Source: Chrysemys picta bellii (Eukaryota). From it: a stretch of DNA of 64,000 bases. Positions 1 to 64,000 of the stretch are shown piece after piece; the first letter of the stretch is position 1; each line of letters opens with the position of its first letter. Location: the NCBI RefSeq assembly GCF_011386835.1, contig NC_088814.1:3968001-4032000 (forward strand). The letters are read 5' to 3'. The notes under the pieces are model-generated. The model saw only the letters and a list, made by a program, of their open reading frames with translations, was not told the DNA's origin and did not search any database. Position numbers and translations under genes: made by a program.

Positions 1-433
1 AGTTCCGTTCCCAAATGGCAGGGGTGTGAGAGCGAGAGCAGGGAGTCAGGACTCCTTGGTTCTGCACTGGGCTCTGGGAGGGGATGTATGACCAGGGAAG
101 CTAGAGGGGGGTCCATGGGAGTCAGGACTCCTGGGTTCTGCGCTGGGTTCTACCCCAGCCTTGCTGCAGGGCATCGGCTCAAGTCACTTAATCTCTCTCT
201 GCCTCAGTTTGCTCATGGGCAAGATGCGTGCACTAACAGCCACCCCACAGCAGGCAGAGACTCGCTTGATTAGCAAGTGCTTCCAGTTCCTCCACCCGCC
301 TGCCGGGAAAAGAATGATGGTTCCTCTGTTACATGCAATGCCAAGGTCCCCTCCTGCCCCCAGAGGGCAGCTGGCCATGGCGTAGGGTGGGGGTGGCAGA
401 GTGAGGAAAGGGGAGCGCCAGGCAGGCTCTTAC

Positions 434-3400
434 CTCGGCCGTGCTCTCTGCTGGGCTGTCTGAGGGGCAGCTGGGCGAGGAACAACCCCTGCCAGGGAGA
501 AGGGAGACAGTTATCCTGCAGCAGGCAGCGCAGGAGGGAAGGGGGGGCTACAAGTGGGGGGGGGGATCAGAGCAGGGGGTCTCTCCAGCTTACCTTTCAG
601 GGGTCAGCAGTTTGAAGGCGTGAGGAGAGGGGAGTCCGGGGGTGGCCGGGGGGCTGTGGGGGCTGCTGGAGGCTTCTGGCCAGGGGGCACACTGGAAGCA
701 GAGGGGAGAGGATTAGGTAGTTTCCACTTCTCGAGCAGTGCTGTGCTTTGCGCACAGCACCCCCCTTAATGCAGCCACCTCTGGGGTGGAGGTGGGGACC
801 TAGTCACCATCCTCCCCACACCCACACACGCACCTCCCTGTCTGTGTTGTGGGGTTAGACAAGTGCCCACTTCCCAGCCAGGGGACGCACCTCTGGGGTT
901 CGCTATTAGGACGGAGTCCTGGTTATCTTGCTGCCCCGTTCAGAGCATGGCACCGATCCTGCCCCTTGACAAGTCAAGGCCCACCCAGCTCTGCCCTACC
1001 CAGGAACGCTGTACTGCCACACCCAAGGTACGGCTAGAAACTCAATGCCAGCAGGCTCGTGCCCCTCTCAGTTGCCCCTGGTGCTGTGAGGTTGCCCCAC
1101 GCCCGCCCCAAACCCACCTCTGCCAGCACCGTGCTCTCATAGGAAGGCTGGTATTTTTCTCGCTCCTGCGGTGACTGTTTCTCGATTTTCTCCCGGTCAG
1201 TTTTTTGTTTCCTGTCTGCTCCCTTGGGCTGAAAAATCAAATTCCCCCAATTCCAACTGGCCCCAGGAAGTGCAGACCCCATTGTATCGGCAGAGGGACC
1301 CTCCCCCAGGCTGGGCCAGCAGGATAGGTTCCTCTGAAAGTCCCCAGCATCCTCTACCTCTTTGCAGCCATCGATCTTCGCAAAGGATCTTAGTACTATT
1401 ATCCCCATTTTGGTGATGGGGAAACTGAGGCAGAGCGGGGCAGTCACCCAGCAGGTCAGGGTCAGAGCTGGGAATAAATCCCTAGCGTGCTGAGTCCCAC
1501 TCTGGGGTCTTAACCACTGGACCACACTGCCTCCCATGTGGTGGTGATGGCAAAATATAAATCTCTGAAAGGGGGTGCTAGCACCCCTCTGGTGTCTTCT
1601 AGCCCTGGAGCACCCCCCCCCCAGCTTCTCTGCTGGGCCTCCTGACAGACACCTGCACCAGCCTGCCAAGCTGAGGGGTGGAGACAGAGTTGACCCCCAA
1701 GACAGAAGTCGGGGGGAGCGTGGGAGAGCTGAGGCCTGTACTGCTCCCTGTCTTGTGGAAGCTCAGACCTGGCCGTGGGAGGCAGAGCCGGAGCAGTACC
1801 CTGCGCGCCAGTGACGGAGAGGAGGGAGCAGCGTTTAGTGGCTAGAACAGGGGACAGCGGGGCAGGACTCCAGGGTTCTCTTCTTGACTGCGAGGCCGTG
1901 GACCCAGGGGATGGCTGGGCCATCTAGTGGCTGTATCAGAGGATGGCGCGTCGGACTCCTGGGTTCCATGCCCCCGGCTTGATCCCAGGGTGCCAGGCCC
2001 CTGCCCTGGAGGACTGTTACCATGACCATCTCTGCTTTAATGCTGCTTCCGCCCGGCCTCCCCCCAGCCCAGGCAGCAGGGGACGTTAGGGGAAGCCAGA
2101 GAGGGGGCCCAGGTCCATGCCCGGGCAGGGTCAGGGCGGTACTGGCACCTTGAACACTTTGATGAGGCAGCTGGCCGAGTGCAGGTGATCCACGTGCTCG
2201 CCCTTCTCGTTGGCCTTGTAGGTGTCGATCTGGATGCGGAAGGGGACGCCCTTCTCACCCCCGTTCTTGCGCAGCGTGAATTCGGTGCTGATGCAGTGCA
2301 CCTGCCGGGAGGGAAGGGGTGAGAGTGGCCCCCTGGATCCCCCCGCCCCCCCGTCGGTGCTCTGTCCCTCCACCCTCCCCGTGCTCCACCCAGGCTCTGA
2401 CCTGCACGAAGACGGACGTCCTCTTGGTGGGGTCCCAGAGGAACTCCACCGTGTTCAGCAGGGTGGGGTGGATGTGCGGCTCCAGCACCCCGACAGACAG
2501 GGGGATGTCTGCAAGCAGGGCACAGAGGGATCAGGCAGGACCGGAGCCAGGGAGACGCGTATGCAGGGCCGCAGGTGCCCAAACACCACAGGGATGGGCA
2601 CGACGGAGGAGCCCACGTGGAACAGAAGGGGCCGAAGGATCCGGTGTCCGTGAGCCGCTGCTGGCTACCTTCTCGGAGCTCTCACCCCTCCCATGAAACC
2701 GGATCACAAAGCCCTCCTATGCCATAGCGAATTCAGCTTCCCAGCCCTGGGGGCGGGGAGCTGTTCTCCCCCTAGCGACAGCGAGGCTGAGAGAATGTCC
2801 TGCCCAAGGTCCTCAAGTGGGGGCTAGGACCCAGCAGTCCCAATGCCAGCTCTGACTACTGAACCAGGCTTCCTCCCAAAGGTGAGAAGAGGACCCTGGA
2901 GTCCGGGCTCCCTGTCCTGTGCTCGAAGCACTTTATGGGCCCAAATCTCCACAAGGGGCCCAGCTCCCAGTGTCTGCAGCGCTGAATTGAATCACAGCTC
3001 CCCAGTGCCCCCAGTTCCTTCAGCCTGGTTCCCAGCCCTCTGTTCTCATCCTCTGCTTCCTTCCCCCACCGCCTCCACATGGGCTGGTGGAGCTGGGCCA
3101 GACCCAGCAAGGGGGAGCCTGGGGTTCCCCCAGAACTCTCAGCTGCTTGCCAGGGCTGGGATGGCATTTCTGGGGTGCCAGGACCGCGATGGAGGTGGGA
3201 GGGCAAAGGGATAGGCTCATGCCCAGCCTGGCTTAGCACAGAGGCCCACCTCGGATTCCTCCTGCCCCCAGAGTCTCCTCCGTGCGGGGCCTAGCGTCTG
3301 GTCCTGGTTCCTCTCGGCTCTGACCCAGGGACCCCTGCCCTCCTTGCTTCACCCACATCGGAGGCTGCGCTGCTCTTGGGGGCTTCCTGGCCCACATGGA

Positions 3401-5489
3401 TGGGATGCTAGCTACGCCCTGGCTGGGCTGCAGATGCCAGGAGCGAGGGGCACCGTGCTCAGTGTGTGAGACAGAGATTAGGGGTGTGGACCCCGTCTCC
3501 CTTGGGCACAGCCAGGCTGCTCCCGGGGGCAGCCAGACTCACCAATGTCCAGGATGCGGTCGCCGGGGCGGTTCCACCTCCATCCCTCCAGCTGCTGGTG
3601 CTCCGTGTACTGCAGGCGCCGGTCATGAAACACCACCCTGGCCACGCTCTGCGGGAGAGAGGGGCGTCAGGCGCTGTCAGGGGCCAGGCTCCGTGGCCAG
3701 GAGCAGATGGGCGATGGAGCCACGCCAGCCGGGGAGGGAGAGGTCACGTCACGCAGCAGGGGTCGTGGCCTGAGCACGAACCGCTCAGCCCCCATTCTCT
3801 GCCCCCCCTCACCTTCAGCAGCTTCCGGCACTCGGAAAAGTCGCCCAGTTTGGGGTTGCACAGCAGCCGGATCTCGTAGGACTGGCCTGAAAGAGACTGG
3901 GTGTGAGACCCGGGGACCTGTGGGCAGGGGGGCCCCAGGAGGTGTTCTCTGCCCCCCGCTGCGGGCAGCTGGAGCACTGCTAGCCCCTGGGCTTACCCTC
4001 TCCGGCGTGGCTGGGGGGGAGCCGATGAGATCACAGCATGACCCCCCCCCGCCCAGGGCACGGCTCACCTTGGTTGAGGTAGGTGAGGGTCTCCTCGTGC
4101 TGTTTGATGGCGGGCGAGGTGGGGGTGCAGAGCACGTACTGGAAGGCCGGGCAGTGCAGCTCGGCCGACGTGGAGATGTTGTTCTGCTCCTCCTGCTTCA
4201 GGAAAGGCAGCGCCAGGGACTCCCTGCGGCAGGGCAGAGCACACGGCGGTGGGGGCGGCTTCCCCTGGGCGCTCCCCCTCCCCGCAGCCTTCCCAGCATG
4301 TGGGGGGGGGAGTATAATTCTCCTATCACACTTCCTCCCCAGCCCCTAGTGTCCTGAGCATAGGCCTGCGAGCCAGTCTCAGCCCAGGTCCTACCACTGG
4401 GACCTGGACACATCACTCCCCCTCTCCCGAGCCTCAGTTTCCCCTCAGAAGCATTAGCCTGACCCATCTGGTGGTGCTTAGCCCTGAAGGGGTGTGGGCC
4501 CCCAGGGATTACTTAGGGTTAGGAGGAAGGGGAGGGAATATTTCCTCCGCGTGGCAAGAAAATGCCCCTGACCCTGGAATCATCTCTAGGGGGTGGAAGC
4601 CCGTTGGCCCTCGGGACATCTAGACCGGACAGCACAGGAGGAAATACAAGTGGGAAGGATCCTGCCCTGACTCCGGCGAGGTGGCTGGAGCCCGGTGGGG
4701 GCTGTTCCGGCTCTAGTCCCTGCCTCCCAGGGCTGGTTGCGAGCACTTGGGAAGGCGCCAGCATTACCCCCAGGGAGCTCGTCTGCCAGCTCGTGGCTGA
4801 ACGGAGGGTAGAGGTTTATTGGGGGGGGTGCTGCCAGCCTGGCGTGCTAGCACCAGCAGCAGAGGGGGCCCCACATTCAGTCCCTGCCAAGGGCCTGCTG
4901 GCCGGGGGGGTTCAAGAGCTCCGTGGCCAGCCATGGGTGGCTCTCAGCCCCTCTGCCAATCAAACCAGCCATGTCTCCCCATGGTGTGTGTTGATCACAG
5001 GTGACACAGCTTGGGCAGACCTTGGCAATCCATCGTCATCACGAGCCAGCCAGAAAGGTCCTTCATGCTTGGGGGGACAGACCAAAACCAAATGCCTTTC
5101 TCCCGGCCAGAGCCTGTGAACTGCTTCGTCAGACACACAAAGAGAAGGGCCTGGGTCTTTCCCAAACACCCACTGAAGGGCCTCTCTCACATACAGAGGG
5201 CACTGAAATGGGACAATCCCCTCTCCTCCCCTGCCGTCCATTTCTCACACACGTACCCCTTCCGCTAGCACCGCCGCTGTAATAACAGGCCAGGATCTCC
5301 AAGCCCAAGCAAAAATTGATATTCCTGGTTTACAGAAGGGGGAAACTGAGGCACAACGGTAGCGAGGGCGGGGGAGCCATTTGGGGGATGCGAAAAAGCC
5401 ACTTACCTGAGCAGATTGCCGCCGGAGCAGGGGTACATCTCCCCTGGCCCCGGCCAGTAGTGCTCGGGCTGACTGTGCCAGAACAGCAT
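434..5489 (-). CDS. CP2/LSF-family transcription factor, TFCP2L1-like (probable fourth vertebrate paralogue); 3' part lies beyond the left edge of the window
   Basis: Coding exons on the minus strand: 5489-5407, 4223-4069, 3886-3813, 3648-3543, 2508-2402, 2301-2149, 1228-1118, 691-594, 488-434. All have GT-AG junctions and consistent phases, giving 314 open codons. Translation: [75 protein letters not shown]../[130 protein letters not shown]... This is the CP2 DNA-binding domain. The C-terminal SAM-like exons are not in the window. Confidence 0.95.
1390..1535 (-). mobile_element. MIR/CORE-SINE-like element
   Basis: Core ccccattt..gatggggaaactgaggca, followed by the reverse complement of a tRNA-derived head (..cttaaccactggaccacactgcctccc). 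Confidence 0.65.
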
Positions 5490-8400
5490 GGTGAGGGCGT
5501 GAGGCTGGACAGGAAAGTCCCCAGATCTGAGCCAGGGGCGCTGTCAGGCGGCTGTTGTCCGGAGAGGCAGCTCCTGGCACCTGTCTTTATGCTCCCAGGC
5601 TCCCCAGGTGGGTGTGTGCAGGGAGACGTGCTGAAGGATTGGCCAGCGTCCAGCTGGCTCTGAGCAGCTGGACACACCCTGGGCGGGGGGGAAGGACGGG
5701 AGCTGGAGCCGTTTCACAGCGGCTGCCTTCGTCTGTGTTACAGGAGGTGGGCGGTCATCGCTGGGGCACGAGCGGGCAAAGCGCCTCGTGCTGGAGCCAC
5801 AAGCCAGAGATGGGTTCCTGCCCCTCGCGCTTAACCAAGAGCTGCGGTCGGAGGCAGCAAGGACCCGGTGGGACGTGGCACAAACAGCAAAAACAAGCTC
5901 AGAAAACCATAGGCATGTCCACCCGTCCCCAGGGGCAGCACCTTACAGCGGGCATTGTCTAGGTAACCCCTTCCCCATGCTTTGCAGGCGCAGGAGACAG
6001 GTGAGCGCACAGCTAAGCCGTGATCTGGCATGGGTCTCTCTTTGCCGGGGGATTTGCCATGCACGGTCTGCGCTGGTGCAGGAGAACCCCAGCCATGCCA
6101 TCGTCCCCCAGGCCTTTTGCCTCCTGGGCGCTGCAGCTCGCAGTATGTCAGGTCGTGCACTCAGGCCTGGGAAAGCTGGGACAGGGAATGTGACACACGT
6201 GACGAGACGGTGACGGCCGTTTTCCTGCATCGTCTCTGCCATGTTACATGCCTGTTTAAACAGCTTTTCCCACTGGGCATCTCCGAGCTGGGAGCACATT
6301 GCAGAGTCAGCAATGAACGGTACCTAGATTGGCCGGCGGCTGAAACGGAGGGAGGCTTGGCTTTAGCAGGGAGGCAAATGGTGAGGAGCAGCGAAGCCAG
6401 GCCAGAGGCGGCAGCGGCCCGTCTGGCTGCAGAGCCCCCGGTTTGAGCAAGAACCCCGGCACCGAATCAAAAACTCCTTGATTTGCTCTGCTCGGGCGCC
6501 AAGTGTTCAGAACGCTGGGCTCTGCGACTGCCGCCAGCCTGGTAATACGGCTACGTGTACCCGTGAACATCGGGAAGGAAGACTGCAGGCTGTACTTCCA
6601 GGACGGGGGCCTCTATCCCGGGAAGCAGTGGGCTCTGCAGGGGTCAGACTAGATGATGACAATGGGCCTTTCCGCCCGTGCACACCGTCTATCCCAGCAA
6701 TGCCCACCTGGGGTGCACGCGGCTGGCGCTGTGATTTCATTGGCTTGAGGTCTCCCCAGTTCCCAGCTCTGCCCTCCCATCACCTGGGTGGGTGAAGGAT
6801 CACACCTCTTCCCCCTGAGCGGGTGTAGCTGCGCCAGCAGCTGTGTGGGCCTGGGTCTCTTCCCAGCTGCATGGAGCTTTCCGGGGCTCCCAGGAAAGGG
6901 GGACACTGAGCCGAGGGGCTGGGGGGAGCAGAGCCCAGGGCTGCCCCGGGGAGCGGAGGGGGGCGGGGAAGAGCTGGTGGTTTACAGCAAACACTTTGCT
7001 GGGGTTTGTTGTGAAAACAGGCAGAGCCCAGAGCCAAGGGCCCTTTGTTTTGCTGAGCTGGGGAAATTCTTGTCTTCCCTGTTTACTGTAGCGGGGGCCC
7101 AGGGTGTGGGGCAGCAGTGGGGCTGGGACAGGGGAGCCTGTGGCCTAGGGGGCGGGTGGGAAGCAGGGGGTTGGGGGGAACACTAGGAGAATAGACGGTG
7201 GCTGCTGCTCCTTCCTGTGTTGGCCTAAATTCGGCCTCGCTTGGTGCAAGGGCAGGGCTCCGGGCACGGGAAGCACCGTGGGGCTGAGACGGGAGCCTGT
7301 GCTTCCCCCCTGCGTCTGTGCAGAGCCCCGAGCCAGGACGGAGGCCCCGCATCCCCCACCCCGGTGCTGCTGGAGACCGTTTCAGCCACGGGTGCTGCCC
7401 CGGCCACCTGCTGCAATGACCCCCCCTGAGCTGCGCCAGCCCCGCAGAAGAGCTGGGTGGGGGCGCACTGTGCCTCCTACAGGGGGGGAGCCCAGAGCCA
7501 GGGGAGCCAAATCTGTGCCTGTGGGGGACACCCCCTGGGCCAAGGCTTTTGAGCCGTGCAGCCCATTGGCACCAACTAATGGGCAACAGGGCACTGATGA
7601 CCCCCCCTCCCCCTCCTTCTGATTTCATCCCGGTGATCGGTTCCCTCCCGTTGGGCCTAGGCTGGCATCAGAGCAGCTCCCCCCCGGTCCGTCCGTTGTC
7701 CCCCCTCCGACACTCCCGTGTGGTGTTTACGCACAAACATGGGGGCGTGCTGATGGCTGGCTGGGTGCACGGAGTCCGCTCCCCCGCCCGTGTTTACACA
7801 GCACACAGCCCACGCCGTAACACGCTGTCCCAGAAACCCGGAGAGACGTGTGTGTGTTTGGTGTCAAAATAGACGGCGCTCACTGGTAGGGGTGTGGGGG
7901 AGCCCTTCAGGACCTCCCCGGGGGTTGGTGTCCAGGGGTCAGAGGGACTTTTGGGGGACTTCAATCCGTTGGTCTGATCCAGGGGCCCAGGGAGGTGGGG
8001 GGAGGGATACCCAGCTAGTTGGCCCCATACTGATCCACTGCAGAGCGGCTGGGGGGCTGGAGGGGGAAGCACCTCCCATTGCAGTGAGCAGAGGCTGCCG
8101 CTGTGCGGAGGAACCAGCTCCCCGAAGACGAGGACGAGAGCCTAAGTCCTGCTGCGGGCGCAAGTCGTGGTCCTCCCTCTGAGACCCCTGGCGTGAGCTA
8201 CACATGGAGAGGGAGAGGGGCTCAGTACAACCCAGTCTCCCCAAATTTCCCGGGGGCAGGAGCCCAGCAGCCCCCTCCCTGCTGGAGGGCTCAGACCCCC
8301 CCCCCAGCCGAGCTGGAGCTGAGCCGTTCAGACCCAGCACCAGGCTCCCCCCAACGGCTGGGCTGGTCCCCAATCCCAGGCTGTGGCCCATCCCGCGCCG

Positions 8401-10954
8401 GCCGGGCCCATGAGCAGGGCTTGGGGCAGGTGGATCCCACTGGAAGTGACTGTGGAGGGCAGAGGTGGGGCAGGATGGTGGGGCACTGTAGCGCATTGAC
8501 CGACATGGATTTCCATGGACCAAGCAAGCGACGGGTCCCTTGGGGGGGTCAGGTCCCGGCAGCTCAGAGACACCCTGGGGTCCCAGCTCTCAGCCCATTG
8601 GGGGGCTGGTGGGCAGGGGGTGTCTCTGCAGCACACAAGGAGCCTCCTCAGCCCCTAAGGAGCCGTCTGCAGGGGGGGGGCTGCTCCCCCCCCGAGACGT
8701 CCGGGGGCATTAGGCTGGCACCAGACGGCTGCAGAATCAGGACTGAGGGTGAAGAACCAGCCCAGGGCTCCTGGCTCAGTGGCAGGATTGAACCCCGGAG
8801 TCCAGGAGTTGGCGGGGGGGGGGGAAGGGGAACCCTATAAGGTCCCTTCGGCGCCCCCCTGAGGTAGCGACCAGGAGAGGGTCACCCATGCATCTCTCTG
8901 CTCCTCATTCCCTGTAGCCAACCCCCCACCCCTGCCACCCAGCCCTTTCCTAGGCCCAGTGGGGGGGGGTCCCCAGTTCCCAGCTCTGCCCCCCATCCCC
9001 TCCCCCTCCGCTCTGGCTCCCCTGCCCCACCTCTGTCTCGCCTTCCAGAGCTCCCTCCCCACAGCTCTCCTTTGCCAGACCCCACCTGGGGCGGGAGGTG
9101 TCTCTCCCCCCCCCCCCCGCCCCAGCCTGGCTCTGTCCACTTCAAACATCTCCCCTCCCCCGCATCCCACCTCTAAGCCTCCCTATCCCTGGTCCCCCCT
9201 TTCCAGGCCAGGGCCCAGCAGGGATTACAGGCCCAGGGGGGGAGGGGGGGAACCGGCCCGCCCGCGGTGTTTGCTGTACACAAGCCCTGTTTCCAGTAAA
9301 CACCAGCCCTTGCAATGATCCAGGAGCCGGTGGGGCTGGGGGGGGGCTCTCCTGGCTCCCTGCATCCTTTGGGGGGGATCTACAAAGCTCAGATCCTGCC
9401 CCCCCACTCCCCCGAAAGAGGCTGTGGCCTGCACACTCATCTCCCCCAATGCAGCCAAACTGAAAGCACGGAGCACCCCAACCTGTGAGCGCCCCCCCCC
9501 CCCCAGATCACAGCTGGGAGTCGCTGGGGAGGAGAGCCAGGCAGGGTTTGGGGGGCAGCGCGGAGCCAGGCAGGAGGCTCCACCAAGAACCTGGAGCCCA
9601 AAAGCTGCGATTTCTTTGTGTGCAGAGCGTCCCCTGCAGGAGAGAAGGGACACGGCGGCTGCTCTGAATACACAAGGGGCTTCTTCAGCCAGGCTGCTGG
9701 ACGCAGACAGACCCAGTGGTTCCCTCTGACTCCCAGCCTGGGCACGGGGCCCCCCTCCCTGCCCCAGCTGTGCCAGTCCAGCTGGACTGGACTCTGAGCT
9801 CAGCCCCTGGGAGCTGGATCTCTGTGCCCTATGGGTGGGGGCGCTCCCACGGGCTACTCTTGGGGCTGCAGGGGCTCCCACCCCACTAGTCCTGGCCTGC
9901 TGAGAGGGACGCATCAGGCCAGCACGTCTCCAGCGTCTGGTAGCTAAGCTGCGCCCGCCCCGGTGCCAGCCATGCCCCCAGGCAGCCCCACACCTGCAGA
10001 GCCAGGGGTCCCGACGAGAGTGGGGCCCGTCCCAGGTACACTCTCCCTGCCTGCGATTGCTCTCCAGGGCCAGGCCCTGCCCCACTCCCCGCTCCGCTCG
10101 CTGACCCATGCTTCTCCAGCAGCCCTCCTAGGAACAGCCTGAAGCTGGGGCCTTTCGCAGGGGTCACCCCTGCTCTCCCCAGGCTGCGGGGGGGGGGGGG
10201 CGGGGGGCTGACGTCTGGAGCGACGCAGAGTTCAGGGCCAGAGGAGAGCGTTCGAGAATCTAGCCTGAGCCGGCAGAACGCAGGCGAAAGACGCTCGCCC
10301 AGTGACCAGCACCGAGCCCAGTTTGGCTGACGCCAGAGTCTGGGAGTGGAGCCCCATGACTGGGCTTTCCCTCTCCCCTGCTTTCGGTCTCTGTTCTTGC
10401 TGAGCCGGGGGGAGGGGGGGCGGGGGGAGCTGTTTTTAATGGGAAAAATAATTAACCTGAAACCCTGGCGGAGTTCCCTTTGCTTTTCAGTGCCTCCTGC
10501 TGTCTGCGGTTCCCTCAAGGACGTGGGAATAATTAAGCATGGACAGGGGGGGAGGAGGACCAGCTCCAAGGAGCCCTGTCCGACCCTCCCAAGGGACGGG
10601 GGCTTGGTGTCTACATGAGAAATGCAGGGCCTGTCGCCCCGGAGGACTCTGTGGGTGACTGGGGAGCTGGCAGGGGTAGGGTAATAGGCAGCATGGCCCA
10701 GTGGGCAGGAGACCTGGGCTCTGTTCCCGGCGTGACCTCTGACCCAGGGCAAGCCTGCTCATCGCTCTCCTGCCTGGGGGCAGGGAATCGCCTCAGGTGC
10801 CCCCCCTTGCTCTCGACTGGGGCTGGTAGGTGCTACTGGAACACAAACAACGCAGCCTGGGGGGCGGGGACGGGGTTTTCCTGGGACTGGTGAAGACTCT
10901 CTGGGTTTTGCTGCCAACCATTTTACTCAAACACACACAGGGTCCCGATTCCCA

Positions 10955-11077
10955 CCAGCAGGGGGCAGCACTACCCAGCTCCCCACTCTCTCTCTCACAC
11001 ACACACAGCAGGGGGCAGTGCACACACACACACCCCCACACACACGCACAGAGCCAATTCCCTCCAGCAGGGGGCAG
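10955..11077 (+). promoter_or_regulatory. Three tandem CTCF-type motifs
   Basis: CCAGCAGGGGGCAG at 10955-10968 and 11064-11077 and ACAGCAGGGGGCAG at 11005-11018, all in the same orientation. Consensus used: CCASYAGRKGGCRS. Confidence 0.6.
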
Positions 11078-12544
11078 CGCTGTTTGCTCACACACACCCT
11101 CCCACAGGAAAACTGCTTGCTAGGGCGATTCACCTCCCCTCGCCCCTGGGTGGCGTTGCTGGAACCGCAGCCCTCTGCCACCCCAGGACGCCTCCAGCAA
11201 CAGCCAGGAGCAGCCACTCGATCGTCCTGATCTTGCGGGCGGGCGGGCGGGGGACAAACAGGAAAACACCTTTGGCCAAACTTCTTGCATCCTCCGTCAT
11301 CCGTTAAAGGGCGATAAGAAAGGAGGCGCCCTGAGTTGTGCCCCCCCAAGCTGGAGAATGCGCCATGGGACCCCTCCTGGACTGGCTGTGGGGGCTGGGC
11401 TTGAAGGGATGATTGGGCCCTGCTGGGATGTTGCTCGTCTTTTACCCTTTGCCTCCCACCCCTGGGCTCCTCGGCGGGAGCCGAACCCACCCCCTGCCCC
11501 AGGCAGTAGCACTGGGCTGTCCCCTGGCCCTGGCTCGCCGGGCTCTGTCCTCAGGCCGGGCTGGCCCCAGCTGCGCGCTCAGGAATGGCCGGGTGGAGCT
11601 GAGCTCGGAGCTTCATCGACAGCAGGGAAGCACAAGCATGCCCGGCTCTAGGAGCGTCGGCCCCGACACAGAGCGGGGAGCCCGAGGCCTCCCCTGAAGG
11701 GCAGGTCCGTGCGCACGCCGGCTCCAGGGCCGGGCGTGGGGCTTTGCTGGGGCCAGCACAGCAGAGAGGCTGGTCGAGCCCAGCACGGACCAGGGCGCCA
11801 GGACTTGGTGGCCGTATTGTGCTAGCCTATTTCACCCCCAGTTCCACGGACGGGCGCCAGGCCCCAAAACACACTGGCGCCCCCCAGTAGCAAGTACCAG
11901 AGCGACACCCTTGGGGTTTCTATTTCCCACCGCGCAGGGCCAGCGGCAGGGCGAGCTCCCCCACCCATGGGCATCACCTGTGACTCCGGCGGCCCTCCTA
12001 GAGCTGGGAGTCAGTCTCCATGGGCGATCCAGCCTTGGGCCCCTCTGCTGCTGGCATCACCAAGCCTGGAGGAGCCAGGCTGGGAGCTGCCGTGTGTGGT
12101 GGGCTCTGAAGATGGAAAACCGCTAAGCTGGGGCGGGGGGGGGGGAGGTACTTACAGTACTAGGACTAGCTATGGGCAGAGAGAAACCGGAGCGGGGGTT
12201 GTTGGGGCAGAGAAATGGGGACACCTGCTGATGGGGAGGCAACTGGGCGGACAGAGGGCAGTTCATTTCGCAGCTCTTAGCCAGTCCCACCTAGACACTG
12301 GCGCTAAGCGGTGCCCCGCACATCCTGGCCCTGATTTCTGTCCGAAGTCTCAAGAGCTGGGCTTGGCCACTTCCAGACTGAGCAGAATTCAAGGAGAGCC
12401 GTGCTGGCCGCAGGAACCTCCCCCCCCCATCCCCCACTCCACAGCCCGGGTCGCCTTTTCCAAGGGCTTCCAGTGCTGATGGGCCTGGGGGGTGACTGGA
12501 ATGGCCCACCCCAGCTCGTTCCCCGTGGCAGAGCTGGAGCAGGC

Positions 12545-13015
12545 TGGGAGTGCTGGGCGGTCTCTGGCTTGTTATTGTAGGGTCTCCCGGGAGTGCTGGG
12601 TCTGGGCGGTCTCTGGCTTGTTATTGTAGGGTCTCCCGGGAGTGCTGGGTCTGGGTGGTCTCTGGCTTGTTATTGTAGGGTCTCTCGGGAGTGCTGGGGC
12701 TGGGCGGTCTGGCTTGTTATTGTAGGGTCTCCCGGGAGTGCTGGGTCTGGGCGGTCTCTGGCTTGTTATTGTAGGGTCTCCCGGGAGTGCTGGGTCTGGG
12801 TGGTCTGGCTTGTTATTGTAGGGTCTCCCGGGAGTGCTGGGTCTGGGCGGTCTGGCTTGTTATTGTAGGGTCTCACAGGAGTGCTGGGTCTGGGCGGTCT
12901 GGCTTGTTATTGTAGGGTCTCTCGGGAGTGCTGGGTCTGGGCGGTCTGGCTTGTTATTGTAGGGTCTCTCGGGAGTGCTGGGTGGTCTGGCTTGTTATTG
13001 TAGGGTCTCGCAGGA
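12545..13015. repeat. Minisatellite, 47-49-bp unit, about 10 copies
   Basis: Unit ctggcttgttattgtagggtctcccgggagtgctgggtctgggcggt(ct); copies start at 12564, 12613, 12662, 12709, 12758, 12805, 12852 and onward. Confidence 0.95.
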
Positions 13016-24100: not shown

Positions 24101-27100
24101 AGCCCCCTGACTCCTCCAGGCTGCCAATTAGCTCAAACAATAGCTGATCCGTCCTGGGATCTCTGCCCTGATTGTCTTTCCCTTTTAAGATCTTGATCTC
24201 CCCAGGGAGGTGGAGATCCCAGCTGGGGGGGGGGGGGCTGCTGCAGAGGGGGCAGATGAAAGCAGGGTGTGGCAAGAAGCCGGAATAACCAGCCTGCCCT
24301 GGCCTTGGGCCTGCTGACCCCTGTGGGGCGGGCGGGGGAGATTTCTGTAGCTTATCCCACTGCAGCGAAAGGGGGCTGGATCTGCCAAATAAACTTTCCT
24401 GCCACTCGAATTCATTCTCCATTTAAAAACCTGTCTGTTGGCTTATAAAGATCAGACCAACTGCCAGGCAGGGTCCCCCGCTCCTTTCCCTGACCCACTT
24501 CGGGGCAGACACGGCTCTGCACGTAGGCATCTCGGGCAGCCTTCCGGCGCCTCGGAGCAGCCTGGCAGCGTGTTTGGGGAATCCACGGGCCCGATCTCCT
24601 GCCCCCCTGCACCGCCTGCGGCCAGAGCACAGCGCAGACCCAAAGGCTGCCAGGCTGAGTTGGCAGGTCCTTTTGCCGCTCGCTCGGTGCTGGTGCGGGG
24701 AGCGTGAGGCCATGTGAGGACGTGGGGCAGCGGGGCCCCCAGGTCATGGTGGGGAGTCAGGCTCAGGGCAGTGGGAATTGGGCCCTGAAATCAGGAAGGC
24801 CGGTGACGAGGGGGGATTTAAATGAGAACCCCCAGCGGTGCACTGCGGATTCAGCAGCGTTTAGCTGGTGCCCTCTGCCTGTGCCCCGTGCTCTGCCTGG
24901 CCCTGTGCTCTGCAGAACGACGGGCACCCCTTGGCGAAATCCCTGCCCATGTCCTCCCCCCCTCCTGGGAGCGGGGTCTGCAGCTCGATGGATGTGACCG
25001 TCTCCCCTCGCAGTAACGGCCTTCTTGGCGTGGTGGGTCTGTGGTCTGAGGCTCCTGTGACCAGTCCCCCCGCGTGGGTATGGTGCCCGGCTGCCGAGCG
25101 TTCCAGGATCCCTGGAGGGTGATGCCTGCAAATTCCCCCAGCAGCCCACGGAGCAGTTCTCTGCGGGGCGGGGAGCAGGCTCTGTACCCCGGGGGGAGCG
25201 GGGAAATGGGAGAGGGAGCGAGCGCCTAATGGGGGGGATAGAGGGAAGGCAATATTGCCAGAGCCCTGCCAGGGGAGGGGGCAGTGCAGTGGTATTGGGA
25301 TCCTGGCAGGATGGGGGCTGGAGGGGAAGAGGCGGCGACTGACGCTAGGGAGGGGCAGGGCCAGGATCGGCCTCTCGGGGGACCCCCTGGTGTCTCGGCC
25401 TCAGGATCCCCGGGGGCTTTCTCTGGTGCTGGTTCTGACCCAGAACAAACCTGGCAGCAACTGGAGACTCTACACTCAAACCTCCAGCGGCTGGAGACTC
25501 TACACTCCCTCTTTCTCCCCCGTTAAAATTCAGGGGCCTGATCCTTCCCCTCTCCCTTCCCCACTGCTGCCAGCTGCCCCTGCCCTGCAGTGGGTGAATC
25601 TGCCCCAGGATGGACTGATTAACGCTCTCTGATCCGGGCGGTAAATGTCACGATGCAAAATCCGGTGCCCTGGTTCTGAGAGCTGGCACAGGGTGAGGCA
25701 CGGAGGGGCATCCACCCCCTCCCCTGAGCTGAGGTAGCATGCAAGGAGGGTGCCCTGGTTCACGCTCCTCTGGAGGAACTTGGGGGGGGGGGGGAGAGAG
25801 AATGACATGGTGCAGCAAGTCACATCAGTCTCCATGACCAAGAAGGGAGCCAATCCGCAAAGCTGGGAGCAGGAGCTGGGTTTTGAACATCTCCCGACGT
25901 TTGGCTCTGGGGTGTTTAGTCCATTCTGGGGTTGGACGCCCGGCCGTAGAGTTTGGATCTAGAATGTCCCAAAGTTTGGATCCAGGGCAGGGGGTCTGAT
26001 CCCGGCCTCGTCTGGGCCAGGGCGGGGGGCTGGCTGGGGCCGGGTCCCCACCGTGCATCCAATGCCCCGGAAATGAGCCGAGCCGCCTGGAGACAATCGG
26101 CCCCAGAGAGCTGCCATTAAGGATTTTCAGGGTTAACAGCTATTCCCCTGCCTCCTCCCCACCCCCCCCGGCTAGCCACGAATCCGGGTAATATCTCGAC
26201 ATCATGCAGCACTGGCTGGCTTGGGGCAGCTCCCTCTCCCCCTCTGCTGGCTGCCCCAGCAACTACAGCCAACTGCTACTTCCTCCCAGCCCAATGGGTT
26301 CCTCTTTCAGCTCAAGGGGCCACTGGTTCGAGTCCCGCTGGCGCCCGGCTGTCTGAAGAACCGTGGGGTGGGTTGGGTGACGCCAGGTCTCTCGGAGGAG
26401 GGGCGTTCCCCTCACACCGGTGTACTGATGCGTCCGGGCTCATTGGCCCCCTCTAGTGGCAGGTTTGTGTGTCTGCTCCTCCCTCCAGCTCCCGCAGTAA
26501 CGCTTCAGGCACCAAGGTGTAGGGGTCAGCCCCTGCAAGGGGCAGGTGCCAGGTGGGGGGGGCAGTTACGTTTCCGGGGGGGGGGAGAGGTTTTGGGAAG
26601 GCGGTTGAGGGGGCAGCGCTCTGGGCTCATCCCGTCTCTGAACTGCGGCACCTGCTGCCTTTTCAGCGGCTTTGTGCAGCGGCATCTAGGGCAGGTTAAA
26701 AATAGAGCTCGGGGTAGGGCCGGGTGTCAGAGAATATCGGGCTTTCTAGCTCAGGGGAGCGGCGGAGGGATAAAAGCGAGAGCTGTGGATGGCTCCCGGC
26801 CCTTCCCTCCCTGCCACGGCCTCGTGAATGTCTCTCGCATCCTCAGATGGCGGCTTTGAATCTGGCTTTGCCAGCTCTTTTTCTAAGCATCCAATTAAAG
26901 GGGCATGGGCGGGCGAGGGAGGGATCATCTTTGGGGGGGGGGGTCTGCGTCCTCACTGTCACTTACTGTCCTCCCCGAGACACCCACCTTCCCAGCCTGG
27001 CACCCATGAGAGCAGCCCAGCACTCAGGAGCAACCCTACCATAAACAAAGCAGGGAATTGCGCCCAGCCCTCGACAGCAACCCTACAATAACAACCCACC

Positions 27101-30100
27101 ATGCGACCCTGCCACAGGGTGCCCCCCGCAATAGCAAACCAGCGCCAGCAGCCCTCGGGCTCGCCGGAGACTTAACCCCAACCCCCAAAGCACAGGGGGG
27201 ATCAGTTTAGTACCACTGAAAGAGTGAAATGGGCCCGTCACTTGAGCATCATGTAGGGGAGTGATTGGCTAACCCCCCCCCCCGACACACACACACACAC
27301 ATACACACACACACACCTCCTCTCTCAACCCTGTCCCCCTGCAGCTCTGCTGATGCCCCTCAATCCCGACCTGCAGGGGAAGGGGGGGGCTTTGGAAAGG
27401 CGGGGGCAGACCCTGACTGGTGAGCTGCTGTCCCCCTTCCATCTGGGTGGAAATTGTCCTTTCGTCAGCGCCGGCTCTTTAGAGATGCAGCCCCGGAGCT
27501 TGTGGGGCTGCTCTAAGAGGGGGCACAGGGTGGCGGGATGGGGGGGGATCTAGGATCCAGGCTGGGAGAGATGCTCTCTGATGGAGGCTGAGGGGGGGGG
27601 TGGAGTAGGTGCCATGGGCAGGGGGCAGAATCCTGCGTGGGTGCCCATGACCGGCTGAGCCCGACTCCAGCGGGGTCTGTTCACACCAGCTGGGGATCCA
27701 GTCCATGGCCCCAAAGGGGAGCAGGAAGAGGGGGTACACGAGAGTCGGGATGGGGGGGCATCAGCAGAGCCTGGGGCTGGGGGGTGGGGCAGGAGGCATT
27801 CACCCCTCCCCTTCCCAGGCTGGCATCTCCCCCCGCTCCAGTCTAATTAAGATCTCTTGACGAGTCCCCGTGCTCGTGGTTAATCACCTTTTGTTCCCCG
27901 AGGAGGGACCGGGATGCCAGCCAAGCGTCATGCCATTATCCTGCCTGAGAGCATTCTCCCGGGCACCCTGCCCGCTGCTGCCAACGCCCCCCCCCCCCCG
28001 AGTTGGGACCAGAGCCGTCTGGAGATGGTGACGGAGCAGACCCCCGGGCCTGCCCACCCACCTCCCGTGGGCTGGCAGTGCCCTCTGACTCAGCTGGCAC
28101 ACGGGCCACCTGCCCACCCCACAGCTGCTTTGCCCCCCGGGGAGGGGGAGGGAGCACAGAGCTCCAGCTAGCAGAGAGGGAGGGAGATGGGGAGAGTGGG
28201 GGGGTCACTGCACCAGAAAGAGAGACCCCCCATTTCAGCCAAGAGCTGCCCCCTGTCTTGTGCCCTTGGGGAGCTCCTGATCTGTCCCCAAAGCATATTG
28301 CCCTGGGGGGAGGGGTGCCCCTGCCCCCCCCCAGGATGTACCCCAGGGCTGAGGGAGCTGGGAGGGGGGCTGGGAGTGCTGGGTGACCGGGGACGGGGGG
28401 GCTCTGTATGTTCCCCCCACGCCTTCCATTTCCCCCTTCCCACCCATGCCAGGGGCTCTGTTTGCCCCCCTCTCCCAATCTTCTCCCCTCCCCTGGCAGG
28501 GGCCCTTTGTGCGTGCCCCCAATCCCTCCCCCCATTTGCCCCATTATGATTTGGGGGAGGGGTAAATCATTCAGGGTGTCAGCTCTTGCTAGACTCTTGG
28601 GAGGATGAGCCGAGCTGAGGTGCTTGTGTCTGTGCTCGTCAGGCGGCAGGAGCTCCATGTGTCCCCCACGGTCTCCCTTTGGGTTTTCTTCTGTCCCACC
28701 CAAAATCAACAGGGGTTTGGCCACAGATGCCTGGAACATTGCCTGCGATTTTGGAATTGACCAGATGCAGCGGTCAAGAACTAGTGTGTGGCAGACGGAG
28801 AAATGCCGTCAAGTTGAGTGCATGGCCCTGCAAACTCGGCCAGTTGTTCCCATCTGCGTGCTGGGTTCTGTGCCTCCCACCATGGCCCTCCCGGGAGCTG
28901 TGCCAGGATGAGGTCCGGGGCATGTCGGCTGTAACTCTGGTCCATTCTCAAGGGTGCTTTGCAAAGCTCCTCACTCGTCTCATGGATGGGGAAACTGAGG
29001 CACTGAGTGGGGGACGGGACTTGCTCCAGATCCCCAGCAAAACAGCCACGGAGCTGGGACGTGAACCCAGGAGTCCTGCTGCCCTTTGCCTTGCTTTGAC
29101 CAGGTGACGCAGCCCCTTATGTGGCTCTGGTGGTCATGGGAGGTGAGAGGGGACCCTCCCTCGGAGCTCCCTGGCACAGCTGAGATTCGGTGAGCCGGGC
29201 GGGGGACTCTGGAATAGCCCAGAAATCGTGGCTGTGCCAGGTTAGCCTGGCGGCTCCCCGTCCCCCTGGGCATCCTGTGATCCTCGCGCCTTCCTGTCCC
29301 AAAGCCTGGCCCCGCAGCTCCTTTGCAGTGGTGGTCACCAGCCTCTCCCTTGTTCCCAGTGCGATTCCCCCACCGAGCCGAGCGCCCTGCCCTGCAGCCC
29401 CACGCTGGCCAGGGCGGGCAGAGAACAGCATGGGCCTGCCTCTGGGGGGTGACGGGTGCTGGGACCCCGTGCCCCGAAGATCCCTGTCGCAGCACCCACG
29501 CGCCCAGCCTTGGAGCTCCAGCACCTCCTCTGCAGAGCCCCAGGGTCCCTGGGTGTGAGCCGGCGTGGCCGAGGCAGACGTGGGCTCTGCCAAGCCCATG
29601 CCAGGGACTGTGCCAGATCTTGAATAAATGAAGGACAAGAGACCGAGTCAGTGGCGGGATGGATCTGGGTGCCAGGCTCATTGGAAGCCAGTCTGAAACC
29701 TCAGCCCCAGCGAGGGATTATTTCGTGTTGCCCTTGCTTCAGCCGCTGGGGCTGTGTCTGGCTTGTTATCCTGTGGCAGCAGGCTAGGAAAGGGCCTGTC
29801 TATTGTATTGAGCTGGCAGTTGTGTCTGAGCCCCCAGTAACCCCCACCCGACAGGATCAGCACTGCTCAACTGTGTGTCACGAGCCCTGTACTGGCAGCA
29901 GCTCATGGGGATTCCCCCTGAGCTCAAATGGCGCAGGGCTCGGCTCATGGAGGGGTCTCCCCCGACACAGCACGCAGCAAGGCAACAGCATGACCCAGAT
30001 CTGTGCCGACAGTGACGTGATGCCCCATGTGGCGCCTGCCTTGGGGTGTGGCCGGGGGTTCAAAGCACTTACCAGACACAGGTGAGGTTAGCCGGCGAAG

Positions 30101-33100
30101 TCTGTGCTGTCACACAGATGGGGGGGGACAGTCCCGCAGGGCTAGAGCGTGTGCTCTTCACGCTGGCTGTTCCTTGGGCGGGAGTCCTGACTCCCAGTCT
30201 TGCGTCTCCCCCCTCGCTGGCTGCTTGCACCCCAGATCCCGTGATGCTGCGGGTGAGCGGGTGATCTCCACACCGGGTCCCTCGATCCCCATTCAGACAG
30301 GGCCCCGGGGAGCGAGGGCTCAGCCAGAATCGGAACAGCTGGATTCCCACCAGGCTTCCAGGCGATTAGCTCCAGAGCTGCGGCCTCGGCCGGCTGCCGG
30401 CAGCCCCGGGCTCTGTGTGTGTGTCAGGTCCTGTCTGGGGCTAATCGCCTTGTGCTTGGTGTCTCTCCTGGTTTATTATCCCGTGGGTTGGGGACCCACG
30501 TGCAGCCCGGAGCGGCCTCCGGGGCAGACGTGCTGGGGAGAGACAGGAGACTCGGGGCCTGTGTCGCTGTGGGAAGAGCAGTCACTGGGCTGGGGAGATC
30601 CTGCACCCCAAGGGATGTGGGGGGGGGGAGGAGTGAGGCTGTCATAGTGGGGTTGGGAAAAGGCATATGGGAAAGGAGGGAGCCATGAATATGGGTGTGG
30701 CTAAAGGGTGGAGGTGTGGCCATGGGAAGTGGGTGTGGCTAAAGGGTGGAGGTGTGGCCATGGGAGGTGGGTGTGGCTAAGGGGAGGAGGTGGAGCTATG
30801 AGTGATAATATTAGTGCCCCAAAGGGTTTTAACCCTTGGTTGAGATGAAAAAGGGAGGAGCCAGTGGAAGCTATGGGGGTGGAGCTATGGGATGTGGGGG
30901 TGGAGCTATGGGTGGGGGTGGGGCTATCGGTGGGATTGCCTTATCCCTGGCAGGTACAGCCGGTCTCCTAAAGGTTCAGAGCTGGATCCTGGCTCTGCAC
31001 CTGCCTTGGCTCCCAGGGAGGCGAGAGCCCCAGCCGGGTTGGGAAATGCGTGGGGCTGAGTCCCTGGCCTGCTCTGGGGTGCAGGAAGCGCTGAGATCCC
31101 GGCTGGCCCGTGGGCAGATGCTGGGGCCGGGGGTCCCTGCAGCCCTACGTAGATCAGCTGTACCTCACGAGCAGGGGGCTGAGGGGGACGGGGTGGGGTA
31201 AGGGATGGGAACTGAGGGGTGCAAGCCGGGGAGGCAGGACCTGCTAACCCATTCCTCTGTGGAGGGGGGAAGGGAGAGGCCTTTGCAGCGGAGGGAGGGC
31301 TGGCGCCTCCCCAACATCACCACGTGGGGTTTCTTTTGCCCCCCAGCCTTCCTCCCCCTGCCCTCGTGCTGGCTCTGTAGGGGAGGGGGATTAACAGATT
31401 CAGCAAAAACATCTTCAAACCCACATTACGGCTTTTGCCGCCGGAGGCTGGTGGGGGGGATTCCGGCCCGGAGAGCAGGATTCAGAGCCATGGCTGGAGG
31501 TTGGTGCCCTCCCATGCCTCCCCCCCCCCCCCCGGGGTTACTGGATCAGTAGCTCAAAGCGGGGGGGGGGGATGACTCTGCGCAGCCCTGGTGGGCTCCA
31601 TGGCCCGGTGACTAAGGCTGGCACATCTCTCCCCCTCCCCCCCGCCTATGTGCCTCAGCACAAGGACCCCCTCCCCCCCCCAGCATGAGAGGCGAGCGTG
31701 GCCTCCATGGCCCATTTACTCCCCAGCCAACAAGGGGGGCAACTGGCCCCGCTGTGGTGCTGGGGGTGCCTGGGATGGGACAGAGACACCCCCTGACCCT
31801 GCGGTTCCCCCCTTCTGTCAGATGGGCTGGGACCCGCATGGGAGGAGGCTCCATGACCCATTTCCAGCACCCCCCAACTGCTCCAGGCCATTCACACCCC
31901 CTCTTGAGTGTTTACCAGCTGGGCAGCGACGCCCCTGGGGCCCGTTCCCGGGGGACCCTGGCAGGACGCAGCCCCGGGAGGGGGGTCGCAGAGAGAGGGA
32001 GTTGGGCTGAGAGGCTGGGCTCAGGGTGGAGGTGGGGTAGGGGGCAGCAGTCAGAGCCCCCGTGCACGGTGCTGCCCCCGCCTCGTGACGCTCCTTGGGT
32101 CTCTGCTCTGCTTCCCCCCCAGATGCAGAGGCTCAAGCGCTCGCTGTCCCTCAAGACCATCCTGCGTAGCAAGAGCGTGGAGAACTTCTTCCTGCGATCC
32201 AACAGCGAGCTCAAACTCCCCTGCGAGGTGCTTCTGAGCCCCCCGACGCCCTTGCCGCCCCCGTCCCCCCCGCCGATGCCCACCGAGGCCGTCCTGCCCC
32301 GGGCCGAGCACTCGCCCATCGCCTGCCACCGGGCCCTGGCGCCCCTCAAGCCCATGCGAACGCACAGCTTTCAGGAGCACGTCTTCAAGAAGCACAGCCC
32401 ATGTGAGATGTGCCACCAGCTCATCGTAGGTGGGTGCCGCGGGGACCCCGTTCCCAGGGCAGGCTGCTACTCCGGCCTCGGCCAATGCCCCCGATCCCTG
32501 CCCAGAGCCCCCTGCTTTCCCAGCCTGGGCACCTGCATCCCCATCCAGCTCCGCCTCTGCCCCTTGATCCCAGCCCACAGCCCCCTGCTTTCCAGCCTGG
32601 GCTCCCCCATCCCCATCCAGATCTGCTGATGCCCCTCAATCCTGCCCTGAAGCCCCCCTGCTATTCCAGCTCTGGGCTTCATTCCTCACCCTCCTTGAGC
32701 TTGCAGAGAGGTTCCCCTCTGGGTGGGGCTCTTTCTGACACCGCCCCTCCACACCCGCCCCGCAATGTACACAGGACTCCGATCCTGCCCTTTCCTTCCC
32801 GGGTCTCACCCCAAGGTCTGGCTCTGCTCCGAATCCTGGTTGCTTTCGTGCCTCTCCCACAGTGAGACCCCCATGGGGGATTTTCTACATCCTTCCCCTG
32901 CCCCATCCCCACCCCCGGGGCTGGGGCCTCTCTCACCCACCCCCTGTGCGTGCTTGGTGTGTTGCAGGCAATTCGAAGCAAGGCCTGCGGTGTAAAACGT
33001 GCAAGGTTAGCGTGCACCTGTGGTGCTCGGAGGAGGTCTCGCACCAGCAGTGTCCCGGCAAGACGGTAAGCGCCCGCCGAGCTGGTCCCAGGAGTGGGGG

Positions 33101-36100
33101 GGCAACATCACCCTCCTCTGTCCCTGGCGGGAGGATAGCTGGGTGCACGCCACTGCCCTCTACTGGCCGGAACATCACACCCACGTGCACGTCTGCAGAC
33201 CCGGAACGCTACCGCCCCCTGCTGGCACCGCTGCTTGCCAAGCGCGGGGCGCTACAGTGGCTCAGCCGGGCCAGGAGTTTTGCTCTGGGAGCTCAAGTCC
33301 TGACTCCGAGTCAAACTGCCGCCCCCATGTGCCTGGTTGTATCTTTCTGGCCCCTCGGGGGGCGGGGGGAAGTGAGGCTGGTCTGGAGGTGCCTGAGTCT
33401 GGCTACCACAGCAGTGGGGTGGGTGGGTGCCCCGCTGGCGAGGGGGCCACAGGCAGACCGAGGGGCTTGTCCGCCATCCCCAGTCCCGGTTACATTTCTC
33501 TCCCTCTTTCCTTCCTTTCCTGCCAGGCCACCTCCTTCCGGCGCAACTTCAGCTCCCCCCTCCTGGTGCAGGAACATCAGCAGAACAGCTCCAAGGAGTC
33601 ACCCCCTGCAGGTGAGACCCCCCTCCCCGTCCCACTGGAGTAGTTGCGGGGTGGGGAGGTCTTGAGCCATACGAATCCTCAGGTTCCCTTTATCGGGATC
33701 TACCAAATGCCAGCTGCAGCAGGGGGCGTGACTGGCTCTGGGAAGGGGTCTCTGTGGGTGGTGCTGGAGCAGTAGGGGGGACCCCAGGGATGTTCTTGGG
33801 CTACTGATCCCTTCGGGGGGGGAAGGGAGGGGGATTACAGCGAGGGTGACCAGATAGCAAGGGCAAAAAATCGAGATGGGGGTGGAAGGGTAATAGGCAC
33901 CTATATAAGACAAAGTCCCAAATCTTGGACTTGCCCCTATAAAATTGGAACATCTGGTCACCCTAATTACAGCCCTTGCAAGGAGAAAGGGTTAAGGGGA
34001 TCCTAGGACCACCAGTGTTAAGCCGCACCCCTTATGTCACAAGCTCCTCCCTCTTATGTAGTAAGCTCCTCCCCCTGGTGCAGGGTCTCCCAGCACATGG
34101 TTGGGTTACAGGCTGGCTTGGCATCCCTGACCCCACCCCGTCTCCACAGGCCCCAGCGGGAGGGTGGATCCCATCTACGAGACACTGCGCTACGGCACCT
34201 CGCTGGCTCACCTGAACCGCTCCAGCTTCAGCAGCACCTCGGAGTCGCCCACCAGGAGCCTGGTATGTGCCAGGGCAGGACGGGGGCACTGAGCCGAGCC
34301 CGGGCATGTCACGGAGCCCCCACCATGCGGCGCCACTGGACAGCACAGGCTGGGGGCCAGAGAGACACGCAGGGTCTGTCTGCGCCCAGCAGCCTCCAGA
34401 GAGAATCCGCCTCGGCTCTTGTTACAGCCCATCCTGACTCTGGGGTGGGCGAGGGTGACATGCATTCGGCTGGACCCTCTAGAGGAGGGCGAGGATGGCA
34501 CTCGGGGATGGGAGATTCCTGGGGGAGAGGGGTGCAGCTGGCTGGGGAGGAGCGGGGGCGGTGCTGGAACAGCCCATCCAGTCTCCGCCCAACCTCCGGT
34601 GTCTCCGTCTTCCCTAGAATGAGAAGGACGAGGCCGGGGAGGACGCAGACGGCAGCGCGGAGGAGAGCCACGGTGACAGCGGTAAGCGTGGGGAGGGGTA
34701 TGGGGCGGGGAGGCTGCTGTCCCTTTAATAGAGCCCACACCCGGCTCCCCCCCTCCAGGGCCTTGGCCGTGGGGCGGGGACGTGGGGCTGTCGGGGGAGC
34801 CAGCCCGGCTGATTGTCTCCATCTCTCTCAGCATTCACGGCCCCCCCCGAGGGCGAAAGTCCAGGCTCAGAGGAGAAGAGCCCTGAGCAGGAGGTGAGCT
34901 GCCCCCCTGGTCCCCCCATAGCTAACCCCGGCCTCCTTCCCCCACAGTCGCTCCCCAGGCGCCTCCGCTGCCCCGAGCCGGCTCCCGTGTCTCCGCCGCC
35001 CCTTCCCACGTCCTCCCGCTGCCCCGAGCCGGCTCCCGTGTCCCCGCCGCTCCATCCCTTGTCCTCCCGCTGCCCCGAGCCGGCTCCCATGTCCCCGCTG
35101 TCCCATCCCACGTCCTCCCGCTGCCCCAAGCCGGCTCCCGTGTCCCCGCTGCCCCATCCCACATCCTCCCGCTGCCCCGAGCCGGCTCCCATGTTCCCGC
35201 TGCCAGGTTCTCCTGCTGTGCCGAGCTGGCTCCCGTGTCTCCACCGCCGCGTCCCATGTCCTCCCGCTGCCCCGAGCCGGCTCCCGTGTCCCCGCTGCCC
35301 CTTCCCACGTCCTCCTGCTGCCCCGAGCCGGTTCCAGTGTCACCTGAGACCCCCCTTAAAGCCCACCAGCTGCATTGAGCTGCCCCCAGACCCTCCCCCA
35401 AGGGCCACGACTGGCTCCTTCAACTGACTCTGAGTCGGCTCCGTTCCTGTTCCTTGCAGCCCTGACTCCTTCCACTTGCCCCTGGGGTGGGGATCCCCTG
35501 CTTCCCTGAGGTGCCCTCGGACCCCAAAGGACGACCTGACCAGCTCCCTGCCCCAGGGCGTGTGGGTGGGGATGGGGCGCGGGCCCATGGCAATGGGGCT
35601 GGAGTGCACAGGTGTAGGCGATGGGGCTGGGGCACAGGAGGGCACTGGCCGCGGGCGATGGGGCGAGTGGCCGTGGGCGATGGGGCGCGGGCCATAGGGC
35701 TGGGGCATGGGGCTGAGGTGCGGACCATGGGCGATGGGGCACGGCCCGTGGGCGACGGGGTTTGTGGCCGTGGGCGATGGGTGCGGGACGTGGGCGATGG
35801 AGTGAATGGCTGTGGGCGATGGGACGCGGGCCATAGGGCTGGGGCATGGGGCTGGGGCACAGCCCATGGGCGATGGGGCACGGCCCGTGGGCGATGGAGT
35901 GAGTGGCCGTGGGCGATGGGCGCAGGCCGTGGGGAATGTGAGTCCAGCTCGGGCCCATCCCTGGCCGGCTGTGACTCTGGGCTCGGGGCCCTCGCTGTCC
36001 TTCGCTGCAGGCTGCCGGGGGCTCCTCGCGGAAGGACGTCTCCCCCATGTACTCCTACGTGGCTCTCTACAAGTTCCTGCCCCAGGAGCACAATGACCTG

Positions 36101-39100
36101 CCCTTGCAGTAAGTGCCCGTCCCCTAGGGGGCAGCTATGAGCATGGGGGCAGAGCGCGCTGGCAGAGGGTCTTGCGAGCCAGGCGTGTTGAAGCCAGGGG
36201 GAAGGGGGGGCTGCCCTGAGTCCCCGTGGGGACTGGTGTTGGCCCCTCACTGACTCTGAATGGGCTGGCGGGGGGAGGGTTGGGCCAGGCCGATGCGCCA
36301 GGGTCTCGGCTCCAGGCTCGGCACAGCGAAACCCACCCTGGCTGCCCTGGGGGTGGTGCTGGTAGGACACCCCGGCCACAGGGCGGAGAATGGGGGGCAG
36401 CAGTCTCCTCGCCAGCTGCCCTGTGGTGGGCAATGATGCGGGGACGGGAGGCTGTACGGGGCTGGCATATCTTCCCTCCCCCCCCGATTAACATCACCCT
36501 GTCCCCTATCTCTGTCCCCCCAGACCCGGAGACAGGATCATGCTGGTCGATGACTCCAATGAAGACTGGTGGAAGGTCAGTGAGCGCGCCTGGGGGCTGT
36601 GGGGAGGGGCTGTGGGGTTGGGGTTGGGGGTCGGGAGGGGTTGGGGTCGGGGAGGGTGCAGAGGCTGAGGGACAGCAGGGGGGCGGGCAGGGAGGGCTCA
36701 GGGGTTTCTGGGGTCTTGGAGAACAAGGGCAGAGATTTCAAAAAGGGGCCCCCCAAGGCCACATCAGTCCCCCAAAGCAACCTCCTGCTCTGCTCCACTC
36801 CCCCTGGCTGGCCCAGCTGGGGGCAGGGCTCCCGCATTTCTGCAGCAGTGAGGAGCGGCTGGGAAGGAAATAAATGGGGCCATAAATCTATCTCGGAAGC
36901 CAGCCAGCGAGATGCTGCAGCATCCTCACATGTAGCCCCCCTGGCACAGGGCGGAGGTTGGAGGGGCAGACTGACTGGGGGGAGGGGCAGATTGGGGGGG
37001 TGGAGAGGCAGATCCAGCGTGGGGGGTGGGGAGGGTGGAGGGGCAGATCGAGGGGGGGGGTGTAGGCATTATCGGAGGGGTGGAGGGGCAGATCGAGTGG
37101 GGGGAGGGGCAGATTGAGGGGGGGGGTGGATGGAGGGGCAGATCGAGCAGGGGGGCATGGTGGGGGGGTGCAGGGGCAGATCGAGCCGGGCTGGGGCGGG
37201 AGGAAGGGTTAACTCGGGACATGGTGACTGGGAACCGGGGTCGACACCCCCTTCACCCTGGTGTCGCCTCCTGCACTCAGCGGGGGTCCCTGCCCCCCTG
37301 GGCTTCACTGGCGCCCCCCCCGTCCTGGGTGAGATCCCCCCCCCATCGCCCTGGCAGGCCGAGTCCCCCCTGCTGTGCCCCGTCCCCGGAGCAGGTGGGC
37401 AGGCGCCCGGCTCCACGCACGGGCACACGCACATTGGGCTGCCTCTCCCGGTTGCCATGGGGACGGACCCCCCAGCTGACGTGGCAGCTCTGAGCGTGGG
37501 TGCGAGACGCGTGGCTGGGCCTGGCCCCTGCCAGCAGGGTGGGGTCGGGGGCAAACCCCACAGGCCTCAGCCGGGTGCGCTGCTTTCCTGCCCTTCCTCG
37601 CCTGGCACGGCCGCCCCGTGTTAACGTGTTAGGGGGGGCGGCAGGTGTCAGGCAGCGCCATGTGTGTGTGTGTGTGTGTGTGTGTTGGGCTCTGTGTGTG
37701 TGGTGTATGTGTGTTGGGCAGCGCTGTGTGTGTGTGTTGGGCAGCGCTGTGTGTGTGTGTCTGTGTTGGGCGGTGCAGTGTGTGTTGGGCAGCGCTGTGT
37801 GTGTGTTGGGTGGTGCTCTGTGTGTGTGTGTGTGTGTGTGGTGTATGTGTGTTGGGCAGCGCTGTGTGTTGGGCAGCGCTGTGTGTGTGTGGTGTGTGTG
37901 TGTTGGGCAGCGCTGTGTGTGTGTGTGTGGTGTGTGTGTGTCTGTGTTGGGCAGCGCTGTGTGTGTGTTGGGTGGTGCTCTGTGTGTGTGTGTGTGTGTG
38001 GTGTATGTGTGTTGGGCAGCGCTGTGTGTTGGGCAGCGCTGTGTGTGTGTGTGTGTGGTGTGTGTGTGTCTGTGTTGGGCAGCGCTGTGTGTGTGTTGGG
38101 TGGTGTTCTGTGTGTGTGTGTTGGGCGGCACTAGTGTTGCGCTGTGTGTGTGAGATGCAGCTGAACTCTCCCAGGCGATGGAGCCGCAGTCTAACAACCT
38201 CCCATCTCCCATCCCCCCCTGCCTGGGAAGCTCCTTCTCTGGGGCCTGCCCTCCGCACACCCCCCAGGTCCTCACCCCCCCGCCCCCAGGTCCTCCTCCC
38301 CTGGTTAAACTGGCCACGCCCCCCTTTGGCGGGTGATGCCAAGAGGGACCCTCCAGCGCGACCAGGCGATGGGGGGGGGTAACGGGCCATGGAGTCGCTG
38401 ACCGTGAGGGCTGGGGTCCCGGCCTGGCTGGGAATTGGAGCTCAAGGCAATGCCGGCTGGGGGCGCCAGGCTGCCCCGTAGAGGCACTGACCCATCTGCC
38501 CCCCTGGTCCTGGAGCCCAGAGCCGCCAGCTCCCTGCTCCGAGCCCAGCCCAGCCAGAAGCTATGGGCGTCTTGGGGCTCTGCTGGCGTCGGCCCTGTGC
38601 CCAGCCCAGGGGTCTCCATGTGGCGGGGCAGCGGGGGGACGGTTGGCAGGCGGGGTCCGGGGGGCCGTCGACCTCACGCCCCCAACTTGCCATTGCAGGG
38701 CAAGATCGGCGACCGGGTGGGCTTCTTCCCGGCCAACTTCGTGCAGAGAGTGCGCCCGGGCGAGAGCGTCTGGAAGTGCTGCCGGCCCTTCTACGGCAAC
38801 AAGGAGCAGGGACAGATGAGCCTCAAGGAGAGCCAGGTATGGGGGGGGGGCTGTGCTGGGGAGGGGTCTGGCCTGGCTGGGGAGGGCAGTGCTGGGGGGC
38901 AGAGCAGGGGAGGTCTCGGCGGGGCAGTCTGTGCTGGCAGAGGGGGGCTGGGCTGGGCTGCAGAATAAGGGGGGGCTGGGCTGGGGGGGAAGGAGGTGGG
39001 GGGAGTCTGTGATGAGGGACAGAGTGGGACGGGGTGTCTGCTGGTGGGGGTCTATGCTGGGGGCATTGGGGGGGCTGTATTGGGGGACCGAGCAGGACGG

Positions 39101-41097
39101 GGGGTCTGTGCTGGGCAGTCTATGTTGGGGGCATTGGGGGGTCTGTACTGGGGGACAGAGCAGGACGGGGGGTCTGTGCTGGGCGGTCTATGCTGGGGGC
39201 ATTGGGGGGTCTGTACTGGGGGACAGAGCGGTCTGTGCTGGGGGGCAGAGTGGTGGGGATCTGTGCGGTGGGGAGTGTAGGACCTGTGCTGCGGGGTGCA
39301 GGTGACCCCAGTGGGGAGGCCAGCGACGTGCTTAGATGTCCCCGAGGCCAGTGGGTCTAGTCTCGCCTCCCACCCCCCTGGGACGCTGGCGCTCGAAGGA
39401 GGCTGCCATGGATCCGGGACCGGGACTCTCCATGTGCTCCGGCCCCTCCAGCTCCCGGGGCCGCGGGCGGTCGCCCTGCCTCTTCTCCGGGGGATGTTGG
39501 AGCCGAGCCCAGGCCGCGGCAGATCCCTGAGCCTCCCCAAAGGAAGGTGTGTCGCCTGTCCCCATGCTCCACCTCCTGCTGCGCCCCAGTCCCTGCCGCC
39601 CGCCGTCCTGCCGCCCAGAGCCAACAGCTGGCTCAGCCCGTCTCGGGCCGAGGCGCCTGTCAGATGCACGCGGGGGCCCGAGTGTTTGGGCTGGAGACTT
39701 CGCCGAGAGCTGCCGGGGGGGGGGGGGGGGTACAGACCCTTCGGACCAAGCCCTGGGCTGCAGTCCAGCTCTGTGGCAGTTTCCCAGATGATCTGCTGTG
39801 GGGGGGCCCAGGGCTCTTCCAGGCCCCTAGGAAGGCTCCTGACCCCTTTCCCTGTCTGGAAAGGGGCTGCCCCCTCCCTCCGCTCCGCTCAGCTGGGCTT
39901 GCTGCTCCTGCTGTTAAACTAAGCAGCTGAGGGTCTCCTGGGGTCCGGAACTGGAACACGAGAGCCTCGTAGAGCAGGAACCTTGGGCCGGATCTTTAGG
40001 TGGGTCGATCACCCAAGGCCTGTTGACTCTGATGCACCCGTGCGGATTCACCGCAGCCAGGGATCCGGCCCGTTGAGTTCAATGGAGCGAAGCCGATTTG
40101 CCCCAGCTGGGGATCCAGGCCCAGAAAGCAACGCTACCGCATCTCGTTTCGCTGTTGGCTCCGAGTGGAGGGACGTTTGCTGGGGGGACGTTTCTGTCTC
40201 TGCCCAGCGCCCGCAGCCCAGGGGACAGGCGAGAGCCCAAAGCAGGATGGTTGCTGGGCTTTGAGAGCGAGCCAGACCTAGGCCAGGCACTGGGAGCAGC
40301 AGCCTGGACCCTGCTGGCTTCATGTCTGAAGCTGTTACTTGGCAGCCGGGACCTGGGCTTTGATGGCACAAACTCGCCCGCGCTCAGCGCTTCGCTGGCG
40401 TCAGCCACCTGCTCGCTCCGTTGCTGCAGGGAATGAGTCAATCTTGCCAGGCNNNNNNNNNNNNNNNNNNNNNNNNNNNNNNNNNNNNNNNNNNNNNNNN
40501 NNNNNNNNNNNNNNNNNNNNNNNNNNNNNNNNNNNNNNNNNNNNNNNNNNNNNNNNNNNNNNNNNNNNNNNNNNNNNNNNNNNNNNNNNNNNCAAAGCAT
40601 TTCTTCTAGCAGATTTGCTTTCTTGTGGTACCTTCCTCCATTTACATCGCTGAGCGCGAGAGCAGAATTGGGCCCCTCGTTCTCTGTCTAGGCCCCGGTT
40701 ACTCCATTCCTCCCCCTGGCATCTGACTGTATCACCCGCCCCGGGACCTGAACTCCCGCCCTGCGGAGCTCAGCACAGCAATTAGCCTTTACAGCTTGAT
40801 CAAAGGACCAGCCCTTCCGCGGGCTCCTGATCTCTGGCTCAGGCACCGATGGGCGTGTGGGGGGGAGGCTGCATGCTACTGGCTCTGGCATGTGTCGAGT
40901 GTGTCCCGTTCTCAGCTGGCTTGTGCCGGATGCCTGGGTCCTGCTGACGTCATGCCCTACTCTCTCTCTCTCTCTCTCTCTCTGTCCCTCAGATCTGCGT
41001 CGGCGTGGGGAAAAGCAAGGAGAATGAGGGCTTCCTCAAGGTGACCAGCGGCAAGAAACGAGGCCTGGTGCCCGCCGACGCCCTGACGGAAATCTGA
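21199..41097 (+). CDS. STAC2: SH3 and cysteine-rich domain-containing protein 2 (C1 domain plus tandem SH3), 403 aa
   Basis: Exons: 21199-21288, 32123-32429, 32968-33065, 33527-33611, 34150-34262, 34618-34681, 34832-34893, 36011-36108, 36524-36575, 38699-38836, 40993-41097 (1212 nt, GT-AG, phases consistent). Translation [149 protein letters not shown] matches the recalled STAC2 sequence along its length. Confidence 0.96.
28950..29080 (-). mobile_element. MIR/CORE-SINE-like fragment
   Basis: gatggggaaactgaggca...gagctggga..gaacccaggagtcctg. Confidence 0.6.
30684..30800. repeat. Short tandem array, 37-38-bp unit, about 3 copies
   Basis: catggga(a/g)gtgggtgtggctaaagggtggaggtgtggc. Confidence 0.85.
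33842..33965. mobile_element. hAT-type MITE with 8-bp target-site duplication
   Basis: Terminal inverted repeats agggtgaccagat...atctggtcaccct, flanked by ATTACAGC at 33834-33841 and 33966-33973. Confidence 0.85.
34960..35340. repeat. Minisatellite, 51-bp unit, in STAC2 intron 7
   Basis: ctgccccgagccggctccc.. copies at 34968, 35019, 35070, 35121 and 35172 (one reads ctgccccaag), then decayed copies. Confidence 0.9.
35560..35930. repeat. Degenerate compound tandem repeat (gtgggcgatgggg-type units)
   Basis: Repeated gggcgatgg units with a higher-order repeat of about 139 bp (gccatagggc at 35691 and 35830). Confidence 0.8.
36960..37190. repeat. G-rich degenerate tandem repeat (ggaggggcagatcgag)
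   Basis: About 8 diverged units. Confidence 0.75.
37660..38152. repeat. (TG)n-rich compound satellite in STAC2 intron 9
   Basis: TG runs interrupted by ttgggcagcgctg and ttgggtggtgctctg. Confidence 0.95.
39040..39245. repeat. Tandem repeat, 68-bp unit, about 3 copies
   Basis: ctatg(c/t)tgggggcattgggggg at 39052, 39120 and 39188. Confidence 0.85.
40453..40592. other. Assembly gap (140 N) in STAC2 intron 10
   Basis: Run of N. The flanking exons join in frame, so no coding exon is needed inside the gap. Confidence 0.99.
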
Positions 41098-44000
41098 AGG
41101 GAGCAATTGAGTCGTCTGACCCTCTTTCTCCCGGCAACGGGGATGGGGCCTCTGTAGCCCGCCCCAGCCCAGCACTCACTAGCCTGCCCCTCACCGCTTC
41201 CCTGTGCTAGGAGCACCTCGGCTAATATAGTTTCCACACTGGACTCGGAGGGGTTTCTTCTGAGGGTGACTACTCCCAGGCTGGCACTAATGCCATCCTC
41301 TTTGCCATCTCGGTGGCCAGCAGAGGGCAGAAGCAGGTGGTGGATTAATTCCCACCCTCCTGTCTAGGCTGAGCCTGCCTGATCCTACCCCCTCCGGCTT
41401 TGTTTTTGTAGCAGGGGCAACGGATTCCCCAGCAGCATGTGTGTCAATAGCCCCACAGCGCAGCAAGTGGCAGGAGATTCTCCCAGCTGCATCTAACCCT
41501 TCGCCCCATCCCTGTCTCTGTCTTTTCCCTGGCGGGCAGCACTCCCCGGACTGAGCCCTGAGCCGGCTGCAGGAGGACGACTCCAGATCCAGCCGGCCGG
41601 GATGCCACAGGGAGGGGGCCTCCATCGCTCATAGTGCCCCCCGGCTCCCGGTAGGAGGACACTGCTGCCCACGCCGTCCCGCATGCGTAGAACGTGTGGA
41701 AATCCAACAGCTCCTGGCCGGCCTCGTGGCTCGGAGGGGCATGTGGACTGTGTGTAGCGTCTGTCTGTCTGTGCGTGTCTCCGTGTGTTAGTTAAAGCAT
41801 GGGACCTCTCGGAAACCACGTGAGTTTGTCCTTTAACCACTCAGGGCCGGAATCGTCCATGTCAAAGCAAAGGGGCAGGCCTGCATCTTCTGTGGGACCG
41901 AGGGGGGGGCTTTCTCATGACTTGGCTCTGCCTCCCTGGTTTCTTCGGCACCGGTGGCTCCTCCATGGACTCATTTACCCGACCTCAGGAATCTTCGGCC
42001 AGATCCACGGGAGACTCAAAGCACGAGGGACCCATCCCTCTCTCCAGGGCGTTCCTGGCCTATCCAGGGTCACTGCCAGCTCCTCCTCCCTCCCCCATGG
42101 GCTTTGCCATCCCTGCCCCTTGGCGGGCCGTGAACACCGTCAGCCATTTCCCTGGCCTGAGGCCAGCCCCCGTCTCTGCTCTGCACTCCCCCCTTTAGTG
42201 CAGCCCCCGACCCCCAGCTCATCTCTGCAGCCCCTCCCCATGGCTGTGGTTCAGGTGGGTCGACACCCCCGGCCTCCCCCTCCCCCTGGCTCTGTCTGGT
42301 TGTCATTGGAGCACTGGGGGCGTTACAGAGCACAGACATGGGGCAGAGCTTGTCTCCTGGGCGGGGTGACTCCTTCCCTAACTCGGGGCCATTCAGTGCT
42401 AGATTGCTGGGGAAGGGTTCCCAGGTCCCGACTCCGGGCAGATCCCTGGGCTTCCCTCCATCCTGGTGCCCTGCAGGGCCACCTCCTCGGCAAGGTCCCC
42501 CTGGCACCAGCCACGACCCCCTCCCTCCAATGTGCACACACAATCACTGCAGCCTGATGGGGGGAATCTGCCCCACTCCCAGATCAACTCACCTAAGCAA
42601 TAATGTTCGGCGCCGGTCTGGCCCCAGGGGCGCGGCGCAGCACCTGTACAGAGAGAATGCATGAGAGCTCGGCCAGTGGCCTGGCCCACCCAGTTCCACA
42701 TTAAATGTTACTATGTCGCATTCACAGCTGTGTTGGGTGATTTGTCTCTGTGCCAGTGGGGATGGCTTGCTGCAAAGGGACCCCCCTGTGCCCTGTCATT
42801 AGCCCATGAGCTTGGGACGTGCCCTTTGCCCACCCCTCAGACACCCTCCCCTCACCAGGGCACACAGGCTCTTCCAGCACCCTTCTGGGTGGGGAAGCTG
42901 AGGCATGGAGCAGCGAGACAGACTTGGGTGGCTGTTAGAGCTGGGAACGGTCACTGGGGCTGGCTTGGAGTGTCAGCCTTAGGAATAGAACCCAGGAGTC
43001 CTGGTGTATAGTCCCCTAGTCTAACCACAGAGCAATGCGCCTTCCTAGCCCTGGGAAAAGATGGATTTTTTCCTGCTTTAATCATTGGACCATGCTTTTT
43101 CCTGGAGCTGGGCCTAGAACCCAGGAGTCCTGGCTCCTTGCTATATCCACTAGCTCACATGTCCCTCAGAGCATCCCATGCTCCTGTTCTAACTGCTAGG
43201 CTATACTGCTGCCCAGGTCGGATGCGACAAGCACCTGGGGCTGCCTGGCCCTGGGAACTCTTTGCTGCACAGCTGTTTTATAAGTGGGGGGAGCAGTGGG
43301 TGCTTCAAACCAGGATGGAGGGGCAGGGACCCCAGTGCAGGACTGGCCCAGTGGGGGGTGGGACTGGAGGGGCAGCAGCAGAGCTGCGGGGGGGGGGGGG
43401 AGGGTGAGGTGCCCGGGGCTGGAAGAGCAGGGGACGCCAGGGTGGGAGTGAGGGGCATTGCCCAGAGTGCATGGCACCCAGGAGGGGACGGGCTCGTGTG
43501 GCGGGTCTGGGATGGAGGGGGGGGGGGGCAGGCAGAGGGGTGTCAATCAGTACGTGGGGGGAATTAGCCAAGCACTTGTCTGCACCATCCTAGCCTCGCA
43601 GCGCTGAGCTAACAGCAACAACCCCAGGAGCCCGGGGGGGGAGTCCGGGTGCTAAGAGCCTGCGAGGACCCACAAGGGCACTGTATTTCATGCGTCCCCG
43701 CCTCGGTTGGCAGCCTGGCTCCTGGCCACGCCGCGGAGCCCAGCACGCAGCAGAACCGGGGCTTCTTCCAAGGTAATTTATGGGGGGGGACGTGTCACCC
43801 CAGCATCCATTGAGTGTCCCGGGCAATGCAGACAGGCTGGCCCCGGGGAGGCTGCTGGGCCGGCACGCTCCTGGCTGCAGCGTCACGGCCCTGCTCCTGC
43901 AGGACGCCTGGGTTCTTTCCCAGTCCCCGGATGGGAAGGTGGGGGCAGGGTAGGGTACGAGCGTGGGCAAGCAGGACACCTGGGTTCTAGCCCCACAGCT

Positions 44001-44599
44001 TGCTAGGGAGTGGGGGTTGGGGGTTAGGGCAAGGGGGGTTAGGCATCAGGACTCCTGGGCTCTGATCCTGGCTCCCTGGGTGACCTTGGCCAAGTCACTT
44101 AGCCTCGCTGTGGTGTGGGGAGGCCCATTGCTAGGGCAGGGTCCCAGGCACGAGCGAGGTTAGCGCCGGCTTAGCTTGGCCTTGGCCCAGCGTGATGGGA
44201 GGATTACAAAAAAGCCCCCATGATGTCTCTGCCCAGCACGGCTGCCTCGGCGCTGACTGGGCCAGGGGTGGGGATATAGAGTTGCCTCAGGCCTGGGTCC
44301 CAAAGCCAGCAGCGAGACTTTGCATGAGGCAGAACGCCAGGGTGTTGCCCGGCGAGGCTCCATGTACATCCTAATCACCCGCCTCACTTCCACAGCCGGC
44401 ACGCTAAGCCAGAGCATGGTCCCCATTTTACAGCTGAGGAAACTGAGGTGAGGGAGGGTCCCCTAATTTGCTCCACAGCAAATAACTAGCAAAGCCAGGC
44501 ATAAAACCCAGGCGACCTGACAAGCAGGTGCCTGCTCTAGTCCCTCTCTAGCTTATATGGCCTCTATTACCCTGAGCACCTCACGTGCTTTAATGCCGC

Positions 44600-44735
44600 A
44601 CTGCTGGGAGGCAGACAGGGCTAGTATCTCCTTCGTACAGATGGGAAACCGAGGCACAGAGAAGCTAAGTGACTTGGCCAAGGTCATATGGGAAGTCTGT
44701 GGCAGAGCAGGGACTTGACCCTGGGTCCCAGCGCC
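44600..44735 (-). mobile_element. MIR/CORE-SINE-like element
   Basis: acagatgggaaaccgaggcacagagaagctaagtgacttggccaaggtca. Confidence 0.7.
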
Positions 44736-45029
44736 GGCCCTGCCGGTGGGATTGGGGGGGGGGGTCCGCAGGCTACTGTGACTGAGCGGAGACCCCCCCA
44801 CAAGCCCCGTCTCCTCCGTGGTCTGAGCCCTGTCCGTGGGGACGCTTGGCTCACACTCAGCAGCACGTCCCTAGGCTGGGGGAGACGCACTTTCCTGGCT
44901 CTGGCGCTTTGCGGTTCACAGCGCTTTGTTACCGGCCCTCCGTCACCCTGCGATCCAGTGCCCCAGCCCGGCCACACTTGTCACTCTAGCCAGCGCTACA
45001 GCTACCCCTGGAGCTAATCTAACCTAGCC

Positions 45030-45690
45030 AGCCAGCCCCACCCCCACCCCCACCCCCCACTCCTCTGGCCATCGATCCAGCCGCATCATCCATCCATCAT
45101 CGCCCCACACACACTCCTCTGGCCAGCCAGTCCCACACACTCTCCTCTGGCCAGCCAGCCCCCCCCCACCCATCCATCCATCCACACACACTCCACGCAC
45201 ATCATCCATCCATCCATCGCCCCACACACACTCCTCTGGCCAGCCAGCCCCACACACTCTCCTCTGGCCATCGATCCAGCCGCATCATCCATCCATCCAT
45301 CGCCCCACACACACTCCTCTGGCCAGCCAGACCCATACACACACCTCTGGCCATCGATCCACCCGCATCATCCATCCATCCATCGCCCCACACACACTCC
45401 TCTGGCCAGCCAGACCCATACACACACTCTCCTCTGGCCATCGATCCACCCGCATCATCCATCCATCCATCGCCCCACACACACTCCTCTGGCCAGCCAG
45501 CCCCCGCCCCCCCTCCATCCATCCACACACACCCCACTCACATCATCCATCCATCCGTCGCCACACACACTCTCCTCTGGCCATCCAGCCCCATACACAC
45601 TCCTCTGGCCATCTATCCATCCGCATCATCCATCCATCCATCGCCCCACACACAGACCTCTGGCCAGCCAGCTCCCCCGCCCTCCATCCA
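45030..45690. repeat. Compound minisatellite (catccatc and cacacactcctctggcc modules, about 85-bp unit)
   Basis: ggccatcgatcc recurs at about 45067, 45266, 45349 and 45436. Confidence 0.9.
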
Positions 45691-46639
45691 AGTGAGCCCT
45701 AGCGCCCGCCCCACACTTCAGCAATCCTGGGGGTTCCAGTGACCTCGCCCTTTGTAATGGCCCAGCTCGCCCCTGCCCGCTCAGACCCCCACTCTGAACT
45801 GGGATGGTTAAAACCCACCTTTGACATGTACCGTTTGAATTTTCCAGATGGGGAAACTGAGGCAGCATGCGGGACAGAGCCCCTGTGACCTCGGGGCCAG
45901 GGCATGGGCAGCAGCCCCCACAAGACGTGTCCCAGTGATGCGCCCAAGCTGCCAGGTGGCTTTGCGCGCACAGGAAGGCCATTGGAGCCAGACTGGGGCC
46001 TTCGCCCTGTAGCAGTGGGTACCTCTCCCCTAAATGCCCTGCGCCCCACTGAAACCGGCCAACCGCTGAGCCATGGGATGGGGACTGGGGGTGGGGAGGC
46101 TGATTAGCATTTGGGACCAGCACGCTCTTCCCTGCGTTGCCCTTCTCGGACCCCCCCCAGGAAACCCACTGCCACAGCTGGGTGGAAAGGCCACAGTGTG
46201 AATGGGTCGTTGTGCCTGGAGCACCTCCCAGTCCCAGAGGCCGGTGTGGGGCACTGCCCTGCCCTATGGCGAAGAGAAGCCCTTGGCGAGATTGCCTGAG
46301 TGAGCACTGCAGCCATACAAAGCTCCCCGAATAGTTCATAGCCCCGCCCCGCCCGGAGCAAAAGGCATCCTGGCTCCCTCGCTGCCGGCTCTGAGGGGCC
46401 CTGGCTGGCTCCCTGATGGCAGAGCACCCGTCTCTCTGCGCTGTGACGTGAGCAGCGGAGAGCGGCACAGACTGGGCCTGGGCAGCTCCTCTGGGCCGCA
46501 AGATAAAGGGGGGGGTAGCTGGATGAGGCAGGTGCCTGCGATGGGTGGCACCAGGCGTGTGCTGAGTGGCACGGGCTGGCGTTCTCTGCCCACTGAGTGT
46601 CTGTGTGTTTTCCTGATCGCGTCATGCAGGCGTCCCAGC

Positions 46640-47097
46640 CTGGAGGCCAGCTGTGCATGTCTGGTAATCCTGGGCGTTCCAGCTGTGCATAGCTGGTAAT
46701 CCCGGGTGTGCCAGCTGTGTGTGCATGGTACTCCTGGGTGTTCCAGCTGTGCACAGCTGGTATACCTGGGCGTTCCAGCTGTGCATGTTTGCTAGTCCTG
46801 GGCATTCAAGCGCTGTGTGTATGGCAATCCTGGGGGTTCCAGCTGTGCATGTCTGGTAATCCCGGGTGTGCCAGCTGTGTGTGAATGGTACTCCTGGGTG
46901 TTCCAGCTGTGCACATCTGGTAATCCCAGGTGTGCCAGCTGTGTGTGCATGGTACTCCTGGGTGTGCCAGCTGTGCACAGCTGGTATACCTGGGCGTTCC
47001 AGCTGTGCATGTTTGCTAGTCCTGGGCATTCAAGCGCTGTGTGTATGGCAATCCTGGGGTTCCAGATGTGAGTGCATGGTACTCCTGGGGGTTCCAG

Positions 47098-47143
<46 letters not shown>

Positions 47144-47200
47144 AACCTGGGCGTTCGAGCGCTGTGTGTATGGCAATCCTGGGGTTCCAGATGTCCAGCT
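46640..47200. repeat. 32-bp-unit minisatellite rich in CAGCTG E-boxes, with an embedded (TG)n
   Basis: CAGCTG at 46648, 46680, 46712, 46744, 46776, 46840, 46872, 46904, 46936, 46968, 47000 and 47095; (TG)n at about 47099-47141. Confidence 0.9.
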
Positions 47201-49874
47201 GGGTGTGTGACGCACACATGGAGCGTCTGGCCTCCAGCCCGGCGTCGAGAAGTCTGGATCCCACATGTGTAGGTGGCCTGTGTGCCGGAGCCCAGCTGGG
47301 CCTGTATTATACTCCTGGGGCTTCTGGCTCTCACCGCCCACTGCTGCTTGTGTCGGGCTCTGACCTGCTGTGAGGAACACCCCGGCTCAGCACGTCCTTT
47401 GGGGTAAGACTAACGCACACACGTGTGCAAATGTACATATACAGACATGCCCACGACACACACACACACACAGAGAAATACACCCCCTCCACATGCTCAG
47501 ACGCCCCCCGGAAGCAGAGAGACCCCCCCCACAAACACACCCACACATGCGATTTGTTCGGACTCAGTCGGTCTGTGGCAAGGTCCCCGCGTTCTTGTCC
47601 CTGTTTCGGGAAGCCGGGCAATACGCCCCACACTGCATTCCAGGGTTAACAATTCACCATTCCCTTCCCTTTGTCTGTTATGGCGCCACAGGCCCGAGCC
47701 CCAAATTCAGATCTGGGTTCAGATTCCAGCCTCCCCGTGGGGTTCGGATCTGGGCCTTGGACTGGGGCCCATGTCCGTGCTTACTGGGATTGTTCCGAAC
47801 CTGTCTCTTGAACCCAGGGACAGCAGCTCCGTTTCCCAGCCAGCAAAGCCAACAGTGCTGTGACTCGCAGCAGGGAAATGCGCTCGGAGGAACGGACATC
47901 GCATGAAATCCATCTCCGGGGAGTTCAGACACCACGTCTGTTTGCAGCCTCCTGGCCTTCCCCTGGGCAGCGAGCACAGGGCTGCTTGGGATGGATGCGG
48001 CTGGAGCGTGACCTGCCCCCACAGCCCCTTTTCCTCTACCCGCTGGAGGCTGTTGGAGCAGACGTGCCGTGATTGCCCTGCCCGATCCTTCCCCCCGGAG
48101 TCAATGAGATGGAAGCCAGCTCAGAGCCCAGGCAGCCGCTTGGCAATTACACGCCACGTCTTTCCCGCTAACGAGGCTGACAGGCGCTGGGTAAACCTCT
48201 GAGACGCTGACTGCCCTGAGAACAGGCACGTTCCTGCAAGGACGGAGAAACCCCGATAGAGGAGACAGCTCCCCCATATAACCGAGTGACAGGCATCTTA
48301 CAGCAACAAAGCACCAACTACCCGTTGGCTCACCCTAGGAGGCAAGTCGGCATCAACATCCCCAGATGGGGAAACTGAGGCACAAAGGTGCCCACAGACA
48401 CCTAGGGAGCAGGACGAGAAATCAGGGAGTCTTGGCTCCCAGTCCACACGCAGTGCGCTGGTGCTGACCAGTGCTAGGGCGAGCCAATCCCAGGCACCGC
48501 CCAGTCGGTCGATCCCAGAGATCCACCGGCTCTGCGGGCACTGGTGCAGATGGATGGAGACACAGTGCAGGCACATGGCGACTGGCCGAGCCTCGTGTCA
48601 GAGCAGGCCATATCCCCGTGCTGGTGTCATGGTGCCCCTCTTCCCCCTGAGGTGGTGAAGCAACGTCACTGCTTGGCTGCCAGGAGGGGGGGGCGCTGCT
48701 GAGTGGCACGGGGCCCCTTTCACCACCCCGCCATGCTGAGCAGAGTGGGGGGCAGAGACTAGAAATGCCTGCGTGGAAGTGCATCGTGCTGTCTGGAGAG
48801 CCAGCCCAAGTCAGGCCTCTGGGGACCCTCGGCATCCTGCCCTCCAGCCCCCAGGCTAGGGGACGACCTTCCTCCAGCAGCTGCTTTCCCAGCCCCGTGG
48901 GCTGCTCGGAGGACAACGTTCCCAGTCCCCGGCCACGACCTGCCCTGGCCCCATTACACCCCACGCCTGCCTCTGAGCCCTCCTGCTGGCTTGTCTCCAC
49001 CAGGGGCTGCAGCTGAGCCTGGGGCAGGGGACTTGTGGCCGTTCCCACGGGCTCGCCCAGCCCAAACTCCTGGGGAGGCTCGGCTCTGGGGCAGCACCCA
49101 AGCCCTGTGCTTTGGCTAAACCAAGAGCCCCCAGCACAGAGGCCACAATGCCTCATTGCCCTCCACAGTGCCTCAGTTTCCCCAGGAGGCGGCACACACG
49201 CCCTGCTCTCTTTGGCCACACAGCGGGTTTCTCGCCTGCTCCTGCTTTCTTGTGGCTCTGGGGCTGGCTCGGCCCCTGACCTGGCGGCTGGCCCCGTCTC
49301 CATTTTGGCTCCCAGAAGCCAGGTGGCCCCTCTCCCCAAGCGGCTGGCACATGGGCACCATTCCCGGGAACGCAGGGCCTGTTGGGTTGGCACGAGCCGT
49401 CCCACGCTACATGGAGAACGTGCTCACGGGTGCCAGGCCAGGCGGAGGAGCTGAGGTGAGTAACCAGTAACGAGAGGCCAAGAGCGGGTTTGGCAGTGCC
49501 CGGGTGGCCCCTCAGAGCCGGGGGTGACTCGTGTTCCTGCTGGGGCAGGCGCGTTCCCATGGGCAGAGCTGAGTCAGGGCTGGGTTATGGAAAAGTACCA
49601 GGAGCCAGCGAGGGCCCATCAGGCTGCGTTAGCATCTCCGGCCTGGGCTAGGAATTTTCCATCGTCTCATGTGTCACGTCGCATTGATATTTACTTCCAC
49701 TCGTAGGCTGGGGGAGCAAAGCCGCAGGGAGGCTCCGGCTGTCTCAGCAGCAGCTCGGAGGGCGGCTCCCGGAGGGGCTGGTGTGACAGGGGCAGCAGGT
49801 CTGTGCGCCGCACGCCCCGGTGCTAAGGTAGTGACCGGGCTCTGGAGCTGGGCTGGAGCTCGGAAGCCACTCAG

Positions 49875-50075
49875 CCCTCAGTGCCCCCCAGAGACACGGG
49901 GCGCCGCACGCACGGCGCTGGGAGCCCTCAGTGCCCCCCAGAGACACGGGGCGCTGCATGCACCGCGCTGGGAGCCCTCAGTGCTCCCCAGAGACACGGG
50001 GCGCCGCACGCACCGCGCTGGGAGCCCTCAGTGCCCCCCAGAGACACGGGGCGCCGCACGCACCGCGCTGGGAGC
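49875..50075. repeat. Minisatellite, 50-bp unit, 4 copies
   Basis: gagacacggggcg at 49891, 49941, 49991 and 50041. Confidence 0.9.
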
Positions 50076-50112
50076 TATCCCAATTTTTCACACTTGCTGT
50101 CTGGTCACCCTA
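50075..50112. mobile_element. Right-end fragment of the same MITE family
   Basis: tttttcacacttgctgtctggtcacccta matches the right end of the 53963-54076 copy. Confidence 0.6.
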
Positions 50113-50639
50113 GACCCACCCCCTGCCAGTGTCTCTCCAATGCACATCCCAGACTGAGGCCAGAGGCCCAGTGCCCTCTGCCCAGGGTACCCCACTGAGA
50201 AGTTTAAGGGAGAGATCCCCCCGATTAACAGTGCAGATCACGAGGGATCATCTAGGGCTCTAGGTTTCCAGCCACACCTCAAAGAGCGGGGGGCTGGGAT
50301 TCCAGGCCAGTACGTTGAGCACCAACAAAAGCGATCACAGCTCTGTTCTGTGCACTCCGCTGCAGGGAGAGGTCACTGACCCAGATCCTGGCAGGCTGGC
50401 TCTCCGGCTATTAATAACATCTGTCGCTATGCAAGGCAGGGCCAGCGCAGCTCTCAGGTGTCAGGGCACAAGGGGTCAGGAAGGAACTGATGCTCAGCCA
50501 TGTGCCCCGCTGTGCCTGTGGCCAGGTGCATTGTGGGTTGTTGTGGCAGAGAGAAGGGCTGCCTTCCACAGCAGCAGCAATCGCCTACTGCTGGAGTCTG
50601 GGGGAAGCAGAAGATGGGTCCATTGGTCTGATCCAGAGC

Positions 50640-50800
50640 AGCAGGGATGGGGGATACTGGGGTAGATGGGCCCATTGGTTGGCTCTGGGGCAGCAGGGGC
50701 GGGATACCGGGGTAGATGGGCCCGTTGGTTGGCTCTGGGGCAGCAGGGGCGGGATACCGGGGTAGATGGGCCCGTTGGTTGGCTCTGGGGCAGCAGGGGC
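50640..50800. repeat. Minisatellite, 50-bp unit, 3 copies
   Basis: ggtagatgggccc at 50661, 50711 and 50761. Confidence 0.9.
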
Positions 50801-52699
50801 ACGTGCACTTTGAATCTTGCAAGGGCAGTGCTAGGAGGCAGCATAGTGAGTCCTTCATTGCAGCACCGAGCACATACCTGACGCCCACCTCCCTCACCGG
50901 CACCAGCCCAGCCCCCCCCCTGTGGTTTGGGCCCCTCTCCTCACCAGCCTCCCTGGCTGACAGATTGGGAGCAGCTGTGGATGGAGCTGGCCCCTGGCCA
51001 GGGCTCTGGGCTGCGCTGAGGCCCGGCTCTCACCTGGGGGTAGCTGGGAAGCTTCCCGACCTGTCAGGATGCATCACACTCAGGGCTCCGGCCAGGCAGG
51101 GACAAGCACGTCTCGGCTGGGCTCCAGCCAGGGCTTGGGAACAGAGACCTCAGTCTCATGCTGGGCTCTGAGGGGGGAGCCCTGGTGGTGGGGGGAGCCC
51201 CTGCCCTCATGGGGGGGGGGCTTATCCACAGGGCAGGGCTGTACCCCCTCCTCCCAGCGCCAGCCTGGAACATGCCCCGGATGGAGAGACAGCCCCCCAT
51301 GCACTTCGGCACCACAAGCCAGCACTGACTGGGAGGGGAGCAGGCCCCTAACCTGCTCCCGCAGCACAGCGCCCCCTAGCACCCCACTGGGGCAAGTGCT
51401 GACCCCCCTTTCCCTCAGCACAGCACTGACCACCAGGGGAGAGCGTCCCCTAGTGAGCCCCCTGCCCCGCCCCGGGGCCAGCACTGACTGCAAGGAGAGG
51501 TTTTCCTTGGTGCTCTCCCCACCCAAGGGCTCACCGTGGCCCGTCCCGCTCGCGAGTTCAGCCCTGATCCCAGCCCGCAGCAGCAAACGCCCGGAGCTGG
51601 GCAAAACCACCTTAAAAAAACACCACCACCACCTGAAAGCGTTCAATGCCCAGCGTGAGACGCCTTTAAAAGGAAAAAGAATCGGACCGTGAAAGCAAAC
51701 AAAGGCTGGAATAATTGCAGCGTGTTCCGCTCCATACGGCGCACAGGGGCCTTCCCGGACCACCTGCATTTGCAGAAGGGGGCTTGGGAGCGAATTCTCT
51801 TCTGCCCAGAGCCCCTCCGTTTGCTCACCGAGGGCAGGGGCTTCTGAGAAGGGAGATAGCATGGGGGGGTGTTTCCCCCCCTCAGTGAGTGTTGTGACTC
51901 TCTGTTATTGTAGGGCCCACAGGACCCCTGTGCGCTAGGCACTGTACATGGCCCCAGAAAGGGCCTGATGGTTGTTTGGAGTTATGCGCTTGCCCTACAG
52001 GTTTGGTGCTGGCTCTTAGGAGCCATCCACACTGGGCAGACGCGCTGGCATGTGAAAAATGGCAGCAGAACCACGGGCAGCAGGTCAGGTACCTGCCTGC
52101 ACCTGTACACAGGGGGCTGGGGGGGTTTGTTCTCAGGTGCAGCTGGCTAGTCCGGCTGGGGCGCACGCTCCCCGCTGCCGTGTAGACGTGCCCTTAGAGG
52201 CACAAGTGGAGCGAATCCAGGGGCCTCAGCCCCGTTTCCTCACACCAACCCCGCAGGGCCGTGCAGCCGTCCCTCGGGGCGACGGGCTAGGGCGAGACAC
52301 CCTGCTGCGTGCCAGCGCCGTGCCCGGCCCCGCTCAGCCAACGCACCTCGATCCTCGCCGGGCGGGAGCATGGCGCCAGCGAAGGGTTAAACGGGCAAGC
52401 CGGCCCCCGCAGCCCCTAAAGACAGAGCGAGGGAGGACGGGACCGTTTCCAAACCACTAGGCAAATGCCAGGCCAATTTGCATTAGCCGCAAAGTGCGGC
52501 CCCCCCCTCGGAGCTGCCCCAGCTCCTGCCAAGTGCTGCCCATCACAGGCGAGTTCAGCACTTCCCTGACACATGGGGGGAGGGGGGAGATGTGTGTGGA
52601 TGTGCCCAGAAACCATCTCCAGCGCTCGTCCATCCCCACGCGCCATTGCCTAGGGGATCCGCTGAGACCCATGAACAGGGGAGAGGTGTTGCTACATAG

Positions 52700-53040
52700 C
52701 ATGCACCCCTCCATGCACACTGCAGCCCCTGGGCCCCCTTGCACCCCCAGCCATCCCTATGCACCCCCATCTCCCATGCACACCCCAGCTCCTCATGCGC
52801 CCCTCCATGCACACTGCAGCCCCCGGGCCCCCTTGCACCCCCATCTCCCATGCACACCCCAGCTCCTCATGCGCCCCTCCATGCACACTGCAGCCCCCGG
52901 GCCCCCTTGCATCCCCATCTCCCATGCACACCCCAGCTCCTCATGCACCCCTCCATGCACACTGCAGCCCCCGGGCCCCCTTGCACCCCCATCTCCCATG
53001 CACACCCCAGCTCCTCATGCGCCCCTCCATGCACACTTCT
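52700..53040. repeat. Minisatellite, 74-bp unit, about 4 copies
   Basis: tgcagcccc at 52721, 52815, 52889 and 52963. Confidence 0.9.
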
Positions 53041-53962
53041 CACTCCCCCAGCCCCCTATGCACACCCCCCAGCCTCCCACCCACCCTCAAAGCACACCTG
53101 CATACCAACCCACTGACAGACAAGTGCTCGTCTCTCACACGCACAGCCTCCACAGTCCCCACCCTAGCTCCCTCCCCATCCCCCAGTATCCTTGCCCCCA
53201 TGCCCCCCCCCAAGTCCCCAGACTCTTATCCCCCTCCCCTGTCCCCCCACCCCCATCACCAGCTCTTTCTGCTCATGTGTGTCCAGGCTTTAAGGAGAGC
53301 AGTTGCTTGGCATTAACCCTTTCCCTGCACTGACACTACCAGTTTTGGGGATGGGGGGGGGGGAAGCGGCCAGCAAGGCATCCATTAACATTAATGCTTA
53401 CCCCTATCCCAATCCAGGCTCATTCATCTCAAAGCCCCTTCCACCCTGTGGTGCCCCACATCCCAGCCCCATTCCACCACAAGCCCTGCCCCCAACCCAC
53501 CAAATATGGGCATTCTTCACTTCCTGTCCCAAAGAGCCAGGCACCATTGCTGCATGCTGTTTGCAAGCTGCCCTGTTCCGCCCCGAGAGGGCTGCGTTTC
53601 AGCACTGAGGGGAAGCGATTCCTGTGTATCCAGCCCCATAGGGAGTGTTGTGAGGTTGGATCGGTGCCTCTAGGAGCATGCAACGCCCTCCCAGATACTG
53701 CCCCCTTGGGCTGGGCAATGCCGTGGAGAAGACTTCCCTGCCACCAGCCCATGGGCAAATTCACATCTGTCCAGAGCTCTGGGGCCCCAGCTCCCAGCTG
53801 AGAGCATGTACTTGCAGAGAGGGGTGGGGGGGTAGGGGACAGCCCCAGCTCGGATAATAGAGGGCACAGCTGGGGGTGAGGCTGGAGGAGCATCAGCTCT
53901 GCACTCCTGCATCTGGGATCAGTACCAGGAGATGGGGTGGGGGGAGGAGAGAGACGACTGCC

Positions 53963-54076
53963 TAGGGTGACCACACAGTCTATTAGAGGTTGTGTCTTAT
54001 AGAGGCCCCTCTACACCCCCTCCCGCCTCCCCCCAAAAGTGTCCTGATTTTCCACACTTGCTGTCTGCTCACCCTC
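53963..54076. mobile_element. Second, more decayed copy of the TAGGGTGACCA MITE family
   Basis: Starts tagggtgacca and ends ccacacttgctgtctgctcaccct. No target-site duplication was seen. Confidence 0.65.
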
Positions 54077-55706
54077 TGCTGGCCCCCTGGTGGAGAATTC
54101 ACACCCTAGGGGTAGCACTTCATCCCCTGCCAAGGGGGGGGGGGGGGAAAGAGAGAAGAGGGCAAGCCCTGGCTTGGGGAAGTGGGGGGCAGGGGGGGGG
54201 GGAGGAGAGAAGAGCAGTGCCCAGATACATCAGAGCAGCTGGGGCCAGGAGGCTGGTGCAGCAAAAGGCCCAGATCAAGGTCAGGTCCCCTCCCTGCGAG
54301 AGCTGAGTCAGAGGCAGCCACCCCCACTGCACTGAGTCACCTGCCTGGGGAACTCTGGAGGGGGCAGGCAGAGGGATGCCCCCACTGCCTCCTGCTCAAG
54401 GGGGGGGGGGGAAGAAGAGAAGAGCAGAACAGAACTCAGCCTACACCCCCTGCCCCCCTGGAGCCAGACCCCTCTGTGCTGGAGCAGGCTGCCCTCCAGC
54501 CAGGACAGCACGAGCCAGATCGCAGACCCCTACCACAGGGGGAGCAACAATGCCCATGCCAGCCCCACAGGCACCCCTTCAAGACAGCTCCCAGTCCTTC
54601 CACAGACCCCTCAACTTGGCTGCCCTTGGGGGCTAAGCCCCAGCTTAACGGGGCTCCAGGTTTGCATCAAGGATGCCAGCCTTGCCCACCCCCTCGCATT
54701 GCCCAGGGAGGAGGGGGGAGTCCTGGGCTATGCCCAGCCCCCTGGGGGAGCAGGCCAGGGAGGGGAGAGCTTGAAGGGGCTCCCAGCAAAGGCTCTGTCC
54801 AAGCCCGAGCATAGGGGCATCATTCAGCATCAGGCTCCTACAGTGCACTCGGCCCTCCCCAGCCGGGGAGCGATGCTGGGCATCTCACTCCTCCCCCGCC
54901 CACTCCGCTGCTCCTGCACTCATGCCTCAGCCAATGAGCATTTAGGGCAGAGCTGTTTGCTGGGTGCTCCAGGGACTACCCACTTCAGCTCCCCCTACCC
55001 CACCCAGGGCCTGAGCCAGCCTGCATCTGGGCCTGGCTCCATGCACCAGCCCAGGAAGGGCACAGGAGGGGGCGTGAGATGGCTCACCCAGGCTGCAGCT
55101 GGGGCCCTTCCCCACCCTGACTGCAGAGTCCCACCTGCCCAGGACCCACACCTGGGGCTGGACAGCCAGGAGAGGTCTTGCTTCATGGAGTGTCACAGCT
55201 GGATCAGCCACCATCCACACCCTCCCTGCTACACCACTGTGAACATGGCCAATACAGCAGCAGGGCACCAGGCTGCCAGCCACTCCCTACCCCCAGACTC
55301 CCTACGATGGGGAGCACAGGGTCCCCCTTCCCATGAGTGACCTAGGGGGGCTTTCCTTGTGCAGCATGGCCCCTACCTCCTCAGAGGTTGAGCTGGAGAC
55401 CCCCAGAGGCTGAGGGAAGGGGAGTGACAGGAGAGGTCAGTCTCTGTACCATTGGACCAGGAATAACTGCTGATTCTAGCTCCGCTCGGTGACCACCACC
55501 CTCCCCAGAGCTTGGGGCTGGCTCTGGCCACAGCAGCTTCTGGTAACAGTGCCCAGAAAGAGCCTAAGGCAACCCCCCAGCACTAGGAACACAGCTGGGG
55601 TGTGTGGTTAGCACCTCATGCCCCCCACCAGGCCCTGAGCTAAGAGACTGGATGGGGTAGAGGAGGAAAGACCAGAGGAGATGAGGGCTCAGCTTTCCAG
55701 CAAGTG

Positions 55707-55712
55707 TTTATT
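55707..55712 (-). terminator. Polyadenylation signal AATAAA of the p43 gene
   Basis: tttatt on the plus strand, about 380 nt after the stop codon. It is the first canonical hexamer noticed in a GC-rich 3' region. Confidence 0.65.
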
Positions 55713-56091
55713 GCTCACAGCAGCCCCAGCTGGGAGTGCTTGGCCCACCTGTCACACCTGCAGGTGGTCACAGGCCAGGCACCCCCCAAACCCAGCCCCT
55801 GTCCTTGCAGCAAGAACCCCACACCCTCGCCAGGGACAGCCCTGACCCGTGCTTAAACTCAAGAGACACTCTCTACCGGGGGGAAAAACTCAACATAAAA
55901 GGGAGGTTCATTTGCCCGGCTGGCTGGGCCAGTCTCTTCCTGCCCAGGGAGCTTCCCCGCCCTCCACCTATTCCGGGTGGAAATTAAGAGTTAAAGCAAA
56001 TACCAGCCAAAAATCGTGTCTTGCCCGGCCTTTGAGCTCCAGGGCCCCCTGCTCAGTGCCAGGCAGCAGCTCCCTGGGCGGGATGCTGGCT

Positions 56092-59000
56092 CTAGGCCAC
56101 CTCCTGCGGCCTGGTGGTCGGGGGCAGCTGGAAGAGGGCACTGAGGTTCACCTCAGGCTCCACAGCATGGCGGCCGGGGCGCTCGTTGAAGAGCCCCGAC
56201 AGGTCGCTCTCCAGCTTGGCCTTGACGCGCAGGAGGAGCGTGTGGCCCAGGCGCCCGGGGCTGTCCTCCCCCACCGGGAAGCCCGAGCGGCTGCGCTTGA
56301 GTCGCACATAGAGCTTCTGGCTGAAGAGCTGGTGCAGGTTCTCCTCCACCAGCACCCGCCGCCGGCTCTTCCTGGTGGGCCGGCAGCGCTGCAGCTGCAG
56401 AGAGATGAGTGGAGCTCAGGGCGTTGTTCCCCCTCGGAGCTCCAGCGCCTCAGGGGCTCCCCTGCCCCAGGCCCTGCTCCCCAGCTCAGCCATGCCCCAT
56501 TATAAGGCACCCCCCACCCCCAGCAACCCCTGCCCCTCCTCGACAAGCTTCTTTTGTAACCGGTGCCAGTGGAGCCACACCCCAGAGTGCTCAGGGGAGA
56601 TGTTCCCCCAGGGCAGCTCCTATGGTGGTTTGATGCTAGAGGGTCTTTCCCAGCTAACCATGTTTGAGCAATGGGGGGGTCATGCCCCACTTCCCACTGA
56701 GGTAGAAGGGTGGAGCCCCCCCCCCCCCCCCCATTTGGAATCAGACCCCAGCTTAAGTGAGATTTTGCTACTTCAGGAAGGGCCTGTGATGGACCCGCTC
56801 TGGCATGGGCCAATTACCTTCAGTTTCTTCTTTGTGGGGTCATGGACCGTCAGGTGCCGGATTAGACTCTCCTACCAAGGAAAGGAGTGTAAGTCGCCCA
56901 GCACAGACCCCTGCTCACCCTGGTTAAAGACACCCCCCCCCCACCCCAAAAAACCCACCACACCCTTATTCAAATATTTTAGGGTTACTGGGTATTCCAG
57001 TGCAGTGCCTCATGGGAGTTTAGTTCCATTTCCTCCTGATCCCTGTCTCCACTATGGGCCAGAGTCACCTGCTGAACTACATCTCCCATGATGCAACTGC
57101 TCCCCTAATCATTGGGGGAAGATTGGTGCATCATGGGAAATGTAGTCCACCCAGGGAGCCCTGCCTAGAAAGGCCAATAGGAGCATGAGGATATGGAACT
57201 ACAATTCCCATGAGGCACTATGACAGCATTTCCCAAGTTAAATATTTGGGGGGTTGATTTTTTGCCAAGTCAAAAAAATTGATCAAGTTAAAAACCCTCT
57301 TCCCCATAGGAAAAAAAAAGCCTATTTTCAGCCAGCTCCACACACAAACCCTTCGGCTGCCGCTAGTAGAAATGCCTCGAGCCAGCTCTATGCCCCACAG
57401 CTCCCCCACATCCCCAAAGCCTAGAGACCCTGCTGCTTCCTTACCCGCATGGCAAAGGCCTTCTCACAGCCAGCGAAGTAGCAACGATACTTCAGCAGCT
57501 GCAGATGCACCTTCCGGATGTGGCTCTCCAGGTTGAAGATGGTGGTGAAAGAGACCTGGCAGTCAGCTTTGGGGCACGCCCACGTGGGCTTCGGCAGCGC
57601 CCGCTTCTGCCGGCTGTGGAAGGACTTGTGCCGCCGCAGGCCGCCTGGCTTCTTGAAGGTCTTCGGGCACAGCTGGCACTTGTACTCCACTGGGCAGGAG
57701 AGCACAGGCTGTGCTCCCAGACAGAACCAACACCCCAATCGCCCTGGTGCTTCCCAGGAGTTTGGGGATTCATACCCCCACCCCCTCCCCAGAGAGGATG
57801 GGGCGGTGGAGGGTGGCCACTTCCAGCTCATTCTCAGCAGAAGTTACTTGGGAGTTGAGGGGTGGTTGGAGCCCATCTGATGGGACAAGTTCTACTGGCT
57901 GGAGTGACACAGGACTGCCCCAGGCCAGCGGAATCAGTATCCGATGGCCCTCACGGAATCCAGAGCCCCAAGGAAGGGCAGAGGCAGCACCTGAAAGCCC
58001 TCACCTACCCCAGGAGGGCCACAGGTCTGAGAAGGATGGGCAGGTTATTGAATAGCCCATCCAGAGAACAGCAGTGGCTACAGCAGGGCAGCCTTAGGAC
58101 TCAATTGTCTCTGCTCGCCTGGGGGAGGCGGCCGATCCCGCTCTTAGCACCAGCCTCCAAAGCGAGGTGGAAGCCCCACCAGGAGAACATGGGGCAAGGA
58201 TGCCAGGTGTGGCCAGACCAGCCAGGACTGAAGGTCAGCAGACACTGGGGTTTGGCCTACTGCCAGGTCCCCCATCGTTTGCCTCCACTATGACCGCCCC
58301 CCACTGGTGATGCCCAGAGAAAGGGAGACCTTGATTAGGAGAGAAACGAAGCCCTGGGCTTCTCAAGTCACATCTCCTCCCTAGCCACTGCATGGAGAAG
58401 GGAGACCTCCCCACCACCTGCTGAGGTGACCTCCCAGCCTGCTGATATTACAAGCTAGCGATGTTTGGTTTGGGATGCCACCCATTCAGTGTGTGCCCAG
58501 GGAAATGCAGGCAGACTGGTATCCGGTACCCAGATTGCATGGGGGCAAGGGGCTCCCCCACACACCTGCCTTACCAGGATGCTGCTGCAGGTGTTTCTGA
58601 TGCGCCGTCCAGGTGGACAAGACAGACCCGCAGTCTGGCTTGGGGCACAGGTATCCTGGAAGAGGGACAGGGAGGAGGATCAGCAGGTGGAGAGAGACGC
58701 TGAACTGGGCTGGAAGGAGCCACCCCAGGACCACAGGCGTTTCCAAGTGGCTGCTGAGCCCGGATGCCATGTGCTCCGAGCCACACACCAGCAGGGCACC
58801 TCCCACCACGGCGTTCTGCCCAGTGCTAGTTCTCCTCCAGGCACTGCCACGCTGTGGCTAGGGAGCAGCTGTGCCAGTGAGAAGCAGGAGCGGTCAGGGA
58901 TGTCCCCATCCCAGCCTGGGGAGGGGGGTGCAAAGGTCCACAGTGGACGGGGAGCCACAGACTGTCAAGCCAGCAACAACAGCCTCCCATTCAGCAGGCC

Positions 59001-62000
59001 CCCAACACTCCCCCACCCACCCCAGACAAAGCCGCTCACCGGCATGTTTCCTCTGGTGAGCTTTCCTCTTGGCAGCGCTGGCAAACTTCATGGTGCAGCC
59101 GGGCTCCTGGCACCTGAATGAAGCACACCCCACTCGTGAGGGGAGGGGGCCATGGCTCTCCCCATGTCTGAAAGGAGATGTCCCAGGCTAACCCAGAGAG
59201 ACCCAGCCAACGGGTGGCAGTGAATTGAGAAGGGGAAAGGCCAGCGTATCGGCTACGCCAAGCTGGAGAAGGCCACTGGCCTGGCCAGCTTCAGTATCCG
59301 GCCCGGGACAGCGCCCAGTACCAGATATGGCAAATCCTCTGCCCTCAGCAGCCCTTGGCACAGGCCAGCTCAGCCAGCCCTCTCGCATTGGGAGGTGTTG
59401 CTTGACACCACACCGGGGGGGGGGGGGGGGGGGGGTCTCCTGTCTCGTGGCATCGGCCACCCCCAACCTGAGGGGCACAGGAGACACTCACACAAACAGC
59501 AGCACCGTGGTATGCTCGGTCCAATGGGCCCGGAGGGCCTTCTTTTTCCTGAAGGTGCTCTCACAGCCTTGGTAGCTGCACTGGAGGGGCAGGAGAGACA
59601 AGTCAACCAGACCCAATTCTCTGCCCCCCTCCCCCCCCCCCTGCACTTTGATCCCCCTCCCCTCCAGCCACCCAGGGCCCCTCATGTATGGGACCATGCA
59701 GGTCTGGGGGGCTCTGGAAGGGTGTTAGCAGCATGGAGGCCCCAGAGGTTGATCAGGGAGCTCCAGGCAGTCGACACCTGGGACAGGGAATCAAACATCT
59801 GCCGGTGACATTTAGAGCCTCCAGCACAGAGGGGAGAATTTCTCCTCTCGCCGTTAGAGATTTTCAGGCAGTTTGAGCCGACCAGCGACCCTGCAAATGC
59901 TACGGGCTCCAGGGCTGCAAGGCCAGGCAGGGTCTGAGAACAGACCTGCGGCTCCAGCCCACGCTGGGCTAGGCAGGGGGAACAAACCAGGCTCGCTGGC
60001 ACTGTAAGGGCAGAGGGGAATCGCTTCTCTGGGGAGGATCATGTCACACTCGTGCCAGCGGGGCTGTGCCTAACCCAGGCACCTGGTGCAGGGGCCCCTT
60101 GCTAGCCCCCTTGGGCTAGACCTTCCCTTGCCATCTTACAGGGCAGCCAGAGCCGTGACCTCTGGCGCCCTCGTGTGTTCACAGAAGGAAGAGACTCCAC
60201 CAGCTTCAGGAGACCCAGAATCTAGTCCTGCCCCCAAGTCCCACTGTTCACAGCTTGGCTAATGCTGACATCCCCCCACCGAGACCCATACACCAGGAGA
60301 GGGGCACTGGGATGATCCCCACCCCCTCTGCCAAGGCTCACGCCCCATCAGGGTCACCCAACAGATGAAGACCTGCCCCACACAGGTGCTGCTCCAAGTC
60401 ACAGTTAGGAGAAGGGGAGTCAGCCCAAAGAAGGGACTTGGTTGGCATCACATCCTGTGCCTAGTGGGCTATCTGGGCTACCAGAGTGATGGCCCTCCAT
60501 GCCCCCCCGAGTGAAAGGGATGGCCCAGGCATCAGCACGGCTGACCTCAGACCCAACAGGAGTCGGTTCAAGAGCCCATTGGAGCCACCTGTGACCAGAC
60601 CCCCCCATTCCCACCTCACTCACTGTTCTCCCTGACCCAACACCCCACCTCGTTAACATCTTGCCACCAGCATGCACTACCTGGAAGGACTTCGCCACAC
60701 CATGCTGGGCCCTGCAGTGCTTTGGCAGGTGGTTCTTGGGCACAAAGGCAGATTTGCAGTCCACATCCAAGCGGCTGGAGAAATGTGGAGACACGGCTGA
60801 TAGACAGGTGTTCGCTCCAAGCCAGCTGGCATGAGCCCGGCTCAGCACAGCCCAGGCCAGTTAGCCAAAGGAAAGGGGTGTGTAGTTAAGAACATAAGGC
60901 AGGGATAGGTGCCCCGAGGGGGGGGGGGAAGGGGGAGGAAGAGAAGACAAGAGAAGAGGAGGGGGTTCTGGATACTAGATCAGCCCACAGCCTGGCCAGG
61001 TCAGTGACAGGCAGCACAGCCGAGTGGGTCTGGCACTGGACTGGGAGTCAGGAGACCATGTTCTACTCCCAGCTCTGCCACTGAGCTGCTGTGTGACCAC
61101 AGGCAACTCCCTTCCCCTCTGTGTGCCTCAGTTTCCCTTTCCCCTTGGTCAGTCTTGTCATTTACACTTATCGCCTCCAGGGCAGGGATTCTCCCGCTAG
61201 GTGTTAGGGCAGCGCCTGGCATAAATGGGGCCCAGATCTCACTTGGCACCAGGGCAATCCTACCTCCTGTTTCCCTCCCCAGAGGGCTCACTCTGAGAGC
61301 CCCACTAGGCATCATCAAGGCCCATTAGACCCCCTTGGGGGGGGGGGGCTGATCAATAGGAGGGAGGAGAGAGAAAGGACAAGCTCCCTCCCCCCAGCCC
61401 TACCTGTTCAGCCTGGCATCACCCTGCTGCTGCTTGGGCATCTGCCGAGAGCTTCTGCGACGGAATCTCTTGCCACGGCCAGCCTGGTCACTCAGCGGAG
61501 CCGTCTGCAGAGACATGCCTTGGTGAGGGACTGCACCACCCTCCCAGGCCCCTTCACACTCAGGGACAGGCCACATACAGCATTACAATAATCAAGGAGG
61601 TGGGGGGGGGGGGAAGGGAAGGATAAAAGGCATCCAGACAAACATGGGGCTTAGACAAGACACCCAATGCAGGAGGGCTGGTAGCCAGGCACTGGGGTGC
61701 AATCCAGCCATGGCTTTGCTACCCAGGAGTGCCACAGCCCAGGCTTAGAAAGGGTTAATCAGCATATCCCATTCTGAAGCAGCTCCACCCTACTAGATCT
61801 GTTACTTCTAGGATGAAGAGAAGCAGCCAACCCACCTGCTTCAGACCCCTGCTCAGACAGGCCAGCCATGGGCTGACTCAGGCAACTCCAGTGCTCCTTG
61901 CCACAAGGAGAGCAGGTAAGAGGCTCTTCGGAGCCACTGAGCAGGACAGGTCTCTCCCCACCTTCCTAAAGGGGAGCAGGTCCCCCTCTTACCTCCCCCA

Positions 62001-62151
62001 CATGCACAGCAAGATGCTTCTGTAACCTCCTCTCCTTGCCAAACACAGCACCACACTCCTTGTGGGGGCAGGCAAAGAGGTCAGAGGCCAAAACACCCCC
62101 AAGGGAGGTGCTGCTTCCCCCAGCCTCCTCCTGCAGCCTTGCCTCAGCCAT
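56092..62151 (-). CDS. 42sp43: p43 5S RNA-binding protein (42S RNP particle protein, thesaurin b; TFIIIA-like nine-finger protein), 399 aa
   Basis: Coding exons on the minus strand: 62151-61993, 61504-61404, 60774-60681, 59580-59492, 59113-59040, 58655-58575, 57689-57445, 56871-56818, 56394-56092 (1200 nt, GT-AG, phases consistent, TAG stop). The fingers are C-x4-C type: finger 4 has [11 protein letters not shown], finger 6 has TWT, finger 9 has [16 protein letters not shown]. The C-terminus [34 protein letters not shown] matches the recalled Xenopus p43 tail, not TFIIIA. Confidence 0.9.
56960..57350. repeat. Palindromic, probably non-autonomous DNA-transposon-like repeat in a p43 intron
   Basis: Imperfect inverted repeat of about 57004-57098 against 57123-57220, in AT-richer flanks. 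It carries four ACTACAnnTCCCATGAnGCA-like motifs. The outer boundaries are approximate. Confidence 0.6.
61011..61140 (+). mobile_element. MIR/CORE-SINE-like element in a p43 intron
   Basis: ggcagca..agtgg..gcactggactgggagtcaggaga..gttctactcccagctctgccact..gtgtgacc..gcctcagtttccc. Confidence 0.7.
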
Positions 62152-62239
62152 GGAGTTGGTGTTTTGCAGCACCCACACACCCCCTCTCTCTTTGCCTGGA
62201 CTACCCTATAGTCCCTCAGTTTGCTGCTGAGCTCCCATC

Positions 62240-62328
62240 TTTATACTCAGCCTCCCACAGGAGCTGCAGCTGACTCCCATCCCATCAATCAGGGGCTGGG
62301 GGGGGGAGCAGGGTTAATATATTTGCAT
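62240..62328 (-). promoter_or_regulatory. Candidate proximal promoter of the p43 gene: octamer, E-box and TATA
   Basis: On the minus strand: ATGCAAAT at 62328-62321, CAGCTG at 62267-62272 and TATAAA at 62245-62240, about 90 nt upstream of the ATG at 62151 (context ctccATGG). Confidence 0.55.
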
Positions 62329-62353
62329 CGTTAGTGGAAAGCCAGCAGGAGTG

Positions 62354-62990
62354 GAATCATAGAATATCAGGGTTGGAAGGGACCTCAAGAGGTCATCTAG
62401 TCCAACCCCCTGCTCAAAGCAGGACCAATTCCCAGCTAAATCATCCCAACCAGGGCTTTGTCAAGCTGGGCCTTAAAAACCTCCAAGGAAGGAGACTCCA
62501 CCACTTCCCTAGGTAACGCATTCCAGTGTTTCACCACCCTCCTAGTGAAATAGTTTTTCCTGATATCCAACCTGGACCTCCCCCACTGCAACTTGAGACC
62601 ATTGCTCCTTGTTCTGTCATCTGCCACCACTGAGAACAGCCGAGCTCCATCCTCTTTGGAACCCCCCTTCAGGTAGTCGAAGGCTGCTATCAAATCCCTC
62701 CTCATTCTTCTCTTCTGGAGACTAAACAATCCCAGTTCCCTCAGCCTCTCCTCATAAGTCATGTGCTCCAGACCCCTAATCATTTTTGTTGCCCTCCGCT
62801 GGACTCTTTCCAATTTTTCCACATCCTTCTTGTAGTGTGGGGCCCAAAACTGGACACAGTACTCCAGATGAGGCCTCACCAATGTCGAATAAAGGGGAAC
62901 GATCACGTTCCTCGATCTGCTGGCAATGCCCCTACTTATACAGCCCAAAATGCCGTTAGCCTTCTTGGCAACAAGAGCACACTGTTGACT
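62354..62990 (-). mobile_element. 5'-truncated CR1 LINE (3' end of ORF2 plus 3' UTR)
   Basis: ORF 62436-62948 reads [72 protein letters not shown], a typical CR1 ORF2 C-terminus. The element ends in the CR1 tail ..ccctgatattctatgattc. Confidence 0.95.
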
Positions 62991-63369
62991 GGACTCAGCA
63001 TCCCCTGCAGCAGGCTTGAAAGCAGAGGGCCTGGGGGAGCAGGTGTTCAGGGGGCTTGTTCCATTAGCATCAAGGGGAGTTAGGTGCTTTGCCTGCTTTT
63101 GAAAACTCCACTAGGGACCACTCTGCACCTATAGAAGCCCTAGCCCCCAGCTCCTGTCGGGCGGGAAGCAGCCCCCCCAAGCCCCCCTGCAAGTTGGCTC
63201 TGAGCAGCCCCACCGCTGCAGGTGCACGTAATCCAAACTCAGCCGGGGATCTAAATGGACCAAACCGACCCCAAGCACCTCCCTGTTCTCGGGCCGGGGG
63301 TTGGATTGTGAGTCAGGAATTCTCATCTTGGGCCCATCTGTCGTGATAAGGCAGCCTGGCTCCCTGGTT

Positions 63370-63480
63370 AAGGTGACTCAGGACAGCTGGGTTCTGTCCC
63401 TAGCTTTGCCACTGGCCTGCTGGGTGACCGTGGGCAGGTTCCTGTCCCGCTCTGTGCCTCAGTTTCTCTCCCCATAAGCT
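63370..63480 (+). mobile_element. MIR/CORE-SINE-like fragment
   Basis: gactcagga..ctgggttct..ccctagctttgccactgg..gtgacc..gggcag..gcctcagtttctc. Confidence 0.6.
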
Positions 63481-64000
63481 GATACTGATTTCCTTTGTCA
63501 AGGGCTCCCAGCTGTGGCATGACAAACCCTGCAGGGGTCAGGTAAATCCCTTTCCCGCTGTTAGGCCCCTAAATACCTTTGAGGATCTCTGCTTGAGCTC
63601 TTGGGGGTAGAGCCCTGCATCACCCAGCTCCACAGCACTCCCCCGGTGTCAGCACAGAGGGCTCAAGGTGCTAATGTAATACACATCATAGAGAGCAAGC
63701 CTGGTAAACCTGCCAGGCCTGGCTTTGCTATGGAGTCAGCGCCCTAGGGGCAGGCTTGCCTGCCCCTTTGTGATGTCAGGCGGGGGGGGGGAGGGGGGAG
63801 AGAGATTATCTCCGGCTCTGCTGGCCGAGGCTGAAGGAAGGAGCTGGGAAGCAGGTGCTCGGCAGTGAGAGTGGGAGAGGGACAGGGATTCTGATCTGCA
63901 GGAGCCCGGGGGTTAAAGGGACTGGATTGCAGTGCTCGGCGATCGTCCTGCCCTAGTGATCTGAGCACAGGCCTGGGAACCAGGAACTCCTGGGTTCCAT

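Follow-up and report, generated by a model that had tools for sequence, protein, structure and literature searches.

A probable fourth CP2/LSF-subfamily gene beside STAC2 in the genome of Chrysemys picta bellii

Introduction

In human and mouse, the CP2 subfamily of the Grainyhead/CP2 transcription factors is described with only three genes (PMC5829564; PMC6213935). A 64,000-nucleotide stretch of the Chrysemys picta bellii genome (the window; contig NC_088814.1, positions 3,968,001 to 4,032,000) begins with a CP2-domain gene that is followed by STAC2. The locus raises a simple question: is this gene one of the three known members, or a fourth? A first-pass annotation of the same DNA favoured a fourth copy from the vertebrate whole-genome duplications, one that this lineage retained and mammals lost. 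The present analysis examines the structure of the gene, its relatives, its chromosomal setting and its distribution. Both the gene and the clade to which it belongs are called N4.

Gene model

Rebuilt from raw sequence, N4 comprises 15 coding exons on the minus strand and encodes 481 amino acids (Table 1). The window contains its 5′ two-thirds, namely nine coding exons with 942 nt (314 codons) between the ATG at 5489 and the end of exon 9 at 434, which is the span given by the first-pass annotation. The remaining exons 10-15 lie 0.46-4.78 kb further left. Splice boundaries are AG/GT throughout, with compatible phases, and there are no stops and no frameshifts. The earlier description of an intact nine-exon CP2-domain gene is thus borne out, and all peptides quoted there (57 residues, and KGADRK) are present. 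Disabling mutations in downstream exons, which would have spoken against a functional gene, were looked for in exons 10-15; these are likewise intact. Exon 1 is a 100% match to residues 1-28 of the Chrysemys and Gopherus orthologues. Readings as a pseudogene or retrocopy are ruled out by the 15 spliced exons and a dN/dS of 0.16.

Table 1. Features of the N4 locus and other CP2-domain loci of the genome. Positions are relative to the window unless a chromosome is named; negative values lie left of the window.
Feature	Position	Strand	Remarks
N4 exon 1	5407-5489	-	ATG at 5489; GT donor 5406-5405; peptide of 27 residues
N4 exon 2	4069-4223	-	CP2 DNA-binding domain begins; AG/GT; Pfam CP2 26.6 bits and genome-scan match
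N4 exon 3	3813-3886	-	AG/GT; length and splice sites identical in Gopherus; peptide of 24 residues
N4 exon 4	3543-3648	-	AG/GT; CP2 match in genome scan; peptide of 35 residues
N4 exon 5	2402-2508	-	AG/GT; 100% identity with Chrysemys P0177
N4 exon 6	2149-2301	-	Pfam CP2 52 bits; peptide segments of 18 and 10 residues
N4 exon 7	1118-1228	-	Arg equivalent to GRHL1 R427 retained; peptide segment of 14 residues
N4 exon 8	594-691	-	Pro/Ser-rich linker; AG/GT
N4 exon 9	434-488	-	last N4 exon inside window
N4 exon 10	-460 to -553	-	left of window
N4 exon 11	-1218 to -1308	-	left of window
N4 exon 12	-2725 to -2807	-	left of window
N4 exon 13	-3406 to -3551	-	left of window
N4 exon 14	-4128 to -4179	-	left of window
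N4 exon 15	-4744 to -4781	-	left of window; stop TAG
N4-STAC2 intergenic stretch	5490-21213	.	15.7 kb between divergent ATGs; no CpG island
STAC2	21214-41097	+	exon 1 (MTELTEKEN...) at 21214; stop ends 41097
STAC2 further exons	~32.15-32.45, 32.98, 33.53-33.62, 34.14-34.27, 36.06, 38.72, 41.06 kb	+	motif matches
Pfam STAC2_u1 matches	C24:4001530-4001619 and 4002143-4002265		
Gap of 140 N	40453-40592		inside STAC2 intron
N4	C24		window gene
TFCP2L1	C11:9.531-9.568 Mb		separate full locus; reconstructed protein groups with macaw/bird TFCP2L1
TFCP2	C22		separate locus
UBP1	C2		separate locus
GRHL-type loci	C2:253.8 Mb, C3:33.4 Mb, C23:12.0 Mb		

Domain architecture and family membership

Three of the window exons, among them exons 2 and 4, are matched by PF04516 (Pfam CP2) in a whole-genome scan. 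In direct scans, exons 2 and 6 score above the cut-off of 25 bits, and exon 4 alone (35 aa) yields no family. Exon 6 also matches the structure of the TFCP2 DNA-binding domain (8y7v) with E = 2.5e-23. The whole-protein scan was run on Chrysemys P0177, which is 98.5% identical to the window gene, and gives 186 bits for CP2, 61 bits for SAM_3 and 55 bits for GRHL1_C. With 61-66 bits, the SAM_3 domain (PF18016) is placed at residues 316-373 in both P0177 and P0175, and exons 10-11 encode it; the C-terminal dimerisation domain, GRHL1_C (PF25416), scores 55-58 bits and is encoded by exons 13-15.

The SAM-like domain is the feature that divides LSF-type from GRH-type proteins (PMC2873413). GRHL1-3 have a CP2-type p53-like DNA-binding domain, a C-terminal dimerisation domain and the DNA-contact Arg (GRHL1 R427) in common with N4, but form a different subfamily without a SAM-like domain (PMC2873413). 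N4 possesses all three domains; the window gene is a member of the CP2/LSF subfamily.

Relationship to the known paralogues

The genome scan with PF04516 finds seven CP2-domain loci, three GRHL-type and four CP2-type. Alongside N4, the latter are TFCP2L1 on C11, TFCP2 on C22 and UBP1 on C2, the three further loci that a fourth paralogue would lead one to expect. That the window gene might be the only TFCP2L1 of the genome is contradicted by the second, bona fide TFCP2L1. N4 is ~60% identical to each of the three paralogues (61.5% to turtle TFCP2L1), the UBP1 and TFCP2 models from this genome being partial (350 and 427 residues). Identity to orthologues is 96% for Gopherus, 91% for crocodile, 74% for opossum, and 68% for both cat and lungfish.

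In layout, N4 resembles TFCP2L1 (LBP-9/CRTR-1), which has the same succession of CP2, SAM_3 and GRHL1_C domains, a length of ~480 aa and a short MLFWH.QPEHY N-terminus, but a different locus and a separate clade, with 78% identity in the DNA-binding domain and the 61.5% overall. Relative to TFCP2L1, the His of RKHGGEKG is N or K in N4, and the Q of SASCQIK is L in amniote N4. UBP1 (LBP-1a), of the same domain family, resembles N4 in its neighbours, being flanked by a tail-to-tail FBXL gene and, at its opposite end, by a STAC gene; it differs in its MAW... N-terminal extension, its length (~540 aa), its separate clade and a DNA-binding-domain identity of 73%. TFCP2 (LSF/CP2c/LBP-1c), the prototype of the subfamily, shares C22 with STAC3 and a Hox9 gene, much as C24 carries N4, STAC2 and another Hox9 gene, but it has its own 100/99 clade, keeps Q234 and evolves very slowly.

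Phylogeny and age

In maximum-likelihood trees with TFCP2, UBP1 and TFCP2L1, the window gene falls into a clade of its own (support 100/99) that contains shark, skate, lungfish, amphibian, sauropsid, monotreme, marsupial and many placental sequences. The TFCP2L1 clade is supported equally (100/99) and has sharks of its own; Heptranchias has one gene in each of the two. AU tests (33 rows, LG+G4) reject both a placement of the window gene within TFCP2L1 (delta lnL 290, p = 1.6e-5) and an origin of N4 from TFCP2L1 after the divergence of sharks (p = 0.0075). With separate loci, a clade of its own and these rejections, N4 is a fourth CP2/LSF paralogue rather than TFCP2L1, and it arose by duplication before cartilaginous and bony vertebrates diverged.

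As to the sister group, N4+TFCP2L1 fits best, and N4+UBP1 and N4+TFCP2 are not rejected. The deep nodes relating the four clades to one another and to the lamprey genes collapse in the careful tree, and the latter genes have no one-to-one counterparts among the gnathostome clades. Since the deep nodes collapse and alternative pairings are not rejected, a 2R topology cannot be demonstrated from the tree alone. In both trees the bird N4 sequences join the mammals and not crocodile and turtle; this is treated as a long-branch or composition artefact, because these rows do not pass the composition test.

Chromosomal setting

On C24, FBXL20(+) and N4(-) are arranged tail-to-tail, with STAC2(+) beyond. 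FBXL20 thus sits just left of the window, as foreseen from the arrangement of FBXL2 and UBP1, and the parallel is found in the same genome on C2: FBXL2(+), UBP1(-), STAC(+). On C22, STAC3 is linked to TFCP2. The three blocks FBXL20-N4-STAC2, FBXL2-UBP1-STAC and STAC3-TFCP2 are duplicated in parallel, the pattern of a paralogon. Hox9 genes are located on C24 (2.1 Mb from N4), C22 and C11, the chromosomes of N4, TFCP2 and TFCP2L1; a fourth is on an unplaced scaffold. The proposed HOXB-type paralogon agrees with the Hox9 gene on C24, and clade, synteny and Hox-bearing chromosome together support the reading of N4 as the fourth ohnologue.

The neighbourhood recurs in other species. The order in bald eagle is RPL19-STAC2-N4-FBXL20, and N4 is followed by FBXL20 in Gopherus and blue whale. 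RPL19, which flanks STAC2 in bald eagle, was not found within the window. A regular-expression search for an undivided C1 domain was empty because introns split this domain; the STAC2 exons were located by motif searches.

N4 and STAC2 are indeed oriented head-to-head, as the first-pass annotation stated, but 15.7 kb separates their ATGs, and this interval has no CpG island: the observed/expected CpG ratio is 0.27-0.62 in every 1-kb bin. In Gopherus, no called gene lies within 10 kb upstream of N4.

Distribution and naming

Full-length N4 (~480 aa, three Pfam domains) is found in platypus, at least five marsupials, and placentals from each of the four superorders. These placentals include cat, walrus, bear, bats, whales, rhinoceros, donkey, camelids and bovids, as well as elephant, tenrec, golden mole, tree shrew, ring-tailed lemur and colugo. 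Mammalian N4 forms a 100/99 subclade within the N4 clade. In chimpanzee, a truncated remnant was all that could be seen, and its models are the sole truncated ones among the mammals examined; decay of N4 has occurred in the chimpanzee lineage at least. Among the matches listed (at least 120), none is from ray-finned fish or coelacanth, which requires losses there unless it reflects the size of the list.

As predicted, automated annotation (NCBI) names N4 'transcription factor CP2-like protein 1'; in salamanders, some of the proteins wrongly carry the label 'UBP1' or 'UBP1-like'. Many species have both N4 and TFCP2L1. No paper describing a fourth CP2/LSF member was found in the literature. 'TFCP2L2' was considered as an earlier name of N4 and rejected; this old alias in GRHL or pluripotency papers refers to a different gene.

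Selection, DNA-interface residues and transcription

N4 is under purifying selection: dN/dS relative to Gopherus is 0.158, and the lengths and splice sites of all 15 exons are conserved. It nevertheless evolves 3-20 times faster than its paralogues; the turtle-to-marsupial distance is 0.53 for N4 vs 0.067 for TFCP2. The DNA-binding domain is 73-78% identical to the paralogues, the linker 38-54%.

Two substitutions in exon 6 lie beside the DNA interface. The His of RKHGGEKG is replaced throughout the N4 clade, by N (as in the window gene) or K. At the position of LSF Q234, the window gene and all amniote N4 examined have Leu, whereas sharks and salamanders keep Gln. The engineered LSF double mutant Q234L/K236E is unable to bind DNA and behaves as a dominant negative; the R in KGADRK corresponds to the key DNA-contact Arg, GRHL1 R427 (PMC5829564). 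N4 keeps the Lys equivalent to K236, an intact KGADRK motif and a stretch of 13 residues. The earlier argument that N4 should still bind DNA with its GADRK region intact is therefore sound for the motif and needs qualification for binding, since the Leu at the Q234 position could weaken the predicted interaction.

Small presumed-RNA runs cover 10-41% of the words of window 1-6000, and 32-46% of intron 4 (2540-3520); given this intron coverage, the runs are not exon-biased.

Alternative explanations

That the window gene is the genome's TFCP2L1 after all, whether translocated, misassembled or recently duplicated, is hardly credible. Its NCBI name, the MLFWH.QPEHY N-terminus of both proteins (neither has the MAW... 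extension) and the best-fitting sister pair would suit such a reading, but a separate full TFCP2L1 on C11 groups with bird TFCP2L1, is only 61.5% identical to N4, and coexists with it as the two genes do in many other species; this second locus and the AU test (p = 1.6e-5) refute the reading. The original proposal of a fourth ohnologue retained in the reptile/sauropsid lineage and lost in mammals is very improbable and, for mammals in general, refuted. It would accord with the three genes described in human and mouse (PMC5829564; PMC6213935) and the truncated chimpanzee models, but full-length N4 in platypus, marsupials and many placentals, the 100/99 mammal subclade and the blue whale copy beside FBXL20 contradict it.

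The two other alternatives concern origin and function. An ancient regional or segmental duplication instead of 1R/2R would be compatible with the collapse of the deep topology and the unsorted lamprey genes; it appears quite unlikely given that the flanking FBXL2/FBXL20 and STAC/STAC2/STAC3 genes were co-duplicated in the same order and orientation, and that three of the four CP2 genes share a chromosome with a Hox9 gene, as expected of 2R paralogons. Amniote N4 might also be unable to bind DNA alone, serving as a natural dominant-negative or modulating partner of TFCP2, UBP1 or TFCP2L1 via its SAM and C-terminal domains. Leu in every amniote N4 examined, with Gln in sharks and salamanders, the behaviour of the engineered LSF mutant (PMC5829564) and the retained oligomerisation domains point this way. 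N4, though, carries only half of the double mutation, with K236 kept and KGADRK and its key Arg intact; the DNA-binding domain is its best-conserved part, and purifying selection on this domain argues for continued use. On balance, this reading is unlikely.

Proposed origin and mode of action

The explanation preferred here, with considerable confidence, is that N4 is an intact, constrained fourth CP2/LSF gene, older than the shark/bony-vertebrate split, most likely derived from whole-genome duplication, and widely kept. Its source would most likely be the duplication of an ancestral FBXL-CP2-STAC block on a Hox-bearing proto-chromosome, with subsequent retention in cartilaginous fishes, lungfish, amphibians, reptiles, birds, monotremes, marsupials and many placentals. 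Judging from its CP2 DNA-binding, SAM-like and C-terminal dimerisation domains, N4 should work as its paralogues do, binding specific DNA sequences as an oligomer, possibly in hetero-oligomers with TFCP2, UBP1 and TFCP2L1. The two fixed changes beside the DNA interface (H to N clade-wide, Q to L in the amniotes sampled) suggest an altered affinity or specificity, and the fast evolution likewise points to such a change. More weakly, the absent CpG island suggests restricted expression.

A bolder and rather doubtful extension sees N4 as an unrecognised seventh Grainyhead/CP2 gene of jawed vertebrates, functional in most mammals, livestock and companion animals among them, decayed in hominids, and acting in amniotes, where the fixed Leu would alter its DNA binding, as a natural modulator of TFCP2, UBP1 or TFCP2L1 complexes. 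Decay in hominids would explain why N4 was never studied.

Significance

To our knowledge, all functional work on the CP2 subfamily is based on human and mouse. Reviews and structural papers count three members, TFCP2, TFCP2L1 and UBP1; N4 is a fourth across jawed vertebrates, which public databases hide behind another gene's name. For non-model vertebrates such as chicken, Xenopus, dog, cattle and whales, two genes may consequently be mixed in orthology tables, in expression atlases and when knock-outs are interpreted. N4 also supplies the missing fourth copy of the Hox-linked FBXL-CP2-STAC paralogon block. Decayed in chimpanzee but still present in lemur, tree shrew and colugo, it offers a gene loss that can be dated, and its fast evolution, together with a fixed change at a residue that is altered in dominant-negative LSF, makes it a natural experiment on DNA recognition by CP2 proteins.

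Gene structure and constraint

N4, the CP2/LSF-family gene of the window, is a real and intact gene. It is a fourth gnathostome CP2/LSF paralogue, alongside TFCP2, UBP1 and TFCP2L1, and lies on a HOXB-type paralogon. The region (G000:C24:3968001-4032000, in a genome of 2.37 Gb) is GC-rich, at ~62%. Exons were called from the minus-strand translation of window positions 1-6000 and from splice contexts. The nine exons inside the window comprise 942 nt with zero stops; all boundaries are AG/GT and all phases are compatible. These clean exons, together with the recovery of every peptide quoted, therefore show that the first-pass annotation of an intact nine-exon CP2 gene was right to the base. The gene extends past the left end of the window, where guidance from turtle orthologues located six further exons within 30 kb; the full model has 15 coding exons and encodes 481 amino acids.

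Coordinates of N4 and of neighbouring or paralogous genes (window positions unless a contig is named; negative values lie left of the window)
Feature	Position	Strand	Evidence
N4 coding exon 1	5489-5407	-	AG/GT context, open frame
N4 coding exon 2	4223-4069	-	AG/GT, phase-compatible
N4 coding exon 3	3886-3813	-	AG/GT, phase-compatible
N4 coding exon 4	3648-3543	-	AG/GT, phase-compatible
N4 coding exon 5	2508-2402	-	AG/GT, phase-compatible
N4 coding exon 6	2301-2149	-	AG/GT, phase-compatible
N4 coding exon 7	1228-1118	-	AG/GT, phase-compatible
N4 coding exon 8	691-594	-	AG/GT, phase-compatible
N4 coding exon 9, last in window	488-434	-	AG/GT, phase-compatible
N4 coding exon 10	-460..-553	-	turtle orthologue guide
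N4 coding exon 11	-1218..-1308	-	turtle orthologue guide
N4 coding exon 12	-2725..-2807	-	turtle orthologue guide
N4 coding exon 13	-3406..-3551	-	turtle orthologue guide
N4 coding exon 14	-4128..-4179	-	turtle orthologue guide
N4 coding exon 15, ends in TAG	-4744..-4781	-	turtle orthologue guide
FBXL20 last exon (ending in HAYFAPVTPPPSVGGSRQRFCRCCIIL and the stop)	-13772..-13647	+	C-terminus read; LRR exons match FBXL2 structure 6o60, E = 7e-44
STAC2 exon 1 (MTELTEKEN)	21214	+	motif match
STAC2_u1 domain	33.5-34.3 kb	+	Pfam domain match
STAC2 stop	41097	+	end of further exons
FBXL2	C2:87.693 Mb	+	own-genome search
UBP1	C2:87.71-87.75 Mb	-	own-genome search
STAC	C2:89.54 Mb	+	own-genome search
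STAC3	C22:13.8 Mb, near TFCP2 (14.86 Mb)		own-genome search

The nearest database protein comes from Chrysemys picta bellii itself (98.5% identity). In this near-identical protein (P0177) and in P0175, Pfam identifies CP2 (186 bits), SAM_3 (61-66 bits) and GRHL1_C (55-58 bits) domains; Pfam CP2 also matches in-window exons directly, and the solved structure of the TFCP2 DNA-binding domain (8y7v) is hit by exon 6 (E = 2.5e-23). Interspersed-repeat copies occupy positions 23-140, in the last in-window intron, and 1375-1537, in intron 6; dozens of copies, 70-80% identical, occur genome-wide, with tandem runs at C22:14.495 Mb and C20:0.19 Mb.

Gopherus shares the lengths and splice sites of all 15 exons; in this comparison dS is 0.118, dN 0.019 and dN/dS 0.158. 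Tree distances show that N4 evolves much faster than its paralogues: from turtle to opossum, bird and shark, they are 0.53, 0.60 and 1.13 for N4 versus 0.064, 0.028 and 0.34 for TFCP2L1.

Relationship to the other CP2 genes

A whole-genome Pfam scan found seven CP2-domain loci. Three strong-scoring ones are GRHL-type (C2:253.8 Mb, C3:33.4 Mb and C23:12.0 Mb); the other four are CP2-type, namely C11:9.54 Mb, C2:87.7 Mb, C22:14.86 Mb and N4. By tblastn with named references these paralogues are TFCP2L1 (C11), UBP1 (C2) and TFCP2 (C22), separate loci with open exons, so that the three other CP2 genes expected under the fourth-copy proposal are all present. The N4 window protein is 59-62% identical to each of them overall, and 73-78% within the DNA-binding domain.

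Two maximum-likelihood trees were built, a quick one of 98 rows and a careful one of 66 rows (LG+C20+F+G4 PMSF; ultrafast bootstrap/SH-aLRT). The careful tree resolves four jawed-vertebrate clades, TFCP2 (100/99), UBP1 (87/97), TFCP2L1 (100/99) and N4 (100/99), and the three paralogous turtle loci fall one each into the first three. The window gene, whose sister is Gopherus (100/99), thus lies outside TFCP2L1, as had been proposed, in a clade that includes sharks. Within it, N4 of skate and sharks (Leucoraja, Heptranchias, Stegostoma) is sister to that of lungfish and tetrapods; Heptranchias has one gene in the TFCP2L1 clade and another in the N4 clade.

Alternative placements were compared by AU tests on a 33-row set. 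Nesting the window gene in TFCP2L1 is rejected (delta lnL 290, p = 1.6e-5), and so is a split of bony-vertebrate N4 from TFCP2L1 after the divergence of sharks (p = 0.0075). A sister pairing of N4 and TFCP2L1 equals the free tree (delta lnL 0.09), and the test rejects pairing with neither UBP1 nor TFCP2. In both trees, bird N4 proteins, which are very Gly/Ala/Pro/Arg-rich, have long branches and fail the composition test, group with mammals and not with crocodile and turtle; this placement is probably an artefact.

Genomic neighbourhood and origin

FBXL20 is present just left of the window, tail-to-tail with N4 at a distance of ~8.9 kb, as predicted. On the other side, the head-to-head orientation with STAC2 holds; 15.7 kb separate the two ATGs, and this interval contains no CpG island. 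A run of 140 N (40453-40592), either an assembly gap or masked sequence, lies in a STAC2 intron, between the exons at ~38.7 kb and 41.06 kb (the last). Bald eagle has the order RPL19-STAC2-N4-FBXL20, with only 1.4 kb from STAC2 to N4; in Gopherus and blue whale, N4 is followed by a tail-to-tail gene with the same FBXL20 C-terminus.

The FBXL20-N4-STAC2 arrangement on C24 parallels FBXL2-UBP1-STAC on C2 and STAC3/TFCP2 on C22, and thus fits block duplication. Four Hox9 genes were found, on C24 (2.1 Mb from N4), C22, C11 and an unplaced scaffold (G000:C934:22778-23323); the last probably represents the HOXA cluster. Both the duplicated neighbours and the Hox9 linkage agree with the paralogon origin first suggested, in which an ancestral FBXL-CP2-STAC unit on a Hox paralogon would have been block-duplicated, yielding N4 and its paralogues.

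Distribution and naming

To gather relatives, exon 6 was used as the query of a HMMER search across the library; this and three word-indexed searches returned hundreds of CP2 proteins, among which N4 members were picked by common signatures, including RK[N/K]GGEKG. N4 is widely retained, mammals included, and is mislabelled in databases. It occurs in sauropsids (birds, crocodilians, turtles, squamates, tuatara), amphibians (frogs, salamanders, caecilians) and lungfish, in platypus and marsupials, and in placentals including cat, walrus, bears, bats, whales, rhinoceros, donkey, camelids, bovids, elephant, tenrec, golden mole, mole, tree shrew, ring-tailed lemur and colugo. The core idea of a fourth paralogue therefore stands, but the accompanying claim that mammals lost it is refuted by platypus, marsupials and many placentals. 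No ray-finned fish N4 was among the matches listed in the word-indexed protein searches, and no full-length rodent or anthropoid N4 among those listed, 120 per search. The reindeer (Rangifer tarandus) model P0106 is unusually divergent, with KPKRADRK and a partly replaced DNA-binding domain, which may reflect decay or a poor gene model.

Two chimpanzee proteins, XP_054527576 (249 aa) and XP_016786270 (177 aa), named "TFCP2L1 isoform X1/X2" by NCBI (P0442, P0443, P0120), are remnants of N4: in an alignment with the lemur protein, exons 3-4 and the beginning of exon 6 are missing, and the frame is lost after KPKGA. Many ENA and JGI metagenome contigs carry the same remnant ORF. According to the literature, human has three CP2-subfamily genes (PMC5829564).

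Nearly all N4 proteins are called "transcription factor CP2-like protein 1" by NCBI, a few "UBP1" or "UBP1-like"; bona fide TFCP2L1 is also present in many N4-bearing species. Names in the family are unreliable more generally: an alligator protein labelled "alpha-globin transcription factor CP2" (P0372) groups with TFCP2L1, N4 of salamanders goes under "UBP1" or "UBP1-like", and shark UBP1 orthologues also carry "UBP1-like" (P0196, P0198 and P0387-P0400, with P0372).

Reviews and a structural paper name only TFCP2, TFCP2L1 and UBP1 as the CP2 subfamily (PMC6213935; PMC5829564), a paralogon survey has the same six Grh/CP2 genes, and a paper on LSF/GRH evolution does not treat vertebrate paralogues (PMC2873413). 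A non-exhaustive literature search for a fourth CP2 member, or for work linking TFCP2L1 with either STAC2 or FBXL20, returned nothing relevant; N4 is apparently undescribed in the literature searched.

DNA-interface residues and predicted function

Exon 6 carries two diagnostic changes near the DNA interface. In place of RKHGGEKG, the entire clade, sharks included, has RKNGGEKG, or RKKGGEKG in the case of placentals. All amniote N4 proteins examined have SASCL[IV]K where SASCQIK is expected, with Q retained in salamander and shark (P0163-P0267); the Leu sits at the position of LSF/TFCP2 Q234. Engineered LSF Q234L/K236E, altered at two residues near the DNA interface, does not bind DNA and is dominant negative (PMC5829564). 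This likeness would suit a purely modulatory, non-DNA-binding N4, a minority alternative; amniote N4, however, bears only the Q234L half of that double mutant. The K236 equivalent is retained, as is the KGADRK arginine, equivalent to R427 of GRHL1, a key base contact (PMC5829564). Judged from its domains and these residues, N4 would act as an oligomeric CP2-type DNA-binding factor with modified DNA contacts.

Follow-up and report, generated by a model that had tools for sequence, protein, structure and literature searches.

The 64,000 nt stretch of Chrysemys picta bellii DNA analysed here (the window) contains a painted turtle gene that, to judge from its sequence, is orthologous to 42Sp43 (also P43 or thesaurin b), itself the TFIIIA paralogue of oocytes. 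On balance, we consider it a working P43 gene whose product most likely still binds and stores 5S rRNA in growing oocytes, probably together with 42Sp50. Textbooks describe how frogs and fish store 5S rRNA and tRNA in 42S particles during oogenesis, and frog P43 is known to bind 5S RNA, to be specific to oocytes and to belong to the particle. Searches of the accessible literature returned no description of 42S-particle storage outside frogs and fish and no publication on P43 in any amniote; P43 falls outside the scope of both PMC8789306 and PMC9403048. The gene sequence is not itself new, as RefSeq automatic annotation is already in place. An earlier note on this DNA had supposed that database names such as P43-like might exist, and many turtles and Crocodylus do have an entry named "P43 5S RNA-binding protein-like".

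Gene structure, transcript and likeness to frog P43

The model rebuilt from the sequence has nine exons, all on the minus strand, that extend over positions 56092-62151 of the window with a CDS of 1200 nt encoding 399 amino acids. All introns are GT-AG and the phases are consistent. Exon 1 (61993-62151) provides the ATG and finger 1, with its C-C-H-H ligands intact. Finger 2, in exon 2 (61404-61504), is a fossil in which S, R, P and Q occupy the places of the four zinc ligands, and exon 3 (60681-60774) carries finger 3, in which the first ligand is Arg (codon CGC, 60773-60771) rather than Cys. Fingers 4 and 5, encoded by exon 4 (59492-59580) and exon 5 (59040-59113), are intact. Finger 6, from exon 6 (58575-58655), is a TFIIIA-type finger with the conserved Trp and matches Pfam PF22110 (TFIIIA_zf-C2H2) with 29.6 bits, the cut-off being 27. 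Exon 7 (57445-57689) encodes fingers 7 and 8 and the first half of finger 9, exon 8 (56818-56871) the second half of finger 9, and exon 9 (56092-56394) a basic stretch, the P43-specific C-terminal motif and then the TAG stop codon (56094-56092). Upstream, on the same strand, a TATAAAG box (62239-62245) is positioned 94 nt 5′ of the ATG, and a motif scan identified a candidate octamer, ATGCAAAT (62321-62328), 177 nt 5′ of the ATG; both are assigned from sequence only. RNA contigs extend past the ATG into the 5′-UTR. The nearest AATAAA on this strand, a candidate poly(A) signal, is at 55707-55712, 382 nt 3′ of the stop codon. A STAC-like gene is a neighbour of P43, and four nearby ORFs had no match in Pfam.

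The complete ORF with canonical splice sites described by the earlier note is borne out in RNA. All eight predicted junctions are present, exactly as predicted, in spliced contigs from runs X1, X2, X4 and X9, which represent three studies and two turtle species; the joint of exon 2 to exon 1 (61504->61993), for example, is found in all four runs. In X1 and X2, exons are covered to a depth of ~1000-1400 and most intron sequence to a depth of 0-6. As the genome has only one 100% match to exon 7, the spliced P43 form is not a retrocopy. RefSeq isoform X3 has the exon 6 donor 9 nt further on, adding GKA, and use of this donor was not seen in the same four runs. A possible extra exon at ~61836-61938, a degenerate C..C stretch, was rejected, being outside the main transcript and attached by one minor joint only (61504->61836; depth 7 versus ~1400, in a single run). 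Spliced P43 RNA is present in runs of three studies, with almost none in three other studies of the same species. The spliced contigs are proof of RNA, not of ovary.

A whole-genome search with full-length Xenopus P43 returned so many poly-zinc-finger genes that it provided no reciprocal test, and orthology was instead evaluated from the tail, from matches of individual exons and from comparison with PDB entries. With the 100-aa tail as the query, an exhaustive HMMER search gave 11 matches. Those that are named or recognizable are all P43s, comprising the Xenopus P43 cluster (P25456, P25066), a cyprinid P43-like protein and sea-turtle proteins, and several short, unnamed matches carry the same P43 motif. 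Every match of the full-length searches was either named P43 or P43-like or was an unnamed orthologue from a turtle or fish, and there were no TFIIIA sequences of other species among the matches of the three homology searches. The turtle protein is 42% identical to Xenopus P43 over 377 residues, with colinearity across nine finger positions and the tail. As in the Xenopus proteins, the nine finger-length repeats are colinear and have equal, TFIIIA-like spacing, with a TFIIIA-type finger 6. Exon 9 encodes the C-terminal motif, VEE.L..LF ... EPEVNLS.LF, which is common to the turtle and Xenopus P43s. No motif residue varies among 32 P43s ranging from shark to turtle, and the matches to the tail alone rest on this motif. 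The turtle protein differs from Xenopus P43 in having no zinc ligands in finger 2, no first Cys in finger 3 and a ~25-residue insert ahead of the motif. Binding and oocyte traits are established for the frog protein, whereas the turtle protein is known by its sequence and transcript.

Partner gene, oocyte-type 5S rRNA and the proposed store

The genes by which the earlier note proposed to trace a storage system, 42Sp50 and oocyte-type 5S, are both in this genome. The 42Sp50 orthologue, at C2:272.798-272.802 Mb, is intact, its 7 coding exons being free of stops. Its identity is 78.6% with Xenopus 42Sp50 (P17506) and 69.6% with the turtle's own EEF1A1, and it is placed within the 42Sp50 clade with 100/100 support. 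This agrees with the documented presence of 42Sp50 in turtles and crocodilians and its absence from lizards, snakes, birds and mammals (PMC9403048). Our homology searches found P43, among amniotes, in turtles and a crocodile only, and the two genes appear to have the same unusual amniote distribution. Tuatara also has 42Sp50. In a structure-based test for a complex, turtle 42Sp50 (P0176) and the P43 tail (P0018:303-402) gave no answer (score 0.00), which counts neither way. Runs X1 to X3 are those with the largest share of both P43 and 42Sp50 RNA. Some runs in which P43 RNA is nearly lacking (X23, and others of study P8) also contain 42Sp50-like RNA, and co-expression of P43 and 42Sp50 is therefore not strict.

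The oocyte 5S gene of the turtle is embedded in the NOR, whereas Xenopus has a separate, tandem oocyte array. In this genome, the NOR-5S copies run antisense within the 45S rDNA repeats and, of 119 positions, 22-23 are different from those of the canonical, 1.2-kb tandem 5S genes. Their oocyte specificity is taken from Trachemys, in which NOR-5S rRNA is oocyte-specific, and the NOR-embedded oocyte 5S gene has been reported as unique to turtles and crocodiles (PMC8789306). In previtellogenic Trachemys oocytes, NOR-5S rRNA is in the top, light gradient fraction, interpreted by the authors as light RNPs, and no protein that binds it has as yet been named (PMC8789306).

The anamniote 42S RNP is a particle of P43, 42Sp50, 5S rRNA and tRNA, and a possible turtle counterpart is represented by genes and transcripts. 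Both protein genes are intact in the turtle, an oocyte-type 5S gene is present and the same three libraries are the fullest in both mRNAs. With P43 intact and expressed, and with a 42Sp50 gene and an oocyte-type 5S gene, a 42S-type RNA store in turtles and crocodiles is plausible. Turtle P43 would most likely bind 5S rRNA via its central fingers in growing oocytes, and the P43-bound 5S rRNA would then be held in a cytoplasmic storage RNP. The 42Sp50 orthologue, carrying tRNA, probably joins this RNP, as in frogs and fish, and among the stored RNAs there may be the NOR-5S rRNA that is oocyte-specific in turtles and crocodiles. What we infer in this scheme is expression in oocytes, binding of 5S and assembly of a particle. 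The earlier note's proposal that this reptile keeps the storage system, or a modified form of it, thus gains from orthology, splicing, transcription, selection, 42Sp50 and the oocyte-type 5S gene, but fingers 2 and 3 are inconsistent with a plain copy of the frog protein.

Erosion of the N-terminal fingers

The gene had been described as intact, which is correct for the ORF but not for fingers 2 and 3 of the nine. Finger 2 is dead in 14 of 14 turtles and intact in Crocodylus and in all anamniotes. Residues 52-92 have no secondary structure in the AlphaFold model, with pLDDT <50, and finger 2 is predicted to be unfolded. In finger 3, R-C-H-H occupy the ligand positions in the rebuilt model; the first ligand is Cys in an older Chrysemys protein (P0043) and in Emys, and Arg in Trachemys and Malaclemys. 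Independent losses of fingers 1 and 3 have occurred in several lineages as well as in Crocodylus. The anamniote P43s examined have ligands at every finger in their protein model, with one shark model being without finger 6. The ability of all nine fingers to bind zinc, a trait of Xenopus P43, is not shared by the turtle protein and, with S-R-P-Q in finger 2 and R-C-H-H in finger 3, this is an orthologue and a structural variant rather than a plain copy. The ligands of fingers 4 to 9 are intact in Crocodylus and in every turtle except in the Caretta and Lepidochelys models, which have finger-7 ligand losses and a tail with a shifted frame. This damage suggests that some turtles can do without the gene.

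Codon models applied to 8 species (turtles and a crocodile) gave omega values of 0.17 for fingers 4 to 9, 0.18 for the tail and 0.49 for the N-terminal third. From the sequences compared, the N-terminal fingers appear to have been released from constraint, leaving fingers 4 to 9 and the P43-only C-terminal motif as the conserved core. In TFIIIA, fingers 4 to 7 are the main 5S RNA-binding fingers, with the structure of fingers 4 to 6 solved on 5S RNA (1UN6/2HGH), and the N-terminal fingers bind box C of the 5S gene; the fingers that are decaying in turtle P43 are the counterparts of these box C-binding fingers. Should the N-terminal fingers prove essential to frog p43, the turtle protein would have to bind in a different way, or to another target. 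The clade-wide loss of finger 2, with the erosion of fingers 1 and 3, constitutes a natural deletion experiment on the fingers that P43 needs.

The same pattern could indicate that P43 is a functional orthologue with a shifted job, in which, with fingers 1 to 3 eroded, there is no frog-type 42S particle and the protein acts independently of 42Sp50, maybe in a small 7S-like RNP with 5S alone, or with another RNA. The death of finger 2 in all turtles, the independent losses of fingers 1 and 3 and the much higher omega of the N-terminal third than of fingers 4 to 9 are consistent with such a shift, as are the position of Trachemys NOR-5S rRNA in a light fraction (PMC8789306) and the 42Sp50-like RNA in runs almost without P43. 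The tail motif, however, which is not in TFIIIA, is constrained to the same extent as the finger core and is invariant from shark to turtle, which argues that a P43-specific function has been kept, and a shift away from 42Sp50 is also at odds with the matching, unusual amniote distribution of the two genes. We regard such a shift as rather unlikely, and retention of 5S storage, probably with 42Sp50, as the better reading. A more specific form of retention can be offered tentatively. Turtles and crocodilians, alone in amniotes, may keep the whole anamniote 5S/tRNA store (P43, 42Sp50 and oocyte 5S rRNA, alongside rDNA amplification) with a remodelled 5S-binding subunit. Replacement of the old oocyte 5S by the NOR-embedded 5S would have made the N-terminal fingers dispensable and left the six-finger core and the tail motif, and P43 would be the protein of the Trachemys NOR-5S light RNPs, for which it is now a candidate. 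P43 is selected, transcribed and in the same two orders as 42Sp50 and NOR-5S, and the proposal ties these three observations into one testable system.

Selection and the separate GTF3A locus

For the whole gene, the codon models gave an omega of 0.26, with omega=1 rejected by the LRT (p=5e-45), and neutrality was also rejected for each of the three regions separately. P43 is under purifying selection, which is strongest on fingers 4 to 9 and the tail. The nine exons and their phases have been kept in the eight mapped turtle and crocodile orthologues, from Pelodiscus to Crocodylus; the Emydura protein has no genomic record. P43 protein divergence in emydids is fairly high: two versions of the Chrysemys protein differ by 9 amino acids and, in the tail, there are 10 non-synonymous versus 1 synonymous change between Chrysemys and Trachemys. 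The many differences between the Chrysemys versions, the fossil and damaged fingers, and the damaged-looking Caretta and Lepidochelys models could be taken to indicate a transcribed gene that is becoming a pseudogene, its frame open only through the slow sequence change of turtles. The rejection of neutrality, overall and by region, the retention of exons and phases across this range of species, and the use of eight of eight junctions at a high exon depth are all contrary to decay, and the pseudogene interpretation is strongly disfavoured and very improbable.

TFIIIA (GTF3A), a paralogue of P43, has the nine-finger plan in common with it, but the window protein carries the P43 tail and its finger 1 is not TFIIIA-like. 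GTF3A itself maps to another chromosome, C1, and it is that locus which fits the single TFIIIA gene of the genome. The top PDB match of the finger-1 exon at C1 is Xenopus TFIIIA (1TF6), from residue 1, whereas generic zinc fingers come first among the PDB matches of the finger-1 exon of the window gene. Fingers 7 to 9 match only paralogous fingers, as the PDB covers only fingers 1 to 6 of TFIIIA. The earlier note had named GTF3A as the best match that would count against 42Sp43, and the idea that the gene is GTF3A, or an unrelated C2H2 zinc-finger gene misread as P43, draws on the nine TFIIIA-like finger positions and the Pfam TFIIIA finger-6 match, but can be dismissed given the turtle's own GTF3A locus on C1, a tail that matches P43s alone and an exon 7 that is just 41% identical between the two loci.

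Identity and transcription of turtle P43

The minus-strand gene at 56092-62151 is orthologous to 42Sp43 (P43), the oocyte paralogue of TFIIIA (GTF3A), as the earlier note had claimed. With the 100-aa non-finger C-terminal tail (exon 9) alone as query, a HMMER search of 1.84 billion representative proteins returned 11 matches; recognizable among these are sea-turtle proteins, a short fragment resembling the crocodile tail, the Xenopus P43 cluster (P25456, P25066, "42S P43") and a cyprinid P43-like protein, and several short unnamed fragments bear the same motif. Full-length searches with the sea-turtle and crocodile orthologues matched only P43, P43-like or unnamed orthologous proteins, from turtles, Crocodylus, amphibians, ray-finned fishes and one shark, and none from birds, squamates, tuatara or mammals. 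Xenopus P43 is 42% identical to the turtle protein and colinear with it across all finger positions and the tail, and the Pfam TFIIIA finger-6 model scores above cut-off in the turtle protein. GTF3A is another gene, near 309.95 Mb on chromosome C1. The finger-1 exon at that locus has Xenopus TFIIIA (1TF6) as its best PDB match, from residue 1, whereas generic zinc fingers rank first for finger 1 of the window gene, and identification of the latter as GTF3A is therefore rejected. Except for a 3-residue alternative donor, the protein is RefSeq XP_065433553.1 (Chrysemys picta bellii), and so was already annotated, as "P43 5S RNA-binding protein-like". As anticipated, this database name is all that exists for reptiles; our literature search found no paper mentioning 42Sp43 or P43 in any reptile.

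Rebuilt from the window sequence, the gene has nine exons, introns that are all GT..AG with consistent phases, and a 1200 nt CDS (399 aa) ending in TAG at 56094-56092. The TATA promoter and polyA signal noted earlier are present as minus-strand motifs, a TATAAAG box (62245-62239) 94 nt upstream of the ATG and a candidate poly(A) signal, the AATAAA nearest to the stop (55712-55707), 382 nt beyond it. The octamer ATGCAAAT (62328-62321, minus strand) is a further sequence motif upstream of the ATG. Contigs from four public runs (two species, three studies, no tissue labels), placed on the locus, match eight of eight predicted junctions exactly (CT..AC ends, plus strand), and exon depth in two runs is ~1000-1400 versus 0-6 across most intron sequence. 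As exon 7 has a single 100% copy in the genome, the spliced form is RNA, not a retrocopy. The gene is real, transcribed and correctly spliced. Neither an upstream exon 5 acceptor (59114-59167; +18 residues; RefSeq isoforms X1 and X2) nor a downstream exon 6 donor (58566-58574; adds GKA; RefSeq isoform X3) occurs in any joint from these four runs. Long intronic C or G homopolymer runs at 56720-56735, 59415-59440 and 59624-59641 generate false joints in contigs (e.g. 56733 to 59624).

42Sp50, NOR-5S and a probable storage role

A genome-wide Pfam scan for the EF-Tu C-terminal domain located EEF1A1 (C3), EEF1A2 (C13), an inverted pair (C23) and a more divergent gene on C2 (C2:272798200-272801958, plus strand; L020:2200-5958). 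The C2 gene, with seven coding exons, all open, is the orthologue of 42Sp50, the second protein of the 42S particle, for which a search had been proposed. Its identity is 78.6% to Xenopus 42Sp50 (P17506) and 69.6% to the turtle's own EEF1A1, and it groups, separately from canonical EEF1A, in a clade (100/100 support) of shark, coelacanth, bichir, stickleback, frog 42Sp50, tuatara and turtle proteins. This is consistent with the report of 42Sp50 in turtles and crocodilians and its absence from lizards, snakes, birds and mammals (PMC9403048). The Sphenodon punctatus protein in this clade (P0055; UniRef A0A8D0GRJ4) groups with turtles at 100/100; Rhynchocephalia were entered as unknown for 42Sp50 in that study (PMC9403048). 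No tuatara P43 appeared in any homology search. The C23 sequences (12441943-12442170, minus, and 12457708-12457935, plus; L016 and L017), ~16 kb apart, are ~88% identical to EEF1A1 and to one another, with a stop in one tblastn match; they may represent either a pair encoding oocyte-form EF-1alpha or a duplication in which one copy is decaying.

The best Rfam 5S matches are identical copies ~15-20 kb apart and, in the one rDNA repeat inspected (contig C61), lie antisense between 28S and 18S. Canonical 5S genes, which diverge from these copies at 22-23 of 119 positions, form a separate 1.2-kb tandem array. The rDNA-embedded copies are the NOR-5S gene, restricted among vertebrates to turtles and crocodilians and transcribed, in Trachemys, in oocytes only (PMC8789306); the oocyte-type 5S gene suggested as a search target is thus present, its oocyte specificity coming from that paper. 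NOR-5S RNA occurs in a light gradient fraction of Trachemys previtellogenic oocytes, and light-RNP storage was proposed, citing frog 7S and 42S particles, with no protein named; oocyte rDNA amplification is absent in birds and squamates (PMC8789306). Lone NOR-5S-type copies also lie on large chromosomes, off the rDNA contigs (C1:275883523-275883641, C10:51434415-51434533 and C3:18523080-18523198). Two of them match the rDNA copies exactly, and the one on C3 carries 3 changes; dispersal in the genome or placement during assembly may account for them.

A frog-like storage role for turtle P43 is, in our judgement, fairly probable. P43 would then act in oocytes, where its central fingers would bind 5S rRNA, on the analogy of TFIIIA, which binds this RNA mainly through fingers 4-7, and would form a storage RNP together with 42Sp50. 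The strongest circumstantial argument is the matching distribution of P43, from the present searches, and of 42Sp50 and NOR-5S with rDNA amplification, taken from the literature. Runs X1-X3, the three that cover most of P43, also cover most of the 42Sp50 gene; 42Sp50 is found in RNA-type runs from at least six studies, several with almost no P43. The two genes are therefore not strictly co-expressed, which counts against storage, as do libraries without tissue labels.

Finger erosion and selection

Four zinc ligands per finger were tabulated for 24 sequences. Anamniote P43s (frogs, salamander, caecilian, bowfin, teleosts, shark) have C-C-H-H at every finger in their models, the shark model being without finger 6, whereas three or four finger 2 ligands are gone in 14/14 turtle sequences (S-R-P-Q in the painted turtle). 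In Crocodylus finger 2 persists, but finger 1 is lost and finger 3 is short of one ligand. Decay of finger 3 arose separately in Chelonia, in Emydura, in soft-shelled turtles and in the Chrysemys/Trachemys/Malaclemys group; Arg has replaced its first Cys in the window protein, and an older Chrysemys version retains the Cys. Ligands of fingers 4-9 are whole in all sequences but the Caretta and Lepidochelys models. The earlier description of the gene as intact thus holds for the ORF, splicing and fingers 4-9, but not for fingers 2 and 3. AlphaFold, with a 32-sequence alignment, predicts beta-beta-alpha units for fingers 1 and 4-9 (pLDDT ~64-87), no structure for finger 2 (residues 52-92) and a mainly disordered tail with one short helix.

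The older Chrysemys picta bellii protein (P0043) differs from the window protein at 9 residues, including Arg/Cys at the finger 3 first ligand (60771-60773) and Thr/Ile at residue 210 (57658-57660), for which both alleles are in RNA contigs (57659 G/A, run X1 versus run X2). The window allele is derived at 5/9 of these sites, and recent amino-acid turnover in emydid P43 is fairly high. This turnover, and loss of a finger kept by all anamniotes, are points against storage; that the role of P43 has instead shifted in turtles is possible but rather unlikely.

Seven orthologous proteins, all encoded by nine exons (7/7), were placed exactly on genomic loci, and a codon alignment of eight species was fitted with codon models on the species tree. 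Omega is 0.26 for the whole gene (p 5e-45 vs omega=1), 0.17 for fingers 4-9 (p 1e-30), 0.18 for the tail (p 1e-19) and 0.49 for the N-terminal 117 residues (p 5e-5), and pairwise estimates agree. These values mark P43 as protein-coding and under constraint rather than a pseudogene, with the constraint relaxed on the region carrying fingers 1-3; against this whole-gene omega, decay of P43 is very improbable. In the Caretta (P0013, P0001) and Lepidochelys (P0003, P0012) models, finger 7 is S-C-H-R, and only a shifted frame or odd splice gives access to the tail motif; judged from predicted proteins only, P43 may be decaying in these genera, and Chelonia P43 appears better preserved.

The P43 sequence was already in RefSeq, and 42Sp50 and NOR-5S in turtles and crocodilians were published. 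New are the finding of P43, among amniotes, in turtles and a crocodile only, the selection and transcription evidence, the placing on the phylogeny of a finger 2 that is fossil throughout turtles and of fingers 1 and 3 that erode in separate lineages, and the linking of three separately reported facts.

Neighbouring sequences

A minus-strand 170-aa ORF at 62436-62948, ~190 nt upstream of the TATA box, resembles a CR1-type LINE 3' end and had no Pfam match. Exon-like plus-strand ORFs upstream of P43 (~31685-39000) carry motifs that may correspond to a C1 (phorbol-ester type) domain and an SH3 domain, as in STAC-family proteins; Pfam gave no match to the separate ORFs. On both strands, a long CA/TG-rich low-complexity stretch at ~37280-38390 creates spurious ORFs rich in His/Thr or Cys/Val, and the ORF at 40079-40600 contains a gap of ~140 N bases.
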